This document shows positions 1 through 64,000 of a stretch of DNA of 64,000 nt, piece by piece (position 1 is the first letter of the stretch; each line of letters opens with the position of its first letter). Below the pieces are notes generated by a model, which saw only the letters and a program-made list of their open reading frames with translations, did no database searches and was not told the origin of the DNA. Source of the DNA: a virus. Taxonomy: Duplodnaviria; Heunggongvirae; Uroviricota; Caudoviricetes. The DNA lies in IMG/VR virus record IMGVR_UViG_3300028454_001165, positions 1-64,000 of that record; one strand, 5' to 3'. The translations under genes were made by a program, and so were the position numbers.

Positions 1-1506
1 ATGGCTGAGAACATCCGGCAGGGACAGGCTCCCGCCGAAGAAGAGAACGTAAACGATCTGATCCGGGTGCGGCGCGAGAAGCTGAAGGCGCTGCAGGACG
101 CGGGACAGGATCCCTTCACGATCCGCCGGTACGACGTGACCCACCATTCGAACGAGATCCGTGACGGGTTTGAGGAACTGGAGGGTAAGGACGTCGTGAT
201 CGCGGGGCGGCTTATGTCCAAGCGCATCATGGGCAAAGCGTCCTTCGCGCATGTGCAGGATCTGGGCGGCACCATTCAGGTCTACACCTCCCGGGACACC
301 CTCGGCGAGGAATCCTACGCGGAGTTCAAGAAGGACGACGTGGGCGACATCGTGGGCGTCAAAGGCGAAGTCTTCCGCACCAAGACCGGCGAGATTTCCG
401 TCCGGGCCTCCGAGTTTGTCCTCCTCTCGAAGTCCCTCCAGCCTCTGCCGGAGAAGTTCCACGGCCTGACCAACGTGGATCAGCGGTACCGTCAACGGTA
501 TGTGGATCTCATCACCAATCCGGATTCCCGCGACGTGTTCGTGAAGCGTTCGAAGATCATCCGCGCGATCCGGAATTTCCTCGACGGGCAGGGATTCCTC
601 GAGGTCGAGACGCCGATCCTCGTGACCAACGCGGGCGGCGCGGCGGCAAGACCGTTCGAGACCCATCACAACGCGCTGGACGAGGATTTCAAGCTCCGGA
701 TCTCCCTCGAGCTGTATCTTAAGCGGCTGATCGTCGGCGGACTCGAGCGGGTCTATGAGATCGGGCGCGTGTTCCGCAACGAGGGCATCGACACCCGCCA
801 CAACCCGGAATTCACGCTGATGGAGCTCTATCAGGCCTACACCGACTATCATGGCATGATGGATCTGACGGAGAACATGTACCGCACCGTTGCGAAGGAA
901 GTGCTCGGGACCACGACCATCACCTATAACGGCGTGGAGATGGATCTGAGCAAACCGTTCTCCCGGATCACGATGGTGGACGCCGTGAAGCAGTATTCCG
1001 GCGTGGACTGGAACGAGATCCATACATTGGAGGAAGCCCGGGCAGCAGCGAAGGAACACAAGGTGGAATTCGAGGAGAGGCACACGAAGGGCGATATCCT
1101 CAATCTCTTCTTCGAAACCTTCGTGGAAGAGCACCTGGTCCAGCCGACCTTCATCATGGATCATCCGGTGGAGATTTCCCCGCTGACCAAGCGCAAGCCG
1201 GAAAATCCGGACTATGTGGAGCGGTTCGAGTTCTTCATGAACGGCTGGGAAATGGCCAACGCCTATTCCGAGCTGAACGACCCCATCGACCAGAGGGCCC
1301 GTTTTGCCGCGCAAGACGCCATGGCCGCTCAGGGCGACGAAGAGGCCCAGCACACGGACGAGGACTTTCTCAACGCGATGGAGATCGGCATGCCTCCCAC
1401 AGGCGGGATCGGCTACGGCATCGACCGGATGTGCATGCTTCTGACGGACTCTGCCGCCATCCGCGACGTGCTTCTGTTCCCGACGATGAAGACTGTGAAG
1501 GAATAA
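1..1506 (+). CDS. lysS: lysine--tRNA ligase (class II LysRS)
   Basis: 501-aa ORF starting at position 1 with a plausible native N-terminus. N-terminal OB anticodon-binding-like region, class II aaRS catalytic core ([21 protein letters not shown] motifs). Terminator follows. Confidence 0.93.
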
Positions 1507-1617
1507 CCCCAATAAAGACAAGGGTTTTGAAGGGTGTATACGCACAAAAAGTATTGATTTACCAAAAAATTACCAAAAACAATGATGGCGCGTGGTAGAT
1601 ATGTTCGCGCAAAAAAG

Positions 1618-1648
1618 AGGGGCTTGTGAATAGTCCCCCTTTTTATTT
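1618..1648 (+). terminator. rho-independent terminator after lysS
   Basis: AGGGG...CCCCT stem (5-6 bp, 13-nt loop) followed by TTTTTATTT. Confidence 0.5.
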
Positions 1649-1671
1649 GCCTCAAATAACTAATTATTAGT

Positions 1672-1696
1672 CGCGTGAATTTCACCTTGTATAATG
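1672..1696 (+). promoter_or_regulatory. first copy of the conserved CGCG-N16-TAATG promoter-like motif
   Basis: cgcg tgaatttcaccttgta TAATGaaa. Same architecture as 13 other copies (see findings). Precedes the first phage-like small gene. Confidence 0.45.
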
Positions 1697-1724
1697 AAAC
1701 CGAATTTAATCGAGGTGAAAGGGC

Positions 1725-1931
1725 ATGACGAAATTTGAGGAAATCGGAGTCGACAGACAGTACGAGGCTCTCAACGCTTGGCAGGCAAAGAAGCAACTGG
1801 AACTCAGCTGCAAACTATGCTGTGAACGAGGATTGAGAATCATGTGCGACAGCTGTCAGATTCAGACGGCACACAATATCGTGATGGACATGAAATTCCC
1901 GAAAGATCGGAGAAGGGATGAGGAGGCGTGA
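1725..1931 (+). CDS. hypothetical small Cys-containing protein (68 aa)
   Basis: GAGGTGA RBS 8 nt upstream of ATG, preceded by the promoter-like motif. CxxC-like cysteines. Confidence 0.5.
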   Translation: MTKFEEIGVDRQYEALNAWQAKKQLELSCKLCCERGLRIMCDSCQIQTAHNIVMDMKFPKDRRRDEEA

Positions 1932-2128
1932 TTGCCTTCTTCTCTCTTTTTTTACGCGAAATTTGCATCGGCTATAATGAAAGGGCACTAGTGTATGTAT
2001 GGTAGCACGCCTCCTAAAACGGACGGGGGAAGGATGGGTTCAAATCCCATTGCCTTTTTCTTTTATTTTCTGCACGCGGGTGATGATAATCCGTGCTAAA
2101 ATGGCATCTGAAAGAAAGGGGGATTCAT

Positions 2129-2350
2129 GTGATTTGGTTCTATGTCTGTCTGACAATTGCAGTCAGCGGCTTTCTGGGATTTGCATTCGGCAAATTTGTT
2201 CAACGAGAGCGAGCAAAAGTCTATGGCACGTTGAACGTCGTCCATTGGTCTGGCAGAGGAGATGATCTCTTACTCCAGTTAGATCATGACACTTCTGACT
2301 TGAGCGACGGCCAATATATCACGCTATATGTAAAATGCACGCGGAGATAA
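2129..2350 (+). CDS. hypothetical small membrane protein (GTG start, 74 aa)
   Basis: AAGGGGG 6 nt upstream of GTG 2129. N-terminal hydrophobic helix. The 2093 GTG alternative lacks an RBS. Confidence 0.3.
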   Translation: MIWFYVCLTIAVSGFLGFAFGKFVQRERAKVYGTLNVVHWSGRGDDLLLQLDHDTSDLSDGQYITLYVKCTRR

Positions 2351-2392
2351 CATCTGATATAATGGACTCAATATACTGAAAGGGGTATACAG

Positions 2393-2890
2393 ATGGAGAA
2401 CGAGAAAAGCAATGCTGAACTGCTTGAGGAGGAACTGAAACGCCAGTTGGAAGAACTGAAGACGCTTCCCGTTGGATCGGAAGGATCGAAGGCCATCCTC
2501 GACGACATGCTGGACCTTTCCAAGGTCGCATCCGAATGGAAGAAACTGGAAATCGAAGCGGACAAAGCGAAAGCGGAGCTCGAACTTGCAGTCAGGAAGC
2601 ACGAAGACGAACGGGCACTTGAAGCGCAGAAAGCTGAGCGCGAACAGGCCAAGTTCGAAGCGGAGCGGAAGGCAAAAGAGAATGAGCATCGTGAAGCTTC
2701 AAAGCAGAGGTGGACCGCGGCAATTCTGCAGGGTGTAGGCTTTGGCGTCAGCATCGGTCTTGCGGCAATGAGCAGACGAGAGACACGCGAACTTCTGGGA
2801 ACCGTCCTGAAGTTTGAAGAATCTGGCAATTACGTCAGTTCCGCGGCAGGAAAGAGCTTACTTGGAAGCATCTTTAGAATCAGAAAATGA
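2393..2890 (+). CDS. hypothetical coiled-coil protein with C-terminal TM segment (165 aa)
   Basis: RBS GAAAGGGG. Glu/Lys-rich heptad-like region, then hydrophobic stretch ILQGVGFGVSIGLAAM. Confidence 0.55.
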   Translation: MENEKSNAELLEEELKRQLEELKTLPVGSEGSKAILDDMLDLSKVASEWKKLEIEADKAKAELELAVRKHEDERALEAQKAEREQAKFEAERKAKENEHREASKQRWTAAILQGVGFGVSIGLAAMSRRETRELLGTVLKFEESGNYVSSAAGKSLLGSIFRIRK

Positions 2891-3027
2891 GATCCCATGG
2901 GAGGGAGGTACACGCTGAGCAAGCGTTGCCTCTTTCTTTTTTTTTCTTCGCGTAGATTACACCCCTCTTAATGGAGAAAAGAGCTCTTTGCTCCGAAGCT
3001 ATTTTATAGTAAAGGAGAACAGAGATC

Positions 3028-3282
3028 ATGAGTGTTTTCAACGAAAAGAGGTGGCTCGCCTTTGAGACGGGCAAATTCATCTGCGCGAAATGCGGTGAAG
3101 AGATGATCTTCGAGGATGAGTGGGAAGAAAACCTCCTGTGCCCGAAATGCGGTTACAGAGTTACCGCTGAAAAATACGGGTTTGACAGTGAAGAAGAATA
3201 CGAGGCAGTCTATCCCATAATCGAGATCACCGATTTACCCGAACAGAAGGACTCTGAAAAAGAGTCACCGAAAACTGAATGA
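3028..3282 (+). CDS. zinc-ribbon protein (84 aa)
   Basis: RBS AAAGGAGAA. Two CxxC pairs (CAKCG...CPKCG). Acidic C-terminus. Confidence 0.6.
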   Translation: MSVFNEKRWLAFETGKFICAKCGEEMIFEDEWEENLLCPKCGYRVTAEKYGFDSEEEYEAVYPIIEITDLPEQKDSEKESPKTE

Positions 3283-3695
3283 TCAGAACGGAGGGAGGCC
3301 AGCGATGGTTTCCCTCTTTTCTTTTGTCTATCAAAATGAGGTATTATAGCATAGAGCCATATTTGTACAGGCAGGCATTCGGAGAGATCTACGCTTGTAA
3401 TCATCCGATTTATAACAGCTGCACCCTCTATCGGATCGGAGAAAAAGGACTGGCTGTGATTCAACAGCGGTTTGATAGTGAAACGAAGCAGACATATTGG
3501 GGAGAGATCGACGGCTGGATTGCGAACGCTCTTTATCTTGAGCCAAAATTCCACGCCTATCTTCGGAAGCGGGCGGGCAGACCCACAGAAGGCCTATATC
3601 CAACGGCAACTGTACGCCAGGCAATGTGGGCAGCAAGAATGAAGCCGCTCAGAAAGGAACGATGGGAAACCGTGTTTGACCGGCAGGATATTTAA
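3279..3695 (+). CDS. hypothetical protein (138 aa)
   Basis: ATGA start/stop overlap with upstream gene (translational coupling). No recognisable domain. Confidence 0.4.
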   Translation: MIRTEGGQRWFPSFLLSIKMRYYSIEPYLYRQAFGEIYACNHPIYNSCTLYRIGEKGLAVIQQRFDSETKQTYWGEIDGWIANALYLEPKFHAYLRKRAGRPTEGLYPTATVRQAMWAARMKPLRKERWETVFDRQDI

Positions 3696-3756
3696 CGCGG
3701 AATTTTCATAGGGTATAATGGGAAAACTATTTTCTCAAAAGGAAGGAGAGAGTAAT

Positions 3757-4110
3757 ATGAGTATAGACAAAGCGAAAGACTGGTGCCGAGAAAAAGCGGA
3801 CAAGGTCAAGAAGGAAGCGGATTACCAGATTTGGAGACTGGAGGAATGGGCGAAGAATAACCCGGAACAAGCGGCTACAATCGCTGCGACCGCAATCGGC
3901 GCTGTCGGTTTTATCACAAGAAAAGCGATCAAGGCAGGCCAACTGCGGAAGGAGATGAGGCTGAAGGATCGGTATATCTACGACCGTTCGCTCGGTAGCT
4001 ACTGGATGCTGAGACGCAAGCCGACGCAGACCGAAATGCTGAAGATCGAGCGCATGAGAAAAGCGGGGATGTCCTACGGAGATATTCTAACATCTTTGAG
4101 ATTACTGTGA
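3757..4110 (+). CDS. hypothetical protein (117 aa; alternative start 3718)
   Basis: AAGGAAGGAGAG RBS 6 nt upstream of ATG 3757. Promoter-like motif at 3696-3720. Confidence 0.5.
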   Translation: MSIDKAKDWCREKADKVKKEADYQIWRLEEWAKNNPEQAATIAATAIGAVGFITRKAIKAGQLRKEMRLKDRYIYDRSLGSYWMLRRKPTQTEMLKIERMRKAGMSYGDILTSLRLL

Positions 4111-4209
4111 CCCAGAAGAGAGAGAGAGAACCGAACAGGTTCTTTTCTCTTTTGCCGCGAAGATTGCATGGCTCTTAATGGAATAACGACAGTTTCAGGA
4201 GGTATGAGA

Positions 4210-4287
4210 ATGAGCTTTGAGGCAATCCTCATCGTAATTCTGGTAGCCTATTTGCTGATGCGGATTGACCGCCGAAACAATAAGTGA
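4210..4287 (+). CDS. putative 25-aa hydrophobic micropeptide
   Basis: AGGAGG RBS 7 nt upstream of ATG 4210. Sequence MSFEAILIVILVAYLLMRIDRRNNK. Promoter-like motif upstream, hairpin downstream. Confidence 0.3.
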   Translation: MSFEAILIVILVAYLLMRIDRRNNK

Positions 4288-4363
4288 GACCGGGGGATGA
4301 GCACCATGAACAGGTGCTTTTCCTTTTTTTTTTATATTCAATTTGAAAGGAGGTTGCAGGCAT

Positions 4364-4480
4364 ATGGATAACAAGACAATTCAGATTTCGGACGAATCTG
4401 TTAGTATGATTTGCGCTACAATAATGGTTTGTATAATTATGTTATTCATGTACAAATGCGCCAAATCAGCTTGTGAATGA
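4364..4480 (+). CDS. small membrane protein (38 aa)
   Basis: AAAGGAGG RBS 10 nt upstream. Hydrophobic core ICATIMVCIIMLFMY. Followed by a perfect hairpin (ATCAGCTTG...CAAGCTGAT) shared with the convergent - strand gene. Confidence 0.4.
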   Translation: MDNKTIQISDESVSMICATIMVCIIMLFMYKCAKSACE

Positions 4481-4762
4481 TTAGCAAGCTGATGTACATG
4501 GCACTTTCGTGGCCTTAATTATTGATGGAACACCAAAGCATACCATAAGTGTTACGCAAATTATTGCACATTTCCAGATTTCACCAGATTTGGCATGATC
4601 TGCTGCTTCCAGTTTCTGATCATCCGGAACATCGGCATAAATTTCACTGGATTTGCATAGTGCTGTCGCCGCGTCTGCCAATTTTGACAGTCCCTCGCCT
4701 ATGGATGGCTTGTTCAGTCTGGTCTGATTTTCAGGTTCTTGATTCGAATTATTCTTCGGCAT
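4481..4762 (-). CDS. hypothetical protein with C-terminal TM helix (93 aa), only - strand gene in the left arm
   Basis: GAGGTGA RBS 7 nt upstream of ATG on - strand. Convergent with the 4364 gene, sharing a bidirectional hairpin. Confidence 0.55.
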   Translation of the reverse strand: MPKNNSNQEPENQTRLNKPSIGEGLSKLADAATALCKSSEIYADVPDDQKLEAADHAKSGEIWKCAIICVTLMVCFGVPSIIKATKVPCTSAC

Positions 4763-4921
4763 GAAATCACCTCGTATGATATTTGGATTTGCCTATCGGC
4801 GGAGGCATTATACCAAAACGGAGAAGAATTGTCAAGAGGATTCTAAAGGATTTGACGCGAAATCTACATCTATAATAATGGAAAACTCGCCAACAAAGAG
4901 TATCTATGAAAGGAAAAGGAT

Positions 4922-5170
4922 ATGGACGAATTGAGAGTGTCAAGTAAATTGATGAATCATTTGATGTCTAAGTTCATCCGTCACAAGATCAGGAAACACT
5001 GCGGGCAGACAATAAACGTTGTGTTTAACCAGATTGTTGCGACGATCAAGGACGGAGACAAAGTCAAGATTCACTTGGAACTGGATGCGGATATGAATAC
5101 GGCCGACTTCGAGAAAATGATCACGAAGGCTCTTGGCCTTGGCGGAGATAAGGAGAACGAGGAGGCATAA
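4922..5170 (+). CDS. hypothetical protein (82 aa)
   Basis: RBS GGAAAAGGA. Promoter-like motif at 4856-4880 with an overlapping 18-codon uORF. Confidence 0.5.
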   Translation: MDELRVSSKLMNHLMSKFIRHKIRKHCGQTINVVFNQIVATIKDGDKVKIHLELDADMNTADFEKMITKALGLGGDKENEEA

Positions 5171-5278
5171 CAGCCCCTCTTCTCTTCTGCCTGATAAAAG
5201 TTTATCATGGGGAAAGCGCGTCTCAAACGGAGGCGGACTGCTTTCCCTTTATTTTTTTGCTCAGAAAGGAGACACAAC

Positions 5279-6025
5279 ATGAGCAAAGCAAAAAATCTGA
5301 TCCGGAAGATCCTTCCGACGGTATTGACTGTCATAGGAGCCGGAGCAACTGTCGCAGCAACTGTGCTCGCGGCAAAAGAGGGGCCAAAATTTGAAAGGGC
5401 TCTTAAAGAAAAGGAGATGACGGCAAAGGAAAAGATTGTCGCGGGAGTGAAGATCTTTGCACCGGCGGCCGGATGCGCTGCGGTTTCAATTGCCTGTACT
5501 GTCGGCGCGCATTGCATGGATCTTCACACGCAGGCCTCTATTACGGGCGCATATATCGCCGTTCAGGAGGCTTATAAGAAGTACCGGGCCAAAAATGAGG
5601 AACTGAACGGTCCGGAAGCAGACCAGAAAATCCTCACAGAGATCATGACGGAAGAAGTCCCGGAAGAGATCCGCGAAAGGATTGGCAACGAACCAATGCT
5701 GAAATTCCATGATTCCGTCAGCGGTCAGGACTTTTACAGTACAATGGCGAATGTGATTCAGGCAGAATACAACGTCAACAAGATGATAACTACACTTGGA
5801 GCGTGCAAGGAGAATGACTGGCTTGAGTTTCTGGATATTGCAAAAGTAGCTGGCGGGGATGATCGCGGATGGTCATCTGATATGCTTTGCGACTTATACA
5901 GCGAATGGTGGCTTGACTTTGCGCATTATCCGTCAGTTGATCTGGATAACGAAGAGACTGTCATCATTGTGCCGGACGTAGATCCGTCAGATGGCTATTT
6001 GAGTAATTACGGCCTCGACTGCTGA
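5279..6025 (+). CDS. membrane protein, paralog family A (249 aa)
   Basis: AAAGGAGA RBS. N-terminal TM segment, Lys/Glu linker, second hydrophobic segment (AGCAAVSIACTVGAH). Architecture shared with the 7130 and 8565 genes. Confidence 0.6.
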   Translation: MSKAKNLIRKILPTVLTVIGAGATVAATVLAAKEGPKFERALKEKEMTAKEKIVAGVKIFAPAAGCAAVSIACTVGAHCMDLHTQASITGAYIAVQEAYKKYRAKNEELNGPEADQKILTEIMTEEVPEEIRERIGNEPMLKFHDSVSGQDFYSTMANVIQAEYNVNKMITTLGACKENDWLEFLDIAKVAGGDDRGWSSDMLCDLYSEWWLDFAHYPSVDLDNEETVIIVPDVDPSDGYLSNYGLDC

Positions 6026-6039
6026 AAGGAGAAATAGGC

Positions 6040-6459
6040 ATGGCGACGGTTATCAGTCCTGAGATCACGGAAAAGAGTCCTTGGTGGATCCCGAGGCAGA
6101 GATACTATGAGCTCAAGCATTTCTGCCTTCAGTATCCGGACTGGAAGATTCAGCTTCGGATGATTGACGGAATCCAGCACCAAGCAGAACTTACAAATAT
6201 GCCGAAAAACAGAAACAGTCTATGCGACACGACCGGAGAGATGGCTATCAACAGAGCACGCCTCTCCAAACGGATCGATATGGTTGAACGAGCGGCAAGA
6301 GAAGCGGATGCAGACCTTTGCGACTACATACTCAAAGGAATCACAGAAGGAGTCAGCTATCATCTTTTGCAGTTCAAGCTTGGAATGCCGTATAATCGCA
6401 ATGACTATTATGAGACGTATCGTAAGTTCTTCTATATTCTGGATAAATACCGCGATTGA
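6040..6459 (+). CDS. hypothetical protein (139 aa)
   Basis: RBS AAAGGAGAAATAGGC. No confident domain. Possible small regulator. Confidence 0.5.
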   Translation: MATVISPEITEKSPWWIPRQRYYELKHFCLQYPDWKIQLRMIDGIQHQAELTNMPKNRNSLCDTTGEMAINRARLSKRIDMVERAAREADADLCDYILKGITEGVSYHLLQFKLGMPYNRNDYYETYRKFFYILDKYRD

Positions 6460-6620
6460 TCTCTGATAGTAAACCGACCCGTGTCATAATTCAGCAAAGC
6501 ATATACAAACCCATTCTGAATCGGTTTCCGGCCTTGCTGAAGATGCGGGTCGGATATTTGATTCTGCAATATTTGACGCGAAATAATCATGCGGTTTAAT
6601 GAAAGGGAGGTGTTTTACCT

Positions 6621-6854
6621 ATGAAAGAATGCATCAAAGTTATCACGGATGGAGTGAAGAAGAATGCGAAGTGGCTTCTTCTCGGAATGACGGCGCTCGC
6701 AAGCCTTGCGATCAGTCGTTTCGAGGAGAAAGAACAGCAGGAGTATATCGACCATGCTGTGGCAGAGCGAATGAATGCGCTCATGGCAGGAGACAACCCT
6801 GACGAGGAAGAAGAATCCGAAGAGGACGAAGAAGATTCCGAGGAAGAATCCTGA
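6621..6854 (+). CDS. small TM protein with poly-acidic C-terminal tail (77 aa)
   Basis: RBS AAAGGGAGG. TM helix LLLGMTALASLAI. Tail DNPDEEEESEEDEEDSEEES. Confidence 0.55.
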   Translation: MKECIKVITDGVKKNAKWLLLGMTALASLAISRFEEKEQQEYIDHAVAERMNALMAGDNPDEEEESEEDEEDSEEES

Positions 6855-6860
6855 ATCGCC

Positions 6861-6886
6861 GAGCCTTAACGGGCTCTTCCTTTTTT
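6861..6886 (+). terminator. terminator hairpin with TTAAC loop
   Basis: GAGCC-ttaacg-GGCTC followed by TTCCTTTTTT. Confidence 0.5.
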
Positions 6887-6911
6887 CATCCTCAGCCAAA
6901 GGAGGCAGCAT

Positions 6912-7103
6912 ATGAAACTTTACAGCTATGAAGGACCCATCATGGTCTTCGAGACATGTGTCGCCTCCAATTGGCGGGGCGTCACCTATGCGACATCGGA
7001 AGCAAGAGCCAGAAGCAATCTGACATATCAGGCGAAGAAGTTTCTTGGCAAGCTTCCGTCTTCAAGAGTTACGCTGCCCGGCAGGATCCAGCTTGTCGGG
7101 TAA
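6912..7103 (+). CDS. hypothetical protein (63 aa)
   Basis: RBS CAAAGGAGG 7 nt upstream. Confidence 0.5.
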   Translation: MKLYSYEGPIMVFETCVASNWRGVTYATSEARARSNLTYQAKKFLGKLPSSRVTLPGRIQLVG

Positions 7104-7129
7104 TAGATATTTGAAAGGAGAAACAGATC

Positions 7130-7945
7130 ATGAGTAAAACAGAAAGATTTGTTGAAGCAATGGCAAGAGGCCTGAAAAAGAGCTGGCCCAAGATTGCTGT
7201 TATCGCAGGAGGGGCTTTGCTGGCGATCGGCGGGTATAAAGCCGGGCTTGAGGTCCCTCGGTATGAGAAAGAGATCAGGGAAAAGGAGAAGGCATCCGAA
7301 GAGAAACTGAAAAAGACGGAAAAAGCGAAGATTGCCGCAAAGCATTTTGTCACTCCCGTGTGCATGGCAGCAGCAGGCGGAATGCTTCTCGTGGCCTCTA
7401 TCTGCGAGAACGACAGGCGTACAGCGATTGGCAGCACGGCGGTGGCAGCTCTTGAAGCGACATCTAAAACCTTTGCCGATTATAAGGAAGCGACGAAGGA
7501 GGTCGCCGGGGAAGAGACGGAAAAAGAAATCCGGAAGAAAGTCAAGGAAAAGCGTCTGGAGAATACGCCTTCCGTACAGGACCCACCGTTCGATAAGGTC
7601 CCTCCGAGTATGCAGGATATGTACTGGTGCTATGACCTGGCATTTGGGGGCGAGCCTTTTCTGACAACAAAGTACAAGCTGGAAAAAGCTGAAAATGAAA
7701 TCCAGAAACAGGTCCTGACCGGAGAAGAAGTCACGCTCAATGAAGCCTATTATATTCTCGGGATGAATCCGGTGAAAATGGGAGAGTCATACGGTTGGAA
7801 ATATGACCCGGAGCATCCGTCAAGCGGCACTGTGGATCTTGATATTTCTACAACGGAAAAGAACGGTGTGCCCGTGTTCTCGATTCTTCCCAATGCAAAT
7901 CTGATTGGCAAAGGCTTTTATGAAATTTCGAACTACGGTTTCTGA
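7130..7945 (+). CDS. membrane protein, paralog family A (271 aa)
   Basis: RBS GAAAGGAGAA. Same N-terminal TM / Lys-Glu linker / second hydrophobic segment as 5279 and 8565. C-terminal ESYGWKYDP motif. Confidence 0.6.
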   Translation: MSKTERFVEAMARGLKKSWPKIAVIAGGALLAIGGYKAGLEVPRYEKEIREKEKASEEKLKKTEKAKIAAKHFVTPVCMAAAGGMLLVASICENDRRTAIGSTAVAALEATSKTFADYKEATKEVAGEETEKEIRKKVKEKRLENTPSVQDPPFDKVPPSMQDMYWCYDLAFGGEPFLTTKYKLEKAENEIQKQVLTGEEVTLNEAYYILGMNPVKMGESYGWKYDPEHPSSGTVDLDISTTEKNGVPVFSILPNANLIGKGFYEISNYGF

Positions 7946-7955
7946 GGAGGATGGC

Positions 7956-8549
7956 ATGAGCGAAGATTACGAAAACAAATCCATAGTGTCCAAAGACGAC
8001 GGCGGGGCGGAGCAACATGCCGAGCCCCCCATCGAAAGTCAGATTGTCCGAAAGAAGGGCATCACAAAGAAGATCGCAAGCTTTCTGATGTCCGAAGATT
8101 ATAACATCATCTTCAAGAACATCTATCAGACAATCATCGAGCCCGCGATCAAGAAACTTGCAGTCGACGCATTCAGGGCGTTTGTCTACCGGGGTGGATC
8201 AAAGAGCGGCGGATATGACGAATACACGGACTATCAGTCCTATCATGACGGCGGTTCTTCCGTTCGGGGAAGCGAAATGCGTCCCAAACAGGATTTCGGG
8301 GAGATCCAGTTCCGATCCAGAGAAGCGGCAGAACGAGTACTCGACATCATGCGAAACAAACTGCGAAAGGATAAGCTGGTCTATGTCGCCGACTACTACA
8401 AGATCTCCGGGCAAGTACCGCAGCATACCTACTATGAGTATGGATGGACAAATCTGAATGCAGCCTACATTTATCATTACAGCGTCAAGGGAGAACGGTT
8501 CTGGAGTATTCATCTGCCGGAACCAATGTACGTTGACAGAATCAATTGA
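7956..8549 (+). CDS. hypothetical protein sharing the C-terminal YEYGW motif (198 aa)
   Basis: GAGGAGG RBS 5 nt upstream of ATG 7956. YYEYGWTNLN resembles the YGW motif of the 7130 and 8565 products. Confidence 0.5.
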   Translation: MSEDYENKSIVSKDDGGAEQHAEPPIESQIVRKKGITKKIASFLMSEDYNIIFKNIYQTIIEPAIKKLAVDAFRAFVYRGGSKSGGYDEYTDYQSYHDGGSSVRGSEMRPKQDFGEIQFRSREAAERVLDIMRNKLRKDKLVYVADYYKISGQVPQHTYYEYGWTNLNAAYIYHYSVKGERFWSIHLPEPMYVDRIN

Positions 8550-8564
8550 GAAAGGAGCTTCAAA

Positions 8565-9491
8565 ATGAATCTCAAAAACATCGGAAAAGGCATTGGCGAC
8601 TTCGGGAAGAAGATCGCTTTTTCCGCACGGAAACATTCCCCGGAACTCTTAACCGGAGGCGCGATCGCATTAGGAATCGGAACAGTCATCGCAACGTGGT
8701 TCGCGGCAAGAAAAACGGACAAAGCTCTCGAAGAGCCGAAGAAGATCATCAAAACGGCAAAAGAGATGCCCGTCAGCGAGTCCTATACGGAGGCAGACCG
8801 TAAGCATGACATCTGGCTCGGATATAAAAAAGGCGCCGTGCAGATCATAAAACTGTACGGACCGGTCACGCTTATGGGCGCGTCATCGATTGCCTGCATA
8901 CTCGGTTCTCACAGAATCCTGTCCAATCGCAACGCCGGTCTGATCGCGGCGAACAGTATCCTGTCGAAGGAATTCAGCGATTACCGGGATAAGGTGATCG
9001 AGAAGTATGGACGCGAGGAGGACTACAACCTGCGCTTCGCGGACAAAATGGAGACTGCCGAAGCAACTCTCAAAGAAGAAAACGGCGAAGAGAAAACGGT
9101 CACGGTTGAGAAGGCGAAGGAAGGGTATCAGCTCGACACGTTTTCGCGGTGTTTCGACGATACAAATCCGTGCTGGAAAAGGGATACACAGTACAATGCG
9201 ACGTTCCTCAAACAAATCATGTCGCAGATGACGGATAAGCTTCGGGCGGAACGCGTGCTTTGTCTGAACGAGGTGTATGATGCTCTCGGATTCGACAAAA
9301 CACAAGCTGGCTTTGAGTACGGATGGATCTGCAAGCCCGGTCAGGAGATGGAGGCATACGTGGACTTCGGAATCTATGACATGAACAAAGAAAGTGTCCG
9401 GGAATTCATCTACGGTCACAACAACAGTATCTGGCTGGACTTCAATTGCTCGAAGATCATCTGGGCTGAGACTCCGTTCAGGAAGGTGTGA
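8565..9491 (+). CDS. membrane protein, paralog family A (308 aa)
   Basis: RBS GAAAGGAGC. TM / linker / TM architecture. C-terminal FEYGWICKPG motif. Confidence 0.6.
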   Translation: MNLKNIGKGIGDFGKKIAFSARKHSPELLTGGAIALGIGTVIATWFAARKTDKALEEPKKIIKTAKEMPVSESYTEADRKHDIWLGYKKGAVQIIKLYGPVTLMGASSIACILGSHRILSNRNAGLIAANSILSKEFSDYRDKVIEKYGREEDYNLRFADKMETAEATLKEENGEEKTVTVEKAKEGYQLDTFSRCFDDTNPCWKRDTQYNATFLKQIMSQMTDKLRAERVLCLNEVYDALGFDKTQAGFEYGWICKPGQEMEAYVDFGIYDMNKESVREFIYGHNNSIWLDFNCSKIIWAETPFRKV

Positions 9492-9495
9492 TACC

Positions 9496-10134
9496 ATGAA
9501 GAATGTGCTGATCTTTCTGAGCGGAGCCGTATTCGGTGTGATCGGCTCTATGCTATATGTAAAGAAGTATCTCATCCCCGCGTTAAGGGAGGATCTTGAA
9601 CAGGAAGCAGAAGAGAAAGCTCAAGCGGGGCCAGGGGTATGCTACATTCCCGAAACCGAAGACGAGCCGGAGAAGGAGGAGACCTATCCGGGGGATCCTG
9701 TCGTGACGGAGAAGAAAAATCCGAGCACCAGAGTTGCTGCCGTAAACGTGGACTATTCCAAATATTCCAGAGAAACGGAAGAGATTTCTTCTGTCCCGGC
9801 TGCGGAACCTGAGACAACAGTTACTGAAAACACGGAGCCGTATCTGATCGATGCGGGGAGTTTCGACGAGTACTCCAATTACCGTGCACACAACTTTACG
9901 ATGTACGCAGACGGAATCATCATTGACGATGAGACCGAAGAGATTCTCGACGCCGATCCGGAACTGGTTTTCGGTAAGACGGCATTGGAAGAGCTGAAGA
10001 CTTCTGCGGACAGAGTGGTTTATATTCGCGATGATTCGAAAAAACAGGATTATTCGCTTGAGCGCTCGGATTATCCGTTTAACGGGCCCGCGGAGCCCTA
10101 TCGCAGCGCAGACCCTGACGACTGGAGGGATTGA
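9496..10134 (+). CDS. hypothetical membrane-anchored acidic protein (212 aa)
   Basis: ATG 9496 with AGGAAGGTG upstream. N-terminal TM helix, then Glu/Asp/Thr-rich region. Confidence 0.5.
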   Translation: MKNVLIFLSGAVFGVIGSMLYVKKYLIPALREDLEQEAEEKAQAGPGVCYIPETEDEPEKEETYPGDPVVTEKKNPSTRVAAVNVDYSKYSRETEEISSVPAAEPETTVTENTEPYLIDAGSFDEYSNYRAHNFTMYADGIIIDDETEEILDADPELVFGKTALEELKTSADRVVYIRDDSKKQDYSLERSDYPFNGPAEPYRSADPDDWRD

Positions 10135-10137
10135 CCG

Positions 10138-10677
10138 ATGGCGGATGAACTGAAAGCACGATATATCGACTGGATTTACGGCAAGGTTGTCGGGCACGGC
10201 TACTCCTACCGGAAGCTGCTGGAACGACTTCATGAGATCCCGTTCATTTATATTCTTCCGATGGACGAGAATCGCATGGAGGACGGACTGAATCTGCGGT
10301 ATCGGTTTGGGTTAGAATCGGGCATTCCGCAGATTCAGATCGCCAATGAGCTGGATATTTCGGAATGCTCCGTGCTCGAAATGATGGCCGCTCTTGCAAT
10401 CCGATGCGAGGAGAGTATCATGAACGACCCTGACGCAGGTGACAGAACCTCCCGCTGGTTTATGGAGATGCTGTCGAATCTCGGTCTTGCCGGGATGGAC
10501 GACCGGCGGTACAGTCAGTCTTATGTGGACGGACACATTGATATTTTCCTCCATCGGAAATACGAGCCGGATGGACGCGGAGGTCTGTTCCATTTAGAAC
10601 ATTGCACGGACGACCTGAGAAACGTGCAGATCTGGTATCAGATGAACTGGTATCTGAATGAAATCAACGAATATTGA
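10138..10677 (+). CDS. hypothetical protein (179 aa)
   Basis: RBS GGAGGGA. No recognisable domain. Confidence 0.5.
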   Translation: MADELKARYIDWIYGKVVGHGYSYRKLLERLHEIPFIYILPMDENRMEDGLNLRYRFGLESGIPQIQIANELDISECSVLEMMAALAIRCEESIMNDPDAGDRTSRWFMEMLSNLGLAGMDDRRYSQSYVDGHIDIFLHRKYEPDGRGGLFHLEHCTDDLRNVQIWYQMNWYLNEINEY

Positions 10678-10691
10678 AAGGAGAAGCGAGA

Positions 10692-11012
10692 ATGAGTGAT
10701 GAAAAAATCGTCAAAGTGCTTGTGCGCATGGACGGAATTCCGATGGCTGCTCGACAGGACAATCGTGATATTCTGAAAATCATCCGGAAGCAGAAAAAGC
10801 AAATCAGAGGGCTGAAAGGCTTTGTCTTCGCACTGATCGTCGGAGGAGCGGTCCTTGCTGCCGAACTTGCAGAAAGAAAACGGAGCGAAAATTACCTGCA
10901 AAGCAAGATCGACAGTCTGAACGAAAAGGTGGACGATCTTCAGAACCGTATGCCGGAGAGCAACGTGGATACCCACGACGAAGCAAACATCGGAGGAGTC
11001 AGTGATGCGTAA
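10692..11012 (+). CDS. hypothetical protein with central TM helix and coiled coil (106 aa)
   Basis: GAAAGGAGAAG RBS. Stop overlaps the start of the replication gene (TAATGG). Confidence 0.5.
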   Translation: MSDEKIVKVLVRMDGIPMAARQDNRDILKIIRKQKKQIRGLKGFVFALIVGGAVLAAELAERKRSENYLQSKIDSLNEKVDDLQNRMPESNVDTHDEANIGGVSDA

Positions 11013-14000
11013 TGGCAGACTTCTTCAAAGTATTCACACGGTCGCCGAAGCGAGGACATGTTGAAATCTACCCGGAGTTTATTATCCGCAGCCCAAGCCA
11101 GGATCTGATGATCAAAGGCGGAGACTTCTATGCGGTCTGGGTCGAAGAACGCGGGCTTTGGTCCACAAGCGAACAGGATCTGATCAATCTTGTAGATCGG
11201 GAGCTTTATCAATATGCGGAAGAGTACGAGAAAAACTCGCCAGATGACATCGTGCATGTTCTGTGCATGAAGTATTCCTCCACCGGAACTACGGATCGAT
11301 GGCATAAGTATTGCCAGAAGCAGATGCGGGACTCCTATCATCCGCTTGACGAAAAGCTGGTCTTTTCCAATACGGAGGTCTCCAAGAGCGATTATGCTTC
11401 AAAGAGACTTCCGTATCCGCTGGAAGCCGGAGAGTGTCCTTCTTGGGATCAGTTCATGTCCGTTTTATATTCTCCCGAGGAGAGGCACAAAATCGAATGG
11501 GCGATCGGAGCCGTCGTGTCAGGCGATTCAAAGGACATTCAGAAGTTTATGGTGTTCTACGGTGATCCGGGGACCGGGAAATCTACCGTGTTAGACATCA
11601 TCATGCTTCTGTTTGCCGGGCACTACTGCACGTTCGACGCGAAGGCCCTCGGCAATCCGAACAGCACGTTTGCGCTCGAACCGTTCAAAGCCAATCCGCT
11701 TGTGGCGATCCAGCAGGACGGAGATCTCAGCCACATCGAGGATAATACCCGGCTGAACTCCATCGCCTCACACGATGAGATGACGGTGAACGAGAAGCAC
11801 AAGTCTTTATATTCCAACCGGTTCAACTGCTTCATGTTCATGGGCACGAACAAGCCCGTAAAGATCACGGACGCAAAATCCGGTATAATCCGGCGTCTGA
11901 TCGACGTATCGCCGACAGGAAACAAACTGCCGAGACGGGAATACGACAAACTCCGTTCTCAGGTCAAGTTTGAACTCGGAGCGATCGCAAAGCGGTGTCT
12001 GGACATCTATCTCGACGATCCGCATTTTTATGACAATTACATCCCGCTCAAGATGATGGGAGCCTCCAATGACTTCTACAATTATGTTTTGGATTCCTAT
12101 TCGGTATTCGAGCGGGAAGACGGGGTTTCGCAGAAAGCGGCGTGGGAGATGTACCGGACATACTGCGAAGAGGCGCGGGTTCCGTATCCGCTGTCGCTTC
12201 GGGTCTTCAAAGAAGAGCTGAAAAGCTACTTCAAGGAGTTCAAGGAGCGGATCAGCACGGAAGACGGCGGCCGCGTCCGAAACTGGTACGGCGGTTTTCG
12301 AAAAGAGAAATTTGTTCGGGAGGACTTTTCCGAAAAATCTCATGAGAAGACGGATCCTTCCTGCTGGTTCGTTCCGGCTCCGCGAACATCGCTCTTTGAT
12401 ATTTTGGGCGCGGACTATCCTGCCCAATACGCCAGCGAGGAAGGGATACCCAGACGGCGCTGGGTCAATGTTACGACAAAACTGAAAGATCTGGACACAT
12501 CACAGCTTCACTACGTCAAGGTTCCGATCAACCACATTGTGATCGATTTCGATATTCCGGATGAGCACGGCAGCAAAAGCCTCGAAAAGAATCTGGAAGC
12601 GGTATCGCGGTGGCCTCCTACCTACGGAGAGCTGTCGAAAAGCGGGCAGGGCATTCATCTTCATTATATTTATAAGGGAGATCCGAAACAGCTCAGCCAC
12701 GTTTACGACGACCGGATCGAGATCAAGGTGTTTGACGGAAATATGACGCTGAGACGGAAGCTTACGAAGTGCAACGATCTTCAGATAGCAGAGATCAGCT
12801 CAGGTTTACCGCTGAAAGGAGAAGACAAAATGGTAAACACCGAGACTGTGAAGAACGAGAAGGCGATCCGAACTCTGATCAAGAGGAATCTATGCAAGGA
12901 GTATCATCCCGGAACGAAGCCGAGCGTGGATTTCATCAAGAAGATTCTGGACGACGCCTATTCCAGCGGCGTGCGCTATGACGTGAGCGACATGTTCAAT
13001 CCCGTGCTGGCCTTTGCCACGAACAGCACGCATCACGCCGAATACTGCACGAAGCTGGTTTCCGAGATGCACTTCCGCTCTGAGGAGGAACCGACGCCGG
13101 GATTCCTCGAAAAAGTCGAAAATATGGGCAAAAATGATATTTTGATATTTTTCGACGTGGAGGTTTTCAAGAATCTTTTCGTGATCTGTTGGAAAGCTGC
13201 CGGGGCGGATCAACCGATCATGAAGATGATCAATCCGACGCCGAAGGAAGTGGAGGCTCTGACAAGGTGGAAGCTGATCGGATTCAACTGCCGTCAGTAC
13301 GACAACCATATTCTCTATGCGAGAATCATGGGGTACACGAACGAGCAGCTCTACAATCTGTCACAGTCCATTATCGGCTCGGAGAAAGGAAATCGGAACC
13401 GGGGCATGTTCGGCAACGCCTACAACTTATCCTATACGGATATTCTGGACTTCTCGTCTGAGAAAAAATCCCTGAAGAAATTTGAGATCGATCTCGGGAT
13501 TCACCATCAGGAGCTCGGTTTCGAATGGGATCAGCCTGTTTCGGAGGAGTTGTGGGAAAAGGTCGCCGAGTATTGCGCGAACGACGTGATCGCAACGGAA
13601 GCGGTCTGGAACGCACGGCAGGCGGATTTTATGGCGCGGCAGATTCAGGTGGAGCTTGTCAAGGCTTTGCACGGGATTACGGGCGTTTCGGTCAATGACA
13701 CGACAAACTCCCTGTCGGAGAAGATCATATTCGGCACGGAGAAAAATCCTCAGCGGCAGTTCAATTACCGCGATCTCTCAAAACCGGTTCCATGGACGGA
13801 ATATACGGAATACCGGAAGCGATTCGGAGACAGGTATACGTTCCATGTCTTCGACGACCACGGCCTTCCGACGTATGAAATCTACACCGGCGAGGGATGC
13901 GTCGTCCTGCCTGACGGATATTCCATTCTCCCATTCTTTCCCGGATATACGTTTGAGTTCGGTAAATCTGTGTATATGGGAGAGGAGATAGGAGAAGGAG

Positions 14001-15208
14001 GGCGTGTCTACGCGGAACCTGGCATTCATGAGAATGTCTGGGATGGGGACATCGCTTCCCAGCACCCGCACAGCGTGATCGCAGAATGCCTGTTCGGGCC
14101 GAAGTACACGGGAATCTTCGAGGAGATCGTGGAGGCGCGCGTCGCCATCAAGCACAAGGACTTTGAGAAAGCCGGGTCCATGCTGAACGGCGTGCTGAAG
14201 CCGTGGCTCACGGAAGAACATGCTGCCGGTCTTGCGCAGGCTCTGAAAATCGTCATCAATTCCATTTACGGGCTGACCTCAGCGGGATTTACAAACCGCT
14301 TCCGGGATGAGCGCAACGTAGATAACATTGTGGCGAAACGCGGAGCTCTGTTTATGACGCTGCTCAAATCCGAAGTGCAGAAGCGCGGATTCACGGTAGC
14401 GCACATCAAGACGGATTCCATCAAGATCGAGAACGCGACGGAGGAGATCCGCAACTTTGTTGTGAAATTCGGACGCGAATACGGATACGATTTCGAAACG
14501 GAGGCAGAATTCGATAAGTTCTGTCTTGTGAACGACGCCGTATACGTGGCGCGGTACAAGGAAGCCCTGAAAGACAAAAAGACCGGAAATGATATTTGGT
14601 GGACGGCCACCGGGACGCAGTTTCAGGTGCCCTATGTCTTCAAAACTTTGTTCTCCGGGGAAGAGCCGGTCTTTGAGGACTTCTGCGAAACAAAATCCGT
14701 TGCGAAGGGGGCAATCGTCATCGATATGAATGAGACCCTTCCGCAGCTCAGCGCGGCAGAGGAAAAGGAACTGATCGAGCTGCAAAAAGCGTACTCCGTA
14801 TCCGATCCTCCGCTTGAAACGGACATGGCTAAGCTCGTAAAGAAATTCAAACTATCCCCGGAAGAGATCGCATCGCGCTATGAAGACCTGAAAAAGCGGG
14901 AGGCAGAAGCGCACAATTATATTTTCGTCGGCAGGGTCGGACAGTTTTGTCCTATTGTGTCCGGCGGAGGAGGCGGGGTACTCTATCGGAATGCGGACGG
15001 CAAGTATTATGCTGTCAGCGGGACGAAAGGCTACCGCTGGCTGGAATCGGAGATGGTAAAGACTCTGGACAAAGCAGATCTCATTGACCGGAGCTTTTAT
15101 GATGCTCTTGCGAAAGATGCTATTCATACCATCAACGAAATCGGTCAAAAATGCGGCTGGGGCGGTTACAGGAAGCTTGTCGGGCATAATGCGGATGATG
15201 CTGACTAG
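11012..15208 (+). CDS. tripartite replication protein: SF3 (D5/P4-like) helicase + AEP primase + family-B DNA polymerase with 3'-5' exonuclease
   Basis: SF3 helicase Walker A FYGDPGTGKST and motif C NCFMFMGTNKP. AEP primase hhhDhD (IVIDFDIPDE) and sGxGxHhhY (SGQGIHLHYIY). DEDDy exonuclease motifs (ILIFFDVEVF; YCANDVIA). Family-B polymerase motif A (DGDIASQHPHS), motif B (KIVINSIYGLT) and motif C (HIKTDSIKIE). Confidence 0.85.
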   Translation: MADFFKVFTRSPKRGHVEIYPEFIIRSPSQDLMIKGGDFYAVWVEERGLWSTSEQDLINLVDRELYQYAEEYEKNSPDDIVHVLCMKYSSTGTTDRWHKYCQKQMRDSYHPLDEKLVFSNTEVSKSDYASKRLPYPLEAGECPSWDQFMSVLYSPEERHKIEWAIGAVVSGDSKDIQKFMVFYGDPGTGKSTVLDIIMLLFAGHYCTFDAKALGNPNSTFALEPFKANPLVAIQQDGDLSHIEDNTRLNSIASHDEMTVNEKHKSLYSNRFNCFMFMGTNKPVKITDAKSGIIRRLIDVSPTGNKLPRREYDKLRSQVKFELGAIAKRCLDIYLDDPHFYDNYIPLKMMGASNDFYNYVLDSYSVFEREDGVSQKAAWEMYRTYCEEARVPYPLSLRVFKEELKSYFKEFKERISTEDGGRVRNWYGGFRKEKFVREDFSEKSHEKTDPSCWFVPAPRTSLFDILGADYPAQYASEEGIPRRRWVNVTTKLKDLDTSQLHYVKVPINHIVIDFDIPDEHGSKSLEKNLEAVSRWPPTYGELSKSGQGIHLHYIYKGDPKQLSHVYDDRIEIKVFDGNMTLRRKLTKCNDLQIAEISSGLPLKGEDKMVNTETVKNEKAIRTLIKRNLCKEYHPGTKPSVDFIKKILDDAYSSGVRYDVSDMFNPVLAFATNSTHHAEYCTKLVSEMHFRSEEEPTPGFLEKVENMGKNDILIFFDVEVFKNLFVICWKAAGADQPIMKMINPTPKEVEALTRWKLIGFNCRQYDNHILYARIMGYTNEQLYNLSQSIIGSEKGNRNRGMFGNAYNLSYTDILDFSSEKKSLKKFEIDLGIHHQELGFEWDQPVSEELWEKVAEYCANDVIATEAVWNARQADFMARQIQVELVKALHGITGVSVNDTTNSLSEKIIFGTEKNPQRQFNYRDLSKPVPWTEYTEYRKRFGDRYTFHVFDDHGLPTYEIYTGEGCVVLPDGYSILPFFPGYTFEFGKSVYMGEEIGEGGRVYAEPGIHENVWDGDIASQHPHSVIAECLFGPKYTGIFEEIVEARVAIKHKDFEKAGSMLNGVLKPWLTEEHAAGLAQALKIVINSIYGLTSAGFTNRFRDERNVDNIVAKRGALFMTLLKSEVQKRGFTVAHIKTDSIKIENATEEIRNFVVKFGREYGYDFETEAEFDKFCLVNDAVYVARYKEALKDKKTGNDIWWTATGTQFQVPYVFKTLFSGEEPVFEDFCETKSVAKGAIVIDMNETLPQLSAAEEKELIELQKAYSVSDPPLETDMAKLVKKFKLSPEEIASRYEDLKKREAEAHNYIFVGRVGQFCPIVSGGGGGVLYRNADGKYYAVSGTKGYRWLESEMVKTLDKADLIDRSFYDALAKDAIHTINEIGQKCGWGGYRKLVGHNADDAD

Positions 15209-15228
15209 CCGCCGGAAACGCCGAAATA

Positions 15229-15244
15229 TTGATATTTTTATCAA
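15229..15244 (+). promoter_or_regulatory. first TTGATATTT junction motif, here a perfect palindrome TTGATAttttTATCAA
   Basis: Lies 20 nt after the polymerase stop codon. Inverted repeat TTGATA/TATCAA. Confidence 0.4.
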
Positions 15245-15280
15245 AATTCTACATTCATAACAAAAAAGGAGTTATTCATC

Positions 15281-15808
15281 ATGAATGAAGTCAAGTACAC
15301 CATCCTCGGCGACAACAAGCTGAAAATCGAGAATCTTTCCAATCGTAACATTATCTACCGGAACTTCTCCGGTCGGACGAGCCAGTACAACAAAAACGGC
15401 GATCTGAAATTCACCATCGTGATCGGAGATCAGGACGCCGCGCAGATGCTTTCTTCCTATGGGTGGAACGTAAAGGTGAAGCCTCCGAGAAACGAAGGCG
15501 AGGAACCCTTCTGCACGCTGGATGTGAAGATCCGTCTGGATCTCGACTGGGCGAGACCGAAGATCAAGCAGTTCACCCGCGGCGGTTCCGTCTGGATCGA
15601 CGCGAGCAACATCAAGAATTTCGACGACGCAGAGTTCGAGACGGTCGATCTGGTTTTGAGACAGTACGCATGGTCGAACGGACGCGGCGAATCCGGTATT
15701 TCTGCGCAGCTTTCCGAGATGTACGCACGGATCGCGGAAGGCGTTCTCGAAGCCAAGTGGGCGGAAGAGGAAGGCCCCGGAGAGGATGCGCTTCCGTGGG
15801 AGAACTGA
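15281..15808 (+). CDS. hypothetical protein (175 aa)
   Basis: RBS AAAAGGAG. No recognisable domain. Confidence 0.55.
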   Translation: MNEVKYTILGDNKLKIENLSNRNIIYRNFSGRTSQYNKNGDLKFTIVIGDQDAAQMLSSYGWNVKVKPPRNEGEEPFCTLDVKIRLDLDWARPKIKQFTRGGSVWIDASNIKNFDDAEFETVDLVLRQYAWSNGRGESGISAQLSEMYARIAEGVLEAKWAEEEGPGEDALPWEN

Positions 15809-15813
15809 TTTGA

Positions 15814-15847
15814 CGCGCGGATTACTTGTAATATAATGGAGTAATCC
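15814..15847 (+). promoter_or_regulatory. CGCG-N16-TAATGG motif embedded in a 7-bp inverted repeat (GGATTAC...GTAATCC)
   Basis: cgcg cggattacttgtaata TAATGGagtaatcc. Possible operator around the -10-like element. Heads a 390-nt leader before the 16205 gene. Confidence 0.4.
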
Positions 15848-16204
15848 ACATTTATATTTTTGAGAGGTGCTTACGGATAAAAAGCGAATACGCTTGACGG
15901 GCTTTACCCTCGGATCAACAAGGACAAGAATATCGTGTACCTGCCAAATGGAATTTGGGCGGACTGGAGTCGATACGAAAAATGTCGAAGATGCGATCGA
16001 CTATTTCAATGACACCAAGTACGTTGAAAATCTTGGGATCGGCATCGGCATGATTTTAGGATCTGTATTGAGGGACTGCTCTCATCGTTCACAGATTCAA
16101 GAAGCACGGCAAGGAAAAGCATGAGGAATCCAAAGAGAGCGGGGAGGCGGCTGAATAAGCCCCTCTTCCTCTTTTTGGTATTGATTTTGAAAAGGAGAAA
16201 AGTT

Positions 16205-18280
16205 ATGGCATTTCACGATTTCAACAATAGATTAATTGAGAATTTCAAAAAGCGCATCGCTGAGAAAGAACTGTTCGAGGTTGATGCAGATAGGGATAGT
16301 TTGTGGTATTTATACATAAAAAGCTTTCCTGCTGCTGCAAATCCGATCTACCGTGTACGGACAAAGCATGACTGTGCCTGCTGCAGGCAGTTCATTCGGG
16401 AGGCCGGTCGAATCGTTTGGATTGATGATGACTTGATCATTCACAGTATTTTTGAGTTTGATGCACATGACGCGGATTATCAGATCGTTATTGATACACT
16501 GAATAACTATGTGTTGGGCCGCAACATCATAGGCAAATACCTGTATGAGAGAAAGAGGATCGGCACACCCGTATCCAGAGAATGCCTCGATGACGGAACA
16601 ATAATATCCTATGAACACTTTTCGATAGATCTGCCTGATTCGGCCGTATTCTGCAATACATCCAGTACAACTATTGACACAGAAAGAGGACGCTTTAGAG
16701 ATCGTAGAAATGTATTTAAGCGATCTCTTGATGAGATCTCAGTTGATGCGCTCAATACTGTTTTGGAACTGATTCAAACAAATGCTCTGTATAAGGGTGG
16801 AGAATGGGGGAAGCTTATCAAACAATTCCTTTACTATAAGAATCAGTACGATACATTGGGATATGATCGAAGCAAGCAAGAAGCTTACTGCTGGGCATAC
16901 GCATCAAAAGTAGGAGATGTACTCGGAAAAATCAGAAATCATAGTATTGGAAAGCTTCTCGTTGATATTTCAGAAGGAGTCGAACTGGATGAGGCAGTTA
17001 GAAGATACGAAGTTGTCGTAGCTCCAATGAACTATAAACGTCCGAAAGCCATTTATACCAAGCGAATGCTGGAAGAAGCGCAGAAAACCGTTACGGAACT
17101 CGGTTATATGGAGTCTCTTCCGAGACGCTTTGCTACATTAGATGACATTACAGTCAATGATATTCTGTTTTTCAATAAGGATACGGCAAGAAGGATTTCC
17201 GGCAATGTGTTCGATGAAATGAAAACGGAAATAGCAACCGATCCTAAGAGATTTAGTCGAATACAAGAAGTCACCATGAATCAGTTCATTCATGACATCT
17301 TACCTGATGCGAAAGAAGTTTATGCTCTTGCAGAAAACCGTTTGGCTCCGAATATGGTATCGCTGATCGCACCTGTTAACAAGGAGTCAAAAAGCATGTT
17401 CAAGTGGGGGAATGGTTTTTCGTGGGCTTATTCTGGAAACATCACAGACAGCAACATTCGCGAAAACGTAAAACTGGCCGGGGGAAAAGTTGAAGGCGCT
17501 CTTCGATTCAGCATCCAGTGGAATGATATTCATTCTGACTATAACGATCTGGATGCCCATTGTGAAATTGCGTTCTCTGATCGAGGCTATGGTCATATCT
17601 ATTATCGCTCAAAGGTTGACCGCATCACCGGTGGAAGTCTTGACGTTGACATTATTAACCCCATACCCGGAAAACCTGCCGTTGAGAACATCATCTTTCC
17701 AAGCAAAGAGATTCTTGAAAACCGAGTGAAAGAAATGATACTGTATGTTTACTGCTTTACCTATCGTGGCGGAGAGAACGGGTTCAGAGCTGAAATTGAG
17801 TATGATGGACAAATTCACAACTATGATTTCAGAAAACCGCTTCATCAAGGCGAACATATTCCTGTGGCAAGACTTAAGTATAAGACTAATGGGGATTTTG
17901 CCTTTGAGGAGTTTCTGCCTTCAAGCACGATAAATCAGGAGATCTGGGGGATTAAAGCCCAGACATTTGTACCTGTTACGGTCATTATGACATCTCCAAA
18001 CTGGTGGAACGGAGAAGAAGGCATCGGTCATAAGCATTGGTTTTTCATGCTGAAAGATTGCGTAAATCCAGAAAAACCAAATGGCTTTTACAATGAGTTT
18101 CTGAAGCAGGAGCTTGTAGAACACAAAAGGGTATTTGAAGCGTTAGGTGCCAAGATGGCCATTCAAGACGTAAACGATCAATTGTCAGGCTTTGGGTTCA
18201 GCGACACGAAACGTAACAACGTTATTGTGAAAGTCAGAAGTATCAACAACACCGAAAGAGTCTACAAAATTAAATTCTAA
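16205..18280 (+). CDS. large hypothetical protein (691 aa) in a low-GC island
   Basis: AAAAGGAGAAAAG RBS. Roughly 42% GC against 55-62% in the flanks. No recognisable catalytic motif. Beta-rich C-terminal half. Confidence 0.65.
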   Translation: MAFHDFNNRLIENFKKRIAEKELFEVDADRDSLWYLYIKSFPAAANPIYRVRTKHDCACCRQFIREAGRIVWIDDDLIIHSIFEFDAHDADYQIVIDTLNNYVLGRNIIGKYLYERKRIGTPVSRECLDDGTIISYEHFSIDLPDSAVFCNTSSTTIDTERGRFRDRRNVFKRSLDEISVDALNTVLELIQTNALYKGGEWGKLIKQFLYYKNQYDTLGYDRSKQEAYCWAYASKVGDVLGKIRNHSIGKLLVDISEGVELDEAVRRYEVVVAPMNYKRPKAIYTKRMLEEAQKTVTELGYMESLPRRFATLDDITVNDILFFNKDTARRISGNVFDEMKTEIATDPKRFSRIQEVTMNQFIHDILPDAKEVYALAENRLAPNMVSLIAPVNKESKSMFKWGNGFSWAYSGNITDSNIRENVKLAGGKVEGALRFSIQWNDIHSDYNDLDAHCEIAFSDRGYGHIYYRSKVDRITGGSLDVDIINPIPGKPAVENIIFPSKEILENRVKEMILYVYCFTYRGGENGFRAEIEYDGQIHNYDFRKPLHQGEHIPVARLKYKTNGDFAFEEFLPSSTINQEIWGIKAQTFVPVTVIMTSPNWWNGEEGIGHKHWFFMLKDCVNPEKPNGFYNEFLKQELVEHKRVFEALGAKMAIQDVNDQLSGFGFSDTKRNNVIVKVRSINNTERVYKIKF

Positions 18281-18293
18281 AAGGAGATAAAAA

Positions 18294-18668
18294 ATGAGCA
18301 ATTTGTTTGAAATCGCTACACGAAAGAAATATCGGTACCCATATAAAGGCAGTATTAGTACCGAGGATCTATGGGATCTGGAAATCGATCAGCTGAATAT
18401 TGTCTATATGGCACTAAACAAGACAGCGGAAACACAGGAAGAGAAAAGTCTTCTTAGCACGCCTACTGTTGATGAAAATCTCCAGAACAAGATTGATATT
18501 GTAAAATATATCTTCTCTGTAAAACAGGGCGAGATAATTGCTCAGAAAGAAGCTACAGAAAAGAAGAGAAAGGAGCAACTCATTCTGTCTCTCATCGAAG
18601 CCAAGCAGAACGAAAAACTGCGTAATATGTCCGAAGAAGAGCTTCGTACAATGTTGGACAATCTTTGA
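18294..18668 (+). CDS. hypothetical protein (124 aa), low-GC island
   Basis: AAAAGGAGATAAAAA RBS. Lys/Glu-rich C-terminus. Confidence 0.55.
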   Translation: MSNLFEIATRKKYRYPYKGSISTEDLWDLEIDQLNIVYMALNKTAETQEEKSLLSTPTVDENLQNKIDIVKYIFSVKQGEIIAQKEATEKKRKEQLILSLIEAKQNEKLRNMSEEELRTMLDNL

Positions 18669-18688
18669 GATAAAAGAATTATAATGTG

Positions 18689-18716
18689 GCGGAGAATAGT
18701 TATCACTGTTCTCCGC
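18689..18716 (+). terminator. perfect 8-bp hairpin terminator
   Basis: GCGGAGAA-tagttatcactg-TTCTCCGC followed by TTATTATAAT. Confidence 0.5.
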
Positions 18717-18747
18717 TTATTATAATGCGAGAATTGGAGTTGCATGG

Positions 18748-19173
18748 ATGAAAAACAAAGAGAAAGAGAAAAGCTATTCGGAAATAATCGCGCTGTACTG
18801 CAATCTTGTCTCGGAAGCACAGGCCCGGTATAGAACTGTCAAAGAAGATCTGGAGCGGCTTGAGATGCTGACGCAGGATTATCTGCACGCGCTTGAACTC
18901 GGGGAACTGAGCTATCATGAGCGGGCAAAGATCGCCACGCAGCTTGCAGAATGCCGGAAGGAAAGACGAATCGCCAAGGATCTGCTGGAAGTGCTGGAAC
19001 CGTTTATCCAGTTTGCAGACGAGAAAGAAAGCAAGGCGTATGTCAACAAGCTCCGGCAGGTACTCGGCTCGGTGCGGACTGCGGAGAAAAAGCACAGCAA
19101 TCGGATCTACGTTCCGAGAGTGCTGGCGGATGCGGAAGGACTGTACGGCGCGAAGGAAAAGGAGAAAAAGTGA
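18748..19173 (+). CDS. coiled-coil protein (141 aa)
   Basis: Heptad-rich Glu/Lys/Leu sequence. Immediately upstream of the micro-TM and SPFH genes. Confidence 0.5.
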   Translation: MKNKEKEKSYSEIIALYCNLVSEAQARYRTVKEDLERLEMLTQDYLHALELGELSYHERAKIATQLAECRKERRIAKDLLEVLEPFIQFADEKESKAYVNKLRQVLGSVRTAEKKHSNRIYVPRVLADAEGLYGAKEKEKK

Positions 19174-19174
19174 G

Positions 19175-19279
19175 ATGCCGATCAGAATGATCATCATCCT
19201 TGTTGTCGTGATCGTAATCTTGGCGATCAGCTTCAAGGATCCGATTTACGACTGGTACAAAAACAATTTCAAAAAGTAA
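19175..19279 (+). CDS. 34-aa single-pass membrane peptide
   Basis: AAGGAGAAAAAG RBS. Sequence MPIRMIIILVVVIVILAISFKDPIYDWYKNNFKK. Confidence 0.4.
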   Translation: MPIRMIIILVVVIVILAISFKDPIYDWYKNNFKK

Positions 19280-19304
19280 AAAAAAAAATAAAAGGAGAAA
19301 CACA

Positions 19305-20420
19305 ATGTCTGACAACATGAAGAAATTCGTTACCGCGCTTCTGATCCTCGCCGTTTACTTGATTGGCGGGATCATCGTTTATGCATCCACTCACGAGACC
19401 ATCCCTGCCGGATATGTCGGTTACATATATGACCGGACAGCAAATGCAAAAGACGACGTTATCGAAGGGACGTCCGTTCTGAACAGTGAAAAGACGGGCC
19501 GTATCCGAATAAACCCTATCACGCAGGACGTACTGAAATACCCGACGACGATCATTTCCAAAAACTGGACGCGGCTCGAAGAGGGCGACAATAAGGTTGA
19601 TATGTCCATGTCCATCGCTTCCAGCGAAGGCAAAAACATCGACGCCGACATTTATATTTCCATCCGCCCCACCGACATCGGTAAAATTATCAAGTCGTTC
19701 GGCACGAAATCCTTCGATTCGATCATTGACAATGATATTTACGGGCTGGCAAAAGGCAAGCTGAACGGCGTCACACAGGAATATTCGGTGTATGACGTAC
19801 AGGCCAACCGAACGGAAATTCAGCAGAAAGCGTTCGACGTGCTGAAAACCGTTCTGAACGACATATACGGTGTGGAACTGATCCGGTTCGAACTCGGTAC
19901 GCTGATCCTTCCGGATGATATTCAGCTTAAAATCGACCAGAAGACGGAAGCGCAGAACGAGGTTGAATTAGCCAGACTGGAAAGAGAAAAACAGGACGAG
20001 ATCAACGCCCAAATCGTAGACGCGCAGAAAGCCCAGAGCGAGAAAGAGCTTCTTCAGAGACAGACGGAAGCCGATGCCGCCGCTTATGAGGTTGCAAAAG
20101 AAGCACAGGCACAGATCGACGCGCAGAAGGCAAAGGCGGAGGTGGCGCAGATCAAGCGTGACGAAGCCGAAGCAGAACAGAAATCCAAGGTCGAAATTGC
20201 CCGTATGCAGGTTGAAGAAGCGGAGCTGAAAAAGAAGGCCGAGCTTGAAAACCAGCAGACGCTGACGGACAGTTACTTCCGCGACCGGGAGCTTGATATT
20301 CAGGAGGCGGCGGTCAAAGCGATCAACGGATCGGTGAAAACCATCATCACTTCCGGGGACGGCGAAGGCTACGGCGGACTGTTCGGGATCAAGGAGATTC
20401 TGGCATCGGAAAACGAATAA
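19305..20420 (+). CDS. SPFH/Band-7 (prohibitin / HflK-C / stomatin-like) membrane protein (371 aa)
   Basis: N-terminal TM helix. SPFH-like core. Long Ala/Glu/Gln/Lys coiled coil (ELARLEREKQDEINAQ...). AAAGGAGAAACAC RBS. Confidence 0.7.
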   Translation: MSDNMKKFVTALLILAVYLIGGIIVYASTHETIPAGYVGYIYDRTANAKDDVIEGTSVLNSEKTGRIRINPITQDVLKYPTTIISKNWTRLEEGDNKVDMSMSIASSEGKNIDADIYISIRPTDIGKIIKSFGTKSFDSIIDNDIYGLAKGKLNGVTQEYSVYDVQANRTEIQQKAFDVLKTVLNDIYGVELIRFELGTLILPDDIQLKIDQKTEAQNEVELARLEREKQDEINAQIVDAQKAQSEKELLQRQTEADAAAYEVAKEAQAQIDAQKAKAEVAQIKRDEAEAEQKSKVEIARMQVEEAELKKKAELENQQTLTDSYFRDRELDIQEAAVKAINGSVKTIITSGDGEGYGGLFGIKEILASENE

Positions 20421-20437
20421 TAAGGAGGGTCGATATT

Positions 20438-20776
20438 TTGGAATCAGCGGAAAACTGGAAAGAAGACTACTCGACGCGGTTTGACGAACTCAGACGGAAT
20501 CGGGTAGAGATGAGCAGATTGAAATACGGTTCGGCAAAAAAGAATTTTCGCAGCGGGAACGTGAAAGCGCTTGATACTATGAAACTCTGCGTGAATAAAT
20601 ACATAGAGACCGGCAACACGGAGTATCTCTGCGACGCCGCAAACTATCTGATGTTCGAATTCATGTGGCCGCAGCATCCAGACGCGCATTTCCGTGCTAC
20701 GGATTCTTCTGAATCGGCCGGGGTGGTCGGTATCACGGAGATGGAGATGGCCGCTCTGAGAGAACAGGATTACTGA
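20438..20776 (+). CDS. hypothetical protein (112 aa)
   Basis: RBS AAGGAGGG. Confidence 0.5.
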   Translation: MESAENWKEDYSTRFDELRRNRVEMSRLKYGSAKKNFRSGNVKALDTMKLCVNKYIETGNTEYLCDAANYLMFEFMWPQHPDAHFRATDSSESAGVVGITEMEMAALREQDY

Positions 20777-20777
20777 T

Positions 20778-21020
20778 ATGGCAGGTTGGAAACAGCAGGC
20801 CCGGCAGTATGGAAGGGTCAATGCAAAATCGTTATCCGTTCTTGCACAAGATCAGAAGCCGCCGGAGAAGAAAGTAATAGACGCATACAGGACGAAAGAG
20901 CAGGCGGACGTGTGTCTTGGCTGCTCAAAAACGGTCTGCACCGGTAGTCCGGAATGCTTTCGAAAACGGAGAAAGGAGCTGACATGCGCAAAATCGGAAG
21001 AATCATCTGCAACGCGATAG
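20778..21020 (+). CDS. hypothetical Cys-rich protein (80 aa)
   Basis: Stop/start overlap with upstream gene (TGATATGG). CLGC...CTGSPEC cysteines. Confidence 0.4.
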   Translation: MAGWKQQARQYGRVNAKSLSVLAQDQKPPEKKVIDAYRTKEQADVCLGCSKTVCTGSPECFRKRRKELTCAKSEESSATR

Positions 21021-21124
21021 AGGCGCTTCTTGTTCTCTTCTCCTTTGTTGCAATTTTCGGAGCGCTGACATTCGCGGCGGCATGGATCACATATACCGCC
21101 GTTTCATGGCTTATGAGGGTATGA
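20984..21124 (+). CDS. putative 46-aa membrane peptide (overlapping frame)
   Basis: AAAGGAG RBS 5 nt upstream of ATG 20984. Hydrophobic LLVLFSFVAIFGALTFAAAWITY. Confidence 0.3.
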   Translation: MRKIGRIICNAIEALLVLFSFVAIFGALTFAAAWITYTAVSWLMRV

Positions 21125-21129
21125 TATGC

Positions 21130-22359
21130 ATGGACATACAGAAAGCAATGTCCGCTGCTGACGGGCTCGACGCATACCAGATCGATGCGATAAATCAAAT
21201 GAAGAACGGCTGTATTCTCTGCGGCGGCGTCGGTTCCGGGAAATCCCGGACTGCTCTTGGATATTACTATAAAGACTTTGAGCAGATCCGGGAGAGGAGC
21301 GGACACGAAATGCCGCTTATCATTATCACGACCGCGAAGAAGCGCGATACGGGGGAATGGCAGGAGGAATGCAGACTGTTCGGGATTCCTTTCACCGGTG
21401 ATCTGATCGTTGACTCGTGGAATAATATCGGAAAATACGTCGGCGAGATCGGCGCGTTTTTTATATTCGATGAGCAGCGGGTCGTCGGCAGCGGGGCATG
21501 GGTCAAATCTTTTCTGAAAATCGTCCGGGCCAACCGATGGATCCTTCTGTCGGCTACGCCCGGCGATACATGGAAGGACTATATACCGGTCTTCATCGCC
21601 AATGGGTTTTACAAGAATCGGACTGAATTTACCCGTGAGCACATCGTCTACTCCCAGTTCACAAATTTTCCGAAGATCGATCGATACCTTGAGACGGCAA
21701 AGCTCATGCGGCTGCGGGATTCCATTCTCGTTCGGATGGACTATGTCAAGCACACGAAGGACAGACATGAGGACATCTGGTGCCAGTATGATATTCCGGG
21801 GTACCGGTCGATCATGCGGAATATGTGGAACCCGTGGACGGACGAACCGATCGATACGGCGGGAGCGCTATGCTATGCGCTGAGAAGAATCTGCTATTCG
21901 GACAAATCGCGTCTGGAGGCGCTTCAAAAGCTGCTTGGCATTCATCCGAAAGCAATTATATTTTACAATTATGATTTTGAACTTGATCTTCTGCGGGTAT
22001 TCTGTACGGAACACGGGATCGTCTGGGGAGAATGCAATGGCCACCGGCACGACGAGGTTCCCATGGGTGACCGATGGGTCTACCTTGTGAACTTCCAGAG
22101 CGGAGCCGAAGGATGGAACTGTATTGCCACGGACACATTGATATTCTATTCCGAGAACTATTCTTACCGGATCATGCAGCAGGCGGCCGGACGGATTGAC
22201 AGACGGAACACGCCGTTTGATATTTTGTACTACTATCACCTGAAGTCCCATTCGTCAATCGAATTGACGATCATGCGGACGCTGAGGGACAAGAAGGATT
22301 TCAACGAAGGCGGGTTCTACCGAAAAATCGCGGGATCGCGGGAAAAACATGGTTCTTAA
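21130..22359 (+). CDS. SF2 (DEAD/DEAH-like) helicase (409 aa; alternative start 21121)
   Basis: Walker A CGGVGSGKS. DEAD-like IFDEQR. Motif III LLSATPG. Motif VI QQAAGRIDR. Confidence 0.7.
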   Translation: MDIQKAMSAADGLDAYQIDAINQMKNGCILCGGVGSGKSRTALGYYYKDFEQIRERSGHEMPLIIITTAKKRDTGEWQEECRLFGIPFTGDLIVDSWNNIGKYVGEIGAFFIFDEQRVVGSGAWVKSFLKIVRANRWILLSATPGDTWKDYIPVFIANGFYKNRTEFTREHIVYSQFTNFPKIDRYLETAKLMRLRDSILVRMDYVKHTKDRHEDIWCQYDIPGYRSIMRNMWNPWTDEPIDTAGALCYALRRICYSDKSRLEALQKLLGIHPKAIIFYNYDFELDLLRVFCTEHGIVWGECNGHRHDEVPMGDRWVYLVNFQSGAEGWNCIATDTLIFYSENYSYRIMQQAAGRIDRRNTPFDILYYYHLKSHSSIELTIMRTLRDKKDFNEGGFYRKIAGSREKHGS

Positions 22360-22391
22360 TGGAAATCATATTTTTCCGAAGGAGAAAGAAA

Positions 22392-22604
22392 ATGAACAAC
22401 AAAATTCTGAATCAAGCAGGTACGGTTGTATTTGTTCTTGGTATGATCGGGGGAGTTATGTATTTCTGCGACAATGTCTATAACCTTACGAGGACGATTG
22501 CAAAAGACATTTGCAGATACAAGGACAGCTCCGCAAAAGCCAGAAAAACCGACAACGGACATGCTTCCGGCGAAAAGGCGTTCAAGATTGGATTCTGCGG
22601 TTGA
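22392..22604 (+). CDS. small membrane protein (70 aa)
   Basis: GGAGAAAGAAA RBS. TM helix GTVVFVLGMIGGVMYF. Confidence 0.45.
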   Translation: MNNKILNQAGTVVFVLGMIGGVMYFCDNVYNLTRTIAKDICRYKDSSAKARKTDNGHASGEKAFKIGFCG

Positions 22605-22691
22605 GGTGAGGACCGAAAAGGACAGGGGCCGAGCATGATCTCTTCCTTTTTATATTTCTGAGTTTATTACGTGTTGAAAAGGAGATTCCAT

Positions 22692-23000
22692 ATGGCGAAC
22701 GAACGGAGAAGCTTCGAGATCGGCAAACTATTATCTACGAGAGGGGTTGCAGACAGGATGCAGGAAGACAGACAATTCGCATACTTTGTTGCCCTGTCTC
22801 TCGGAAGGTACATGAACTGCGACTGGGGCGAGCTGACGGACGAAGATAAGGCGCAGAACGACGAGGCCGTAGCCAGCGGAGAAGACCGGATCTTTGCTTC
22901 CTATACCCGCAAGACCGGTGACGGGGAGGAAACAAAGTTTTGGATCATCACAGAGTGGGATCGAAGCGTGACGACGATTCTGTTCCCGGACGAATATTGA
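22692..23000 (+). CDS. hypothetical protein (102 aa)
   Basis: AAAAGGAGA RBS. Stop codon supplied by the TTGATATTT junction motif. Confidence 0.5.
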   Translation: MANERRSFEIGKLLSTRGVADRMQEDRQFAYFVALSLGRYMNCDWGELTDEDKAQNDEAVASGEDRIFASYTRKTGDGEETKFWIITEWDRSVTTILFPDEY

Positions 23001-23072
23001 TATTTTCGGGACGCGAAAAAACCATGTCTCTTAATGGATAACTATTCTACAATCCACAAAGGAGACAAAAAC

Positions 23073-23633
23073 ATGAGGAATACGGTGAAAGAATTTTCCG
23101 ACCTGTTTTCATTGGTCAGCAGACTGATCGATTGCGTCAGCGGAGCGTTATTACGGACGCTTACCGCGATTGTGATCATCGGGAAGCTGTTCGTGAAACC
23201 GGTGGAGATTGCGATCGGCATTCTCAGGGATTTCGAGGCCAGAAGGGAAGAGAGAAGGTTAAAGAAAGCGAAGAGGAACGAGTCCGCAATGGGCTCCTCC
23301 TCTCCTTTTTTTGTGAAAGGAGAACACATGAAAGAAAAGGAAACCGCCATTATGATCCGCGCAAAATCCCCGACGATTATGCACCCGGAGAGACTTGACG
23401 ATATGAAGGCCATACTCCGGGAGCAGATCGCGGAGAAATACAAATGCGAAGAGATGATCAGCCATACGTATGAAGAAGGGCAATCCCGAATAATTCGTTT
23501 CTATATCTGCCGCAAAGGGGGACTCAAAAACAGTCTCCGGTACAGGTTGGAAAAAGATCTGGCGCGAATGAAGCGGCAATGGCTTCCGATGACCGGATAT
23601 GCGGTAATGATCGCAAGCGGGGCAAAACAATAA
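23073..23633 (+). CDS. hypothetical protein (186 aa; possibly two genes, internal RBS+ATG at 23328)
   Basis: CAAAGGAGACAAAAAC RBS before ATG 23073. A second AAAGGAGAACAC-ATG at 23328 is in the same frame without an intervening stop. Confidence 0.4.
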   Translation: MRNTVKEFSDLFSLVSRLIDCVSGALLRTLTAIVIIGKLFVKPVEIAIGILRDFEARREERRLKKAKRNESAMGSSSPFFVKGEHMKEKETAIMIRAKSPTIMHPERLDDMKAILREQIAEKYKCEEMISHTYEEGQSRIIRFYICRKGGLKNSLRYRLEKDLARMKRQWLPMTGYAVMIASGAKQ

Positions 23634-23658
23634 GCTAATAAGAGAAAGGAGAAAATCA

Positions 23659-24111
23659 ATGAAGAATGCCAATGATATTTGCAAAGTTCTCGAAAAGGGG
23701 TTCGAGGCGGAGAAGAAAATGATCCGCACTTGGCTGAAAGGACCTGTCGCGGGAGTCATGCTGACTGGCGCCGGGCTTGTCGTACTCTCTATGAACGGCG
23801 TTGACGTAACCGGGCTGCTCGGCGGAAATAAAGACGGTTCCGCGGCCGTTGCTGCGCCTTCCGCAGACTACGACACGCTGGCAGAAGAAGGAATCCGTAA
23901 GATCCTTGAAGGAACAGGCGGCTATACTTTCGACAGCAACCTTCTTTGCGCGGCGCAAGAGATCCGGGATATCTCCGTTCAGCAGGGGAGCGGGAATAAG
24001 GCGAAGACTGCCGCGCTGAACGCGCTGAGTGATATTTCGTCCCGTTGTGATTTTGACAGCTCAAGACGGAAGATCGCAGGATACATCAAGGAAATCGCAA
24101 TGGCGATCTGA
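23659..24111 (+). CDS. hypothetical membrane-anchored protein (150 aa)
   Basis: AAAGGAGAAAATCA RBS. Hydrophobic VAGVMLTGAGLVVL. Confidence 0.5.
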   Translation: MKNANDICKVLEKGFEAEKKMIRTWLKGPVAGVMLTGAGLVVLSMNGVDVTGLLGGNKDGSAAVAAPSADYDTLAEEGIRKILEGTGGYTFDSNLLCAAQEIRDISVQQGSGNKAKTAALNALSDISSRCDFDSSRRKIAGYIKEIAMAI

Positions 24112-24162
24112 GGCACTATATACTTTAACATCATTTATATTTGAATAAGGAGAATCAATCAA

Positions 24163-24669
24163 ATGACTGTTATGAGATCCGTATGGACAAACGTAAGCAA
24201 GCCCGATGTCGGAGACAAAATCGCTGTGCAGCTCGAAGAGTTCGGCAACTTCACGGCAACCTGTCAGAAGGTGAATGAAGACCGCGCGGAGTTCATCTTT
24301 GACAATTGCGTCGCCGATGAAATCAGAGACGATGTGGACTCAGTTCTTGAGAAGATTGCGGCTGGGCTTCGGGATTCACTTAAAGCCAAGCTTTTGAAAG
24401 TCGATATCCCGACCTACGGACAGATCTTCGGCCATGACGATTTCTACGAGAGATTTGAGCCGGACAATGACGAGCGGTGGCCGTTGATGAAAGATCGTCG
24501 AAATCGAATCGCACTTGATACGGACGGCAATCTTAACTGGTACTGGCTTAAGAATCGCTGTAAAAATTCTGCGCCCGCCTTCGCCTATGTCTACTACGTT
24601 GGCGCTGCGGGCAGCAACCACGCGTCGGGCAGCGGTGGGGTTCGTCCGGCTTTTCTGTTGGAGCTTTGA
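24163..24669 (+). CDS. hypothetical protein (168 aa)
   Basis: AAGGAGAATCAATCAA RBS. Stop inside the TTTGATATTC junction. Confidence 0.5.
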   Translation: MTVMRSVWTNVSKPDVGDKIAVQLEEFGNFTATCQKVNEDRAEFIFDNCVADEIRDDVDSVLEKIAAGLRDSLKAKLLKVDIPTYGQIFGHDDFYERFEPDNDERWPLMKDRRNRIALDTDGNLNWYWLKNRCKNSAPAFAYVYYVGAAGSNHASGSGGVRPAFLLEL

Positions 24670-24724
24670 TATTCACCTGAACCCGAGACCCCTCGTGGGT
24701 CGAGGCGCTTATAAAAAGGAGAAC

Positions 24725-25159
24725 ATGATGGGCAATCGAGCAGTGATCATGACGCCTGCCGGATACGGACAGGAGAGCGGCATTGGGATCTATCTTCATT
24801 GGAATGGCGGGTATGACAGCATATCCGCTTTTCTGAAATACTGCGAGCTTAGAGGGTTTCGCCCTCCGGACGAGGACTGCTACGGCTGGGCGAGGCTCTG
24901 CCAGATCATCGGGAATTACTTCGGCGGGGATTTATCCATCGGGATCGATGCTTTTCCGCGTCTTCCCGTTGACAATGGGGACAACGGAACATTCATTATT
25001 GAGAAGTGGAAAATAGTCGGGCGGAAATTCAACGATCTGCCGGAACAGCATATCTACGACCTTTGTGAGATGGTATGCGCGATCGACAAGGCACAGCCTC
25101 GGAAAGACAGGCTTGGGAAGAAATACATCAAGATAGCTTTGAAAGGGGAAAGTATATGA
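24725..25159 (+). CDS. hypothetical protein (144 aa)
   Basis: AAAAAGGAG RBS. Upstream hairpin GACCC-ctcgt-GGGTC. Confidence 0.5.
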   Translation: MMGNRAVIMTPAGYGQESGIGIYLHWNGGYDSISAFLKYCELRGFRPPDEDCYGWARLCQIIGNYFGGDLSIGIDAFPRLPVDNGDNGTFIIEKWKIVGRKFNDLPEQHIYDLCEMVCAIDKAQPRKDRLGKKYIKIALKGESI

Positions 25160-25407
25160 AAAGAGTGCTGGCCGTGGCATTATTCGTAATAATCCTGCTG
25201 GCAATGCTTAATGCTTGCGGAACGAATATCCAAATTATCGATACAACCTGGCGATATTCTTACGGATACGTCTATCTCGGAGGTGAGAAAATTGCCGAAG
25301 GGAAAGTCGACAGCTGGCTCGATTTTGAAAACTCTGATATGATTCAGGTAAAAATCGACGGAAAAGTGTATCTAACACACTCAGCAAATGTTGTTCTTGT
25401 TGGGTAA
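25156..25407 (+). CDS. small lipoprotein candidate (83 aa)
   Basis: ATGA overlap with upstream gene. GAAAGGGGA RBS. Signal peptide with LNAC lipobox-like cysteine. Confidence 0.45.
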   Translation: MKRVLAVALFVIILLAMLNACGTNIQIIDTTWRYSYGYVYLGGEKIAEGKVDSWLDFENSDMIQVKIDGKVYLTHSANVVLVG

Positions 25408-25428
25408 TAAGGAAAGGAGTAGTACACA

Positions 25429-26211
25429 ATGTTGAAAATTGAAAATGTGACAATTGAAGGCTGGGAATCCGCGATCCGGGGAATGCGGAATCCGATGAAC
25501 TCGTGGACGAAATCTGATAGCTACGAAGGCTACGACTGCCATGCATGCGGGAAAATCGATCGCGAGGGTTCTTGCGCGAAAGCCGATCGCGACGAAGGCG
25601 TCTGCAAAAAATTCCACGGATGGCAAATCGGCCCAAACGACCGTAAACTTATGGAGAGCCTGAGAGACGCAGGATCGGATCACGCGAAGTACCGGAGAAT
25701 GATCGTCGTATGGTGTGATATTCTCGCTCCGCTGTACTGGTGGAAGGAGTTCGACACCTACAAAGTTGGGACGGTTGCCAACTCCTGCTCGACGATGCAT
25801 AAGATCGCGGAGAAAGAGTTCGTGCTTGATGATTTCTCGCATGAGCATCTTTCCGACTTTGCGCGGGATTATATCCTCGGCGATGCCATTCACGAACTGA
25901 ATGTTAACCGGCATGAGTATCTTGTGACCGGTGAAAAACAGTACTGGTGGAACATGATTCAGCTTCTTCCTTCATCCTATAATCAAAAGCGGACGATCAT
26001 GTTGAACTACGAGGTGTTGGCAAACATCTATCCGGCGAGAAGAAATCACAAGCTCGACGAGTGGCATACGTTCTGCGACTGGATCGAGAGTTTGCCGGAG
26101 AGCTGGATCATCGTCGGAGAGACCGAAGACGAAAGAATCGAGAAATTATATTCCGCCGCAAAAACCGCAGTAAAGGAGTATGCCGACGGCGGACTTGCTC
26201 CGACAACCTAA
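25429..26211 (+). CDS. ThyX-like (flavin-dependent thymidylate synthase fold) protein with Cys4 insertion; catalytic RHR motif not evident
   Basis: N-terminus and the APLYWWKEFDTYK...S and NQKRTIMLNYEVLAN...HKLDEW segments align by eye to ThyX conserved blocks. CHACGK...C...C insertion. The RHR catalytic motif is replaced by DTY. Confidence 0.35.
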   Translation: MLKIENVTIEGWESAIRGMRNPMNSWTKSDSYEGYDCHACGKIDREGSCAKADRDEGVCKKFHGWQIGPNDRKLMESLRDAGSDHAKYRRMIVVWCDILAPLYWWKEFDTYKVGTVANSCSTMHKIAEKEFVLDDFSHEHLSDFARDYILGDAIHELNVNRHEYLVTGEKQYWWNMIQLLPSSYNQKRTIMLNYEVLANIYPARRNHKLDEWHTFCDWIESLPESWIIVGETEDERIEKLYSAAKTAVKEYADGGLAPTT

Positions 26212-26246
26212 TATAAAAAATCAAAGAAGGAGAAATAAAAAAAAAA

Positions 26247-26615
26247 ATGACTGCTGAAAATTGCGTCGAGGAAAAAGTCGACCTCCGGGCAAAGCTCGAA
26301 CAGGTCACGGAGGAATGCGGAGAACTGGCGGCGGCCTGCATGAAGCTTGTGCGGGCTCTCGGCAACGGAAATCCCTGCAATGTAACCGAAGAAGAGGCCA
26401 TCGCCAAGGTACTTGAAGAATGGTCCGACGTGGAGGTTGCCGGTATCTACCTTCTGCAGATGCTTGAGGGCATGTGCGACTATGATATTTACGACCGGAT
26501 CGATGAGATCGGGGCCGAGAAAACGGCAAGATGGCAGAAACGGGTAAAGGAGGACGGAAACAATGAAGTACTTCCTGGCGATGCTTGTTGTAACGGTGAT
26601 GCTTGCGATCTTTAA
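26247..26615 (+). CDS. MazG-like nucleotide pyrophosphohydrolase (122 aa)
   Basis: EExGE motif (VTEECGELAAAC). Conserved acidic and hydrophobic pattern (EEWSDVEVAGIYLL). Confidence 0.55.
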   Translation: MTAENCVEEKVDLRAKLEQVTEECGELAAACMKLVRALGNGNPCNVTEEEAIAKVLEEWSDVEVAGIYLLQMLEGMCDYDIYDRIDEIGAEKTARWQKRVKEDGNNEVLPGDACCNGDACDL

Positions 26616-26721
26616 GCTGGCCGGATGGACCGACGTCTCGTGGCTGTGGGTACTCTCTCCGTTCTGGCTGCCGATGATCGAAGGTGTTTTCGTCCGTATC
26701 GCGGAATGGATGGACGATTGA
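26563..26721 (+). CDS. 52-aa membrane peptide
   Basis: AAAGGAGG RBS 9 nt upstream. Sequence MKYFLAMLVVTVMLAIFKLAGW... Stop supplied by the TTGATATTT junction. Confidence 0.4.
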   Translation: MKYFLAMLVVTVMLAIFKLAGWTDVSWLWVLSPFWLPMIEGVFVRIAEWMDD

Positions 26722-26766
26722 TATTTGCAGACAAAAAATCTAAAAATTGAAAGAGAGAAAAAGGAT

Positions 26767-27189
26767 ATGATGTACATCTACAAAGTGGGGGATCTTCTCG
26801 AAACGCTGGACGGAGCGACGCGATACCGCGTGCAGACTGTTCTCGACAGAGGCTATCTTTGCGACAAAGTTATTCTGAATCAGCGCACAGGGCATTATGA
26901 TGGTAAAACAACCGTCCTTATGGATGAGATCGAGCTGGTCAAAAATGCGCGAAGATTCGGGCACGAGGAGCCGACGGATGATCCGCTCATGAGCCTTTTC
27001 AAAAATGCTGCAAACATTGTGAGTTTGGACGAGGAGAATCGCAGACTGAAGGCAGAAAACGCAAGACTGCTGCAAAAACTCAGTATCGTTGAAAAGTATA
27101 TTTTGCTGATACAAAAGAACGCAAAAATCGCGGAAGATCATCTTCAACTATCATGCAAAATGCCGGAGGGTAATAACGATGGCCAATAA
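26767..27189 (+). CDS. hypothetical protein (140 aa)
   Basis: GAGAGAAAAAGGAT RBS. C-terminal coiled coil. Confidence 0.5.
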   Translation: MMYIYKVGDLLETLDGATRYRVQTVLDRGYLCDKVILNQRTGHYDGKTTVLMDEIELVKNARRFGHEEPTDDPLMSLFKNAANIVSLDEENRRLKAENARLLQKLSIVEKYILLIQKNAKIAEDHLQLSCKMPEGNNDGQ

Positions 27190-27565
27190 GCATTATATTT
27201 TCAAGAACGGATCGCAGGAGGCACAGGACATGATCTGTGCGCTTGTAGGGATCGACGACATCCGGTATCTCAGCGACGGGCATCATACCTTTGACGGTCT
27301 TTATCATCAGCGAGCGGTGCTTTTTGGAGCTCTTGTAAAAGCGAACAAAGATCTGGCATGGAAATCAAGACGACATGACGACGGGGAGTATTGCTTCGGA
27401 GATCCGAAGTGGTTTATCGTCGGCATCAATACGCCGAAAGGACAGTACACGTATCATTATCACTATGATGACTACTGGGATCTGTTTGACTGCAAGGAAC
27501 TTGACAGAGCTCCCAAATGGGACGGACATGATGAAAAGGATGTAACGAGACTGCTGAGTCTTTGA
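27179..27565 (+). CDS. hypothetical protein (128 aa)
   Basis: Start overlaps the upstream gene's stop. Confidence 0.45.
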   Translation: MANKHYIFKNGSQEAQDMICALVGIDDIRYLSDGHHTFDGLYHQRAVLFGALVKANKDLAWKSRRHDDGEYCFGDPKWFIVGINTPKGQYTYHYHYDDYWDLFDCKELDRAPKWDGHDEKDVTRLLSL

Positions 27566-27590
27566 TTGATATTTCCGAAAGGAGGCCCTT

Positions 27591-27929
27591 ATGAAGGCAA
27601 AACTGGACGCCGGAACGGTGAAAAAGCGGAATCCGATCACGGAGCAGGTAATGCGTGCCGAAGCGGAGAGGATGGCCAAAGAAGCGATTGCCGAAATGAA
27701 CCGCGAAAACGAGGCCGAGCTTGACGCTATGGTGCTTTATATTCTGCACACAGAGTTCGGGTTCGGCGAGAAACGGCTCCGGAGGTTTTATGACCGCTTT
27801 TCCGAGGGCCTCCGCGAACTTGGAGAACGATATGCTATGAATGAGTATGATGAAAAAATATGGCTTTGTCAGAGGAAGCTCAAAGAAGCCGGAATTGATA
27901 TTTCAAAGTGGGAGGAAGAAGACGGATGA
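27591..27929 (+). CDS. hypothetical protein (112 aa)
   Basis: GAAAGGAGGCCC RBS directly after a TTGATATTT junction. Confidence 0.5.
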   Translation: MKAKLDAGTVKKRNPITEQVMRAEAERMAKEAIAEMNRENEAELDAMVLYILHTEFGFGEKRLRRFYDRFSEGLRELGERYAMNEYDEKIWLCQRKLKEAGIDISKWEEEDG

Positions 27930-28129
27930 TGAACTCATTTGTTACACTAACTGCTAAAACTGGTAATACACTCGCTGTGCATATGGATGATATTCTAATC
28001 ATTTGCAGTATAGATAATGGATCCTCAATTAAACTAAAATCCACCGAAGATTGTTATTTGACAGTCTGTGAAACTATTGACGAAATTCTTGAAAAGATTG
28101 CACAGATAGGAGAGGAACAAACAAAATGA
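27926..28129 (+). CDS. hypothetical protein (67 aa), AT-rich
   Basis: GGAGGAAGAAGACGG upstream, start overlapping upstream stop. Roughly 35% GC. Confidence 0.4.
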   Translation: MMNSFVTLTAKTGNTLAVHMDDILIICSIDNGSSIKLKSTEDCYLTVCETIDEILEKIAQIGEEQTK

Positions 28130-28407
28130 AAACATACGAAGCCAAAGTTACGTTGCGAGAACGTAATATTCAGGAAATTCTATCAGAATACTTTAGCGTC
28201 AGGCCCGAAGCGGTGCGAATCACTGTTGTTCCGGTCGGAATGCTGGACGAAGAATATGTGGTAAACTGCGAGATTGTGAAGGAGATGGAAATTCCGGAAA
28301 AACCGGGCACGGTCCCGCTTCATTGGCCGGAAGGCGTGAGGGATACCGGAAAATGTACAGAGCCTCCTTTTATTGCTACATGCAAAAGTGAGGGAAGCAA
28401 TGAATAA
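28126..28407 (+). CDS. hypothetical protein (93 aa)
   Basis: ATGA overlap with upstream gene. Confidence 0.45.
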   Translation: MKTYEAKVTLRERNIQEILSEYFSVRPEAVRITVVPVGMLDEEYVVNCEIVKEMEIPEKPGTVPLHWPEGVRDTGKCTEPPFIATCKSEGSNE

Positions 28408-28687
28408 AGAGAAAAAGGGACGGATCAGATGCGCGAACTGCATCTTCTTCGAGCATGATATTTTCGCTAAATGCCATTGCGAGCAGAAGCCGGAGTATGT
28501 GCTCGACCGATATACGCGAAGGCCGGACTGGTGTCCTCTGCGGCAGAAGAGCAGGGAGGTCACAGACGAGCAGCTGCGGTGGATTAGGAGAGAACCAGAG
28601 GTCTCGGCAGAAACTCGGACAAGCATTGATCTTCAAGTGAATATCAACAATTTCATTCCGAAGGAACGGGGGGGTCTGAATGAATGA
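28400..28687 (+). CDS. Cys-rich (zinc-binding?) protein (95 aa)
   Basis: CANC...CHC...C cysteine cluster. GAGGGAAGCA upstream. Confidence 0.45.
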   Translation: MNKEKKGRIRCANCIFFEHDIFAKCHCEQKPEYVLDRYTRRPDWCPLRQKSREVTDEQLRWIRREPEVSAETRTSIDLQVNINNFIPKERGGLNE

Positions 28688-28985
28688 GGAAGAGGGATTC
28701 ATTTATATTTTCACCGAAGACCCTCAGAAGATAGTTTTTGATAAACTCATTGCGTTGCTTTGCAGTGGAGAGCTCGATGAGATACTCAAAAATGTCGACG
28801 ATACTCAGAAATCCGGTTTTCTATTTGCAACGTCATATATGTCGGCTATGTTGGCCGGAAAGAGCCTCCCGATGAAGGAGTCCGATTTTAACCGATGTGT
28901 AAGTCATTGCAGTCAGCTACAGGCGGCAAATCAGGCTATCAATGCACTGAAAAGCAAGATACGAGATCTTGGAGGTGATATATAG
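28680..28985 (+). CDS. hypothetical protein (101 aa)
   Basis: Start overlaps upstream stop. Confidence 0.45.
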   Translation: MNEEEGFIYIFTEDPQKIVFDKLIALLCSGELDEILKNVDDTQKSGFLFATSYMSAMLAGKSLPMKESDFNRCVSHCSQLQAANQAINALKSKIRDLGGDI

Positions 28986-29275
28986 TGGATGAATTATACC
29001 ATGAACCAAAGTACAGGCCGGGAGATGTTGTAATCTTCAAGTGGCCTTTGTATCAGGAGACCGAAGGAGATCCGGCATTTGAGTACCGGTATTATATTTG
29101 CCTGTCTGCGAACTCGACGAATTACCGGCTCCTGAGGCTTAAAACGGGAAGCGGATACCCGAAGTACATCGAAAATATTCCTTCGGTCGCTGTTGACAGA
29201 TATGAGGGAAAAGTACTCTACCGAATAGACGCCGACAAGATCAGAGAACTTTGCTGCGAAGGACCGCAAATATGA
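28985..29275 (+). CDS. hypothetical protein (96 aa, GTG start)
   Basis: GGAGGTGATATA upstream of GTG. Confidence 0.45.
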   Translation: MDELYHEPKYRPGDVVIFKWPLYQETEGDPAFEYRYYICLSANSTNYRLLRLKTGSGYPKYIENIPSVAVDRYEGKVLYRIDADKIRELCCEGPQI

Positions 29276-29466
29276 AGATCCCAAAAGGGCAGAAACTCTG
29301 GGAGACGGTCTGCGATGAGAAAGGGCGGGTGAAATGGGCTATCACGTCTGATCCCGCCCGGACGGTCTACTATTTATATTCCGTGAACGGAGACGGTCTC
29401 ATCATGTGGACAAAGAAAACCGGGAGCCCGGCAGGATTTGAGAAGTACACAGGAGTGAGGATATGA
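29272..29466 (+). CDS. hypothetical protein (64 aa)
   Basis: ATGA coupling with upstream gene. Confidence 0.4.
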   Translation: MKIPKGQKLWETVCDEKGRVKWAITSDPARTVYYLYSVNGDGLIMWTKKTGSPAGFEKYTGVRI

Positions 29467-29717
29467 GATATGGAGATCATGTTTTAATAAATACGACTGC
29501 ATTGCAGTTTGCTCTTGTTACATGTTTAAGAAGAATGATGACTAAGGATTCGGATGTATGCTTTATGTGTCCTTATCGATATAAGGATCATTCGTTCGAT
29601 TCTCAATGCATGGAACACCTGCTGTCCGATGTCGTATTATATATAAAGGTGCATCCACCGGAAAGAAAAGTAATCGGAATTTATGATCCGAAGGAGAAGA
29701 AAGATGAACAATCATGA
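29463..29717 (+). CDS. hypothetical Cys-containing protein (84 aa), AT-rich
   Basis: ATGA coupling. Low GC. Confidence 0.4.
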   Translation: MRYGDHVLINTTALQFALVTCLRRMMTKDSDVCFMCPYRYKDHSFDSQCMEHLLSDVVLYIKVHPPERKVIGIYDPKEKKDEQS

Positions 29718-29851
29718 AACCGATGTTTATTGGGTGGGGCCTGTAACGGCAAAAGATTGCAGCTACGGACCGGATGTAGACAGCAGATTCGCGTGAAATA
29801 CATGGCCTACAATGGATTAAATCCAATCTTATACATAACGGGGTATTTAAG

Positions 29852-30037
29852 ATGAAAAATGTAATCGCTACGGTGACGGCTATTGGGGTGTTTGCGGCCT
29901 GTGAGTTCCTACTCGGATTTATAAGTGGCAAAGCCTACGGAAGGTCACAAGCCTACGGCGAAATTACAAAAGATCTGAATACAGTTCTCAAGAACATCGG
30001 AAAGGAAGAATCCAAAGAACCTGAGAAGGGGGCTTAA
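29852..30037 (+). CDS. small membrane protein (61 aa)
   Basis: TM helix IATVTAIGVFAACEFLLGFI. Followed by a hairpin with CTTAACAG loop plus T-run. Confidence 0.45.
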   Translation: MKNVIATVTAIGVFAACEFLLGFISGKAYGRSQAYGEITKDLNTVLKNIGKEESKEPEKGA

Positions 30038-30088
30038 CAGTCCCTCTTCTTTTTTTATGTATTTTATATTTGAAAAGGAGATTTGAAA

Positions 30089-30841
30089 ATGCCTAATCAC
30101 GTCAAAAATGTTATCACTGTTGAGAATGTAACGGAAAAGAGATTCAAGCAGATCAGCGAGTTTGTCGCATCGGAGAAACAGGCTTTCGATTTCAACAAGA
30201 TCGTGCCGATGCCGGAGGAATTGAATCTCGAAGAGGGAGGCGCGAACGATTTCTTCAAGGATTTATGGAAAAAATTTGGAGGCCTTATCGGATGCGATCC
30301 AGACCCGGACGCGGACTACAATGATATTCTCCATATGATGACAGCGTACGAACTCGACGCAGCGCGCAGGTATATCGAGGGACACGGCAGGAAAGACGGC
30401 GAGCCGATGAGCGATCTCAGCATCGTCAAGGAGGCCATGCGTCGCGGATACCAATATCTGCGAAACCGGGAGATGTACGGCGGATGTGAGACTTGGTACG
30501 GATGGTGCATAGAAAACTGGGGCACCAAATGGAATGCGTATTATATTTGCGAACCGGAGGACGAGGCTTTCGGCTGGGAGTTCAACACGGCTTGGAGCGC
30601 GCCGGAGCCTGTTTTGACGGTCCTCAGCGCTATTTTCAGGAATGCGCGGTTCATTCTGCGATATGCAGACGAGGATCTCGGACAGAATTGCGGAATCATC
30701 GTATTTGAGAACGGTGAGAAAGACGAGTTTCCGGCTTTGACGGAGGAAATCGCGTATCAGTTCGCCGTAAATCTGTGGAGATACAGCCCGGAAGATCTTG
30801 ACGATGAAGACGATGAAGACGATGAAGACGAGGAAGATTGA
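30089..30841 (+). CDS. conserved phage protein, paralog family B (PMPEEL...NWGTKWNA...FGWEF motifs) with poly-acidic tail (251 aa)
   Basis: GAAAAGGAGATTTG RBS. Shares more than 12 conserved blocks with the 31488 product. C-terminal DLDDEDDEDDEDEED. Confidence 0.6.
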   Translation: MPNHVKNVITVENVTEKRFKQISEFVASEKQAFDFNKIVPMPEELNLEEGGANDFFKDLWKKFGGLIGCDPDPDADYNDILHMMTAYELDAARRYIEGHGRKDGEPMSDLSIVKEAMRRGYQYLRNREMYGGCETWYGWCIENWGTKWNAYYICEPEDEAFGWEFNTAWSAPEPVLTVLSAIFRNARFILRYADEDLGQNCGIIVFENGEKDEFPALTEEIAYQFAVNLWRYSPEDLDDEDDEDDEDEED

Positions 30842-30916
30842 TATTTGAGGCTGCGCGAAAAATACATCTTTCTTAATGGATAACTATCCGAAAAATTTCC
30901 ATTGAGGAGATTCGAT

Positions 30917-31087
30917 ATGAGCAACTATTTCGATGCTTCTGCAATCTTTACGGCGGACGAAGATCCCTACCTGTGGCTTAAGGAAGACCCGGACGAGATC
31001 CGGGAAGACGACGGCGACTGGCGGGACGGCTTCGAGGCAATGCTGGACGAAGAAGAAACCGATTATGATTACGAATACGATGACTGA
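30917..31087 (+). CDS. highly acidic 56-aa protein (DNA-mimic candidate)
   Basis: GAGGAGATTCGAT RBS. About 40% Asp/Glu plus aromatic residues (DYDYEYDD). Promoter-like motif and 9-codon uORF upstream. Confidence 0.45.
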   Translation: MSNYFDASAIFTADEDPYLWLKEDPDEIREDDGDWRDGFEAMLDEEETDYDYEYDD

Positions 31088-31109
31088 GGAAGACGGACGG
31101 AGTATATGA

Positions 31110-31146
31110 GGGGACGGGAGCTTAACAGGCTCTCTTCCCCTTTTTT
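31110..31146 (+). terminator. terminator hairpin with TTAACAG loop
   Basis: GGGGA-c-GGGAGC-ttaacag-GCTCTC-t-TCCCC followed by TTTTTT. Confidence 0.55.
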
Positions 31147-31177
31147 GTTTATTTATATTTGTAAAAGGAGATTGGCC

Positions 31178-31486
31178 ATGGTTGTTTTGGTCTACAAAGT
31201 CAAGAATTTCATTGGAGACGAAATAAAATACGCTACGCATAAGCAATTTGCGAGCAATAGAGAAAGCGGCATGTACGTACCGCTCGAAATCGATATTCCG
31301 GAACGGTTTCATCCCGTTGCCGAATTGGGTACGACCCGTAAGGACGACAAAATCACTGTCGACTGTAACGGAGACCGATATCCGCTTGAAGAGGTTCTCG
31401 GAGCGGACGGATGGGGAAGACCGGCGCTTGTCTGGAAAGACGCGAAATATGGCTTCTTTTATCGCGTGAGCTTGGAGGAGGTTTGA
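31178..31486 (+). CDS. hypothetical protein (102 aa)
   Basis: AAAAGGAGATTGGCC RBS. Confidence 0.5.
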   Translation: MVVLVYKVKNFIGDEIKYATHKQFASNRESGMYVPLEIDIPERFHPVAELGTTRKDDKITVDCNGDRYPLEEVLGADGWGRPALVWKDAKYGFFYRVSLEEV

Positions 31487-31487
31487 G

Positions 31488-32228
31488 ATGCCTGCTTATA
31501 CGCGGAATCTTCTGACCGTGAGCGGAGTCAGTCCGAAGAGATTCGATCAGATGGCGCAGTTCGTCATGTCGCGGAAGACAGAGTTCGACTTCGATCTCAT
31601 TATTCCGATGCCGGAGGAGCTTGATATTTTCGACGCAAGCCGGAACGATGCGCTGGAAACCCTGTACAGACGGTACTGCACGCCGAGCTCCGAATGGTCG
31701 CGGGGGCTCGGCATCGATCGAAGGCTGTTCGAGGAGATCCGAATGAACGAAAAGACATGGCTTCTGTTCGGCTGCCCGAATCCGGGAGAACTGACTGCGG
31801 AAGACGCGCAGATCCTGTCGAGAAGTTTCAAGCTGTCTCACAGCGATGGCACGGAAGTCCCGGCTTTATATTTCGGGTGGCGGCTCACGGAGAACCGGAT
31901 CCTCTACGGCGCGCCGACTTGGTACCATTGGCGGATTTGCAACTGGGGCACACGATGGAACGCCATCAATCCGAAGGTACTGGAACACGGATTCGGCTGG
32001 GAATTCGATACCGTCCTCTCGCCCGCCGTACCGATCGCAAGAACACTGTCCGCCGTCTTTGTCGGCTGTGATATTTCGCTGAGCTACTCGGACGAAGATA
32101 TCGGCAGAGGGTGCGGGCAGGAGACGTACAACAGCGGACGCATGGCAAAGGAATTGATATTTGAAGACGGTTCCTGGAAAGCGCGAACGTTTGCGCTGAA
32201 GCTCTGGGACAAGGAAAGGATGAACTGA
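31488..32228 (+). CDS. conserved phage protein, paralog family B (246 aa)
   Basis: Same conserved blocks as the 30089 product: KRFDQ..QFV, FDFD.IIPMPEEL, NWGTRWNA, FGWEFDT.LSPA.P, YSDEDIGRGCG. Confidence 0.6.
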   Translation: MPAYTRNLLTVSGVSPKRFDQMAQFVMSRKTEFDFDLIIPMPEELDIFDASRNDALETLYRRYCTPSSEWSRGLGIDRRLFEEIRMNEKTWLLFGCPNPGELTAEDAQILSRSFKLSHSDGTEVPALYFGWRLTENRILYGAPTWYHWRICNWGTRWNAINPKVLEHGFGWEFDTVLSPAVPIARTLSAVFVGCDISLSYSDEDIGRGCGQETYNSGRMAKELIFEDGSWKARTFALKLWDKERMN

Positions 32229-32229
32229 A

Positions 32230-32961
32230 ATGAAAAAGACGGTAAAAATCATTCTGCTTGACGCCATTGATATTCTTGTCGGGCTCGCAGTATTTGCGGG
32301 GATGTTCTGGCTGTTCCTGATGATGGCAACGGGCCGCGCAGAAGCCGCAGAGCCCTCTATAACGTTCGAAGACGGACGGGAGGGTAATGTACCCATTATC
32401 GCGTCAGACGCGCTCTACGTCGATTCTCGGGGCGCTCAGGCATACGGATGGGAGCTGACCGAAGGAATACGGCTGATGATGCTCGAATGCGGGTCGAACA
32501 CGGTGCCGGAGGAAGACAAGCGGGAGCATTGCGCGGTTCTCTTCAAGCAGCTTCTTTACACGCAGACGGTCGGCGGGTACAACGGCTGGGGAACGACGCT
32601 CTGGGGTGTGATGCATGCCGGGAATACATACACGGAGACCGCTCCGAGGATCTGGAACGACGAGGCCGAACCCACGGACGAGATCGCGGCGATCTTCTGG
32701 GACGTGTGGCAGAATGGATATTCGAGCGACTTCCGGGTGCAGAACTACCGGACGGACTACTATTTTGCCGGGGACTGGGCGACGCCCGCGTATTCGATCG
32801 GGACGACGTTCTACTCGGTTAACGTCTGGCAGGATTTCTCCATGTTTGACGCAAGCGAGATCCGCCCAGAGATTGAGAAACCGGCTCGGATTGATATTTA
32901 TGAGACGGCGTCTGAAGACTGGTTCGAGCCGGAGAAAACGGTGATCGTTTATGAAAGGTGA
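32230..32961 (+). CDS. secreted or membrane-anchored protein (243 aa)
   Basis: N-terminal hydrophobic signal/anchor. Trp/Tyr/Gly-rich mature part. Function unknown. Confidence 0.5.
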   Translation: MKKTVKIILLDAIDILVGLAVFAGMFWLFLMMATGRAEAAEPSITFEDGREGNVPIIASDALYVDSRGAQAYGWELTEGIRLMMLECGSNTVPEEDKREHCAVLFKQLLYTQTVGGYNGWGTTLWGVMHAGNTYTETAPRIWNDEAEPTDEIAAIFWDVWQNGYSSDFRVQNYRTDYYFAGDWATPAYSIGTTFYSVNVWQDFSMFDASEIRPEIEKPARIDIYETASEDWFEPEKTVIVYER

Positions 32962-33112
32962 TCTGCTGCTCTATTTTTTCGGCGGGACAATCGGATTGCT
33001 CGTGAAGTATGTACCGGACGATATTCTGTCCGTGATATGCACGAGCTGTCTTGGTTCGATACTCCTAAACTGTCTTGAATCGGCGATAAAGAATCCGGGC
33101 AAGAATGAGTAA
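32951..33112 (+). CDS. putative 53-aa membrane peptide
   Basis: ATG overlaps upstream stop. Hydrophobic GGTIGLLVKYV...ILLNCL. Weak RBS. Confidence 0.25.
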   Translation: MKGDLLLYFFGGTIGLLVKYVPDDILSVICTSCLGSILLNCLESAIKNPGKNE

Positions 33113-33192
33113 AGTAGGGAGTGGACGCCCACGCGAAGTTTACATGTCTCATTATGGAATAAAACCAAATCAAATACAAGGAGATATGAGAC

Positions 33193-33402
33193 ATGAAGAA
33201 ACTGATTTCCGATATTTTGACGGCGGCGGTCATTCTGCTGGCGATCGGCGGTACCCTTGCCGTCTATGGACTGTTTACCATAGGCGTCGCGGGCGTTACG
33301 CTGTACGCTGTCGGAGTGGGGCTGATCATCGTGATCGGAGCGATTTCCGGTGTGGCGCATGAACTTGAGGAGATTGGCAAAAACGAGGAGGAGGGACTCT
33401 GA
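33193..33402 (+). CDS. double-TM small membrane protein (69 aa)
   Basis: CAAGGAGATATGAGAC RBS. Two hydrophobic helices. Confidence 0.5.
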   Translation: MKKLISDILTAAVILLAIGGTLAVYGLFTIGVAGVTLYAVGVGLIIVIGAISGVAHELEEIGKNEEEGL

Positions 33403-33447
33403 CAACAGGGTCTCTTTCTCTTTTTATATTTGAAAAGGAGATTTGAA

Positions 33448-34098
33448 ATGTTCTGCAAGAAATCTGGGTATATCTCAGAATGGCCCGAAAACCTGATCGA
33501 GGAAATCCTTGAAAAGACCGTAGAGGAGCCTCTGACCGGCTGGCAGATCGACGGGCTGGAATGGATCCTCGGAAATCTGAACAAGAGAACGGGCGACATG
33601 ATCCGATACAAATTCAAGGACGGACTCACGCTGGAGGAGATCTCCGGCATCTTCGGCGTCGGGAAGGAAAGAGTCCGGCAGATCATCGCAAGAGGGATCC
33701 GGCTGATGCGGCATCCGTCGCGGACTGTTTATCTTTTGAAGGACTACAAGACCGTGACCGCCGACTACGAAGCGGAGCTTGCCCGGCTGACGCAGGAGAT
33801 CGGCGAACGTGAGGTGGAACTCGACCGGCTTGTGAAAAAGATCGCGGAGCTGAGCGAGAAGGCGGAAACGCTTGAGCCTGCGGCTTCGAGAGCGCAAAAC
33901 GCGGCTTTGCGTCTTCCAATCATCGATATGGATCTGAGCGCGCGGGCATACAACTCCCTTATTCGATGCGGAATGGATACGATCGAAGATGTTGTAAAGC
34001 GGTGGGGTGAAGATGAGCTGCACGGAATACGGAACTGCGGGGCGGTATCACGCGAAGAAATCCGGAGAAAGCTCATATCGTTTGGCGTACTGAATTGA
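33448..34098 (+). CDS. sigma-70 region-4-like HTH fused to an RNA polymerase alpha-subunit C-terminal-domain-like module (217 aa)
   Basis: LTLEEISGIFGVGKERVRQIIARGIRLMRH matches the sigma70 region 4.2 consensus. After a coiled-coil linker, IIDMDLSARAYNSLIRCGMDTIEDVVKRWGEDELHGIRNCGAVSREEIRRKL aligns to E. coli RpoA alpha-CTD ([48 protein letters not shown]). Confidence 0.6.
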   Translation: MFCKKSGYISEWPENLIEEILEKTVEEPLTGWQIDGLEWILGNLNKRTGDMIRYKFKDGLTLEEISGIFGVGKERVRQIIARGIRLMRHPSRTVYLLKDYKTVTADYEAELARLTQEIGEREVELDRLVKKIAELSEKAETLEPAASRAQNAALRLPIIDMDLSARAYNSLIRCGMDTIEDVVKRWGEDELHGIRNCGAVSREEIRRKLISFGVLN

Positions 34099-34131
34099 CA
34101 TTTGCAAGTAATCGTGGGGGGGGGTATCACG

Positions 34132-34386
34132 ATGAAAGTCATACTTGCCGGGGCGGCCGTTCTGCTGGCGTACCTGATCGGGATCATTGTCGGGCGGAAA
34201 AGCATTGCCGACGAATCGGAAGAATACGAACGGAGGATCCATGATCTGAAGGAAGAGATGCGGACATTGGACTGCGGTTATGCCGGGAGGGTCAAGGATC
34301 TGATCATGGAGCGGGAATTCCTTCGCGGGCAGATCGCGGAAATGAAACAGGTTCAGGATACGATTAGCGGCAAAAGAACGGATTGA
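34132..34386 (+). CDS. TM + coiled-coil small protein (84 aa); G9 tract serves as its RBS
   Basis: GGGGGGGGG at 34116-34124, 7 nt upstream of ATG. TM helix ILAGAAVLLAYLIGIIV. Confidence 0.5.
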   Translation: MKVILAGAAVLLAYLIGIIVGRKSIADESEEYERRIHDLKEEMRTLDCGYAGRVKDLIMEREFLRGQIAEMKQVQDTISGKRTD

Positions 34387-34410
34387 TATTTTTACAAAAG
34401 GAGAAAAGGC

Positions 34411-34740
34411 ATGAGAGTCTGGATACACAGGATCCGAGAGGATGAAACATACAAATTCATCCCGGACGCAGAGTTTACGAGAAGATACAGGGACGGCATT
34501 TACAGTAGGGAAGACCGGCTGAAACTTGAATGGACGCCGATCAAAGTCGAGATCCCGGAAAGCCTGAGCCCATCGGTCAATGCGGATGGAATCATGACGA
34601 TTGCTTGTCCCGAATCCGACGAACTGCGGGTAAATCTTGCGGAGGTTCTCACGGCGGACGGGGAAGGAAAACCCGTTCTTCTGTTCCTGCAGTCGGAGGA
34701 CAGGGCGATGGAATTTGCGCTGGAAGAAATCTTTTATTGA
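34411..34740 (+). CDS. hypothetical protein (109 aa)
   Basis: AAAAGGAGAAAAGGC RBS. Stop inside TTGATATTT. Confidence 0.5.
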   Translation: MRVWIHRIREDETYKFIPDAEFTRRYRDGIYSREDRLKLEWTPIKVEIPESLSPSVNADGIMTIACPESDELRVNLAEVLTADGEGKPVLLFLQSEDRAMEFALEEIFY

Positions 34741-34761
34741 TATTTGAAAGGGGTTTTGAAA

Positions 34762-35379
34762 ATGGGAAAGTTTCTTGCCGGGTGTGCGGTCGGGTTCGCC
34801 GGGGCTTCGGTTCTTGCGGCTGCGGCGGCGAAAAAGATATTTGAAGACGAGACTTTCGGCTATGCTCTTCGGTCGAGCATTGTCATGAAGGCGACCGGAT
34901 TCATCCGCGATCTTGTTTACGGGCGAGAGAGACTGAGAAAACGGCAATACTGTGAATACGTCGACTATTCGCGGGACGGGCGCGGGCACGGCTCATCCTG
35001 GCCGGGCGTGGAAACCGTCAAGGAGAAAGAAACCGATAAGGAAAAGCCGCATTCGGTGTTTCAGAAGTTTGATATTCTCGGACTGGAGGCGCTGTATTCC
35101 GAGGAGCGGGGAGAGCTCGAGGCTGAAGCGCAGGGGCTTGGATATACCGAAGGCGAGGACTTTTATATTTACTGGCTGCGCGGAGGAAAGGGCGACGATC
35201 CGGGCGAGATCGCTTCGGTCGAGCAGGCCTTTGTCGCGGTGAACTATGTTGCGACGGTCATGACGAAGGAGCCGATCTCATTCCCGGAAGGACGGAACTG
35301 GATGGATCTCTCGGAGAACGACTGGGGATTCCTGTCCGACGAGGGTGACATCACGGTATTTGAGTTTTTGGGGGATTGA
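34762..35379 (+). CDS. hypothetical protein with N-terminal hydrophobic segment (205 aa)
   Basis: GAAAGGGG RBS after a TTGATATTT junction. Stop inside the next TTGATATTT. Confidence 0.5.
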   Translation: MGKFLAGCAVGFAGASVLAAAAAKKIFEDETFGYALRSSIVMKATGFIRDLVYGRERLRKRQYCEYVDYSRDGRGHGSSWPGVETVKEKETDKEKPHSVFQKFDILGLEALYSEERGELEAEAQGLGYTEGEDFYIYWLRGGKGDDPGEIASVEQAFVAVNYVATVMTKEPISFPEGRNWMDLSENDWGFLSDEGDITVFEFLGD

Positions 35380-35436
35380 TATTTTCGCCGCGGTGTGGTA
35401 TAATGGATCTGCGATCCGAAAGAAAGGAGAAACGGT

Positions 35437-35703
35437 ATGCCTGAGTTGAGCAGGTTCGGCGGCATGGTGATCTATATGCTGTTCTATGACGTAAAGAAGC
35501 ACCATAAGCCGCATGTGCACGTGTATTACGGAGACTATGAGGCAACGGTCGCGATCGACGGGGAGCTTCTTGCCGGGGCTCTGCCGAGAAAGCAGCTGAA
35601 GATCGTCACGGGCTGGCTGGCGTTTTACGAAGAAGAGGCCTACAAGGCTTGGAATCTGGCGGTGCGGGGTGAGCACTTCGAGCAGATCCCGCCGATGAAC
35701 TGA
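35437..35703 (+). CDS. DUF4160-family protein (88 aa)
   Basis: HHKPHVHVYYGDYEA matches the H-x-PHFHV signature I recall for DUF4160. Partner DUF2442-like gene immediately downstream. Confidence 0.5.
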   Translation: MPELSRFGGMVIYMLFYDVKKHHKPHVHVYYGDYEATVAIDGELLAGALPRKQLKIVTGWLAFYEEEAYKAWNLAVRGEHFEQIPPMN

Positions 35704-35712
35704 GGTGAAAGC

Positions 35713-36009
35713 ATGTATATCGTGAATGATATTTGTTATGCCGGAGAGCTTGTCGAGGACATCCGGGTGACGGAGGTCAAACCTCTGCGGGGACGGATGA
35801 TGCTCGTGACGTTCTCCACGGGGGAGAAGCGTTTGTTCGACACGACGCTTCTGAAGGGCTCTGCGTTCGAGCCGCTGAAGGATGAAAAGATCTTCATGGC
35901 TCCGGTCCTGTTCCACGGGGTCATCACATGGAACAACGGGGAAATCGACATCGCGCCGGAGACGGTTTATGTCGAGAGCTACCCATATGAGGAGGCCGCC
36001 GTCGTTTGA
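35713..36009 (+). CDS. DUF2442-family protein (98 aa)
   Basis: Typical DUF2442 size and pattern (IRVTEVKPL....LVTFSTGEKRLFD). Canonical two-gene pairing with DUF4160. Confidence 0.5.
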   Translation: MYIVNDICYAGELVEDIRVTEVKPLRGRMMLVTFSTGEKRLFDTTLLKGSAFEPLKDEKIFMAPVLFHGVITWNNGEIDIAPETVYVESYPYEEAAVV

Positions 36010-36225
36010 TATTAACGGCAAAGGGTGACGGGAAAAGAGAAACGGGGTCGTGCGATTTGCATGGCCTCTTTCTTTTTGCCGCGCAGATTGATATTTATAG
36101 ACTTGTTTAGGAGATCGGGGGGGGGACTTGAGGTTGATTTGGCGAACTTTTGCGGGCGGTTTTCTATCTTAAGATAGTTCTCGAGGGATGCGAGATTGAT
36201 ATTTTGTACTTTTTAGGAGACGATT

Positions 36226-36480
36226 TTACTGGCCAATTTTATAGTTGTAAAAGTGGGCTTTGCCCACCCAAAATGCAGAAAATAATTAGTTTAACAAACT
36301 AACTGTCCGGAAAAAGTGGGCAACTGGCCACTTTTTTTTCAAAGTTGGCCAGCTGAAAACCGTTGTCTTTATTGGGTTTGAGGCTTCTCTGGCCAATTGG
36401 CCAACTTTTTTTTAATATTTCCGCGAAACGAAAAAATTCGTTTTTATATAATATAGAGAAAAAACTGGGCAAGTTGGCCA
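36226..36480 (+). repeat. iteron cluster: six TGGCCA copies (one as the 14-bp palindrome TGGCCAATTGGCCA) plus GTGGGCtttGCCCAC and AAGTGG...CCACTT palindromes and an AT-rich core
   Basis: TGGCCA at 36230, 36325, 36346, 36390, 36398, 36475. AT-rich 36404-36460 containing AACGAAaaaaTTCGTT. No ORF with RBS. Confidence 0.6.
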
Positions 36481-36594
36481 GCGTGGATTTTGAGGCTGTT
36501 TTCACAAGAAAAAGCGCGGCGGAGAGTCCGGTCGCGTTGATTGATATTTTCGGAGATTGAGGGGGGGGGGATGAACGCTTTCGTCGGACTGCGA

Positions 36595-36619
36595 CGCGAA
36601 AAAAACATGGGTCTTAATG
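36595..36619 (+). promoter_or_regulatory. CGCG-N16-TAATGG motif (copy identical to 37224-37248)
   Basis: gcgaCGCGaaaaaaacatgggtctTAATGGagaacatccaaaattactga, 46 nt identical to the downstream cassette. Confidence 0.45.
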
Positions 36620-36663
36620 GAGAACATCCAAAATTACTGATTTTTCAAAAGGAGTTTAGAACT

Positions 36664-36912
36664 ATGGCAAAGATCAATGCGAAGGAAATCGGAATGGCGT
36701 GCCTGACCGGTGCGAAGAAGATCTGGAAGCCTTTAACGGGCGTTATGATCGCTGCGGGAGCGGTGATCGGAACGTACCTGCTGGGGAAAAAAGAACTCGA
36801 CGCGGAGGAGGCGGCGGAAAACGAGAACCTGCTCGCGGACGGAGCTGAAGAAGAAACGACTGACGAAGAAAGCAACGAGGAAGAATCCGAAGAGGAGGAC
36901 GACGCTGAATAA
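36664..36912 (+). CDS. small TM protein with poly-acidic tail (82 aa)
   Basis: AAAAGGAGTTTAGAACT RBS. TM GVMIAAGAVIGTYLL. Tail ...EEESEEEDDAE. The last codons and terminator are duplicated at 37435-37475. Confidence 0.5.
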   Translation: MAKINAKEIGMACLTGAKKIWKPLTGVMIAAGAVIGTYLLGKKELDAEEAAENENLLADGAEEETTDEESNEEESEEEDDAE

Positions 36913-36937
36913 GCGTCCCCTCTTTCTTTTTTTTTTT
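36895..36937 (+). terminator. terminator hairpin GACGC-tgaataa-GCGTC + T-run (duplicated at 37443-37479)
   Basis: Stop codon TAA sits in the loop. T10 run follows. Confidence 0.5.
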
Positions 36938-36959
36938 GTGTGAGGATTGATATTTTTTG

Positions 36960-37175
36960 TTACTTTGAACGATGTTCTCTTTCGGACTTTTTTCGGAGGA
37001 GTTTTACGGCCTTCGCGACGGTAAGCCCGATCGATACCGCTATTCCGGCGGTGATGATTTTTTCGTTTGTGTTCAATTGGTTATAGGCGGCGTTCATGCT
37101 TCCGTATCCCCGCTTCATTTCTTTGGTAATCTGGGCGGCGTTCAGCTTTTTGCTCACGTCGGTCTCTCCGGGCAT
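36960..37175 (-). CDS. putative - strand membrane protein (71 aa)
   Basis: TATAAT -10-like element 13 nt upstream on the - strand, but no SD. TM helix IITAGIAVSIGLTVAKAV. Uncertain. Confidence 0.25.
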   Translation of the reverse strand: MPGETDVSKKLNAAQITKEMKRGYGSMNAAYNQLNTNEKIITAGIAVSIGLTVAKAVKLLRKKSEREHRSK

Positions 37176-37235
37176 TGATATTTACATGATTATATCATAG
37201 ACACGGAATAAATGCAAGGACAGCGCGAAAAAAAC

Positions 37236-37460
37236 ATGGGTCTTAATGGAGAACATCCAAAATTACTGAATGAAGGAGAAATAGAGATAAAAAGCTTGAA
37301 AAGTATCGTGCTTGGGAGTATCGGAGGCTTGGTGGGCGGGTTTACCGTTCTGCTATGGCTCTGGAGCAGACCGGACACGCTGACGGATGAGCTGAATGAA
37401 ATTCGCTCTGACATCAAAGCTTTGGAGGAATCCAAAAAGACGGAGGACGACGCTGAATAA
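37236..37460 (+). CDS. small TM protein with acidic C-terminus (about 75 aa; start ambiguous)
   Basis: Shares 5' flank and 3' end (EDDAE* plus terminator) with the 36664 cassette. TM helix IVLGSIGGLVGGFTVLLWLW. No clean RBS-ATG; the start may be the ATG inside the promoter-like motif or a downstream TTG/GTG. Confidence 0.3.
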   Translation: MGLNGEHPKLLNEGEIEIKSLKSIVLGSIGGLVGGFTVLLWLWSRPDTLTDELNEIRSDIKALEESKKTEDDAE

Positions 37461-37645
37461 GCGTCCCCTCTTTCTTTTTGCGGCGGGTGGGATTGATATT
37501 TCCGGGAATCGGGGGGGGGACGCGCAGATCGCATGGACTGTAATGAGAGAAGAACGAATATGCGCGTTCTGTTTCTCTTGCGTTTGATCCGCAAAAAAAA
37601 AGAGCCCGCGTTTCGGCACAGGCCCTTTTGTCCGCTTGCGCGGTA

Positions 37646-37750
37646 TCACTTCCGGTTTTCCACGGAAGCTCTGGCATCCGCCAGCTTTTCCGCAGCGATC
37701 TGCAGAGCAGCGATGATGCCTTCGAGATTTACTCTCCGGCGAGCTTTCAT
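37646..37750 (-). CDS. 34-aa - strand peptide with strong RBS
   Basis: AAGGAGGG 7 nt upstream of ATG. Sequence MKARRRVNLEGIIAALQIAAEKLADARASVENRK. Confidence 0.3.
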   Translation of the reverse strand: MKARRRVNLEGIIAALQIAAEKLADARASVENRK

Positions 37751-38049
37751 TTTTCAGCCCTCCTTTACGGTAGAATCTCTTCTCCTTTTCTACGAGTATT
37801 ATACCAAATTTCGGCGGGTTTGTCAAGCGGATTGCGGATCGGACGCAAAAAAGAACCTATGATCGGACACAGGTTCTTTCCGGGTTTCCTTCGGATGCGG
37901 GTGGGCGAACAATCAACACTGATTGATATTCGTACCGCTGGTTTCTCCTTTCAGTTTCGGCTGGCAACGGTCTGCGCGCAAGATCACCGATCATCCCAAA
38001 CTGAACGTCCGGCTCCGCATCCAATGGAAGCCCTACGGCTCTTAACCGC

Positions 38050-38136
38050 TTACCTTCGGCTGATGTAATTCAGCACGGCAACTACAGTCTGAATGAGACT
38101 GAGCACCAACATGATGATACCAATCAATTCAGTCAT
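38050..38136 (-). CDS. 28-aa hydrophobic peptide, type I toxin-like
   Basis: Sequence MTELIGIIMLVLSLIQTVVAVLNYISRR. Canonical promoter TTGCAA(38190-38195)-N17-TATAAT(38167-38172) on the - strand. Paralog of the 38660 peptide. Confidence 0.45.
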   Translation of the reverse strand: MTELIGIIMLVLSLIQTVVAVLNYISRR

Positions 38137-38659
38137 GTACACCGCTTTCCGTGTGCGCGCGAGAGCATTATAGCACATTCTCGGCGTCTTTGCAACCGGC
38201 AGGTTGAACAAAGATCGTTCGGGATCTGTGCGAAAAATAAGGAGAGGCGCATAGCTAACATACCCTCTTTATTTTTGCCGAGGATCCGGGGAAGGTGGTT
38301 TTCGAAATGCCCCCCCCCTGTTTTATTGATATTTTCAGACGGTCGGACGCGGCGGAAACATTTTCTGTTATGAAGAGAGGAGACAGAACGGGGTTTTGGT
38401 TCCCGTTTGATTTTGTCTTTCTTTTCGTCATTGATATTTTCGATGACGAAGAAAAAGGAGATACGCGCCAGACGCTGCCAAACAGCTTTTCCGTATAAAT
38501 GAATCACTTCATGTTCGGAACGGTCGGCGGGGTCTGCCGTACTGACGAAGAGCGGTTTCTTTCGCCGCGATTTGCTGCGCGGGATGAATGAGGAGGAAGT
38601 AGTTCATCCCCTACTTGAAATTGCAATGCGTCTTTACGGCGGATCCCCCTTTTTCAGCC

Positions 38660-38767
38660 TTACCGCTTACGGATTTGCATCACGCAAGCGACAACGGTGG
38701 CTAATGCCGACACGACTTCGCATACGGTCTGAACAAAGTCAAACACAAGCTGGATGTCAAACGTCAT
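38660..38767 (-). CDS. 35-aa hydrophobic peptide, type I toxin-like
   Basis: Sequence MTFDIQLVFDFVQTVCEVVSALATVVACVMQIRKR. GAAAGAAAGGGG RBS. Extended -10 TGcTAAAAT upstream on the - strand. Same MT...QTV...I(R/S)(K/R)R pattern as the 38050 peptide. Confidence 0.45.
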   Translation of the reverse strand: MTFDIQLVFDFVQTVCEVVSALATVVACVMQIRKR

Positions 38768-38860
38768 GGCGCGCCCCTTTCTTTCTACATGCGGGCGCAC
38801 GGATATTTTAGCACAGGTCGTCATCACTCGCGTGCACAATTTTCAGAAAGGAGAAACAAA

Positions 38861-39199
38861 ATGGCAAAAAAGAAAGAGAACCGGTTTCAGCGGGAAGTGA
38901 TTCAGGAGCTGAAAAGCCGGTTTCCGGGATGCGTCGTGATGAAGAACGCCACCGGGTTCCACGACGGGTTCCCGGACATTGTGATGTATCTCGGGCGCGT
39001 CTGGGCGATGCTCGAATGCAAGCGGGAGAAGGCGGCGAAGAAACGGCCGAACCAGCTGTACTGGGTGGACCGGATGGACGGGATGTCCTTCGCGCGGTTC
39101 ATTTACCCGGAGAACAGGGCCAAGGTCATGGCGGAGCTTGAGGCGTTCGTCGTGGCTTCTGTCGGCATTGATATTTCCGGCAGGAGGGACGCCGCATGA
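38861..39199 (+). CDS. VRR-NUC domain nuclease (112 aa)
   Basis: GFPDIVMY...AMLECK...QLYW matches the VRR-NUC PD-(D/E)xK signature (GFPDL...EVK...Q..W). AAAGGAGAAACAAA RBS. Confidence 0.55.
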   Translation: MAKKKENRFQREVIQELKSRFPGCVVMKNATGFHDGFPDIVMYLGRVWAMLECKREKAAKKRPNQLYWVDRMDGMSFARFIYPENRAKVMAELEAFVVASVGIDISGRRDAA

Positions 39200-39765
39200 G
39201 CTTCCAGTTCAACCGGCACGCGGAGATCGAGGGCAAGCACGCTTTTCTCTCGGCGTCGAAGTATCATTGGATCCGGTACGATGAAGCGAAGATGGCCGAC
39301 GTATTCCGCAATTTCTTCGCGGCGGAGCAGGGAACGCGGATGCACGATTTCGCGTCCCATTGCATTCGGATGGGACAGAAGCTTCCGCGGACGAAGCAGA
39401 CGCTCAACATGTTCGTCAACGACGCGGTGGAGTTCGGGATGTCCTCGGAGGTGGTGCTGTATTACAGCCGCAACTGTTTCGGGACGACGGACGCGATCGG
39501 TTTCCGGAATGGGGTGCTCCGCATTCACGACTACAAGAGCGGTGTGATCCCGGCGCATTTCGAGCAGCTCTTCGTCTACGCGGCTCTGTTTTGTCTGGAA
39601 TACGACGTTGCGCCGGAGGATATTCAGATCGAGCTGCGGATCTATCAGTCGGGTGAGATTCAGAAATGCAGGCCGGAGCCGGAGGTGATCCGGGAGGTCA
39701 TGCGGAAAGCGGTGGATTTTGACATGCTGATCGAATCCATCAAAGAGGAAGAGCGGGCCAATTGA
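39196..39765 (+). CDS. putative PD-(D/E)xK-family nuclease (189 aa)
   Basis: ATGA coupling to the VRR-NUC gene. TDAIGF...LRIHDYKSG resembles a D...(D/E)xK core. Low certainty. Confidence 0.35.
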   Translation: MSFQFNRHAEIEGKHAFLSASKYHWIRYDEAKMADVFRNFFAAEQGTRMHDFASHCIRMGQKLPRTKQTLNMFVNDAVEFGMSSEVVLYYSRNCFGTTDAIGFRNGVLRIHDYKSGVIPAHFEQLFVYAALFCLEYDVAPEDIQIELRIYQSGEIQKCRPEPEVIREVMRKAVDFDMLIESIKEEERAN

Positions 39766-39848
39766 TATTTGAAATAGGGGGTGGGATCGCCGGATGTGAC
39801 CCCCTCTTCTTTTTCATTGATATTTGCAAAGAAAGGCAGATTACAGCC

Positions 39849-42668
39849 ATGGATACGAAAAACGACGCGATCTACATCGATGAGGAAACCGGCGAGGTCT
39901 TGGATGACATGGATATTCTCGAGCACTACGGGATGCCCCGGCGGTCCGGGAGGTACCCGTGGGGTTCCGGGGACAATCCTTACCAGCGGACGGGGGATTT
40001 CATTTCCCGCGTGAACAAGATGAAGGCCGACGGCATGTCGGAGGGGGAGATCGCCCGCGAGCTTGAGATTGTGAACTACCGCGGCGAACCGTCCCCATCC
40101 CGGCTCAGAACGCAGCTCTCCGTCGCCAAGAATTACCGCCGCTCGCTTCTTGTAGAGCAGGCGAAGGACATGAAGGCGAAGGGTCTCGGAGCTACGGAGA
40201 TCGGCGAGAAGATGGGGCTGAACGAGTCTACGGTCCGCTCCCTTCTCAATACGAAGGCCGAAGCCCGGATGCTCGCGGCGTCCAACACGGCGAAATACCT
40301 CAAAGAGGAGATCGACAAGAACGGCATGATCGACGTTGGTTCCAGCGTGGAGCGAAAGCTCGGCGTGACGCGGACGACGCTCGACAACGCGCTGATGATC
40401 CTCGAAATGGAGGGATATCCGACTTACGGAGGACGGGTCCCTCAGGTGACGAACAAGGGGCAGATGACGACGCTCAAGGTGGTCTGCCCGCCGGGCGCTG
40501 AGAAAAAAGATATTTACGATTATGCGAAGATCCACCAGCTCGGAGACAGGATCTCGTCCGACGGAGGCGAGACCTTCGATCCGGTCTGGGTCTATCCGAA
40601 GTCGCTGGATTCGAAGCGGGTGCAGATCCGTTACGCGGAAGAAGGCGGCAAGGACAAGGACGGTGTGGTTGAGATCCGGCCGGGTGTGGAAGACGTTTCC
40701 CTCGGCGGCTCCTCTTACGCGCAGGTCAGGGTTCTGGTGGACGGGACGCATTACATCAAGGGCATGGCGGTTTACGGGGATCCGGCCGACTTCCCGGAGG
40801 GGGTCGACATGATCTTCAACACGAACAAGCACGTCGGGACGCCGATGCTGTCGGATGATCCGAACGCGAAGTGCGTGCTCAAGCCCATCGATAAGGCGAA
40901 TCCGACGAACCCCTTCGGGTCGCTGATCAAGGACGGCATCGTCGATCCTGACGACCCTTCGAAGAAGGAGGGCGGACAGCGGTACTACTACGACGAGAAC
41001 GGCGAGAAGCAGCTCTCCGTCATCAACAAGCGGGCCGACGCCGGGGATTGGAACGAATGGAGCCACGATCTCCCCTCGCAGTTCCTTTCGAAGCAGAACA
41101 ACAAGCTCGTGAAGCAGCAGCTCGATCTTGCGAAGATCGACAAGCAGAGCGAATACGAGGAGATCTGCGCATTGACGAATCCGACGGTGAAGAAGCATCT
41201 CCTTCTGAATTTCGCGAACGACTGTGATTCGGCGGCGGTGCATCTCAAGGCGGCCGCCCTTCCGAGGCAGCGGTATCAGGTGATCCTTCCCCTGACGACG
41301 CTCGGGGACGACGAGGTCTATGCTCCGAACTACAAGCCTGGGGAGAAGGTCGCGCTGATCCGGTATCCGCACGGGGGGACGTTCGAGATCCCGATCCTGA
41401 AGGTGAACAATAAGAATGCGGAGGGGAGGCGGGTGATCGGGCCCAATCCGCCGGATGCGGTCGGCATCAACGCGAAGGTCGCGGAGCGGCTCTCCGGGGC
41501 GGATTTCGACGGGGACACGGTCATGGTGATCCCGCTCTCCGGCAAGGCGAATATCACCTCTACGCCGACGCTTCCGGGGCTCGAAGGCTTCGATCCGAAG
41601 GAGCAGTACGGCGGGAAACCGGCAGGGACCTTCAAGCAGATGACGAAGCCCGGCACGCAGATGGAGATGGGGAAGGTTTCAAATCTCATCACCGACATGA
41701 CGATCGGGGGGGCCGGTCCGGAAGAGCTGGCAAAGGCGGTTCGCCACTCCATGGTGGTCATCGACGCATACAAGCACAAGCTGGATTACAAGCAGTCCGA
41801 AATCGACAACGATATCCCCGCCCTCAAACGCAGATGGCAGGGGCATACGACGGAGGACGGGCGGTATTCCACGGGGGCCGCCACGATCATTTCGCAGGCG
41901 AAGGGGCAGGCGAGCGTTCCGAAATACCGGGGGGTCCAGAAGATCGATCCCGAGACGGGCAAGCTCTACTGGGACAGCCGGAAGACGCCCGAGACCTATG
42001 TGGACAAGAACGGTAAGACGCAGACGCGAATGGTCCGCACCACGAAAATGGCGGCCACGGACGACGCGATGAAGCTGGTTTCGGAAGGCAGGACGCAGGT
42101 CGAGCTGCTGTACGCGGATTACGCGAACACGATGAAGTCTCTGGCGAACGACGCGCGAAAAGAATACGTTTCCGCAGGAAGGATCGAGCGCAGTTCCGAA
42201 GCCGCGCAGAAATATGCGGCCGAAGTGGCAAATCTTGAAGCGCAGCTGAACGTCGCAAAGCTCAACGAGCCGCGCGAACGTCAGGCGCAGCTGAACGCCA
42301 ACGCGAACATCAAGCTCTGGCTGGAGAAGAATCCCGACGCGACGAACGCCGAGATCAAGAAGCAGTCTCAGCGGGAACTCTCGAACGAGCGCGCAAAGCT
42401 CGGCGCGAAGAGAAGTCCGGTGAAGATCAGCCCCGAACAATGGGAGGCGATTCAGGCCGGAGCGGTTTCGGAAAACGTGCTGACGAACATCCTCAAGTAC
42501 ACGGACATTGATGTCGTCCGCGGCTACGCGACGCCTCGCGCTTCCAAAGAGCTGAGCGCGGTGAAGCAGGCGAGGATCCACGCGCTGCAGAACTCCGGCT
42601 ACACGAATCAGGACATCGCAGACGCGCTCGGCGTTTCGGTTTCGACTGTGCTGAACTATCTTGACTGA
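39849..42668 (+). CDS. large multi-HTH protein (940 aa)
   Basis: AAAGAAAGGCAG RBS. Three HTH-like segments (GMSEGEIARELEI; GLGATEIGEKMGLNESTVRSLLN; C-terminal GYTNQDIADALGVSVSTVLNYLD). N-terminal HYGMPRRSGRYPWGSGDNPYQ resembles the N-termini of the 45556 and 50539 products. Confidence 0.6.
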   Translation: MDTKNDAIYIDEETGEVLDDMDILEHYGMPRRSGRYPWGSGDNPYQRTGDFISRVNKMKADGMSEGEIARELEIVNYRGEPSPSRLRTQLSVAKNYRRSLLVEQAKDMKAKGLGATEIGEKMGLNESTVRSLLNTKAEARMLAASNTAKYLKEEIDKNGMIDVGSSVERKLGVTRTTLDNALMILEMEGYPTYGGRVPQVTNKGQMTTLKVVCPPGAEKKDIYDYAKIHQLGDRISSDGGETFDPVWVYPKSLDSKRVQIRYAEEGGKDKDGVVEIRPGVEDVSLGGSSYAQVRVLVDGTHYIKGMAVYGDPADFPEGVDMIFNTNKHVGTPMLSDDPNAKCVLKPIDKANPTNPFGSLIKDGIVDPDDPSKKEGGQRYYYDENGEKQLSVINKRADAGDWNEWSHDLPSQFLSKQNNKLVKQQLDLAKIDKQSEYEEICALTNPTVKKHLLLNFANDCDSAAVHLKAAALPRQRYQVILPLTTLGDDEVYAPNYKPGEKVALIRYPHGGTFEIPILKVNNKNAEGRRVIGPNPPDAVGINAKVAERLSGADFDGDTVMVIPLSGKANITSTPTLPGLEGFDPKEQYGGKPAGTFKQMTKPGTQMEMGKVSNLITDMTIGGAGPEELAKAVRHSMVVIDAYKHKLDYKQSEIDNDIPALKRRWQGHTTEDGRYSTGAATIISQAKGQASVPKYRGVQKIDPETGKLYWDSRKTPETYVDKNGKTQTRMVRTTKMAATDDAMKLVSEGRTQVELLYADYANTMKSLANDARKEYVSAGRIERSSEAAQKYAAEVANLEAQLNVAKLNEPRERQAQLNANANIKLWLEKNPDATNAEIKKQSQRELSNERAKLGAKRSPVKISPEQWEAIQAGAVSENVLTNILKYTDIDVVRGYATPRASKELSAVKQARIHALQNSGYTNQDIADALGVSVSTVLNYLD

Positions 42669-42682
42669 AAGGAGAAAACGTC

Positions 42683-43213
42683 ATGAAGAATTCTGAGAAC
42701 ACAGTTGACGAGATCCTTGCCGAAAAGGCGGAAGAGCGCGCGCAGACCGAGCCGATCGCGGAGTCGGCGGAAGAAAGCGGCGCGATTGCCGACGAGAGTT
42801 TCGGAAACGAAAACAGCGGCGAAAAAGCAGAGGAAAATCTGAGCGCAGAATCTGCCGAAAATTTGGACGACGAGCGGAAAGAAAGCGCCGATCAAGCTGT
42901 TCACGCCGACAAAGGCGAGTATTTTGGCGGAAATTATGAGGCGATGCTGACGACGGTTGACAATCCTTTTGATCCGTTCGACAAATTTGACGATTGGTTT
43001 CGCTTTGACGAGCAGCACGGCTACCACAGCTGCGCTTATCTTGGCAGAATCACGGAAATCAGCGACGAGATGAGCGACGAAGAAGCGCAGAAAGAGATCG
43101 AGCGAGCGATCGACGAGATTCTCAAATACGACGTCTTCAACGTATACCGGAAGGTGCGGCGGCCTGTGAGAGTTTCGGAAGATTCCGCGGAAACGCTGGA
43201 GATTTCTGACTGA
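42683..43213 (+). CDS. hypothetical protein with poly-acidic N-terminal half (176 aa)
   Basis: GGAGAAAACGTC RBS. Conserved-looking C-terminal DPFDKFDDWFRFDEQHGYHS. Confidence 0.5.
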   Translation: MKNSENTVDEILAEKAEERAQTEPIAESAEESGAIADESFGNENSGEKAEENLSAESAENLDDERKESADQAVHADKGEYFGGNYEAMLTTVDNPFDPFDKFDDWFRFDEQHGYHSCAYLGRITEISDEMSDEEAQKEIERAIDEILKYDVFNVYRKVRRPVRVSEDSAETLEISD

Positions 43214-43397
43214 AATCGAGTCGTCGCCCTGCTGGAACTCGCAAGAGTTTCGTGAATTTGAAACCCCTCCTCTGAAATCTGCTGTCAGACACCCGGGGGA
43301 GGGGTCGAAAAATCTGCACCCCCTCTGAAATCGCGTTGGCCTTTGAAAAATCTCCGGGGGAGTTATTTGAGAAAAGTCGTTCGTCTCTGATATTCAG

Positions 43398-43525
43398 CGG
43401 TGCTTATACAGGCTCACAAGGAGATGCTCTGGCAGGCACATATGCCAGCTTCCTTTTCCTGTTTCTCCTTTCGGGAAGTGATATGAAGCAGTTTATTCTT
43501 GTCTTTGTGAGCCTGTATAAGCACC
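43398..43525 (+). repeat. perfect 21-bp inverted repeat (GGTGCTTATACAGGCTCACAA / TTGTGAGCCTGTATAAGCACC) separated by 86 nt
   Basis: Arms at 43398-43418 and 43505-43525. Sits in the non-coding 43215-43597 region with CTGAAATC / GAAAAATCT direct repeats. Confidence 0.6.
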
Positions 43526-43597
43526 GTAAAACTGATAGAAAGATATTTGAATTGGACATGAAAATCTATGAACTTTGATGAAAGGAAGGAGAAAAGT

Positions 43598-43948
43598 ATG
43601 CCGAAAAGTAAACAAAAGCCGGTGGAAACCCCTTCTGAAGAGTTCGTTCCTGAGCTTGATCCCGAGGCCAGAGAGGCACAGATGATCAATCTCGCCGTCA
43701 GACAGGCAGAAAAACAACTCAGGGAGGGAACAGCACCGGCACAAATCGTTACACATTATCTCAAACTGGCGACGGTCAGAGAGCGGAAGGAATTGGAGAT
43801 CCTTGAGCAGCAGGCAAAGCTGATAGCCGCAAAGACGGAAGCACTCGAGTCTGCGAAACGGATCGAGGAGCTTTACGCTCAGGCGATCGATGCAATGAAA
43901 CTATATAACGGACAGGGGATTGATGAGGACGATGAGGACGTATACTGA
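43598..43948 (+). CDS. hypothetical protein (116 aa); position compatible with a small terminase or other DNA-packaging accessory
   Basis: GGAAGGAGAAAAGT RBS. No recognisable motif. First gene after the inverted-repeat region. Confidence 0.45.
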   Translation: MPKSKQKPVETPSEEFVPELDPEAREAQMINLAVRQAEKQLREGTAPAQIVTHYLKLATVRERKELEILEQQAKLIAAKTEALESAKRIEELYAQAIDAMKLYNGQGIDEDDEDVY

Positions 43949-44348
43949 GCTAATCAAGCTGCCGACATTCGGGGAACGGTTTGAATATTTGAAGCTGGAC
44001 GGGGCCGTTGCTCAGGAGACTTTCGGCGGAGCCAGATGGCTGAATCAGGTATTATATCAGACGCCGGAATGGAAAGTGGCAAGAAGGAAAGCGATCGTCC
44101 GGGACATGGGCAACGATCTTGGCTGTGAGGGATGGCCGATATTGGGGCGGGTTTATGTGCATCATATGAACCCAATCACAAAGGAAGATATTCTTAAACG
44201 GTCGGAGGCGCTGTTTGATCCGGAGAATCTGATCTGCTGTTCAGACATGACGCACAAGGCCATTACATACGGAGACTTCAATCTTCTTCCGAAAGAATTC
44301 GAAGAAAGAAAAGCGGGGGACACCTGTCCATGGAAAAAATTGAAATAG
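43923..44348 (+). CDS. HNH endonuclease (141 aa)
   Basis: YVHHMNPITKEDI...ENLICCSDMTHKAIT fits the HNH motif (HH..N...NL...H). Confidence 0.6.
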   Translation: MRTMRTYTELIKLPTFGERFEYLKLDGAVAQETFGGARWLNQVLYQTPEWKVARRKAIVRDMGNDLGCEGWPILGRVYVHHMNPITKEDILKRSEALFDPENLICCSDMTHKAITYGDFNLLPKEFEERKAGDTCPWKKLK

Positions 44349-44359
44349 GGAGCGTAATT

Positions 44360-44602
44360 ATGTGCGAAGACGATCTCAGTTCCGTCTACCGAAAGCGTAA
44401 TCGATACGAAAAAGGAAGGGTCAGCAAGACACAGAACGTGTATTACGGCCCTTCCTATGATTCAGATGTGCTCTGCATTGTGACGTCGGATGAGGAGTTC
44501 GAGATCGATCACAATGAGTCCAGAGGCGAATTCTATAAGATTTATACCGCAAGCGGAGTCGAAGGCTTCGTGCGCAGAAAAAACACAAGGACGGAGGGAT
44601 AA
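44360..44602 (+). CDS. hypothetical protein (80 aa)
   Basis: AATAGGGAGCG upstream. Confidence 0.4.
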   Translation: MCEDDLSSVYRKRNRYEKGRVSKTQNVYYGPSYDSDVLCIVTSDEEFEIDHNESRGEFYKIYTASGVEGFVRRKNTRTEG

Positions 44603-44605
44603 ACA

Positions 44606-44971
44606 ATGGATGAGAATATCCTTACCTCTGTTAAGTTGGCTCTTGGTATCGCTGAGGATTATACGTACTTTGATCAGCAGCTGATCCTTTACATCAACAC
44701 CGCTCTGGCTGTGCTGACGCAGACCGGAGTGGGTGAAGCGGGATTCACGATTACCGGCAGCGCCGAAAAATGGTCCGATTTTCTCGGTGAGAAGATGGCT
44801 GCCCTTGAATACAGCAAGAGCTATGTGATCATGCGCGTCCGACTGATGTTTGACCCTCCGCAGAGTTCGGCGGCAATCGAAGCTTTGAAGGCAATGATCG
44901 CCGAGTATGAATGGCGGGGATATGTGGAGAGCGATGAGGGTGTGGCCGAGGCATTAGTCGGAGGAAACTGA
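44606..44971 (+). CDS. gp6-like head-tail connector / DNA-packaging protein family (121 aa)
   Basis: VKLALGIAEDYTYFDQQLILYINTALAVLTQTGVGE resembles the Phage_connect_1 signature (L...LRID.D.DD.LI..LI.AA..YI...TG). Confidence 0.4.
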   Translation: MDENILTSVKLALGIAEDYTYFDQQLILYINTALAVLTQTGVGEAGFTITGSAEKWSDFLGEKMAALEYSKSYVIMRVRLMFDPPQSSAAIEALKAMIAEYEWRGYVESDEGVAEALVGGN

Positions 44972-44972
44972 A

Positions 44973-45407
44973 TCACTTGTTGGCTACGCCAAATATGACA
45001 CGGAGCAATATTATGAAGCAAGTACAGGGAATAATTATAAGAAATAATATTCCAAGTCCATATAAGGGATTATCATTATCATAGGAGTTCTTAGCGATCG
45101 TATAACAGATAATACCTGCGATTATAGACAAGAGCATAAGCGTGCCAAGAGAAATGCCCGCAATCAGTTTAACTTTTCTTTCCCTTGATTCACGTTCCTT
45201 CGCTTCTTTTATTTCGAGAATACGGAGTTTATACTGCAGCTCTGCTTCTCTAATTTGCCCTTCATCTATTGTGCGAATAATGTGCTCGTTATTGTTGTCG
45301 ATTACTATTTTCATCCCGCAGTATGTACAGAAGCATTGGCGGACATCGTCCTTTACTTCAAGATTTGCCCCGCAATGCGGGCATTCTAATTTTATGAGAT
45401 TGATCAT
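44973..45407 (-). CDS. - strand moron: zinc-ribbon + TM protein (144 aa), AT-rich
   Basis: CPHCG...CTYCG ribbon. Two C-terminal TM helices. Roughly 35-40% GC patch 44970-45500. Confidence 0.5.
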   Translation of the reverse strand: MINLIKLECPHCGANLEVKDDVRQCFCTYCGMKIVIDNNNEHIIRTIDEGQIREAELQYKLRILEIKEAKERESRERKVKLIAGISLGTLMLLSIIAGIICYTIAKNSYDNDNPLYGLGILFLIIIPCTCFIILLRVIFGVANK

Positions 45408-45555
45408 TTTTGGTTACCTTGAAAAGTATGTTGAGATTTTTGTTGTTTGAAGATCTTAATTGGTCAGAAGCCTCTTATGTTTACTGCATATACTTAGCAA
45501 ATGAATTGTGTTTATGCTTACAGGTATTTTGTATCCTCATGAAAGGAGGGTTTTT

Positions 45556-46596
45556 ATGGATAAACAATTCGATACTTTGGAGCACCATGGCATCCTCGGG
45601 ATGAAGTGGGGCGTGAGAAGATACCAGAATGAGGACGGATCTCTTACTGAAGCCGGTCGAAAGCGGTATGGTGTCGAGGAAAGTTCTTCAGAATCGGAGA
45701 CGAGGTCTTCACAGGACACCTCGCAGGGGCAGACTTGGAGTCCGGCATCGACTGTGAAGTCAGTCTCCGAGATGTCTGACGAAGAACTGCGGAACGCTCT
45801 GAATCGGATGAATATGGAACGACAGTACAATGAGATGACACGTTCCAGAGAAAATCAAAATACGACTCAGAATAATGCAACGGTTATCGAACGGCCGAAA
45901 ACGACCGGAGAGATGACGAATGCTGAATTGCAGAGTTATATTAACAGACTCGAGTTGGAAAAGCGGTATGCTACTTTGACAGCACCTCCTCCCAAACAGG
46001 TCACAAAAGGCGAACAATTTGTCAAGGATGTCCTGAAGCCTGCGTTCAACGAAGTTGCTAAGCTCTATGTTGTCAATACCTTGAAGAACTTTGTCGGGCT
46101 GAACAACAGCGACAATGGAGGAAAGGACAAGGGTAACGATAATTCCGATAGCGGAAAGAAGAAAAAAACAGGTAATCAGGATAGTCAGTATCAATCCATC
46201 AAGAAGGAACTTGACTCTCTCAAGGCCATGATTTCCTCTTCGAACCAGACCAAGAAAGAGGCAACTGGACAGAACGCGTCCAAATCTGGAGACAGATCCG
46301 ACAATAAGACAGAGTCAGCGGCCAGATCAGAGACCAGAAATGAGAATCGTTCGGAAAGCAGGACCGCAAGCAATTCCTCTCATCGCGCCGATATTCTTCG
46401 CGCAGCCAGAGAGAATGTCAGAACGGCAAAGGAACAGGTAAACCAGAAGTCGAGTAACGATCGGTGGAGCAGTATTCTTAATTCATTAAATGCGCAGAAC
46501 CAGTTTTTGGATAATTCAATACAGAGTCAAAGGGCTCAGATGCAACGTCAAAGAGCTCAGAATTACTTAGACAGATACATTAGTAATCTTCCATAA
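45556..46596 (+). CDS. low-complexity S/T/N/Q/R-rich protein with N-terminal HHGILGMKWGVRRYQN motif (346 aa)
   Basis: GAAAGGAGGG RBS. N-terminal 40 aa nearly identical to the 50539 product. Internal repeated ELxxxxNRxxxExxY blocks. Confidence 0.6.
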   Translation: MDKQFDTLEHHGILGMKWGVRRYQNEDGSLTEAGRKRYGVEESSSESETRSSQDTSQGQTWSPASTVKSVSEMSDEELRNALNRMNMERQYNEMTRSRENQNTTQNNATVIERPKTTGEMTNAELQSYINRLELEKRYATLTAPPPKQVTKGEQFVKDVLKPAFNEVAKLYVVNTLKNFVGLNNSDNGGKDKGNDNSDSGKKKKTGNQDSQYQSIKKELDSLKAMISSSNQTKKEATGQNASKSGDRSDNKTESAARSETRNENRSESRTASNSSHRADILRAARENVRTAKEQVNQKSSNDRWSSILNSLNAQNQFLDNSIQSQRAQMQRQRAQNYLDRYISNLP

Positions 46597-46671
46597 AGAT
46601 CATTTCCCATATAGCATGGGAATGAGGCAGAATGTTTGATGTCGGAAAGCTCATCATTATATGAGATCAGA

Positions 46672-47538
46672 TCAATGCACGCATTTCTGGCATGGGGTTT
46701 TGCCTCTGCGCAAAGCTTCTGATAAGCTTACCGGGTATGAGTTGACACCGCCGCAATCCGGATCGATGTGGTATCTGACTCCGGATGGTGTTATATAGAC
46801 GGTTTCTTCGTCCGGTTCTTCTTCAAGTGTATATATAGTCAGATCTTCCTGCCCTGTGGAGAGTGAGCGGTAATTGGACATATTACCGACAGATTCTCCA
46901 ATACTTTCCATGGCGTAGTAATAGTCATCATAAGTAAAAACTTGCTTGAAGATCAGCCAATCAGCGAGCGGAGCAAGCGGATATTCCTTTTGCGGAGCTT
47001 GAATTGTAGCAAGGGAGACCGTTACAATATCGGCTCGCAGGAAGTTATCAAGATCAACGTTCCAGCGGATCAGGTTTAGTTGCCGGGCAAGATCGTAGGG
47101 GTTGCTCCATGTGAAATCTCCACGGGAGTCATCATAGCCGAGGGCACGAAGGGCAAACGTTAGATACATGGCGGAGGATACAGTGCCGGTACCGAACTCG
47201 GTATCCGAGATGCCGTTGGCAAGGCCCTCGTTATATGCGAATCCTATATAGTCGTCTGCCCAGTTCGGAACGTCAGTGAATGGATGCCAGCGATGGACAG
47301 CCAGAGCTTCTTCTTCATAACCGATCAGACGGATCAGCATGACGATTGCTTCTACTCTGGTTGCGGGTCTCTCCAAATCAAAGTTGTTATCGGAGACTCC
47401 TTTGAATAAACCGAGTGATTTCAAAGCCTGTGCCTGTGATTCTTCCACACCTATGTATCTTGCATTTACTGCTGTCGGCAGGAAACAAAAGAGCATCGCG
47501 ATCGCAAGCAAGAGGGAGATAATTTGTGAAGATTTCAT
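46672..47538 (-). CDS. - strand moron: secreted SLH-domain protein with C-terminal Cys4 (288 aa)
   Basis: Signal peptide (LLLAIAMLFCFLPTAVNA). Two SLH-like repeats (FKGVSDNNFDLERPATRVEAIVMLIRLIGY; GFAYNEGLANGISDTEFGTGT..RALGY). C-terminal CGG...CQKC. Confidence 0.55.
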   Translation of the reverse strand: MKSSQIISLLLAIAMLFCFLPTAVNARYIGVEESQAQALKSLGLFKGVSDNNFDLERPATRVEAIVMLIRLIGYEEEALAVHRWHPFTDVPNWADDYIGFAYNEGLANGISDTEFGTGTVSSAMYLTFALRALGYDDSRGDFTWSNPYDLARQLNLIRWNVDLDNFLRADIVTVSLATIQAPQKEYPLAPLADWLIFKQVFTYDDYYYAMESIGESVGNMSNYRSLSTGQEDLTIYTLEEEPDEETVYITPSGVRYHIDPDCGGVNSYPVSLSEALRRGKTPCQKCVH

Positions 47539-47606
47539 TGAAAAACAGCCTCGCTTATCATTAAGTGATGTGTCTCAAGCAATTTAACGATTTATTATAC
47601 CACAAA

Positions 47607-47620
47607 ATTTTCGTTAACCC
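47607..47620 (+). repeat. C14 homopolymer tract 70 nt upstream of the terminase gene
   Basis: cgttaa-CCCCCCCCCCCCCC-gaaataattt. Confidence 0.6.
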
Positions 47621-47689
47621 CCCCCCCCCCGAAATAATTTACAAAATATTTACAAAGCGGGCTTTTAGGGGCGAAAGGAGATTATCAAA

Positions 47690-49438
47690 ATGGCGCTCTC
47701 GAATACGGCTGTGCCGAGGTACTACGGCGTGTTTCGGGACGCCGTGATTCGCGGGGAGATCCCGGTATGCAGAGAGATTTCCCTTCAGATGAACCGGATC
47801 GACTATCTGATCCGAAGCCCGAACTACTACTATGATCCCGCTCCGGTTGAAGGGTGGATCCGATTCTGCGAGAATGAGCTGACCCTGACGGACGGGTCCG
47901 ATCTCGCTCTTCTGCCGTCGTTCAAGCTTTGGGGCGAGGATCTGCTCGGGTGGTACTACTTCGAGGAACGGAGCGTTTATGAGCCCGGAACAAACGGACG
48001 CGGAGGACGGTATGTCCGCAAGAGGATCAAGAAACGACTGTGCCACAAGCAGTATCTGATCGTCGGGCGCGGCGCGGCAAAGTCCGTTTATGATTCCTCC
48101 GTACAGGCGTTTTTCCTGAATGCGGACTCCTCTACAACCCAGCAGATCACGACGGCTCCGACTATGAAGCAGGCGGACGAGGTAATGAGCCCGATCCGAA
48201 CGGCTATCACACGATCCCGCGGCCCTCTGTTCCGGTTTCTGACGGAAGGATCCATCCAGAACACGACCGGGTCGAAGGCAAAGAGGGTTAAACTGGCTCC
48301 GACAAAGAAGGGGATCGAGAACTTTCTGACGGGATCATTGCTTGAAATCCGTCCGATGAATACGGACAAGCTGCAAGGACTTCGATGCAAGGTGGCCACG
48401 ATCGACGAATGGCTGTCCGGGGATGTAAATGAGGACGTTGTGGGGCCGATCGAGCAGGGGGCTTCCAAGCTGGACGATTATGTGATCATCGCCACAAGTT
48501 CTGAGGGAACCGTTCGGAACGGAACCGGCGACTCCATCAAAATGGAGTTGATAAAGATCCTCAAAGGCGAATACATCAATCCGCACACTTCGATCTGGTG
48601 GTACAAACTGGACAGCTTGGAGGAAGTCGGCAAGCCGAACATGTGGCTGAAATGCAATCCGAACATCGGCAAGACTGTCTCTTATGAGACATATCAGCTT
48701 GACGTGGAACGGGCCGAGAAGGTTCCGTCCGCCAAAAACGATATTCTGGCAAAGCGGTTCGGGCTGGCTATGGAAGGCTACACATACTACTTCACCTATG
48801 AGGAAACCAAAGTGCATAGGCCGCGGGAGTTCTGGTCGATGCCGTGTTCTCTTGGAGCGGACTTGTCTTTGGGGGACGACTTCTGCGCTTTTACGTTCCT
48901 GTTTCCTCTGCCAGACGGATGCTTCGGCGTAAAGACGCGGGCTTACATCACATCGCTGACGATGAGCAAATTACAGGCGTCGCTCCGACAGAAGTACGAC
49001 GAATTCATGGCGGAAGGAAGTCTAATCGTCATGGAGGGAACGGTTCTCGATATGATCGACGTCTACGACGATCTGGACCGGCATATCGCGGAGAAAGAAT
49101 ACGACGTGCGGTGTTTCGGCTACGACCCGTATAACGCGCGGGAATTCGTGGAGCGGTGGACAACGGAAAACGGACCGTTCGGCGTGGAGAAGGTCATACA
49201 GGGCGCGAAGACGGAGAGCGTTCCGCTCGGCGAGCTGAAGAAGCTGGCGGGGGAGAGGATGCTGATCTTCGACGAGCAGATGATGACCTTTGCGATGGGG
49301 AACTGCATTGCGATCGAGGACACGAACGGAAACCGCAAGCTGATGAAGAAGCGGTACGACCAGAAGATCGACTCGGTCGCGGCCATGATGGACGCTTACG
49401 TGGCATACAAGGCCAACCGGGACGCGTTCGAGGGATAA
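47690..49438 (+). CDS. terminase large subunit (582 aa)
   Basis: Walker A LIVGRGAAKS. Walker B-like ATIDEW. C-terminal nuclease motif CSLGADLSLGDDFCAFTFLF. Confidence 0.85.
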   Translation: MALSNTAVPRYYGVFRDAVIRGEIPVCREISLQMNRIDYLIRSPNYYYDPAPVEGWIRFCENELTLTDGSDLALLPSFKLWGEDLLGWYYFEERSVYEPGTNGRGGRYVRKRIKKRLCHKQYLIVGRGAAKSVYDSSVQAFFLNADSSTTQQITTAPTMKQADEVMSPIRTAITRSRGPLFRFLTEGSIQNTTGSKAKRVKLAPTKKGIENFLTGSLLEIRPMNTDKLQGLRCKVATIDEWLSGDVNEDVVGPIEQGASKLDDYVIIATSSEGTVRNGTGDSIKMELIKILKGEYINPHTSIWWYKLDSLEEVGKPNMWLKCNPNIGKTVSYETYQLDVERAEKVPSAKNDILAKRFGLAMEGYTYYFTYEETKVHRPREFWSMPCSLGADLSLGDDFCAFTFLFPLPDGCFGVKTRAYITSLTMSKLQASLRQKYDEFMAEGSLIVMEGTVLDMIDVYDDLDRHIAEKEYDVRCFGYDPYNAREFVERWTTENGPFGVEKVIQGAKTESVPLGELKKLAGERMLIFDEQMMTFAMGNCIAIEDTNGNRKLMKKRYDQKIDSVAAMMDAYVAYKANRDAFEG

Positions 49439-49460
49439 AACAGAAAGGAGGCGACGGCCG

Positions 49461-50519
49461 TTGTCTGTGATAGACATAGAGACAAAGAAAAGATGCGTAG
49501 ACGCCTATAATGAAGGGCGGCCTCCGAAGGAAATCTATCTTCAGCTGTTTCACGACGATTACCCGACCGCGAGCTATGAGAGTTTCAAGCGGAGACTGAG
49601 AAGCTGGCGAAAGCAGGACTACCCTGATCGGAAGACGCTGGACAGCGGGACCTATGAGGGATTTACTGCGCACAATGCCACGGTACAGGTGAACAGCAAG
49701 GGAGAAATCACGCAGGCATGGATTAAACAGACGCTCGACGACGGACAATGGGATGCGCTTCTGGATGCGATCCGGGAAAATACGGAGCCTGTCCGCATCG
49801 AACCGGTAACCGGAGACGGAATCGGCATGCTGGAGATCCCGCTTTTCGATATGCATCTCCCGCTTTCCGACCACACGAAGAGCATTGGACAACTGCTCGA
49901 TATTATCGGGCGGCAGAAATGGGAAGAGATCAATGTCGTTATCGGACAGGATCTGTTTCACAATGACGATATGCGCGGCAGAACCGCTTCCGGCAGAGTC
50001 ATTGAGAAGGCGGACATACCGGAGGCATGGGAAATGGCCCGGACAATCTGGTACAGTGTGATCGACGCTTCTCTCCGGCAGGCAGAACGCGTGAATCTGA
50101 TCTATTCGATCGGGAATCATGACGAGAGTCTCGCTTGGTGTTTTGTTCAGATGCTGAAGGATCACTACCCGCAAGTCCATGTGGACGACCGTTTCAAGCA
50201 GAGGAAGTGCATCTACTGGAACGGATGCTTTATCGGACTGACGCACGGACATTATGCGAGGAGCAAGGTTCACGACCTGCGCGGGCAGTTTACGATCGAG
50301 TTCCCGGAGGAATTCTCCTATGCCATCGTCCGTGAGATCCATGCCGGGCATCTGCACCGCGAAGGAGAAGGCGATCTCTACGGTGTGATGATCCGACGGT
50401 TATTCCGAAACGGTGAGACTGACCGATGGTCCGAGGACGAAGGATATGTCGGTGCGCATAAGCGGTTTATGGTATTCGAATGGATGCCGGGCTGCCTGAA
50501 AGCGGTTTACTATATTTGA
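49461..50519 (+). CDS. HTH-domain + calcineurin-like metallophosphoesterase (352 aa, TTG start)
   Basis: AAAGGAGG 9 nt upstream of TTG. N-terminal transposase/terminase-small-like HTH (KKRCVDAYNEGRPPKEIYLQL...SWRK). Phosphoesterase motifs DMH, GNHDE, GH, GHLH. Confidence 0.6.
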   Translation: MSVIDIETKKRCVDAYNEGRPPKEIYLQLFHDDYPTASYESFKRRLRSWRKQDYPDRKTLDSGTYEGFTAHNATVQVNSKGEITQAWIKQTLDDGQWDALLDAIRENTEPVRIEPVTGDGIGMLEIPLFDMHLPLSDHTKSIGQLLDIIGRQKWEEINVVIGQDLFHNDDMRGRTASGRVIEKADIPEAWEMARTIWYSVIDASLRQAERVNLIYSIGNHDESLAWCFVQMLKDHYPQVHVDDRFKQRKCIYWNGCFIGLTHGHYARSKVHDLRGQFTIEFPEEFSYAIVREIHAGHLHREGEGDLYGVMIRRLFRNGETDRWSEDEGYVGAHKRFMVFEWMPGCLKAVYYI

Positions 50520-50538
50520 AGAGAGGAGACGTAACAGA

Positions 50539-51039
50539 ATGGAGCAAAATGTTTCAAACAATGCGAACGAATCTCTTCAGCATCACGGCATCCTCGGGAT
50601 GAAATGGGGCATTCGGCGATACCAGAATCCCGATGGGACTCTTACGGAAGCCGGGCGGAAAAGGCTGGATCAGAAAGACACGAAGTGGGCGCACAAACGC
50701 GAGGAGAAGATCTACAATCAGACTTACTCAAAGTCGCGCCGTGAGGTGAACAAGTTCGTCAAGGAACTCAACCGGCAGATAAGCCCGACGAATGCGAACG
50801 GACGGCTCTCGGCGACCTACGTCAATGCATACAACCAGAAGCTGGCCGAGATCATGAACAAGAACGTGAAGGAGATCCACGCCCCGTCCGGCAAAGTGGT
50901 CAAGTGGGTGGCAAAACGCGGAGAGGTCGGCGTTCACATGGCTCTGGCCGACGCAGGGTATGATCTGAGCCAGCTCAAACGCGGCGTGTACGGTTCCGGG
51001 CGGATCGCTTACCGGAAAACTTCGGTTGATGTCGGCTGA
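50539..51039 (+). CDS. protein with N-terminal HHGILGMKWGIRRYQN motif (166 aa)
   Basis: GAGAGGAGACG RBS. N-terminus paralogous to the 45556 product. Confidence 0.55.
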   Translation: MEQNVSNNANESLQHHGILGMKWGIRRYQNPDGTLTEAGRKRLDQKDTKWAHKREEKIYNQTYSKSRREVNKFVKELNRQISPTNANGRLSATYVNAYNQKLAEIMNKNVKEIHAPSGKVVKWVAKRGEVGVHMALADAGYDLSQLKRGVYGSGRIAYRKTSVDVG

Positions 51040-51059
51040 CACAGGAGGGCAAAATCAAA

Positions 51060-53405
51060 ATGCAATATACTTTTACCGACAGGCTGAAACATGCCTGGAA
51101 CGTATTTAAGAGCCGCGATCCGACTCAGTACGCAAGGTCTTATGTCGGCGGATTCAGCGAGTACAATCCCGATTTCAACCGGCGGTACTACCGGAATTCC
51201 GGCGACCGGTCCATTGTGACGGCCATCAAAAACCGGATCGCCGTCGACGCCGCGCAGGTGGATATTCAGCATGTGAAGCTGGACGACAACGACCGCTATC
51301 TCGAGACGCTGGACTCCGGCCTGAACCGGTGTCTATCCGTAGAAGCGAACATTGACCAGACGGGCAGAGCGTTCCGTCTGGATATTTTTTTCTCGCTTCT
51401 GGACGAGGGGGTCATCGCGCTTGTTCCGATCGACACGACATTCGACCCGGAGGTGACCGGCACGTATCAGATCAACTCCATGCGGGTCGGACGGATCACG
51501 CAATGGCATCCGAAGCACGTGCATATCAGCGTTTACAACGAAGATACCGGGCGGCGGGAAGAAATGGTTGTTCCGAAGAAAGTCGTGGCAATCGTGGAGA
51601 ATCCGTTTTACGCGGTGATGAACGAGCACAATTCCACCTTTCAGCGGCTGATCCATAAGCTCGCGCTTTTGGACGCGGTGGATGAGCAGTCTTCCTCCGG
51701 CAAGCTGGATCTTATCATACAGCTTCCCTATGTGGTCAAGACGCCGCAGAGAAAGGCGCTTGCGCAGGAGAGGCGGGAGGAGATCGAGCAGCAGTTATCC
51801 GGTTCCAAGTACGGTATTGCATGGACGGACGGTACGGAGAAGATCCAGCAGCTGAACAGGCCGATCGAGAACAATCTTCTCAGTCAGATCCAGTATCTGA
51901 CGGACCTTGCTTATTCCCAGCTCGGTATCACCGCGGATATCCTGAACGGAACGGCGGACGAGAAGACGATGCTGAACTACAACAACCGGATCATCGAGCC
52001 CCTTGTGGCGGCGGTCGCGGACAGCATCAAGCGGACTTTCCTGACAAAGACTGCCATCACGCAGCATCAATCCATCGAGTATTACCGCGATCCGTTCGCT
52101 CTGGTACCGGTGGAGAAGATCGCCGAGATCGCGGACAAATTCGGACGGAACGAGATCACGACGTCCAACGAAATCCGTCAGGCAATCGGCATGAAGCCGT
52201 CGACCGATCCGAACGCAGATATTCTCCGGAACAAGAACCTCTATGACACAACCGGTCAGGCTCCGGGGACAAATCCCGCAGGCGGGGAAGAAGAGGCCGA
52301 GGAAGAGGACGACGGGCCGATGACGGAGGAGGATTACCTTCGGGCGGTATCCGATCTCGACGATATGGACGAGCAGCTCGACAATCTCGAAGCCTCTTTG
52401 CGGCACTTTGACGATCCGCAGGAGGCGAAAGAGTATCGGAGATGGTACTACGAGAACGTCGAGAAGGAAAACCGGAAGCTCGGCTACGGCAATGCCTCGA
52501 CCAAGGGGCTGAACGAGGAAGGCCGGGCCTATGCGAAGTACATCCGGGAGCTTTTCGGAAACGAGCGCAAGGCCAAGGTTGCCGACTCGAAGGCCAGACA
52601 GGACGCGGGGATCGAATCCAGCAAATCGAGCACGAACGAGGGGATCGAGAAGAGCAAGACCGCGCGGGATACGCTTGTCGGCAACATCAATGCCTCTCGG
52701 GACAGCCGGATCGAATCCGAACGGACGAAGATGAACGCCGGGATCGAAAAGAGCCAGTCCGAACGGGACAGCCGCATCGCTTCTGTCAATGAGGAACGGG
52801 ATAAGAATATCGAGTCTGAGCGCACGCGCACAAAATCTGAAATCGAATCGCACAAGAATTCGATGCAGATGAAGATCGACACGCTGAAAAACTATCTTTC
52901 CGGGCTGAGCAAGGAAGACAAGGCGGCGGTCAAGGAGCGCGTACAGCAGGAAATCTCCGATCTCAGAGAAGACAACAAGCAGAAGCGGACAGAGCTTCAG
53001 GAGGCCTTCAAAGCGACAAGCGCGGAACTGCGCACCGAAGCCAAGACGGAAAACGATGCTGCGAGACAGGGGCACAAGGACACCTCTTCCTCCCTGCGCG
53101 AAGAGTTCAAGACGACAAGCGGCAATCTCCGCACGCAGTCGAAGAACAGCACGACGGCTATCAAGGAGGCGCATCAGTCCAAAGCGGCTTCCCTCAGAGA
53201 GCAGCACAAGCAGACAAGCGCCGGTCTGAGAGAAGAGCACAAGGCAAATACCGCCAAGGCCAAGCAGGAATATGAGGATGCTTACGCCGCAGAGCTTGAA
53301 TACATCAAATCTCTCCCGGAGTATCAAGCCGCGACGAAATCGAAGTCAAGCGGAAGCAAAGCTAAGTCTACTACCGTCGTCTATAAAGGCAAGAAGAATC
53401 TATAA
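51060..53405 (+). CDS. putative portal protein with about 360-aa repetitive C-terminal extension (781 aa)
   Basis: Size and position immediately upstream of the protease-capsid gene. Globular N-terminal 420 aa. C-terminal half made of degenerate IES(E/S)RT(K/R) and LREEHK(x)TS repeats. Confidence 0.55.
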   Translation: MQYTFTDRLKHAWNVFKSRDPTQYARSYVGGFSEYNPDFNRRYYRNSGDRSIVTAIKNRIAVDAAQVDIQHVKLDDNDRYLETLDSGLNRCLSVEANIDQTGRAFRLDIFFSLLDEGVIALVPIDTTFDPEVTGTYQINSMRVGRITQWHPKHVHISVYNEDTGRREEMVVPKKVVAIVENPFYAVMNEHNSTFQRLIHKLALLDAVDEQSSSGKLDLIIQLPYVVKTPQRKALAQERREEIEQQLSGSKYGIAWTDGTEKIQQLNRPIENNLLSQIQYLTDLAYSQLGITADILNGTADEKTMLNYNNRIIEPLVAAVADSIKRTFLTKTAITQHQSIEYYRDPFALVPVEKIAEIADKFGRNEITTSNEIRQAIGMKPSTDPNADILRNKNLYDTTGQAPGTNPAGGEEEAEEEDDGPMTEEDYLRAVSDLDDMDEQLDNLEASLRHFDDPQEAKEYRRWYYENVEKENRKLGYGNASTKGLNEEGRAYAKYIRELFGNERKAKVADSKARQDAGIESSKSSTNEGIEKSKTARDTLVGNINASRDSRIESERTKMNAGIEKSQSERDSRIASVNEERDKNIESERTRTKSEIESHKNSMQMKIDTLKNYLSGLSKEDKAAVKERVQQEISDLREDNKQKRTELQEAFKATSAELRTEAKTENDAARQGHKDTSSSLREEFKTTSGNLRTQSKNSTTAIKEAHQSKAASLREQHKQTSAGLREEHKANTAKAKQEYEDAYAAELEYIKSLPEYQAATKSKSSGSKAKSTTVVYKGKKNL

Positions 53406-53423
53406 AGGAGGCAGAAAATCAAA

Positions 53424-55424
53424 ATGAAATACGATTTTTGCGGATGGGCCACGCGGAACGACATTCTGTGCACCGACGGCAGGACCATCCGAAAGGATGC
53501 ATTCAAGGACTGTGACGGAAAGACCGTCCCCCTTGTTTGGAATCATCAGCACAACGACCCTGAAAATGTTCTGGGCCACGCGGTCTTGAAGAACATGGAC
53601 GAGGGCGTTTTCGCCTACTGCTCTTTCAACAGTACGAGAAAAGGGCAGAGTGCCAAGCTTGCCGTTGAGCATGGCGATTATGATTCCCTGTCCATTTTCG
53701 CAAACAGGCTCAAGCAGGTCGGCGGTGATGTTCTTCACGGCGAGATCAAAGAGGTATCCCTCGTTCTGGCCGGGGCCAATTCCGGCGCGCATATCGTGGA
53801 TGTGATTCGTCACGGAGAAATCTCCGAGGACGAATTTGTTCTTTATGCGGGTGAGGAGATCAGCTTTGAGCACGCCGACGATGAGCAGAACGACCTTGAA
53901 GCCGCGAAGCCCGACGCGAAGACGGTGAACAAGGAAGAGAAGGAAGAGGCGGGCGATAAGGACAAAAAGAAGACCGTCCGTCAGGTCCTCGATACGTTCA
54001 CCGAGAAGCAGCAGATCGCCCTGTATTCCGTCATCGGAGATATTATCGAAGGCGATGAAGACGCGGAGGACGGGGACGCAGAGGGAAAAGAGGCCTCTCA
54101 CGCCGATTCCAAGAAGGAAGAGAACAGCAAAGAGGACGACGAGACGGTCGGCGACATTCTCGAAACGCTCAATGACGAGCAGAGAGAAGTTGCCATTGCC
54201 CTGATCGCACAGGCGATTAAGGACAAGGAATCCAAGAAAGCGAAGCACTCCGACGAGCCGGAGGAAGGGGACAAGCCCGCATCCGAGCCCGAAGAGGAGA
54301 TCAAACACAATTCTGAAAATACCGAAGGAGGTACTGAAATGCACGACAACATTTTTGAGCGCAACTACGAGAACACCGCCGTTGAGACCGAGGGGGTCCT
54401 TTCCCACTCCGAGCAGGTGAAGATTCTCACCGAGGCAAGAAACGGCAAGGGAAGCCTGCGGGACGTGGTTCTCCAGCACGGAATCACCGATATCAGCAAT
54501 GCATATCCCGACGCAAAGACCGTCGGCGATCAGCCTCAGACCATTACCGGGAATCTCGGCTGGGTCAAGGAGGTTCTGTCCGGGGTACGTCACGCGCCGT
54601 TCGGCCGCATCAAGACGCTCTTTGCCGATATGACTGCCGACGATGCCCGCGCTAAGGGTTATCTGACCAAGGGCACGCAGAAGATCGAGGAAATTCTCAG
54701 GCTCCTGAAGCGCGAAACCTCGCCCGCCAGAATCTACAAGCTCCAGAAGCTTGACAAGGACGATATCGACGACATCACCGACTTCGACATCGTCGCGTGG
54801 CTGAAGAAGGAGATGCAGGTAATGCTCGACGCCGAGGAAGCCCGCGCGATCCTGATCGGCGACGGCCGCGGTATCACCGCAAGCGATAAGATCGACGAGG
54901 AGAAGATCCGTCCGATCTGGACGATGGAGGATCTTTTCGCTATTCAGGCTACTGCCATGGTTGCCTCCAGCGCGACGGACGACGACATCGCGAAGGCCGC
55001 TATCCGTTCCGCCGTGAAGGGGTTCGACGACTATGACGGTTCCGGCAATACGATTTTCTTCGTCGCTTCCGACAGACTTTCCGATATGCTTCTGCTCGAG
55101 GACGACTACGGTCACAGACTCTACAAGACGAAGACTGAGCTCGCGGCCGCTATCGGCGTGGAGAAGGTCGTCGGGGTTCCCGTCATGAAGAACAAGACCC
55201 GCACGGTCACCATCAGCAGTGTGGACCATACCCGCAATCTTGTCGGCATTATTGTCGATATGGCCGATTACACCGTGGGTCAGACCAAGGGCGGTCAGAC
55301 CAGCTTCTTCGACGACTTCGACCTCGACTTCAACAAGATGGAGTATCTGCTTGAGAAGAGAGAGTCCGGCACTCTTGTGAAGCCGAAGTCCGCCATCGTT
55401 CTCGAATACGAGCTGGGAAACTGA
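53424..55424 (+). CDS. fused prohead protease (S78-like) - acidic scaffold-like linker - HK97-fold major capsid protein (666 aa)
   Basis: N-terminal VPLVWNHQHNDPENVLGHA resembles S78 prohead protease (LLWQHD..PIG). Roughly 200-aa D/E/K-rich linker. C-terminal 300 aa with HK97-like blocks (ILIGDGRG..., TKTELAAAIGVEKVVGVPVM). Confidence 0.65.
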   Translation: MKYDFCGWATRNDILCTDGRTIRKDAFKDCDGKTVPLVWNHQHNDPENVLGHAVLKNMDEGVFAYCSFNSTRKGQSAKLAVEHGDYDSLSIFANRLKQVGGDVLHGEIKEVSLVLAGANSGAHIVDVIRHGEISEDEFVLYAGEEISFEHADDEQNDLEAAKPDAKTVNKEEKEEAGDKDKKKTVRQVLDTFTEKQQIALYSVIGDIIEGDEDAEDGDAEGKEASHADSKKEENSKEDDETVGDILETLNDEQREVAIALIAQAIKDKESKKAKHSDEPEEGDKPASEPEEEIKHNSENTEGGTEMHDNIFERNYENTAVETEGVLSHSEQVKILTEARNGKGSLRDVVLQHGITDISNAYPDAKTVGDQPQTITGNLGWVKEVLSGVRHAPFGRIKTLFADMTADDARAKGYLTKGTQKIEEILRLLKRETSPARIYKLQKLDKDDIDDITDFDIVAWLKKEMQVMLDAEEARAILIGDGRGITASDKIDEEKIRPIWTMEDLFAIQATAMVASSATDDDIAKAAIRSAVKGFDDYDGSGNTIFFVASDRLSDMLLLEDDYGHRLYKTKTELAAAIGVEKVVGVPVMKNKTRTVTISSVDHTRNLVGIIVDMADYTVGQTKGGQTSFFDDFDLDFNKMEYLLEKRESGTLVKPKSAIVLEYELGN

Positions 55425-55522
55425 TCGAGGACACAATTCAGGACGATGACGACGAGGACGTACTCGATCATCGCGACCGTGTAATTGTGTCCGCGAATTC
55501 AGAGTAAGCGGAGGAAATCAAA

Positions 55523-55858
55523 ATGGCAAAGTATTACGGAGCAATCGGTTTCGCCGATACGGTCGAGAAGGATCCGGTCAACCGGCCGGGCGTTTTCGAG
55601 GAGACCGTTTTGGAGCGGAATTATTACGGCGATGTCCTTTCAAACAACAGGCGGTATGAGAAGGGCGACGGGCTGAACGACAACCTGAACGTCCGCAATG
55701 AAATCAGTATCCTGGCCGATCCGTTCGCCGCCGAGAACTTCGTAAAAATGCGCTACCTGACATGGCTCGGCTCGAAATGGAAGATCACGGATGCGAAGGT
55801 CGACTTTCCCCGGATCGTGCTCACCGTAGGGGGTGTTTATAATGGACCGGAGGAATGA
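55523..55858 (+). CDS. head-tail joining / head completion protein candidate (111 aa)
   Basis: Position between capsid and tail-tube genes. Size typical. Confidence 0.4.
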   Translation: MAKYYGAIGFADTVEKDPVNRPGVFEETVLERNYYGDVLSNNRRYEKGDGLNDNLNVRNEISILADPFAAENFVKMRYLTWLGSKWKITDAKVDFPRIVLTVGGVYNGPEE

Positions 55859-56147
55859 ACTGCATGAAAAGCTCTGCGATCTCATCGGGTCGCGCCATGT
55901 CTATTTTCAGCCGCCGGAGACGGTGAAACTCGTTTATCCGTGCATTATTTACGGACTTAACGATATTGCCGTCCGGCGGGCTGACAATACGGCGTACAGC
56001 GGGAGACTGCGGTATGCAATAACGGTTATCGGCAAGGACCCGGATTATTCGGTTGTTAAGGAGCTGGCTCTCTGGCCGCTCTGTTCTTTCAACCGCCGTA
56101 TAATGGCGGACAACCTGAATCACTGGGTCTTTGAACTTTACTATTGA
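55842..56147 (+). CDS. head-tail adaptor / tail completion candidate (101 aa)
   Basis: AGGGGG 10 nt upstream. Position. Confidence 0.4.
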   Translation: MDRRNELHEKLCDLIGSRHVYFQPPETVKLVYPCIIYGLNDIAVRRADNTAYSGRLRYAITVIGKDPDYSVVKELALWPLCSFNRRIMADNLNHWVFELYY

Positions 56148-56161
56148 GGAGGAAAATCACA

Positions 56162-56857
56162 ATGTCTAAACTCGTTTGGGACAAGACCGGCGAACATTTT
56201 TATGAAACCGGCGTAGACCACGGCGTTCTTTACGTCTACGACGAGACGCTGACTGGCGACAACAAATACGGGGACGGTGTCGTCTGGAACGGCCTGACCT
56301 CCGTCAGCGAGAATCCGTCCGGCGCCGAACCCATGGCTCTCTATGCGGACAACATCAAGTACCTGAATCTGATGAGCGCGGAGGAGTTCGCCTGCACCAT
56401 CGAAGCGTACACCTACCCGGAAGAGTTCGGCGAATGCGACGGTTCCGCTGAAATCTCCGACGGCATCTACGTCCATCAGCAGAAGAGAAAGATGTTCGGC
56501 TTCTGCTACCGCACCAGAATCGGCAACGACGTGTCTCAGGACGATCTCGGCTACAAGATCCACATCGTTTACGGCTGTCTGGCGTCTCCTTCCGAGAGAA
56601 GCTATGCGACCGTCAACGACAGTCCCGAGGCGATCACGTTCTCTTGGGAAGTCAACACGACCCCCGTCGAAATCGGCACGATCAGCGGCACCGCCTACAA
56701 GCCGACTGCTTATCTGGAAATCGATTCGACCAAGATCGACTCCGCGAAGCTGACGATCCTTGAGAATAAGCTCTACGGAACGGACGGCACCGGCGGATCT
56801 TCCGGTACTGCTCCCAAGCTTCCCCTGCCGTCTGAAATCGTTGCTCTGATCGCATAA
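56162..56857 (+). CDS. major tail (tube) protein, paralog 1 (231 aa)
   Basis: GAGGAGGAAAATCAC RBS. Shares VVWNGLT.VS.NPSG.EP...ADN.KYLNL.SAEE...TIEAY.YP...QQKR.MFGFC.R..IGN...Y.IHIVYGC.ASPSE.SY.T.NDSPEAIT.SWEV with the next gene. Position before chaperones and tape measure. Confidence 0.6.
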   Translation: MSKLVWDKTGEHFYETGVDHGVLYVYDETLTGDNKYGDGVVWNGLTSVSENPSGAEPMALYADNIKYLNLMSAEEFACTIEAYTYPEEFGECDGSAEISDGIYVHQQKRKMFGFCYRTRIGNDVSQDDLGYKIHIVYGCLASPSERSYATVNDSPEAITFSWEVNTTPVEIGTISGTAYKPTAYLEIDSTKIDSAKLTILENKLYGTDGTGGSSGTAPKLPLPSEIVALIA

Positions 56858-56879
56858 GCAAAAGGGGAGGTGGTCTGCT

Positions 56880-57695
56880 ATGCCACGTCTCTCATGGGAC
56901 AGAAACAAAGACCGCAAATATGCGACCGGTACGGATCACGGCATACTGTTCCTGCGGAATCCTGACGGCACATATTCGAAGGGCGTGGTGTGGAACGGTC
57001 TGACCGCGGTCTCCATCAATCCTTCCGGCGGCGAACCAACCGCTTTCTGGGCGGATAACGCGAAATACCTGAATCTGCTGTCTGCCGAGGAATTAAGTCT
57101 GACAATCGAAGCGTACTCTTATCCGCGTCCGTTCAAGCCTTGTCTCGGGCGTCGCGAGCTGGTCGACGGCGTAACGGTCACACAGCAGAAACGGCAGATG
57201 TTCGGTTTTTGCTTTCGAAGTCTGATCGGCAATGCGGAAGAGGGAAACGACTACTCCTACGAGATCCATATCGTCTACGGATGCACGGCGTCTCCTTCCG
57301 AAAAGTCGTACTCTACGATCAACGACAGTCCAGAGGCAATCACTCTTTCATGGGAAGTCTCTACGCTTCCGGAAGTTGTCGAGGGATTCAAACCCACGGC
57401 GCACTTTGTGTTCAGCGGTCCGCGCTATAAGGACACCGGGCTTATGAATGTGCTCCGGGTGATCGAGGATCTTTTGTACGGTCTCGACGATGATGTATAT
57501 GTTCTCGATTCCGACGGAGAAAATATCCTTGACAGCGAAGGGGAGCCCGTCAAGTCTTTTGCATCCGAACCGCATCTGCCCTCCTTGCAGGAGATTCAGG
57601 AAGTCTACAATTCGGAGGCCTTCGCAGCCGCTTCCGACGATACCATGATCTTGGATTCAAGCGGATCAAAGATCCGGACATTCGTTCCGAACTGA
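56880..57695 (+). CDS. major tail (tube) protein, paralog 2 with C-terminal extension (271 aa)
   Basis: Roughly 55% identical by eye to the 56162 product over 190 aa. Extra 80-aa C-terminal region. Confidence 0.55.
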   Translation: MPRLSWDRNKDRKYATGTDHGILFLRNPDGTYSKGVVWNGLTAVSINPSGGEPTAFWADNAKYLNLLSAEELSLTIEAYSYPRPFKPCLGRRELVDGVTVTQQKRQMFGFCFRSLIGNAEEGNDYSYEIHIVYGCTASPSEKSYSTINDSPEAITLSWEVSTLPEVVEGFKPTAHFVFSGPRYKDTGLMNVLRVIEDLLYGLDDDVYVLDSDGENILDSEGEPVKSFASEPHLPSLQEIQEVYNSEAFAAASDDTMILDSSGSKIRTFVPN

Positions 57696-57760
57696 AAAAC
57701 GGGCCGTATTCAGGACAGCTGGCGGCCCATTATTTTTTTATACCGAAAGGGGAAAACAAA

Positions 57761-58156
57761 ATGCTTAAAAAAACCATGACTTACACTGATTACAACGGCG
57801 AACAGAGAACCGAAGACTTCTACTTCAATCTGACCAGAGCAGAGGTGACCGAGTTCGAGACCTCTGTGGACGGCGGACTTTCCGAGAGGATCAAGCAGAT
57901 CTCTCAGGAGAAGAAAGTTCCTGCGATCATGGAGCTTTTCAAGGAGCTTATCCTCCGTTCCTACGGTCAGAAGAGCCCCGACGGCAGACGCTTCATCAAG
58001 AACAAGGAACTGACCGAGGAATTCTCTCAGACGGAAGCCTATTCCGACCTGTACATGGAGCTCGCCACGAATTCGGCTTCCGCCGCGGCTTTTATCAACG
58101 GGATCATGCCCGCGGATATGAAGCAGAGCGCTCCGGCTCTCGAAATCGTCGACTGA
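57761..58156 (+). CDS. tail assembly chaperone (gpG-like) candidate (131 aa)
   Basis: GGGGAAAACAAA RBS. Position between tube and tape-measure genes. Acidic. Confidence 0.5.
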   Translation: MLKKTMTYTDYNGEQRTEDFYFNLTRAEVTEFETSVDGGLSERIKQISQEKKVPAIMELFKELILRSYGQKSPDGRRFIKNKELTEEFSQTEAYSDLYMELATNSASAAAFINGIMPADMKQSAPALEIVD

Positions 58157-58164
58157 TATAAACA

Positions 58165-58713
58165 ATGCTGCGCATCAACATTCCCTCCGGAGATATCTGG
58201 GACGAGCAGAATCAGGAGTTCTTATATTCGGAGGGAAAAACGATTCTGCTCGAGCACTCGCTTGTTTCCCTGGCGAAATGGGAAAGCCGGTGGAAAAAGC
58301 CATTTTTCTCCAAGACGCCGAAGACAAGGGCGGAATCTATAGACTACATTCGCTGCATGACGCTGACGCCGAATGTGGACAAGAAAATCTACGGGACGCT
58401 GACACAGGCGTCTATTGACATCGTCAATCAGTATATTGCCGACCCCATGACAGCAACGACTTTTTCGGATGGCGGAAAGACGAACCATCCTTCGAGGGAA
58501 ACCGTCACGGCGGAGCTGATCTACTACTGGATGACGGCGCTGCAGATCCCCTTCGAGTGCCAGAACTGGCATCTGAACAGGCTTCTGACGCTCATTCGGG
58601 TCTGCAATATTAAGAACCAACCGAAGAAAAAGAAGGGGACGAGCCGGGATTCGCTGTCCCAGAGAGCAAGGCTGAACCGGGAACGGAAGGCAAGGCTCGG
58701 AACCACTGGATAA
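58165..58713 (+). CDS. second tail assembly chaperone-like / hypothetical protein (182 aa)
   Basis: In the -1 frame relative to the 57761 gene, but its upstream frame is closed by TAA at 58159-58161, so no G/GT-type fusion at this point. No SD before ATG. Basic C-terminus. Confidence 0.4.
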   Translation: MLRINIPSGDIWDEQNQEFLYSEGKTILLEHSLVSLAKWESRWKKPFFSKTPKTRAESIDYIRCMTLTPNVDKKIYGTLTQASIDIVNQYIADPMTATTFSDGGKTNHPSRETVTAELIYYWMTALQIPFECQNWHLNRLLTLIRVCNIKNQPKKKKGTSRDSLSQRARLNRERKARLGTTG

Positions 58714-58731
58714 GGAAAGGGGGCGCCCGAA

Positions 58732-59109
58732 TTGATCTCATTCCGGCAGAAGGGAGACTTCAAGAAGCTGAGCGGGTATCTGGAAAAGGCGAAGGAAGTC
58801 TTCAATATCGGCATTCTGGACCGATACGGAGAAGAAGGCGTTCGGGCGCTTGCCGAAGCGACGCCGAAGGATACGGGTCTGACCGCGGCTTCATGGCGGT
58901 ACAGAATCGTCAGAGGGGAAGGATCCGTGACTATTTCATTCGACAACACGAACTTTCAAAATGGAGTGCCGATTGCGATCATCCTGCAATACGGACACGC
59001 TACACGAAACGGCGGATACGTGCAGGGGATCGACTATATCAACCCGGCGCTCCGTCCCGTTTTTGAGAAGATCGCCGACGCGGCATGGGAGGAGGTGAAG
59101 CGCGTATGA
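58732..59109 (+). CDS. tail component, HK97 gp10-like candidate (125 aa, TTG start)
   Basis: GGAAAGGGGG upstream of TTG. PKDTGLTAASWRY and ILQYGHATRNGGYVQG resemble the gp10 family as I recall it. Confidence 0.35.
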   Translation: MISFRQKGDFKKLSGYLEKAKEVFNIGILDRYGEEGVRALAEATPKDTGLTAASWRYRIVRGEGSVTISFDNTNFQNGVPIAIILQYGHATRNGGYVQGIDYINPALRPVFEKIADAAWEEVKRV

Positions 59110-62100
59110 GCAGAACGATCGATGAGAAAGTCGTCGAGATGCGGTTTGACAACGCGGACTTTGAGAGGAATGTCTCGCAGAGCATGTCCACGCTGGACAA
59201 GCTGAAGAGCGCGCTTGACTTTTCCGGGGCGGAGAAAGCTTTTTCCGGCATTTCATCGGCTGCGGACAATGTCGATTTCGGCGGACTGACCGGAGCGCTC
59301 AGCGGAGTCGGGGAGAAATTTTCGGCTCTTGAGACCATTGCGATCGGGGCGCTTATGAACATCGGCGCATCGATTGAGACATGGGTTGTCGATAAGCTGA
59401 AAGCCGTCAGCACGGACCAGATCGTAGCCGGTTTTGATAAATACGGTGAAAAGACGACTGCCGTTCAGACAATCATGAATGCCACAGGTCGGACGATTGA
59501 CGACGTATCGGATAAGCTGGCAACGCTAAACTGGTTTACGGATGAAACTTCCTACAATTTTACCGATATGACGAACAGTATCGGTAAGTTCACTTCTCAG
59601 GGAATTGAGCTTGAAGATGCTGTATCCGCTATGGAAGGTATTTCAACGGCGGCGGCTCTTGCCGGTCAGAACGCGGCTTCCGCAAGCCGGGTCATGTACA
59701 ACTTCTCGCAGTCGCTCGGCATGGGCGCGGTAAAATTGCCGGACTGGATGTCCGTCGAGAATGCCAACATGGCGACCGAAGAGTTCAAGCAGACGATCAT
59801 TGATACTGCTGTGGAGCTCGGACGACTGGATAAATACGGAAATATCAATGAAATCGCTTCGAGTAATTATAACGGTGATCACTTTGTCAATGTAGGCAAC
59901 TTCAGGTCGACTCTTGCGGCCGGATGGTTTGACAATAAGGTATTGATTGCCGCTATGAATAAGTTCGGCGGCTTCGCCGGGCGGCTGAACGAGGTTTACG
60001 ATCAGTTCAACGAGAATTATGACGTTACGACCTCCCAGATCCTGACATGGCTTAACGCATACATGGACGGGACACTTGAGATCGAGGATGTTGTTAAAAA
60101 AACCGGGCTCGCGGCTGAGGAAATTCTTCCTATTTTGGAAGAGTTGAGCAGCGACGAATATGAACTGGGCAGACGGGCTTTCGCTGCCGCGCAGGAAGCA
60201 AAGACATTCGAAGATGTTATCAATGCGACAACGGACGCCGTATCGACAGCATGGATGAATGTTTTTGAGAATATTTTCGGCAACTATGAGGAAGCGAAGG
60301 TCACGTGGACTCAGCTTTCCAATGAGTTATGGGATATATTTGCCGGGCCGATCAGCAATCTGAACGATCTTCTGACAGATTGGCATGATATGGGCGGCCG
60401 GGAAGATTTTATTCAGAGTATCAAGAATATGTACCACGCGGTACGGTCATTTCTCGATCCGATCGGAGAAGCATGGGAGGCGATGGAGGCGATGGAGGCC
60501 GAGGAGCTTTTCGGTATTACGAAGCGTTTCCGGGAGTTTACCGAAGGGCTGATCCTGAGCGAGGAGAAGATGGACAAGATTCGGGGGACATTTGAAGGAT
60601 TCTTCCGGGATCTTTCCGGCGTCAAGGACGGCCTCGGAGAATATCTCGGCGGGCTCTCCCGTGTCTTTTCTCTCGCAAAGGACGGGATCGGCGGTCTGAC
60701 CCGCGAGTTTGCTGCCGGTTTTTCCGGCACGAACGGTTTGTCCGGTTTCTTCGGCGGGATCTCCGATCTATACAGCCGCGCGGGAGCTGTGCTGAGCGAT
60801 TTTGCGATCGGAATTCGCAGAGTTCGCGGTGCGATGGATGCGCTTGCCGACGGAAGTCTTCTTGATACGGGCGTTCTTGAAAGTCTTCGGGAGCAGTATC
60901 CTCTGGCCGCAAAGCTCATTGGAATTTACGATAAGCTGGCAGAAACGATGAGGGTCTTCGGAACCGCTTTTGGAAAGTACATTGATCTATCGGTGTTTTT
61001 CAAAGACGGGGCCATATCATTCGACACCGTTGTCGATGGGATGACGAGCAGACTCGCCGCCTTCCTCGGAGCAATTACGGAGGTCGTTCATATCTGGACG
61101 GGAGCGGATATTGCCGGTACTGCGGACGGTATTCGGAAGATCCTGTTTGATTTGGCAGACGGACTGAAGACGCTGGCCCATCATGAGGGCTGGGGCAAGA
61201 TCAAGGACGGAATCCTCGGTATCGGTACGGCGTTCCGGGAGACCTTCGGCGGGATCGAGGAGTTCTTCGGTCCGGCTTGGACGGCTGCCGTTACAATCTT
61301 CAACGACTGGCTCGAAGGAATCCGAATGCTTCTCGGCAGTACGGGCGGCGATCTCGACGGTTTCTTCGGCACTATCGTCGGAGGGCTCGAGACAGTTCAG
61401 GATTTTATTCGGAACAACGAAGGATTTTCCGCCTTCATCAACGGGATCAAGGACGGCATCGTGTTTGTCTCAGAGTTTCTGACGAAATTTCTGTCTTTGA
61501 CGGATTCGATCCGTGTGTATCAGGAGAACGGCGGAGGGCTTACGGGACTGCTTGCTGTTATCGAAGACAAGCTGAAAATTATACTGGACACAGTATTCGA
61601 CATAATTCAAAATGTGACCGGTCTCGATCTTCACTATATCGGGGACGGCGTCATCGACGTGATTCAGGGGATCGGCTTCGCGCTTTTGCAGGTAGCCGAC
61701 ACGGTATCCAAAGCCTTCGGGTGGAATGACAATCCGTTCGGAAAGCTTCTTGAAAGCCTCGGCGGAGAGTACGGTGGATTTGAGGGTGTCGGTGTCGATC
61801 TGAGCGGCATTTTCGACAAGATCGGCGGGGCGTTCTCCAAGTTCGGGGAGATTGTTCAGAAGATGGCTCCGGGCGTGAGTGATCTGCTCTCTGGACTCGG
61901 AAAGATTTTAGGCGACGTTGTCAAGCTGATCCGGGATCTCACTAACGGGATCGATCTGCCGACGCTGACCGAGCTTATTCTTCTTGCGATCAAGGCGTTT
62001 GCGACGATCCGGCTGATGCACAAGGCCGGGGATGCTCTGGAAGCGGTCGGCAATGCTCTGACCTCATGGCAGAAGACGCTGAAGGTCACGATGCTGCTTG

Positions 62101-64000
62101 AAATCGCCGGGGCAATCGCACTTCTGGCCGGAGCGGCGTTTCTGATCAGCCGTATCGACAGCGAAAAGATCGGCGGTGTGATCGGTACGCTCGCCACTTC
62201 CTTTGCCGGTCTGATAGGAGTTTTACTTGTTTCTCAATTTGCGGATTCAAAGTCGCTTCACGCTTTGCCGCAGATCGCTCTTGCCCTTGCAGCTTCCATG
62301 ATTTTGCTGGCCAAAGCGGTCGGCATGATGGTGGATCCGATGAAGGCTCTCGGAGAGCTTGAGAATTTCTGGCCAAGTTTCGGCAGGCTTGCCGCGCTTC
62401 TCGGTCTGATGTCCGCGGTTCTCGGCGCGTTCACGGCGGCGAATCTGGCCGGTGAAGGCGGAGGACTCATCGGCGCGGCAAAGGACATTCGGCAGTTTGT
62501 GGTTTCGGCCGCGTTGCTGCTCGGTGTCCTGAAGCTGTACTCGATGGTGGACTGGCCGACAATAGGCGACGGGCTATTGAAGATCGCAGCGGCATTCGGC
62601 GCTCTCGGATTGGTATCGGCAGGAATCTTCGGCCTCTTTGAGCTGATGAGCAGAATCGGCGATATCAGTTCTTCCTTCTCCGATTTCGGAGGCGGGATGC
62701 TGAAAGTTGTCGGCGCGCTGGCGATTCTGATGGGACTTCTGGCCGCGCTCAGTCTGCTCGGCTGGAGCGATATCCTGTCCTCCCTCGGAAAGATTGGGGT
62801 GGCGCTTCTCGGCCTTGTGGCGGGTATACTTGCTTTATCTTTTGCGGCTGCAGTTCTCAAACCATGTCTTGATACTCTTAATAAATTGGCGAATGTGCTA
62901 TTCAAAATAGGAGCCGGTGTCGCGCTGTTTTCAGGCGGACTTCTGATTTTCGGACTGCTTGCAAAAATCCTCGGAGACGCGGCGGACGATCTGATTGACG
63001 CCGGAATGACACTTGTCCTCAAGGTACTTGACGCTCTCGCGCAGAACGCCGAACAGATCGCGGAGGACGTTTGCATTATCTTATTGGATATCCTCATGGT
63101 CGCTCTGCGGCTTCTGGCGGAGCATATTCCGGAAATCACGGAGTATGTCTGCGAGATCCTCGGCGGGCTGATCAAGGGTGTGAAGCAGGCTCTCGGAGAA
63201 GGAGGAATCGATCTCAGTGAACTGATCGGTGGAGGCGGACTGCTTGCCGGTCTGATCGCCGCGGTCTGGTTATTGAAGAAGTCCGGTTTAACGACGAAGG
63301 ACTTTCTCCACGCCGGACTGATGATCCTCGAAGCTGCGGCGCTTCTGGTCGAGATCGGCGCATTGTTCGCCGCGATCGGATGGCTTTCCGACAAGGTCGG
63401 CGGGGTCGAAATGATCCGTTCTTTCGGAGAGTTCTGCTCCGCAATTGCAGGAGTGTTTGAGGCAGACTGGGGCGTCGGCGTGCTGTTTGCCGCTATCGCC
63501 GGACTGCTGGTGCTTTTCGATAAATTCAATCTCGGTGCGATCAGCGCGGGAGCGTTCGGCTCCGTTGTTGTGGCCATCGCGGAAGTCGCCGGAGTGATCG
63601 AGGCAATGGGACTGATATTTGCCGCCGGTGGAGCCATCATCAATCTTCTTGAACAGATACCCGGCGGTGGCGAAGGAGCTATTGTCGACCGGATCAACAA
63701 ATTCGGTGATATGGTGGTAGCCATTGCGGACGTAATCGGCGGGGTTGTCGGTCATCTGATCGGCAGTCTTGCCGGAGGTATTGCCGGGGAGACGATCGAC
63801 GCTGTTATGAGCGGATACGGCGACGGACTGGCGCATATTGCGGAAAAGGCCGAAGGGTTCTTTACGCTGATGGACGGGCTGAATGAAGGGACGCTTGAAG
63901 GATGTCGGATATTTGCGGAGATGATCCTGACTCTGACGAAAGCGAGCGTTCTGGACGGTCTGACATCATGGTTCACCGGAGGCATTGATTTCAGCGGATT
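59106..64000 (+). CDS. tail tape measure protein (partial, at least 1631 aa, continues past window end)
   Basis: ATGA overlap with upstream gene. GGAGGTGAAG RBS. Open frame to position 64000. Long helical Gly/Ala/Leu-rich sequence with a central cluster of hydrophobic helices. Position after chaperones. Confidence 0.8.
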   Translation, partial: MSRTIDEKVVEMRFDNADFERNVSQSMSTLDKLKSALDFSGAEKAFSGISSAADNVDFGGLTGALSGVGEKFSALETIAIGALMNIGASIETWVVDKLKAVSTDQIVAGFDKYGEKTTAVQTIMNATGRTIDDVSDKLATLNWFTDETSYNFTDMTNSIGKFTSQGIELEDAVSAMEGISTAAALAGQNAASASRVMYNFSQSLGMGAVKLPDWMSVENANMATEEFKQTIIDTAVELGRLDKYGNINEIASSNYNGDHFVNVGNFRSTLAAGWFDNKVLIAAMNKFGGFAGRLNEVYDQFNENYDVTTSQILTWLNAYMDGTLEIEDVVKKTGLAAEEILPILEELSSDEYELGRRAFAAAQEAKTFEDVINATTDAVSTAWMNVFENIFGNYEEAKVTWTQLSNELWDIFAGPISNLNDLLTDWHDMGGREDFIQSIKNMYHAVRSFLDPIGEAWEAMEAMEAEELFGITKRFREFTEGLILSEEKMDKIRGTFEGFFRDLSGVKDGLGEYLGGLSRVFSLAKDGIGGLTREFAAGFSGTNGLSGFFGGISDLYSRAGAVLSDFAIGIRRVRGAMDALADGSLLDTGVLESLREQYPLAAKLIGIYDKLAETMRVFGTAFGKYIDLSVFFKDGAISFDTVVDGMTSRLAAFLGAITEVVHIWTGADIAGTADGIRKILFDLADGLKTLAHHEGWGKIKDGILGIGTAFRETFGGIEEFFGPAWTAAVTIFNDWLEGIRMLLGSTGGDLDGFFGTIVGGLETVQDFIRNNEGFSAFINGIKDGIVFVSEFLTKFLSLTDSIRVYQENGGGLTGLLAVIEDKLKIILDTVFDIIQNVTGLDLHYIGDGVIDVIQGIGFALLQVADTVSKAFGWNDNPFGKLLESLGGEYGGFEGVGVDLSGIFDKIGGAFSKFGEIVQKMAPGVSDLLSGLGKILGDVVKLIRDLTNGIDLPTLTELILLAIKAFATIRLMHKAGDALEAVGNALTSWQKTLKVTMLLEIAGAIALLAGAAFLISRIDSEKIGGVIGTLATSFAGLIGVLLVSQFADSKSLHALPQIALALAASMILLAKAVGMMVDPMKALGELENFWPSFGRLAALLGLMSAVLGAFTAANLAGEGGGLIGAAKDIRQFVVSAALLLGVLKLYSMVDWPTIGDGLLKIAAAFGALGLVSAGIFGLFELMSRIGDISSSFSDFGGGMLKVVGALAILMGLLAALSLLGWSDILSSLGKIGVALLGLVAGILALSFAAAVLKPCLDTLNKLANVLFKIGAGVALFSGGLLIFGLLAKILGDAADDLIDAGMTLVLKVLDALAQNAEQIAEDVCIILLDILMVALRLLAEHIPEITEYVCEILGGLIKGVKQALGEGGIDLSELIGGGGLLAGLIAAVWLLKKSGLTTKDFLHAGLMILEAAALLVEIGALFAAIGWLSDKVGGVEMIRSFGEFCSAIAGVFEADWGVGVLFAAIAGLLVLFDKFNLGAISAGAFGSVVVAIAEVAGVIEAMGLIFAAGGAIINLLEQIPGGGEGAIVDRINKFGDMVVAIADVIGGVVGHLIGSLAGGIAGETIDAVMSGYGDGLAHIAEKAEGFFTLMDGLNEGTLEGCRIFAEMILTLTKASVLDGLTSWFTGGIDFSG

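Follow-up and report, generated by a model that had tools for sequence, protein, structure and literature searches.

Our analyses show that two otherwise unrelated proteins encoded on either side of the packaging genes of a tailed phage, here called P2 and P3, share a short near-N-terminal peptide, and that a related peptide heads an RNA polymerase encoded upstream of them in the same 64,000-nucleotide stretch of DNA (the window). Judged by its match to the profile, the P2/P3 peptide belongs to an already known Pfam family, DUF7211 (PF23847, a 25-residue model of a family of unknown function), and is not a new motif; our literature search found no paper naming DUF7211 or its peptide. On balance, we favour the reading that this peptide is a docking tag for cargo that resides inside the virion and is probably injected, the polymerase included. 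The features concerned are listed in Table 1.

Table 1. Features of the window discussed in the text, with the evidence for each assignment.
Feature	Position	Strand	Evidence
Predicted YonO-like two-barrel RNA polymerase, 939 aa, N-terminal tag	39849..42668	+	phrog_4291 E=0 over residues 20-938
Polymerase-type (type B) tag, residues 22-46: DILEHYGMPRRSGRYPWGSGDNPYQ	39912..39986	+	homologue alignment
Head-tail connector	44606..44971	+	Pfam Phage_connect_2 E 2e-31; phrog_4247
P2, 346 aa, pI 9.4, DUF7211-tagged	45556..46596	+	Pfam DUF7211 E 2.6e-9
P2 DUF7211 (type A) tag, residues 6-38	45571..45669	+	Pfam model and alignment
P2 second short motif, copy 1: MSDEELRNALNRMNMERQY, residues 73-91	45772..45828	+	pattern search
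P2 second short motif, copy 2: MTNAELQSYINRLELEKRY, residues 120-138	45913..45969	+	pattern search
Terminase large subunit (TerL)	47690..49438	+	Pfam TerL_nuclease E 3.6e-30; phrog_9 E 1e-101
DNA repair exonuclease-like protein (PHROG annotation)	49461..50519	+	phrog_704 E 4.8e-46
P3, 166 aa, pI 10.0, DUF7211-tagged	50539..51039	+	Pfam DUF7211 E 2.3e-8
P3 DUF7211 (type A) tag, residues 11-43	50569..50667	+	Pfam model and alignment
Portal, 781 aa, long C-terminal extension	51060..53405	+	phrog_12 E 7e-37
Prohead protease/major capsid protein fusion	53424..55424	+	phrog_3270 E 2.5e-193; phrog_7080

As a first-pass annotation of this DNA had noticed, P2 and P3 are nearly identical over their N-terminal peptide (26 of 30 residues between L8-R37 of P2 and L13-R42 of P3, LxHHGILGMKWGxRRYQNxDGxLTEAGRKR; local alignment score 154 vs 21 ± 4 in shuffles) and unrelated outside it (37 vs 35 ± 6). 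Both exceed the Pfam gathering score of 27 bits (36.7 bits for P2 and 33.7 bits for P3), and no further ORF of the window carries a DUF7211-type motif. The nucleotide sequences encoding the peptide are 76% identical, and 13 of the 17 codons that differ do so synonymously, which indicates selection on the peptide and no recent DNA copy. The two genes, both with good ribosome-binding sites, do bracket the packaging genes: P2 lies upstream of TerL, with one reverse-strand gene in between, and P3 forms one tight operon with TerL and the exonuclease-like gene that separates them (gaps of 19-22 nt), its stop codon lying 20 nt before the portal ATG. P3 combines the tag with a conserved C-terminal domain of ~110 aa; it has 3664 homologues, full-length among the matches listed, and its family adjoins the portal in 15 IMG/VR loci. 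Its AlphaFold model (pLDDT 78) is confident for the C-terminal domain and has block pLDDT values of 34-66 over residues 1-30; the fold has no match in PDB or BFVD. The site of P2 just upstream of TerL is kept throughout the lineage, its counterparts being 1706 orf7 (BLASTP E 5e-6 with P2 residues 6-95), CHPC971 gp07, Bing gp06, CaptnMurica gp06, Qui gp15, and Tanis gp12. Bing gp06, Qui gp15, Tanis gp12, and 1706 orf7 also contain the second short motif of P2, whose pattern was seen in 19 of 196 tagged ORFs (most of them upstream of TerL) vs 2 of 2129 other ORFs.

The phage belongs to the known supercluster of FP_oengus, Lactococcus phage 1706, and actinophages (BI-DJ-AM-AU-CC) (bioRxiv 10.1101/842583). 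The hallmark genes of this supercluster recur in the window in the same order: Cas4-like exonuclease, HTH-bearing polymerase, HNH, connector, TerL, portal, protease-capsid fusion, and duplicated major tail protein. These siphophages infect Clostridia, Lactococcus, and Actinobacteria, and some are temperate; in the accessible parts of the published descriptions of the supercluster, neither the tag nor its arrays nor the polymerase tag is mentioned. The core of the tag is (D/E)x(F/Y/I)LxH(Y/H)G(V/I)xGM(K/R)WGxR(R/K), with the longer ending ...RRYQNxDG(S/T)LTxAGxxRY in Clostridia phages, and a flexible or charged linker comes after it. Alignment in related phages, which the first-pass annotation had proposed, bore out its conservation: the tag is nearly unchanged across Clostridia, Lactococcus, and Actinobacteria phages whose polymerases and terminases are only ~35-48% identical, and both AT-rich Clostridia phages and GC-rich actinophages carry it on proteins whose downstream parts have diverged beyond recognition. 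It is matched by 27,685 clusters (50% identity) at E ≤ 1e-3, at least 14 PHROG families have only the tag in common, and it is not part of a common enzymatic domain, a possibility that had been considered. In related loci, the Pfam model also picks out the homologues as well as genes close to them, and it misses the polymerase tag.

The location of the tagged genes is equally characteristic. We compared 152 related loci, 78 from IMG/VR (222 tagged ORFs) and 74 from genomes (220 tagged ORFs), and found 95% of these 442 ORFs between connector, TerL, and portal (211/222 and 209/220, respectively), an interval whose upstream limit in the window is the connector gene. With a single exception they lie on the packaging strand, and each locus has one to nine of them (five in Bing and in CaptnMurica, eight in ReqiPepy6, nine in Qui). 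The tag starts at a median of 14 residues past the preceding stop codon (≤50 residues in 214/222 ORFs), but it is not strictly N-terminal: it stands internally in fusions, marks the module starts of multi-module proteins, and is repeated two to five times in long proteins among the 150 best representatives. Such internal and multi-copy tags speak for a peptide used in docking, not for a T4-type leader that is cleaved off.

The partners of the tag are hypervariable, mostly basic (median pI of the part after the tag 9.7; above 9 in 161/191), and often endowed with a hydrophobic helix (an Ala/Gly-rich hydrophobic segment is present in 58/191), features by which they resemble known internal or ejected proteins. 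A GNAT acetyltransferase is an occasional partner, P0250, encoded between TerL and portal, joins the tag to a papain-fold glutamine-deamidase toxin domain, and one further partner has an N-terminal domain annotated as ‘phosphoesterase’ that, by eye and from two HxT motifs, might be of the 2H type. A secretion-like signal, the other function first suggested for the peptide, finds no backing, as the tag is devoid of a hydrophobic core and neither WXG/LXG nor any other secretion family appears among the Pfam matches.

The third protein with a supposedly shared N-terminus appears, from its homologues and catalytic motif, to be a YonO-like two-barrel RNA polymerase. It has HTH domains near both ends (C-terminal Sigma70_r4_2 HTH, E 1.3e-8), contains the catalytic DFDGD (DxDGD loop) also present in its phage 1706 homologue, orf75, and is 36.6% identical to the latter over 1023 columns (E 4e-171); the FP_oengus homologue has been linked by HHpred to the RdRP family PF05183 (bioRxiv 10.1101/842583). 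Its membership of the tagged set stood only in part. The N-terminus is related to the P2/P3 peptide over the first 12 columns, but the column-by-column consensus that had been drawn through the three proteins fails: the polymerase has only D.L.HYG(I/M) in common with P2 and P3 and does not match DUF7211 at E<0.1. Likewise, when 202 DUF7211 tags were compared with 14 polymerase tags (hhalign; local P 3.5e-7, probability 93%), the similarity was significant only in the first 12 columns, D.L.H(Y/H)G(I/V), whereas the second halves are unlike (GMKWG.RR in DUF7211 vs RRSGRYPWGSG in the polymerase). The kinship nonetheless seems real, given that a polymerase-type tag heads two small non-polymerase ORFs of MT835616, that a two-module protein (L065, 2661-3929) opens its first module with DUF7211 and its second with the polymerase-type tag, and that all polymerases of the lineage carry this tag, invariant in every homologue examined (L24-G41 in 32 homologues). 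We thus regard the polymerase tag, on these comparisons, as a related but distinct variant of the DUF7211 tag. In the AlphaFold model of the polymerase, mediocre as a whole (pLDDT 63), residues 1-49 have pLDDT <50 although they are invariant, and the tag is not docked on the polymerase body.

Indirect support for presence in the virion comes from phage 1706. Its record (EU081845) gives the label ‘structural protein’ to 11 of 76 ORFs, with ‘unknown’ or ‘putative X’ for the rest. Only orf7, which has two DUF7211 copies and lies upstream of TerL, and orf75, the polymerase, are tagged, and both bear the structural label in the depositors' record, as do their homologues in that of ReqiPepy6. The 1706 labels reportedly go back to the work of Garneau et al. 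(Virology, 2008), and their presence on both tagged proteins lends indirect experimental support to capsid targeting. Two untagged ORFs outside the structural module, orf62 and orf71, bear the same label, which counts against a docking tag; either the tag is not required for presence in the virion or some labels reflect co-purification.

In the mechanism that we propose, the DUF7211 peptide would be a short linear docking motif, disordered alone and folding upon binding, as its near-N-terminal start and its low AlphaFold confidence despite invariance suggest. During late expression, it would bring variable clients to a single conserved partner in the growing head, possibly the dodecameric portal or, within the protease-capsid fusion, the protease/scaffold part; co-occurrence does not single out this hub because every tagged phage also has the polymerase, the portal, and the capsid fusion. 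The clients (in the window P2, P3 and, via the variant tag, the polymerase) would end inside the virion and probably be ejected with the DNA, and a polymerase carried in the particle would begin transcribing the genome that enters. We infer that the tag itself directs encapsidation from its conservation in the face of varying partners, from the situation of tagged genes in the packaging and head module and of the polymerase gene next to the late module, where a virion protein would be encoded, and from the lack of a MuF-like minor head protein, neither Phage_Mu_F nor Phage_min_cap2 (Pfam) matching P2, P3, the portal, or the neighbouring head-gene proteins scanned. The capsid targeting initially suggested is partly supported, by the disordered invariant peptide, the hypervariable partners, the head-module genes, and the 1706 labels, but not in the behaviour of a T4-type cleaved leader. 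Other observations weigh against a docking tag, namely the internal tags of Tanis gp12 and ReqiPepy6 gp013 and the existence of stand-alone tag-only genes of 38-46 aa. In addition, the polymerase tag, with its differing second half and failing Pfam model, may bind another partner than the DUF7211 tag does, and the tagged protein found upstream of TerL lineage-wide, in the usual small-terminase position, may be a packaging factor and not cargo.

This last point leads to the idea, which we consider rather unlikely for the tag as a whole, that it binds the DNA-packaging machine (TerL or the portal exterior) and that the tagged proteins are packaging or assembly accessories, for instance a small-terminase equivalent and its paralogues. 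Tagged genes do occur on both sides of TerL, the one always in small-terminase position has a second conserved motif, the window yielded no recognisable small terminase, and 1 of 82 tagged proteins matches the Pfam Phage_terminase small subunit/HTH. The presence of as many as nine distinct tagged proteins in one genome would nevertheless remain unexplained, together with the hypervariable partners, the hydrophobic segments, the toxin and acetyltransferase domains, and the polymerase tag, and the structural label of 1706 orf7 fits poorly with terminase subunits, which normally leave the finished particle. The invariance of the tag over hosts of two phyla would be expected if its target were a universally conserved host component (chaperone, protease adaptor, RNA polymerase, or membrane insertion factor), making the many clients with membrane segments or enzyme and toxin domains unpackaged host-directed effectors. 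We find this unlikely, as the tagged genes are in the late packaging operon and not among the early genes, the motif is so far confined to one phage lineage that also shares structural genes, the phage's own polymerase has a variant of the tag, and 1706 orf7 and orf75 are labelled structural.

It is quite improbable, in turn, that the tag serves to anchor proteins on the phage polymerase or on DNA, in which case the small proteins would be transcription factors and the N-terminus of the polymerase would act as a competing or autoinhibitory copy. In favour of this, the clients are basic, sigma region 3/4-like HTH domains occur in one tagged protein, and tag and polymerase occur together in 14/14 and 26/27 loci with enough flank, plus Qui and ReqiPepy6; this co-occurrence would, however, follow just as well from shared ancestry of the entire lineage (bioRxiv 10.1101/842583), the tag is not docked on the polymerase in the model, hydrophobic segments and toxin domains would be odd for transcription factors, and the tagged genes are in the head module. 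Finally, tandem arrays, fusions, and tag-only remnants attest to fast gene turnover in the interval, such that the shared N-termini could be a functionless by-product of genes being duplicated or recombined at a 5' sequence that they share. We give this hardly any credence: the largely synonymous substitution pattern at only 76% nucleotide identity already contradicts it, as does the retention of the peptide from AT-rich Clostridia phages to GC-rich actinophages while the rest diverged.

A docking tag for virion cargo has parallels in known systems. In T4, a capsid targeting signal of ~10 residues, always at the very N-terminus, attaches to the scaffolding core and is cut off by the prohead protease. 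The tag described here has no sequence similarity to it, is longer (16-35 residues), also occupies internal positions in several copies and, unlike in T4, belongs to a siphovirus with a protease-capsid fusion. Both are, however, short conserved N-terminal peptides on unrelated proteins encoded in a variable array, and in the T4 proteins IPI-III and Alt only the targeting peptide is conserved, the proteins themselves being highly diverse and some of them anti-host enzymes (PMC3012670). SPP1 gp7 is a portal-binding protein found in the capsid, and MuF proteins have variable C-terminal toxin domains (PMC5576092). Like the tagged genes, those for MuF and SPP1 gp7 lie beside the portal gene, within the packaging module, in siphophages of Firmicutes, and P0250 is reminiscent of MuF polymorphic toxins by its papain-fold toxin domain and gene position. 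By contrast, the MuF domain is folded, spans several hundred residues, and is usually encoded by one gene downstream of the portal, whereas the present tag is a disordered peptide on one to nine genes upstream of it. As for the polymerase, N4 vRNAP and gp66 of crAss-like phages are carried in the particle, injected, and transcribe early genes; the crAss-like enzyme is of the same two-barrel, RdRP-like class as YonO, which in SPbeta has been described as a late-gene polymerase and not a virion protein. The polymerase of the window resembles these virion-packaged enzymes in the structural label of its 1706 homologue and in a promoter-like element present only in the early region, and differs from them by its size (~100 kDa), its HTH domains, and its occurrence in siphophages of Gram-positive hosts, its packaging being a proposal.

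If the tag were an encapsidation signal, a very large DUF family, with >27,000 clusters at 50% identity and abundant in gut metagenomes, would acquire a function, and a concealed, hypervariable repertoire of phage proteins that are injected and likely devoted to host takeover and counter-defence would come to light; a peptide of 20-35 residues would also be a simple handle, or portable tag, for loading foreign proteins into Gram-positive phages. Packaging of the YonO-like polymerase would change the view of the life cycle of a widespread lineage and connect it mechanistically with crAss-like phages. More tentatively, we envisage that the whole supercluster uses one universal docking peptide to load its heads with the polymerase and one to nine fast-evolving basic, membrane-active, or enzymatic effectors, and that the injected polymerase transcribes early genes from a lineage-specific promoter, which would make it the first two-barrel polymerase delivered by virions other than those of crAss-like phages. 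A candidate for this promoter is the conserved element CGCG-N7-CAT-N6-TAATGG, confined to the early region of the window and found with the same architecture in FP_oengus and Arthrobacter phage Qui.

[quoted passage not shown] The best-supported interpretation is that it serves as a docking peptide and that its clients, including the RNA polymerase of the phage, end up in the virion. As the first-pass annotation had noticed, the N-termini of P2 and P3 are nearly identical and the rest of both proteins unrelated: 26 of 30 residues coincide (L(E/Q)HHGILGMKWG(V/I)RRYQN(E/P)DG(S/T)LTEAGRKR) and local alignment of the N-terminal parts scores 154, against 21 ± 4 for shuffled sequences, whereas the remainders score 37 against 35 ± 6. 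Both proteins pass the DUF7211 model, a 25-residue family, and both have ribosome-binding sites; TerL, an exonuclease-like gene, P3 and the portal gene form a tight operon with gaps of 19–22 nt.

A 543-kb contig from a Ruminococcaceae genome bin contains the exact P3 and polymerase sequences, implying that the window derives from a prophage. Related records include Faecalibacterium phage FP_oengus, Lactococcus phages of the 1706 group and ~230 actinophages infecting Arthrobacter, Gordonia, Streptomyces, Rhodococcus, Curtobacterium and Microbacterium, a group already described as one supercluster across Actinobacteria and Firmicutes, with the HTH-bearing protein, a putative YonO/RdRP-like RNA polymerase, as its signature gene (bioRxiv 10.1101/842583). 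The paired major tail protein genes of the window (repeat families D8/D11, DNA identity 71–77%) correspond to a known feature of the supercluster (a preprint). The portal protein has 781 aa, compared with ~410–450 aa in relatives; its ~380 additional C-terminal residues are E/K/S/R-rich, repetitive and helical, with a weak Apolipoprotein match, and would presumably point into the capsid in the assembled particle. Two reverse-strand genes flank P2 and break the co-directional late operon; one encodes a zinc-ribbon protein with a hydrophobic segment and the other an SLH-domain protein, and they look like inserted accessory genes.

Features of the window from the endonuclease gene to the apparent tape measure gene
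Feature	Position	Strand	Remark
Endonuclease	38861	+	
Cas4-like exonuclease	39196	+	
RNA polymerase	39849-42668	+	939 aa; followed by two small conserved proteins
HNH endonuclease	43920	+	
Head-tail connector	44606	+	
Reverse-strand gene	44973-45407	-	
P2	45556-46596	+	
Second motif in P2	45772-45828, 45913-45969		two copies
Reverse-strand gene	46672-47538	-	
Terminase large subunit	47690	+	
DNA repair exonuclease-like gene	49461	+	
P3	50539-51039	+	
Portal	51060-53405	+	
Prohead protease/major capsid fusion	53424	+	
Tail terminator		+	3' of the protease/capsid fusion
Major tail proteins	56144-56857, 56880-57695	+	adjacent paralogs, both phrog_2645
Apparent tape measure	 	+	runs past the window end

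The tag is widespread and sits in a characteristic neighbourhood. In a full HMMER scan with the tag, 27,685 clusters (50% identity) passed E ≤ 1e-3, of which 16,223 also passed E ≤ 1e-10. Each of the 150 top-ranking proteins has 2–5 tag copies, ~110–640 residues apart, and in 145 of them the first copy is no further than 30 residues from the N-terminus; these proteins read as strings of modules in which a tag is combined with a variable part. The tag is the sole feature shared by at least 14 PHROG families. Among 78 IMG/VR loci, 211 of the 222 tagged ORFs lie in or beside the connector-TerL-portal interval, as do 209 of 220 in 74 loci from genome contigs. The polymerase is present in 14/14 and 26/27 of these loci, respectively, counting only those with at least 6.5 kb available upstream, although this co-occurrence is uninformative because all tagged phages examined share one lineage. 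Each locus has 1–9 tagged ORFs, all but one on the packaging strand. Cultured actinophages show the same arrangement: the tagged products are gp06 and gp08–11 in both Streptomyces phage Bing and Arthrobacter phage CaptnMurica, gp12 (internal tag) and gp14–16 in Gordonia phage Tanis, gp013 (internal tag) and gp015–021 in Rhodococcus phage ReqiPepy6, and gp15 and gp18–25 in Arthrobacter phage Qui (113 kb). A few tagged genes lie directly 5' of the tape measure gene instead of in the packaging interval. Head markers are absent from two longer genome loci, L173 and L178; the former, a genome-bin contig, covers a tail module of this lineage, where two tagged ORFs (6474–8100) immediately precede a 2655-aa tape measure gene. 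In a few IMG/VR loci (L052, L072), tagged ORFs are found downstream of the capsid gene.

A word-index search with a 42-residue tag query returned only tag-sized proteins, exposing stand-alone tag genes of 33–74 codons (seen in P0121–P0240), among them tag-only genes of 38–46 codons. One example, of 41 codons (8001–8126 in loci L012–L015), separates a tagged gene from the portal gene and is followed by a 228-nt gap; 20 contigs have a tag-only gene in this position. Such genes may be decayed cargo genes, or else the tag peptide may have its own function in free form.

What follows the tag is variable in sequence and mostly basic (median pI 9.7; pI > 9 in 161 of 191 parts); 58 of 191 contain a hydrophobic segment rich in Ala/Gly, in many cases close to the C-terminus. 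Recognisable partner domains are rare: GNAT acetyltransferase in 3/82, HTH/sigma-like in 1/82. A papain-fold glutamine deamidase toxin domain occurs in P0250, a protein of 1334 aa with four tags, encoded between TerL and the portal. In Tanis gp12 (L005, 5478–7043) and ReqiPepy6 gp013 (L098, 4682–6277), both encoded upstream of TerL, an extra N-terminal domain places the tag mid-protein; annotated as ‘phosphoesterase’, it appears by eye to be of the 2H type from its two HxT motifs. The Rosetta-stone idea that P3 is an adaptor for the adjacent exonuclease-like gene was withdrawn: the Tanis gp12 phosphoesterase is unrelated to that gene, which co-occurs with the P3 family at just 1 of the 15 loci. 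In the AlphaFold model of P3, built from a 45-sequence alignment of its family, the C-terminal domain is confident and the tag is not (block pLDDT 34–66, residues 1–30); searches of PDB and BFVD at E ≤ 0.001 returned no structure of similar fold for this domain. Actinophage tags are followed by Ser/Gly/Asp-rich linkers. An invariant tag modelled with low confidence and followed by a linker is what a short linear motif would show if it folds upon binding a partner.

The 39849 protein is a polymerase (phrog_4291, E = 0), with a DFDGD loop and a C-terminal sigma region 4-like HTH. The first-pass annotation had included it under a single N-terminal consensus with P2 and P3; its N-terminus, DILEHYGMPRRSGRYPWGSGDNPYQ, has no match to DUF7211 and the proposed alignment does not hold, but its membership does, as a variant. 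When the profiles of 202 DUF7211 tags and of 14 polymerase tags were compared, the only significant local match covered D.L.H(Y/H)G(I/V) (P = 3.5e-7). Across 32 homologues this N-terminal stretch is the best conserved of the polymerase N-terminal region, and the variant was found in every lineage polymerase inspected. In the mediocre polymerase model (pLDDT 63), residues 1–49 are unstructured and undocked, yet invariant. The variant also heads two small ORFs of MT835616, and one protein has a first module starting with DUF7211 and a second starting with the polymerase form, which implies that either form can take the place of the other.

The record of Lactococcus phage 1706 (EU081845) bears on the location of these proteins. 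Its depositors labelled 11 of 76 ORFs ‘structural protein’, the rest being ‘unknown’ or ‘putative ...’, and three of the 11 lie outside the structural module, suggesting an experimental basis for the labels. In a scan of the whole genome, only orf7 and orf75 carried the tag. The former has DUF7211 in two copies and, like P2, is located just upstream of TerL; the latter is the polymerase, 36.6% identical to that of the window. Both are labelled ‘structural protein’, as known from the database record alone; were the 11 labels random over the 76 ORFs, the chance of both being labelled would be ~2%. The ReqiPepy6 record describes the homologues as ‘similar to 1706 gp07 / gp75, structural protein’.

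Several alternatives deserve consideration. The tag DNA of P2 and P3 is only 76% identical and 13 of the 17 differing codons are synonymous, a substitution pattern that contradicts a simple duplication without function. A tagged protein encoded directly before TerL is conserved throughout the lineage; it has a second motif, M(S/T)xxEL(R/Q)xxxNR(L/M)x(L/M)E(K/R)(Q/R)Y, that occurs twice in P2, once each in Bing gp06, Qui gp15, Tanis gp12 and 1706 orf7, and in 19/196 tagged ORFs against 2/2129 others; Pfam and NCBIfam revealed no small terminase. A packaging accessory or small-terminase role for the tagged proteins nevertheless fits fewer observations than docking, and so do a conserved host target for the tag and a tether to the polymerase or to DNA.

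In the docking interpretation, the tag would bring a variable set of clients, polymerase included, to one conserved part of the assembling head, whereby they would finish inside the virion. The portal, which offers twelve sites, is an obvious candidate for this part, as is the protease/scaffold portion of the capsid fusion; natural fusions between the tag and portal, TerL or capsid protein were absent from all 78 loci. One known parallel is the packaging of polymerases by N4 and crAss-like phages. Others are the T4 capsid targeting sequence, carried by diverse internal proteins (PMC3012670), and the portal-bound MuF proteins with toxin domains (PMC5576092). Capsid cargo, as the first-pass annotation had proposed, is a plausible identity for the tagged proteins. 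We found no mention of DUF7211 or of the peptide GMKWG in the literature, and the Arthrobacter, Faecalibacterium and supercluster papers contain neither virion proteomics nor mention of the tag. No description of the systematic use of the tag on head-module gene arrays, with a variant on the polymerase, was found in the searchable literature.

The early region contains a promoter-like element, CGCG-N7-CAT-N6-TAATGG, in 19 copies (up to 2 mismatches allowed) against 1.7 ± 1.3 expected. Every copy has + orientation and falls between 1672 and 38373, in the early/replication region upstream of the polymerase gene (for example at 2340, 3696, 4156, 4856, 22337, 23012, 30854, 36595 and 37224), and the late region of the window has none; a ribosome-binding site lies downstream of 14 of the 19, usually within ~50 nt. 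In FP_oengus, CGCGAAAAA-N2-CA-N7-TTATGGA occurs at least 13 times in forward orientation before early genes (L104, 2286–8246), and Qui has 31 forward copies of TCGC-N8-CA-N7-TAATGA against 0.2 expected (L094 and L105, record positions 37648–85873), 26 of them in front of small early genes at 37.6–48 kb and none in the late arm. Lactococcus phages 1706 and CHPC971 gave no match to the pattern. The 3' part of the element is similar to a sigma-A -10 box in Qui and the window, less so in FP_oengus, so a host promoter combined with a conserved site for a regulator is one possibility. The architecture shared across two host phyla fits equally well with a candidate promoter of the lineage's own polymerase. 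If it is the latter, early genes would need a pre-made enzyme at infection, which would agree with a packaged polymerase.

A local duplication of ~630 bp repeats one element exactly (36595–36640 and 37224–37269; 46 nt, 100% identical), together with a terminator-like GC hairpin and T-run (36880–36948 and 37425–37496) that comes after an acidic C-terminal coding end.

Follow-up and report, generated by a model that had tools for sequence, protein, structure and literature searches.

In phage λ the cos site (cosQ-cosN-cosB) yields 12-nt 5' overhangs and carries repeated R elements, to which gpNu1 binds, and IHF sites, cosB lies between the cut site and the first packaging gene, and no HNH endonuclease takes part. 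In HK97, which packages with TerS, TerL and the HNH protein gp74, the latter stimulates the cleavage of cos by TerL (PMC9410871). Cohesive ends with 3' overhangs have been reported experimentally for Lactococcus phage 1706 (GCCCTGTCT) and the P092 group (CGCCCCAGTC; PMC4110766) as well as for Gordonia phage Secretariat (CGCCGCTCT; PMC10586112). As regards late transcription, the late operon that phage SPβ transcribes with its YonO polymerase begins with a non-coding RNA that is unannotated (PMC5467207). The gene for the YonO-like polymerase treated below has been described as a signature gene, DxDGD RNA polymerase-like (bioRxiv 10.1101/842583).

The window, which is the whole stretch of DNA analysed here (64,000 nt, positions 1 to 64,000 of IMG/VR virus record IMGVR_UViG_3300028454_001165), contains at this locus a prophage of the supercluster formed by Lactococcus phage 1706, Faecalibacterium phage Oengus and the actinophages of clusters AU, BI and DJ. 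The genes around the gap that concerns us are these:

39762-42668, plus strand: YonO/RdRP-like single-subunit RNA polymerase homologue, 968 aa, with a C-terminal HTH (phrog_4291, E=0; Pfam HTH and Sigma70_r4)
42683-43213, plus strand: small conserved gene, the last before the putative cos site (phrog_4303, E=1e-34)
43598-43948, plus strand: first gene after the putative cos site, 116 aa, two long helices (phrog_4259; AlphaFold2 model)
43920-44348, plus strand: HNH endonuclease gene (phrog_4321, E=2e-53)
47690-49438, plus strand: large terminase subunit gene (Pfam TerL_nuclease and TerL_ATPase; phrog_9, E=1e-101)

Homologues of the RNA polymerase-like protein occur in 250 phage records, and in those records of SEA-PHAGES actinophages and of the Lactococcus 1706 group that were listed its gene is the last large one before the right end of the genome, ending 300-500 bp from it. 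The phrog_4303 gene matches in position Secretariat gp84, Dynamite gp99, GirlPower gp79 and 1706 orf76, and homologues of the HNH endonuclease stand at the equivalent position in the same phages (Secretariat gp8, Dynamite gp4, GirlPower gp2 and 1706 orf5). The phrog_4259 product may be the small terminase; it gave no Pfam match above the curated cut-offs, its PHROG family has no assigned function, and a Foldseek search of its AlphaFold2 model (two helices, pLDDT 79) against the PDB returned nothing with E < 2.9.

Between the phrog_4303 and phrog_4259 genes lies an intergenic gap of 384 bp (43214-43597), in which we distinguish two separate, adjacent functional elements, a cos site on the left and a structured RNA on the right. 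We consider this explanation as a whole, a cos site followed by a structured leader RNA of the late operon, to be likely. All the sequence features listed in the original prediction were present in the gap, with coordinates that needed slight correction. Thus, the inverted repeat given there as 21 bp with an 86-nt loop is perfect over 22 nt (43398-43419 / 43505-43526) with 85 nt between the perfect cores; its full arms (43398-43422 / 43502-43526) span 25 nt, with 24 Watson-Crick pairs and one G.T, and are 79 nt apart. A scan of the window (seed 12, at least 17 nt, arms no more than 200 nt apart) found no other inverted repeat besides one short palindrome, and the inverted-repeat score of the gap, 22, compares with a maximum of 10.5 for 353 control segments of 300 nt, of which 0/353 reached 12. 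The direct repeats are CCyCCTCTGAAATC (43266 and 43319), CTGAAATCG (43210 and 43325), CCGGGGGAG (43293 and 43354) and GAAAAATCT (43307 and 43345), and the G/C stems are CCCCTCC (43264-70) with GGAGGGG (43297-43303) and CCCCC (43319-23) with GGGGG (43356-60). Within the 64 kb, exact copies of CTCTGAAATC and TYGAAAAATCT are confined to the gap locus, on which ground CTCTGAAATC / GAAAAATCT was rejected as a dispersed promoter motif.

The stretch 43294-43369 is very probably a cos site, an assignment that we base on its homology with experimentally mapped genome ends and on the pile-up of contig ends in relatives. Its parts, together with the hairpin that precedes it, are as follows:

43264-43303, plus strand: upstream C-run/G-run hairpin (CCCCTCC ... 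GGAGGGG), which carries the first CCTCTGAAATC copy
43294-43331, plus strand: putative cos left half, that is the virion right end, GGGGGAGGGGTCGAAAAATCTGCACCCCCTCTGAAAT, colinear with four record ends
43332-43340, plus strand: predicted 9-nt 3'-protruding cohesive end CGCGTTGGC, which aligns with published 3' overhangs
43341-43369, plus strand: putative cos right half, that is the virion left end, CTTTGAAAAATCTCCGGGGGAGTTATTTG, where records and contigs start

A DNA similarity search of the gap against 50,697 phage records gave no match, and homology was seen only once the ends of phage records had been joined by hand. The joined ends of the four mapped-end phages (Gordonia phage Secretariat, Arthrobacter phage Dynamite, Streptomyces phage GirlPower and Lactococcus phage 1706) match 43294-43369 in a base-by-base alignment. 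These phages have in common the gene order RNA polymerase-like, phrog_4303, genome ends, phrog_4259, HNH ... TerL, with extra genes past the genome end in some of the four records (six in one), and their record ends sit in the gap equivalent to that of the window; the FP_oengus prophage has the same cos site. To the left of the cut the recognition blocks are a G-run, TC, an A-tract, CA, a C-run and a few bases ending in AT, a pattern that 43294-43331 matches. To the right, the block CYTnnAAAAnnYCYCCGGrGGG followed by a T-rich stretch is matched by 43341-43369, in which the A-tract, CCGGGGG and ATTTG are the conserved blocks.

Among relatives, dozens of independent contigs from metagenomes break at the same place. 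A contig end lies 60-400 nt upstream of the gene in 11 of the 18 IMG/VR loci found with the phrog_4259 protein, and among the 27 loci retrieved with the RNA polymerase-like protein at least 14 break off 150-850 nt past its gene, at least seven of these contigs measuring 54-63 kb. At the level of single bases, eleven IMG/VR contigs terminate at the matching ...(C/A)AT base, directly before CGC, while six contigs and the left ends of the four GenBank records begin 13 nt before CCGG; eight further ENA or Logan contigs, from closer relatives, start at the same left-end base, as do 32 of the 121 IMG/VR matches to the left-half motif. Among the contigs that begin at the homologous base are those of relatives with phrog_4259 proteins 66-87% identical to that of the window. 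The block of the cos left half is kept in contigs that run across the site, and of the 68 read-through IMG/VR matches 58 have a predicted overhang beginning with CGC. The 9 nt of the overhang are missing from both types of contig end, as would be expected if end-repair during library preparation had trimmed 3' overhangs. In the relatives, contigs and records end at one exact base per side, unlike the circularly permuted, terminally redundant DNA of headful (pac) packaging, which has no unique ends, and the site differs from the λ type in that the overhang of the homologous phages is 9 nt and 3' and the downstream repeat covaries in the manner of RNA.

By homology, this prophage itself would be cut at 43331/43341, with the predicted right end at 43331, a 9-nt 3' overhang at 43332-43340 and the left end from 43341. 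The predicted end CGCGTTGGC is a GC-rich cohesive end starting with CGC, within the 9-10 nt of this type, and was compared with CGCCGCTCT, CGCCGGCCT, CGCCCGCCT and (C)GCCCTGTCT. The overhang length could be 1 nt off, because the 9 nt of 1706 start one base later than predicted here and the overhang of the P092 group has 10 nt (PMC4110766). The cos sites of 1706, the P092 group and SEA-PHAGES clusters DJ, AU and BI share with the window the flanking blocks, the gene position and a GC-rich 9-10-nt overhang starting (C)GC, with the 3' polarity reported experimentally for 1706, P092 and Secretariat (PMC4110766, PMC10586112) and assigned to the window by homology. The window copy differs from those of 1706 and the actinophages in lying within an integrated prophage with its ends joined, in having its own overhang, CGCGTTGGC, and in carrying an additional upstream C-run and CTCTGAAATC half-copy. 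This upstream stretch (43264-43303) resembles the cos left half, of which it seems to be a partial duplicate, and its first C-run (43264-70) is lineage-specific, not being conserved in the relatives L083, L003, L016, L070 and others, where the G-run is kept.

The proposal of a cos-proximal terminase site in the original prediction was supported for the left part of the gap, where the conserved cos half-sites, together with a partial duplicate nearby, account for the G/C clamps and the CTGAAATC / GAAAAATCT repeats. The G/C runs of its two stems exist, but they had been paired wrongly, since what the relatives keep is the G-run 43294-43303 with the C-run 43319-43325, left of the cut, and CCGGGGG to its right. 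Distant termini and unconserved repeats, the outcome named there as speaking against the proposal, are the opposite of what we found: the ends of the relatives map here and the blocks are conserved. We found no published description of a cos consensus shared across the supercluster.

As to cleavage, the large terminase (47690-49438), probably aided by the adjacent HNH endonuclease, would make staggered nicks at cos, leaving the 9-nt 3' cohesive ends CGCGTTGGC. By analogy with HK97, which is also a cos phage with an HNH endonuclease in the packaging module near the genome end, the HNH protein probably assists cos cleavage; the cos sites of the two are without sequence similarity. The arrangement recalls λ cos in having a partly symmetric cut site and then a structured region before the first packaging gene, and differs from it in the 9-nt 3' overhang (by homology) and in a downstream repeat that behaves as an RNA helix and not as protein-binding repeats. 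With this assignment the virion ends of a prophage that is uncultured and of gut or rumen type are predicted to the base. It shows one cos architecture to be common to phages of Actinobacteria and Firmicutes, and supplies a rule for orienting and completing metagenomic genomes of the group, which end just before CGC and start 13 nt before CCGG.

The cos site is of a known, ordinary type, and the RNA element is the more interesting part of the gap. With good confidence we assign 43398-43526 to a structured plus-strand RNA that belongs to the 5' leader of the late operon (packaging, structural and lysis genes) and has the following parts:

43398-43422, plus strand: P1 5' arm of the long closing helix (inverted repeat, covariation)
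43429-43448, plus strand: P2 inner hairpin, CTGGCA-GGCACATA-TGCCAG, with the stem kept in L003 and L055 with altered bases
43455-43478, plus strand: P3 inner hairpin, UUUCCUG / CGGGAAG, the loop of which shows the anti-Shine-Dalgarno-like UUUCUCCUUU
43502-43526, plus strand: P1 3' arm (inverted repeat, covariation)
43581-43600, plus strand: Shine-Dalgarno region AAAGGAAGGAGAAA, with complementarity to the P3 loop, and start codon ATG of the first late gene

Both inner hairpins, P2 and P3, lie in the domain closed by P1. A long inverted repeat is found at the same place in 18 of 30 relatives, with unrelated sequences, and is present in Arthrobacter phage Dynamite as a 36-bp version with ACUCCUUUCAAGAG, upstream of the homologous gene (z = -9.9); the relatives L006, L010, L058, L064, L069 and GirlPower are without a clear hairpin. 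Among the mismatches in 27 such repeats, 64 were G.T, 15 A.C and 14 other. Across 10 homologous sequences 94.4% of the P1 cells were paired and 8 pairs had changed on both sides, compared with 27-48% paired in slid controls and with 0/500 shuffles as good. For P3, the pairs of which were counted by script, the MAFFT alignment being out of register there, 54/56 positions were paired in 8 sequences, 116 of 183 pairwise comparisons were compensated, wobbles were G.U in 5 cases vs A.C in 0, and the loop core UCUCCUUU was invariant. The predicted fold energy was -84.2 kcal/mol for the plus strand vs -70.3 kcal/mol for the minus strand. The G.U bias and the covariation of P1 and P3 indicate that the long inverted repeat reads as a plus-strand RNA structure, and the terminase recognition site offered in the original prediction accounts for it poorly; the late-gene regulatory region or structured RNA suggested there as alternatives fit the right part of the gap, and the covariation across relatives that it had named as a check was found as compensatory changes in both helices. 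Rfam 15 gave no match in the whole window at the gathering score and, in E-value mode over 43150-43700, only chance miRNA and lncRNA matches (E >=0.49), and a tRNA/tmRNA scan found none. The motif appears to be previously undescribed and is a candidate for a new Rfam family.

In all relatives compared the P3 loop reads UCUCCUUUC, the anti-Shine-Dalgarno sequence, and its UUUCUCCUUUC is identical to the anti-Shine-Dalgarno end of 16S rRNA. The motif CTCCTTTC is located at 43465-43472, and the CUCCUU of the loop has a mean predicted unpaired probability of 0.78. In the 64 kb CTCCTTTC occurs twice on the plus strand and 19 times on the minus strand, where the copies are real ribosome-binding sites; in the 27 RNA polymerase loci the plus-strand copies lie after cos in 7/7 cases, and six of these seven are enclosed by an inverted repeat scoring 9.5-23. 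The ATG of the first late gene is preceded by the ribosome-binding site AAAGGAAGGAGAAA, and the complementarity between this site and the loop extends over 9 nt (43462-43470 with 43586-43594) here and over 8-11 nt in many lineages. The match of a loop to its own site is slightly above that to the sites of other lineages (mean run 7.6 vs 7.1 nt; permutation p ~0.008-0.02), a weak signal. The loop motif remains CUCCUUUC even where the downstream ribosome-binding site is GGAGG only (Dynamite, L014, L060-63), a constancy that recognition by a shared trans factor would explain better than plain cis pairing.

The surroundings bear on how such an RNA would be made. One weak sigma-70 promoter-like match lies at 43367-43394 and is not conserved in L003 or L055; neither a conserved sigma-70 promoter between cos and P1 nor a transcription start site was identified, and in L011, L014, L016, L018, L019 and L068 the left end and P1 are too close together to leave space for a promoter. 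In many relatives P1 starts only 24-27 nt inside the physical left end. The full RNA can therefore arise only on DNA joined at cos, be it circle, concatemer or prophage, through transcription coming from the side of the RNA polymerase gene. SPβ has a comparable order of YonO-type polymerase gene, small gene, non-coding leader and then a single long late operon, in a different genome layout, and the relation is one of analogy only; in its 1.7-kb yonN-yonK gap we found no equivalent long hairpin with the loop motif, just a 16-bp pairing that involves CTCCTT itself.

Other readings of the inverted repeat have to be weighed against a leader RNA. The repeat has the position of cosB in λ, 58-186 bp in from the left end and between the cut and the first gene; its arm centres are ~104 bp apart, roughly 10 helical turns, and the arm sequences vary between lineages, as co-evolving terminase specificity predicts. 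It could be a cosB-type duplex DNA site, whose arms would serve as half-sites for an oligomeric small terminase on bent DNA, like the λ R sites, but we judge this improbable. A duplex DNA site gives no reason for the excess of G.T over A.C mismatches (64:15) and leaves the complete P3 covariation around an invariant loop unexplained, near-perfect arms of 19-36 bp far exceed the length of a protein half-site, and in L007, L060-63 and L015 the hairpin comes after the first gene, 200-300 nt or more from the cos motif. We also give little chance to a hairpin acting in single-stranded or extruded DNA, be it as a hairpin promoter for the YonO-like polymerase (cf. those of the N4 virion polymerase) or as a single-strand priming signal like the sso of rolling-circle plasmids, with CTCCTTTC(AAGAG) as the recognised loop motif. 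Such a role would suit the polymerase gene directly upstream, a late operon that needs a promoter in or near the gap and, being single, needs just one site per genome, and a loop motif, CTCCTTTCAAGAG, whose conservation parallels that of the polymerase and extends from an Arthrobacter phage to phages of gut Firmicutes. The promoter of YonO is not known (PMC5467207), and since DNA hairpins too tolerate G.T wobbles, a role of the plus strand as single-stranded DNA is also compatible with the mismatch data. However, the wobble bias is on the plus strand, the non-template strand for the plus-strand late genes, and the sigma-region-4-like HTH domains of the polymerase suggest recognition of duplex DNA. 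Moreover, N4 promoters have 5-7 bp stems and 3-nt loops and act on the template strand, whereas here stems of 19-36 bp carry loops of 20-125 nt.

On the minus strand the loop motif is a perfect Shine-Dalgarno sequence, which raises the question of whether a small minus-strand gene has CTCCTTTC as its ribosome-binding site (GAAAGGAG) and the inverted repeat as its terminator or operator. Dynamite gp2 is annotated in this way, a minus-strand ORF (372-569) that starts 8 nt from the motif, and a 15-codon minus-strand ORF is found nearby in the window. This reading is nevertheless very improbable, as 12 of the 18 sequences examined have no start codon 3-13 nt after the minus-strand GGAG (in one more, L019, one of the two copies of the motif is followed by a start), the ORFs present are of 1-41 codons and unrelated, the entire loop has just 20 nt in L060-63, and the wobble bias and fold energies favour the plus strand; a small minus-strand ORF downstream of GAAAGGAG was rejected as not conserved. 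Finally, next to no likelihood attaches to repeats without function, arising as chance low-complexity sequence, as a MITE with terminal inverted repeats or as the terminator of the upstream operon. Slippage can generate G/C runs, and the weak, 6-bp P2 (43429-43448), inside the loop of the long repeat, is followed by CTTCCTTTTC, the sole terminator-like match in a loose scan. But this tail is not retained beside P2 in relatives, P1 is followed by GTAAAACTG, with no U-run as in an intrinsic terminator, and across phyla the features hold their position and show compensatory evolution. The window has no further copy of the arms, and the single IMG/VR match to the exact arm 21-mer (L021) falls inside an unrelated glycine-rich coding sequence and was taken for chance, not homology. 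A search with an exact 39-mer among genomes sampled at one per species gave no match.

For the structured leader RNA, we propose that it is a leader, probably processed by RNase III, that would control the expression of the downstream genes. The length of P1, a near-perfect helix of at least 20 bp, suggests that it may be cleaved; at 25 bp here and 19-36 bp in relatives, it falls in the range of RNase III substrates, ~20 bp or longer. RNase III would cut the P1 helix, splitting the late mRNA from the upstream RNA and detaching or releasing the anti-Shine-Dalgarno hairpin, whereas in the uncleaved RNA the first late gene would have its ribosome-binding site bound by P3 and be translated less, so that expression of the late operon would be controlled by processing. 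This combination of RNase III and anti-Shine-Dalgarno pairing is tentative, and we see it as a possibility with the chances somewhat against it. Like known RNase III helices (T7 R sites, λ N leader and sib, 16S leader-trailer), the candidate helix is near-perfect, at least 20 bp long, formed by distant segments of a polycistronic RNA and located between functional units; unlike them it encloses a conserved anti-Shine-Dalgarno loop, and the sequences are unrelated. The c4 RNA of P1/P7 and the CI RNA of P4 are upstream structured RNAs of the same transcript, with exposed loops complementary to the downstream ribosome-binding region, which have specific targets and not a generic anti-Shine-Dalgarno sequence, depend on RNase P or other enzymes for their processing and have their role in immunity. 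The leader here resembles them in this same-transcript layout, with no sequence or structural homology, and belongs to a late operon and not to immunity.

It is conceivable, although we think it rather unlikely, that P1-P2-P3 represent an undescribed family of phage leader RNAs, a dedicated signal specific to the supercluster with the YonO/RdRP-like polymerase, in which the loop mimics the 3' end of 16S rRNA. The invariant loop, UCUCCUUUC(AAGAG), would then be a signal in its own right and not a simple mask of the ribosome-binding site. It might be released by RNase III as a small RNA that titrates the abundant GAAAGGAGAAA ribosome-binding sites of the phage, or be an element recognised by the phage polymerase, or by a factor associated with it, that launches or protects the single late transcript; being made only from cos-joined DNA, the RNA would couple late expression to circularisation of the genome. 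The element adjoins a little-understood single-subunit RNA polymerase and, if it controls late expression, would offer a new handle on the timing of structural genes in these phages. Upstream of the polymerase gene, no conserved second copy was found within 4 kb in relatives; the window has a weak one there, at 37882-38033.

The phage is a prophage integrated in its host's chromosome, where the window begins: positions 1-1506 are an ORF for the host class II aminoacyl-tRNA synthetase (tRNA-synt_2 E=1e-97 plus an OB anticodon-binding domain; 60% G+C). The left prophage junction lies around 1.5-2.4 kb, and beyond the host gene the window is almost wholly prophage, oriented on the plus strand. 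A small terminase was searched for and none was recognised.

Genes around the gap and short direct repeats within it
39762-42668, YonO/RdRP-like polymerase homologue, 968 aa, HTH domains (phrog_4291)
42683-43213, phrog_4303 protein
43214-43597, intergenic gap, 384 bp
43266 and 43319, direct repeat CCyCCTCTGAAATC
43293 and 43354, direct repeat CCGGGGGAG
43307 and 43345, direct repeat GAAAAATCT
43598-43948, phrog_4259 protein (gene 1, the first late gene), ATG preceded by AAAGGAAGGAGAAA
43920-44348, HNH endonuclease
44606-44971, connector protein
47690-49438, large terminase (TerL)
51060-53405, portal

The polymerase is single-subunit with sigma-region-4-like HTH domains, and its gene adjoins cos on the upstream side. 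A minus-strand gene for an S-layer-homology-domain protein (46672-47538), within the otherwise plus-strand packaging module and just ahead of the large terminase gene, looks like an inserted accessory gene. Diverged internal repeat pairs in structural-module ORFs (45581-45662/50579-50660, 79% identity; 56276-56653/56982-57359, 68%) suggest paralogous domains or duplicated genes, such as 56144-56857 and 56880-57695.

All the sequence features listed in the original prediction were found in the gap, among them the short direct repeats and the C-run/G-run stems; the inverted repeat, at 43398-43422/43502-43526, spans 25 nt with 96% complementarity and is perfect over 22 nt. These repeats are beyond chance: the exact short repeats have no other copy in the 64 kb, and the long inverted repeat is without a counterpart elsewhere in the window and scores 22 against a control maximum of 10.5 (0/353 control segments of 300 nt reached 12). 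Only this lineage carries the partial duplicate formed by the first C-run with its CTCTGAAATC (43264-43280).

Homologues of the polymerase occur in 250 phage records (Arthrobacter, Gordonia, Streptomyces, Curtobacterium, the Lactococcus 1706 group and Faecalibacterium FP_oengus), and the supercluster of phages carrying it has been described (bioRxiv 10.1101/842583). Among the records listed for SEA-PHAGES actinophages and the Lactococcus 1706 group, no other large gene follows the polymerase gene, which stops 300-500 bp short of the right end. Gordonia phage Secretariat, Arthrobacter phage Dynamite, Streptomyces phage GirlPower and Lactococcus phage 1706, whose ends are known, share the order polymerase, phrog_4303, genome ends, phrog_4259, HNH and TerL, some with extra genes (six) past the genome end, and their joined right and left ends are colinear with the window. 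The joined Secretariat ends read ...GGGGGGAGGGGGTCCGCATGCCGTACCCCCCCTCTGCAT CGCCGCTCT, then CCTCAAAAATTCTCCGGGGGGATATTTGG from the left end, where CGCCGCTCT is the 3' overhang (PMC10586112); the window counterpart is ...GGGGGAGGGGTCGAAAAATCTGCACCCCCTCTGAAAT CGCGTTGGC, then CTTTGAAAAATCTCCGGGGGAGTTATTTGAG. The predicted right end is accordingly 43331, with the overhang CGCGTTGGC at 43332-43340 and the left end from 43341. The FP_oengus prophage has the same cos site.

The matching bases are also where contigs of independently assembled relatives end. A contig end lay 60-400 nt upstream of the phrog_4259 gene in 11 of the 18 IMG/VR loci found by that protein, and 150-850 nt past the polymerase in at least 14 of the 27 loci found by the polymerase; at least seven contigs ending after the polymerase were 54-63 kb long. 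Eleven contigs terminate at ...(C/A)AT, immediately ahead of CGC, and six begin exactly 13 nt ahead of CCGG, as do eight from closer relatives (ENA or Logan), with two more starting 1 nt earlier. A scan of IMG/VR with a 17-nt left-half motif matched at least 120 contigs; among the matches listed, base 1 of the left end was the contig start in 32/121, and in the 68 read-through matches a G-run ... C-run block lay upstream in 52 and the predicted overhang began with CGC in 58. Both kinds of contig end lack the 9-nt overhang, which we infer to reflect the loss of 3' overhangs in library end-repair.

The 3' overhangs of 1706 and of the P092 group are GCCCTGTCT and CGCCCCAGTC, respectively (PMC4110766). 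In every sequence-level feature defining membership the window site agrees with the 1706 / AU-BI-DJ 3'-overhang family, whereas it does not have those of lambda-type cos or of headful packaging; judged by its sequence, the predicted cos site is of this already known kind. The adjacent HNH endonuclease, for which gp74 of HK97 provides a precedent (PMC9410871), probably assists TerL. The strongly conserved blocks flanking cos could have a second role as the polymerase promoter.

The original prediction offered the whole region as a terminase recognition site, a late-gene regulatory region or a structured RNA. The terminase reading holds for the G/C clamps and the GAAAAATCT repeats, which are the two conserved cos half-sites, but explains the long inverted repeat poorly. 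Among 30 relatives, 18 have such a repeat separating cos from the first late gene (FP_oengus, Dynamite and, in a weaker, gapped form, 1706 are among them), with arms of 19-36 nt, loops of 20-125 nt and sequences unrelated across lineages. At the non-Watson-Crick positions of 27 repeats we counted 64 G.T, 15 A.C and 14 others, an asymmetry to be expected if a single-stranded plus strand pairs with itself and not if duplex DNA forms a protein site. For the hairpin of the window itself, ten distinct homologues were compared: 94.4% of the cells of P1, the closing helix, were paired and 8 pairs had changed on both sides; 0/500 shuffles were as good, and slid controls were 27-48% paired. Predicted folds are also more stable for the plus strand (-84.2 kcal/mol) than for the minus strand (-70.3 kcal/mol). 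The structured-RNA reading holds for the inverted repeat, which these comparisons predict to be a plus-strand RNA helix.

P3, a hairpin within the P1 loop (43455-43478), likewise keeps its pairing by compensatory changes. Its stem is wholly different between relatives (UUUCCUG/CGGGAAG, GUCUCUU/AAGAGAC, ACUGCCU/AGGCAGU, GAUCGC/GCGAUC), and in eight sequences 54/56 positions were paired, 116/183 pairwise comparisons were compensated, and wobbles were G.U in 5 cases and A.C in 0, while the loop core UCUCCUUU was invariant. Folding predictions leave the loop motif unpaired with a mean probability of 0.78. CTCCTTTC has 2 plus-strand copies in the 64 kb vs 19 on the minus strand, the latter corresponding to genuine ribosome-binding sites. 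All 7 plus-strand copies in the 27 polymerase loci lie after cos, and in 6 of these cases an inverted repeat with a score of 9.5-23 surrounds the copy. Minus-strand ORFs downstream of the motif are not conserved among relatives. In Dynamite (NC_070946; 372-569 and 502-698) there is overlap between the left arm of a 36-bp inverted repeat and the minus-strand gene annotated as gp2, for which the conserved CTCCTTTC loop motif serves as the apparent ribosome-binding site; the motif may have given rise to a spurious ORF call. Some relatives (L019, L068, L060, L063) have two long tandem hairpins between cos and the phrog_4259 homologue, the first sometimes without CTCCTTTC.

Six relatives (L011, L014, L016, L018, L019, L068) have P1 starting 24-27 nt in from the physical left end, with no space for a promoter between them; the complete RNA would therefore require cos-joined DNA as its template and transcription that comes in from the polymerase side. 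A terminator scan between 43213 and P1 found none. From the established specificity of the enzyme, P1, a 25-bp near-perfect helix, would be an RNase III substrate, and cleavage would part the late mRNA from the upstream RNA and detach the anti-SD hairpin. If uncleaved, the P3 loop could pair with the gene 1 ribosome-binding site, which it matches over 9 nt in the window and up to 11 nt in relatives, each lineage's own site being matched slightly better than those of other lineages (permutation p about 0.01-0.02). The loop motif is unchanged even where that site is GGAGG only, so a shared trans partner is an alternative, which could be a protein or the GAAAGGAGAAA sites common in the phage. The P3 loop is exactly complementary to GAAAGGAGAAA, the commonest ribosome-binding-site context in the phage; the 21 plus-strand GAAAGGAGAAA sites (6 exact, 15 with one mismatch) lie mostly in the early and middle region, 5-43 kb, by raw counts. 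Such abundance would allow the P3 loop to act in trans.

No Rfam family matches the hairpin, and its architecture, invariant loop and fixed position, absent from Rfam, were not found in the literature searched; no homologous hairpin was found in the 1.7-kb yonN-yonK gap of SPbeta. Broadly, the element fits with structured leaders that serve as RNase III substrates or carry an anti-SD, and its predicted architecture appears new within this known class.

A second, weaker copy of the architecture lies at 37882-38033, where the sole other plus-strand TTTCTCCTTTCAG of the window (37942-37954) sits in the 114-nt loop of a 19-nt inverted repeat with 84% complementarity; folding is better on the plus strand (z -3.5) than on the minus (z -1.7). 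In relatives the 4 kb preceding the polymerase gene contain no counterpart, and this copy may be lineage-specific or coincidental. The region 36300-38800 has little coding sequence and many repeats, among them a 46-nt perfect direct repeat (36595-36640/37224-37269), two identical 38-nt terminator-like hairpins (36894-36931/37442-37479) and three occurrences of GATTGATATTT; it may serve for regulation or as an origin between gene modules.
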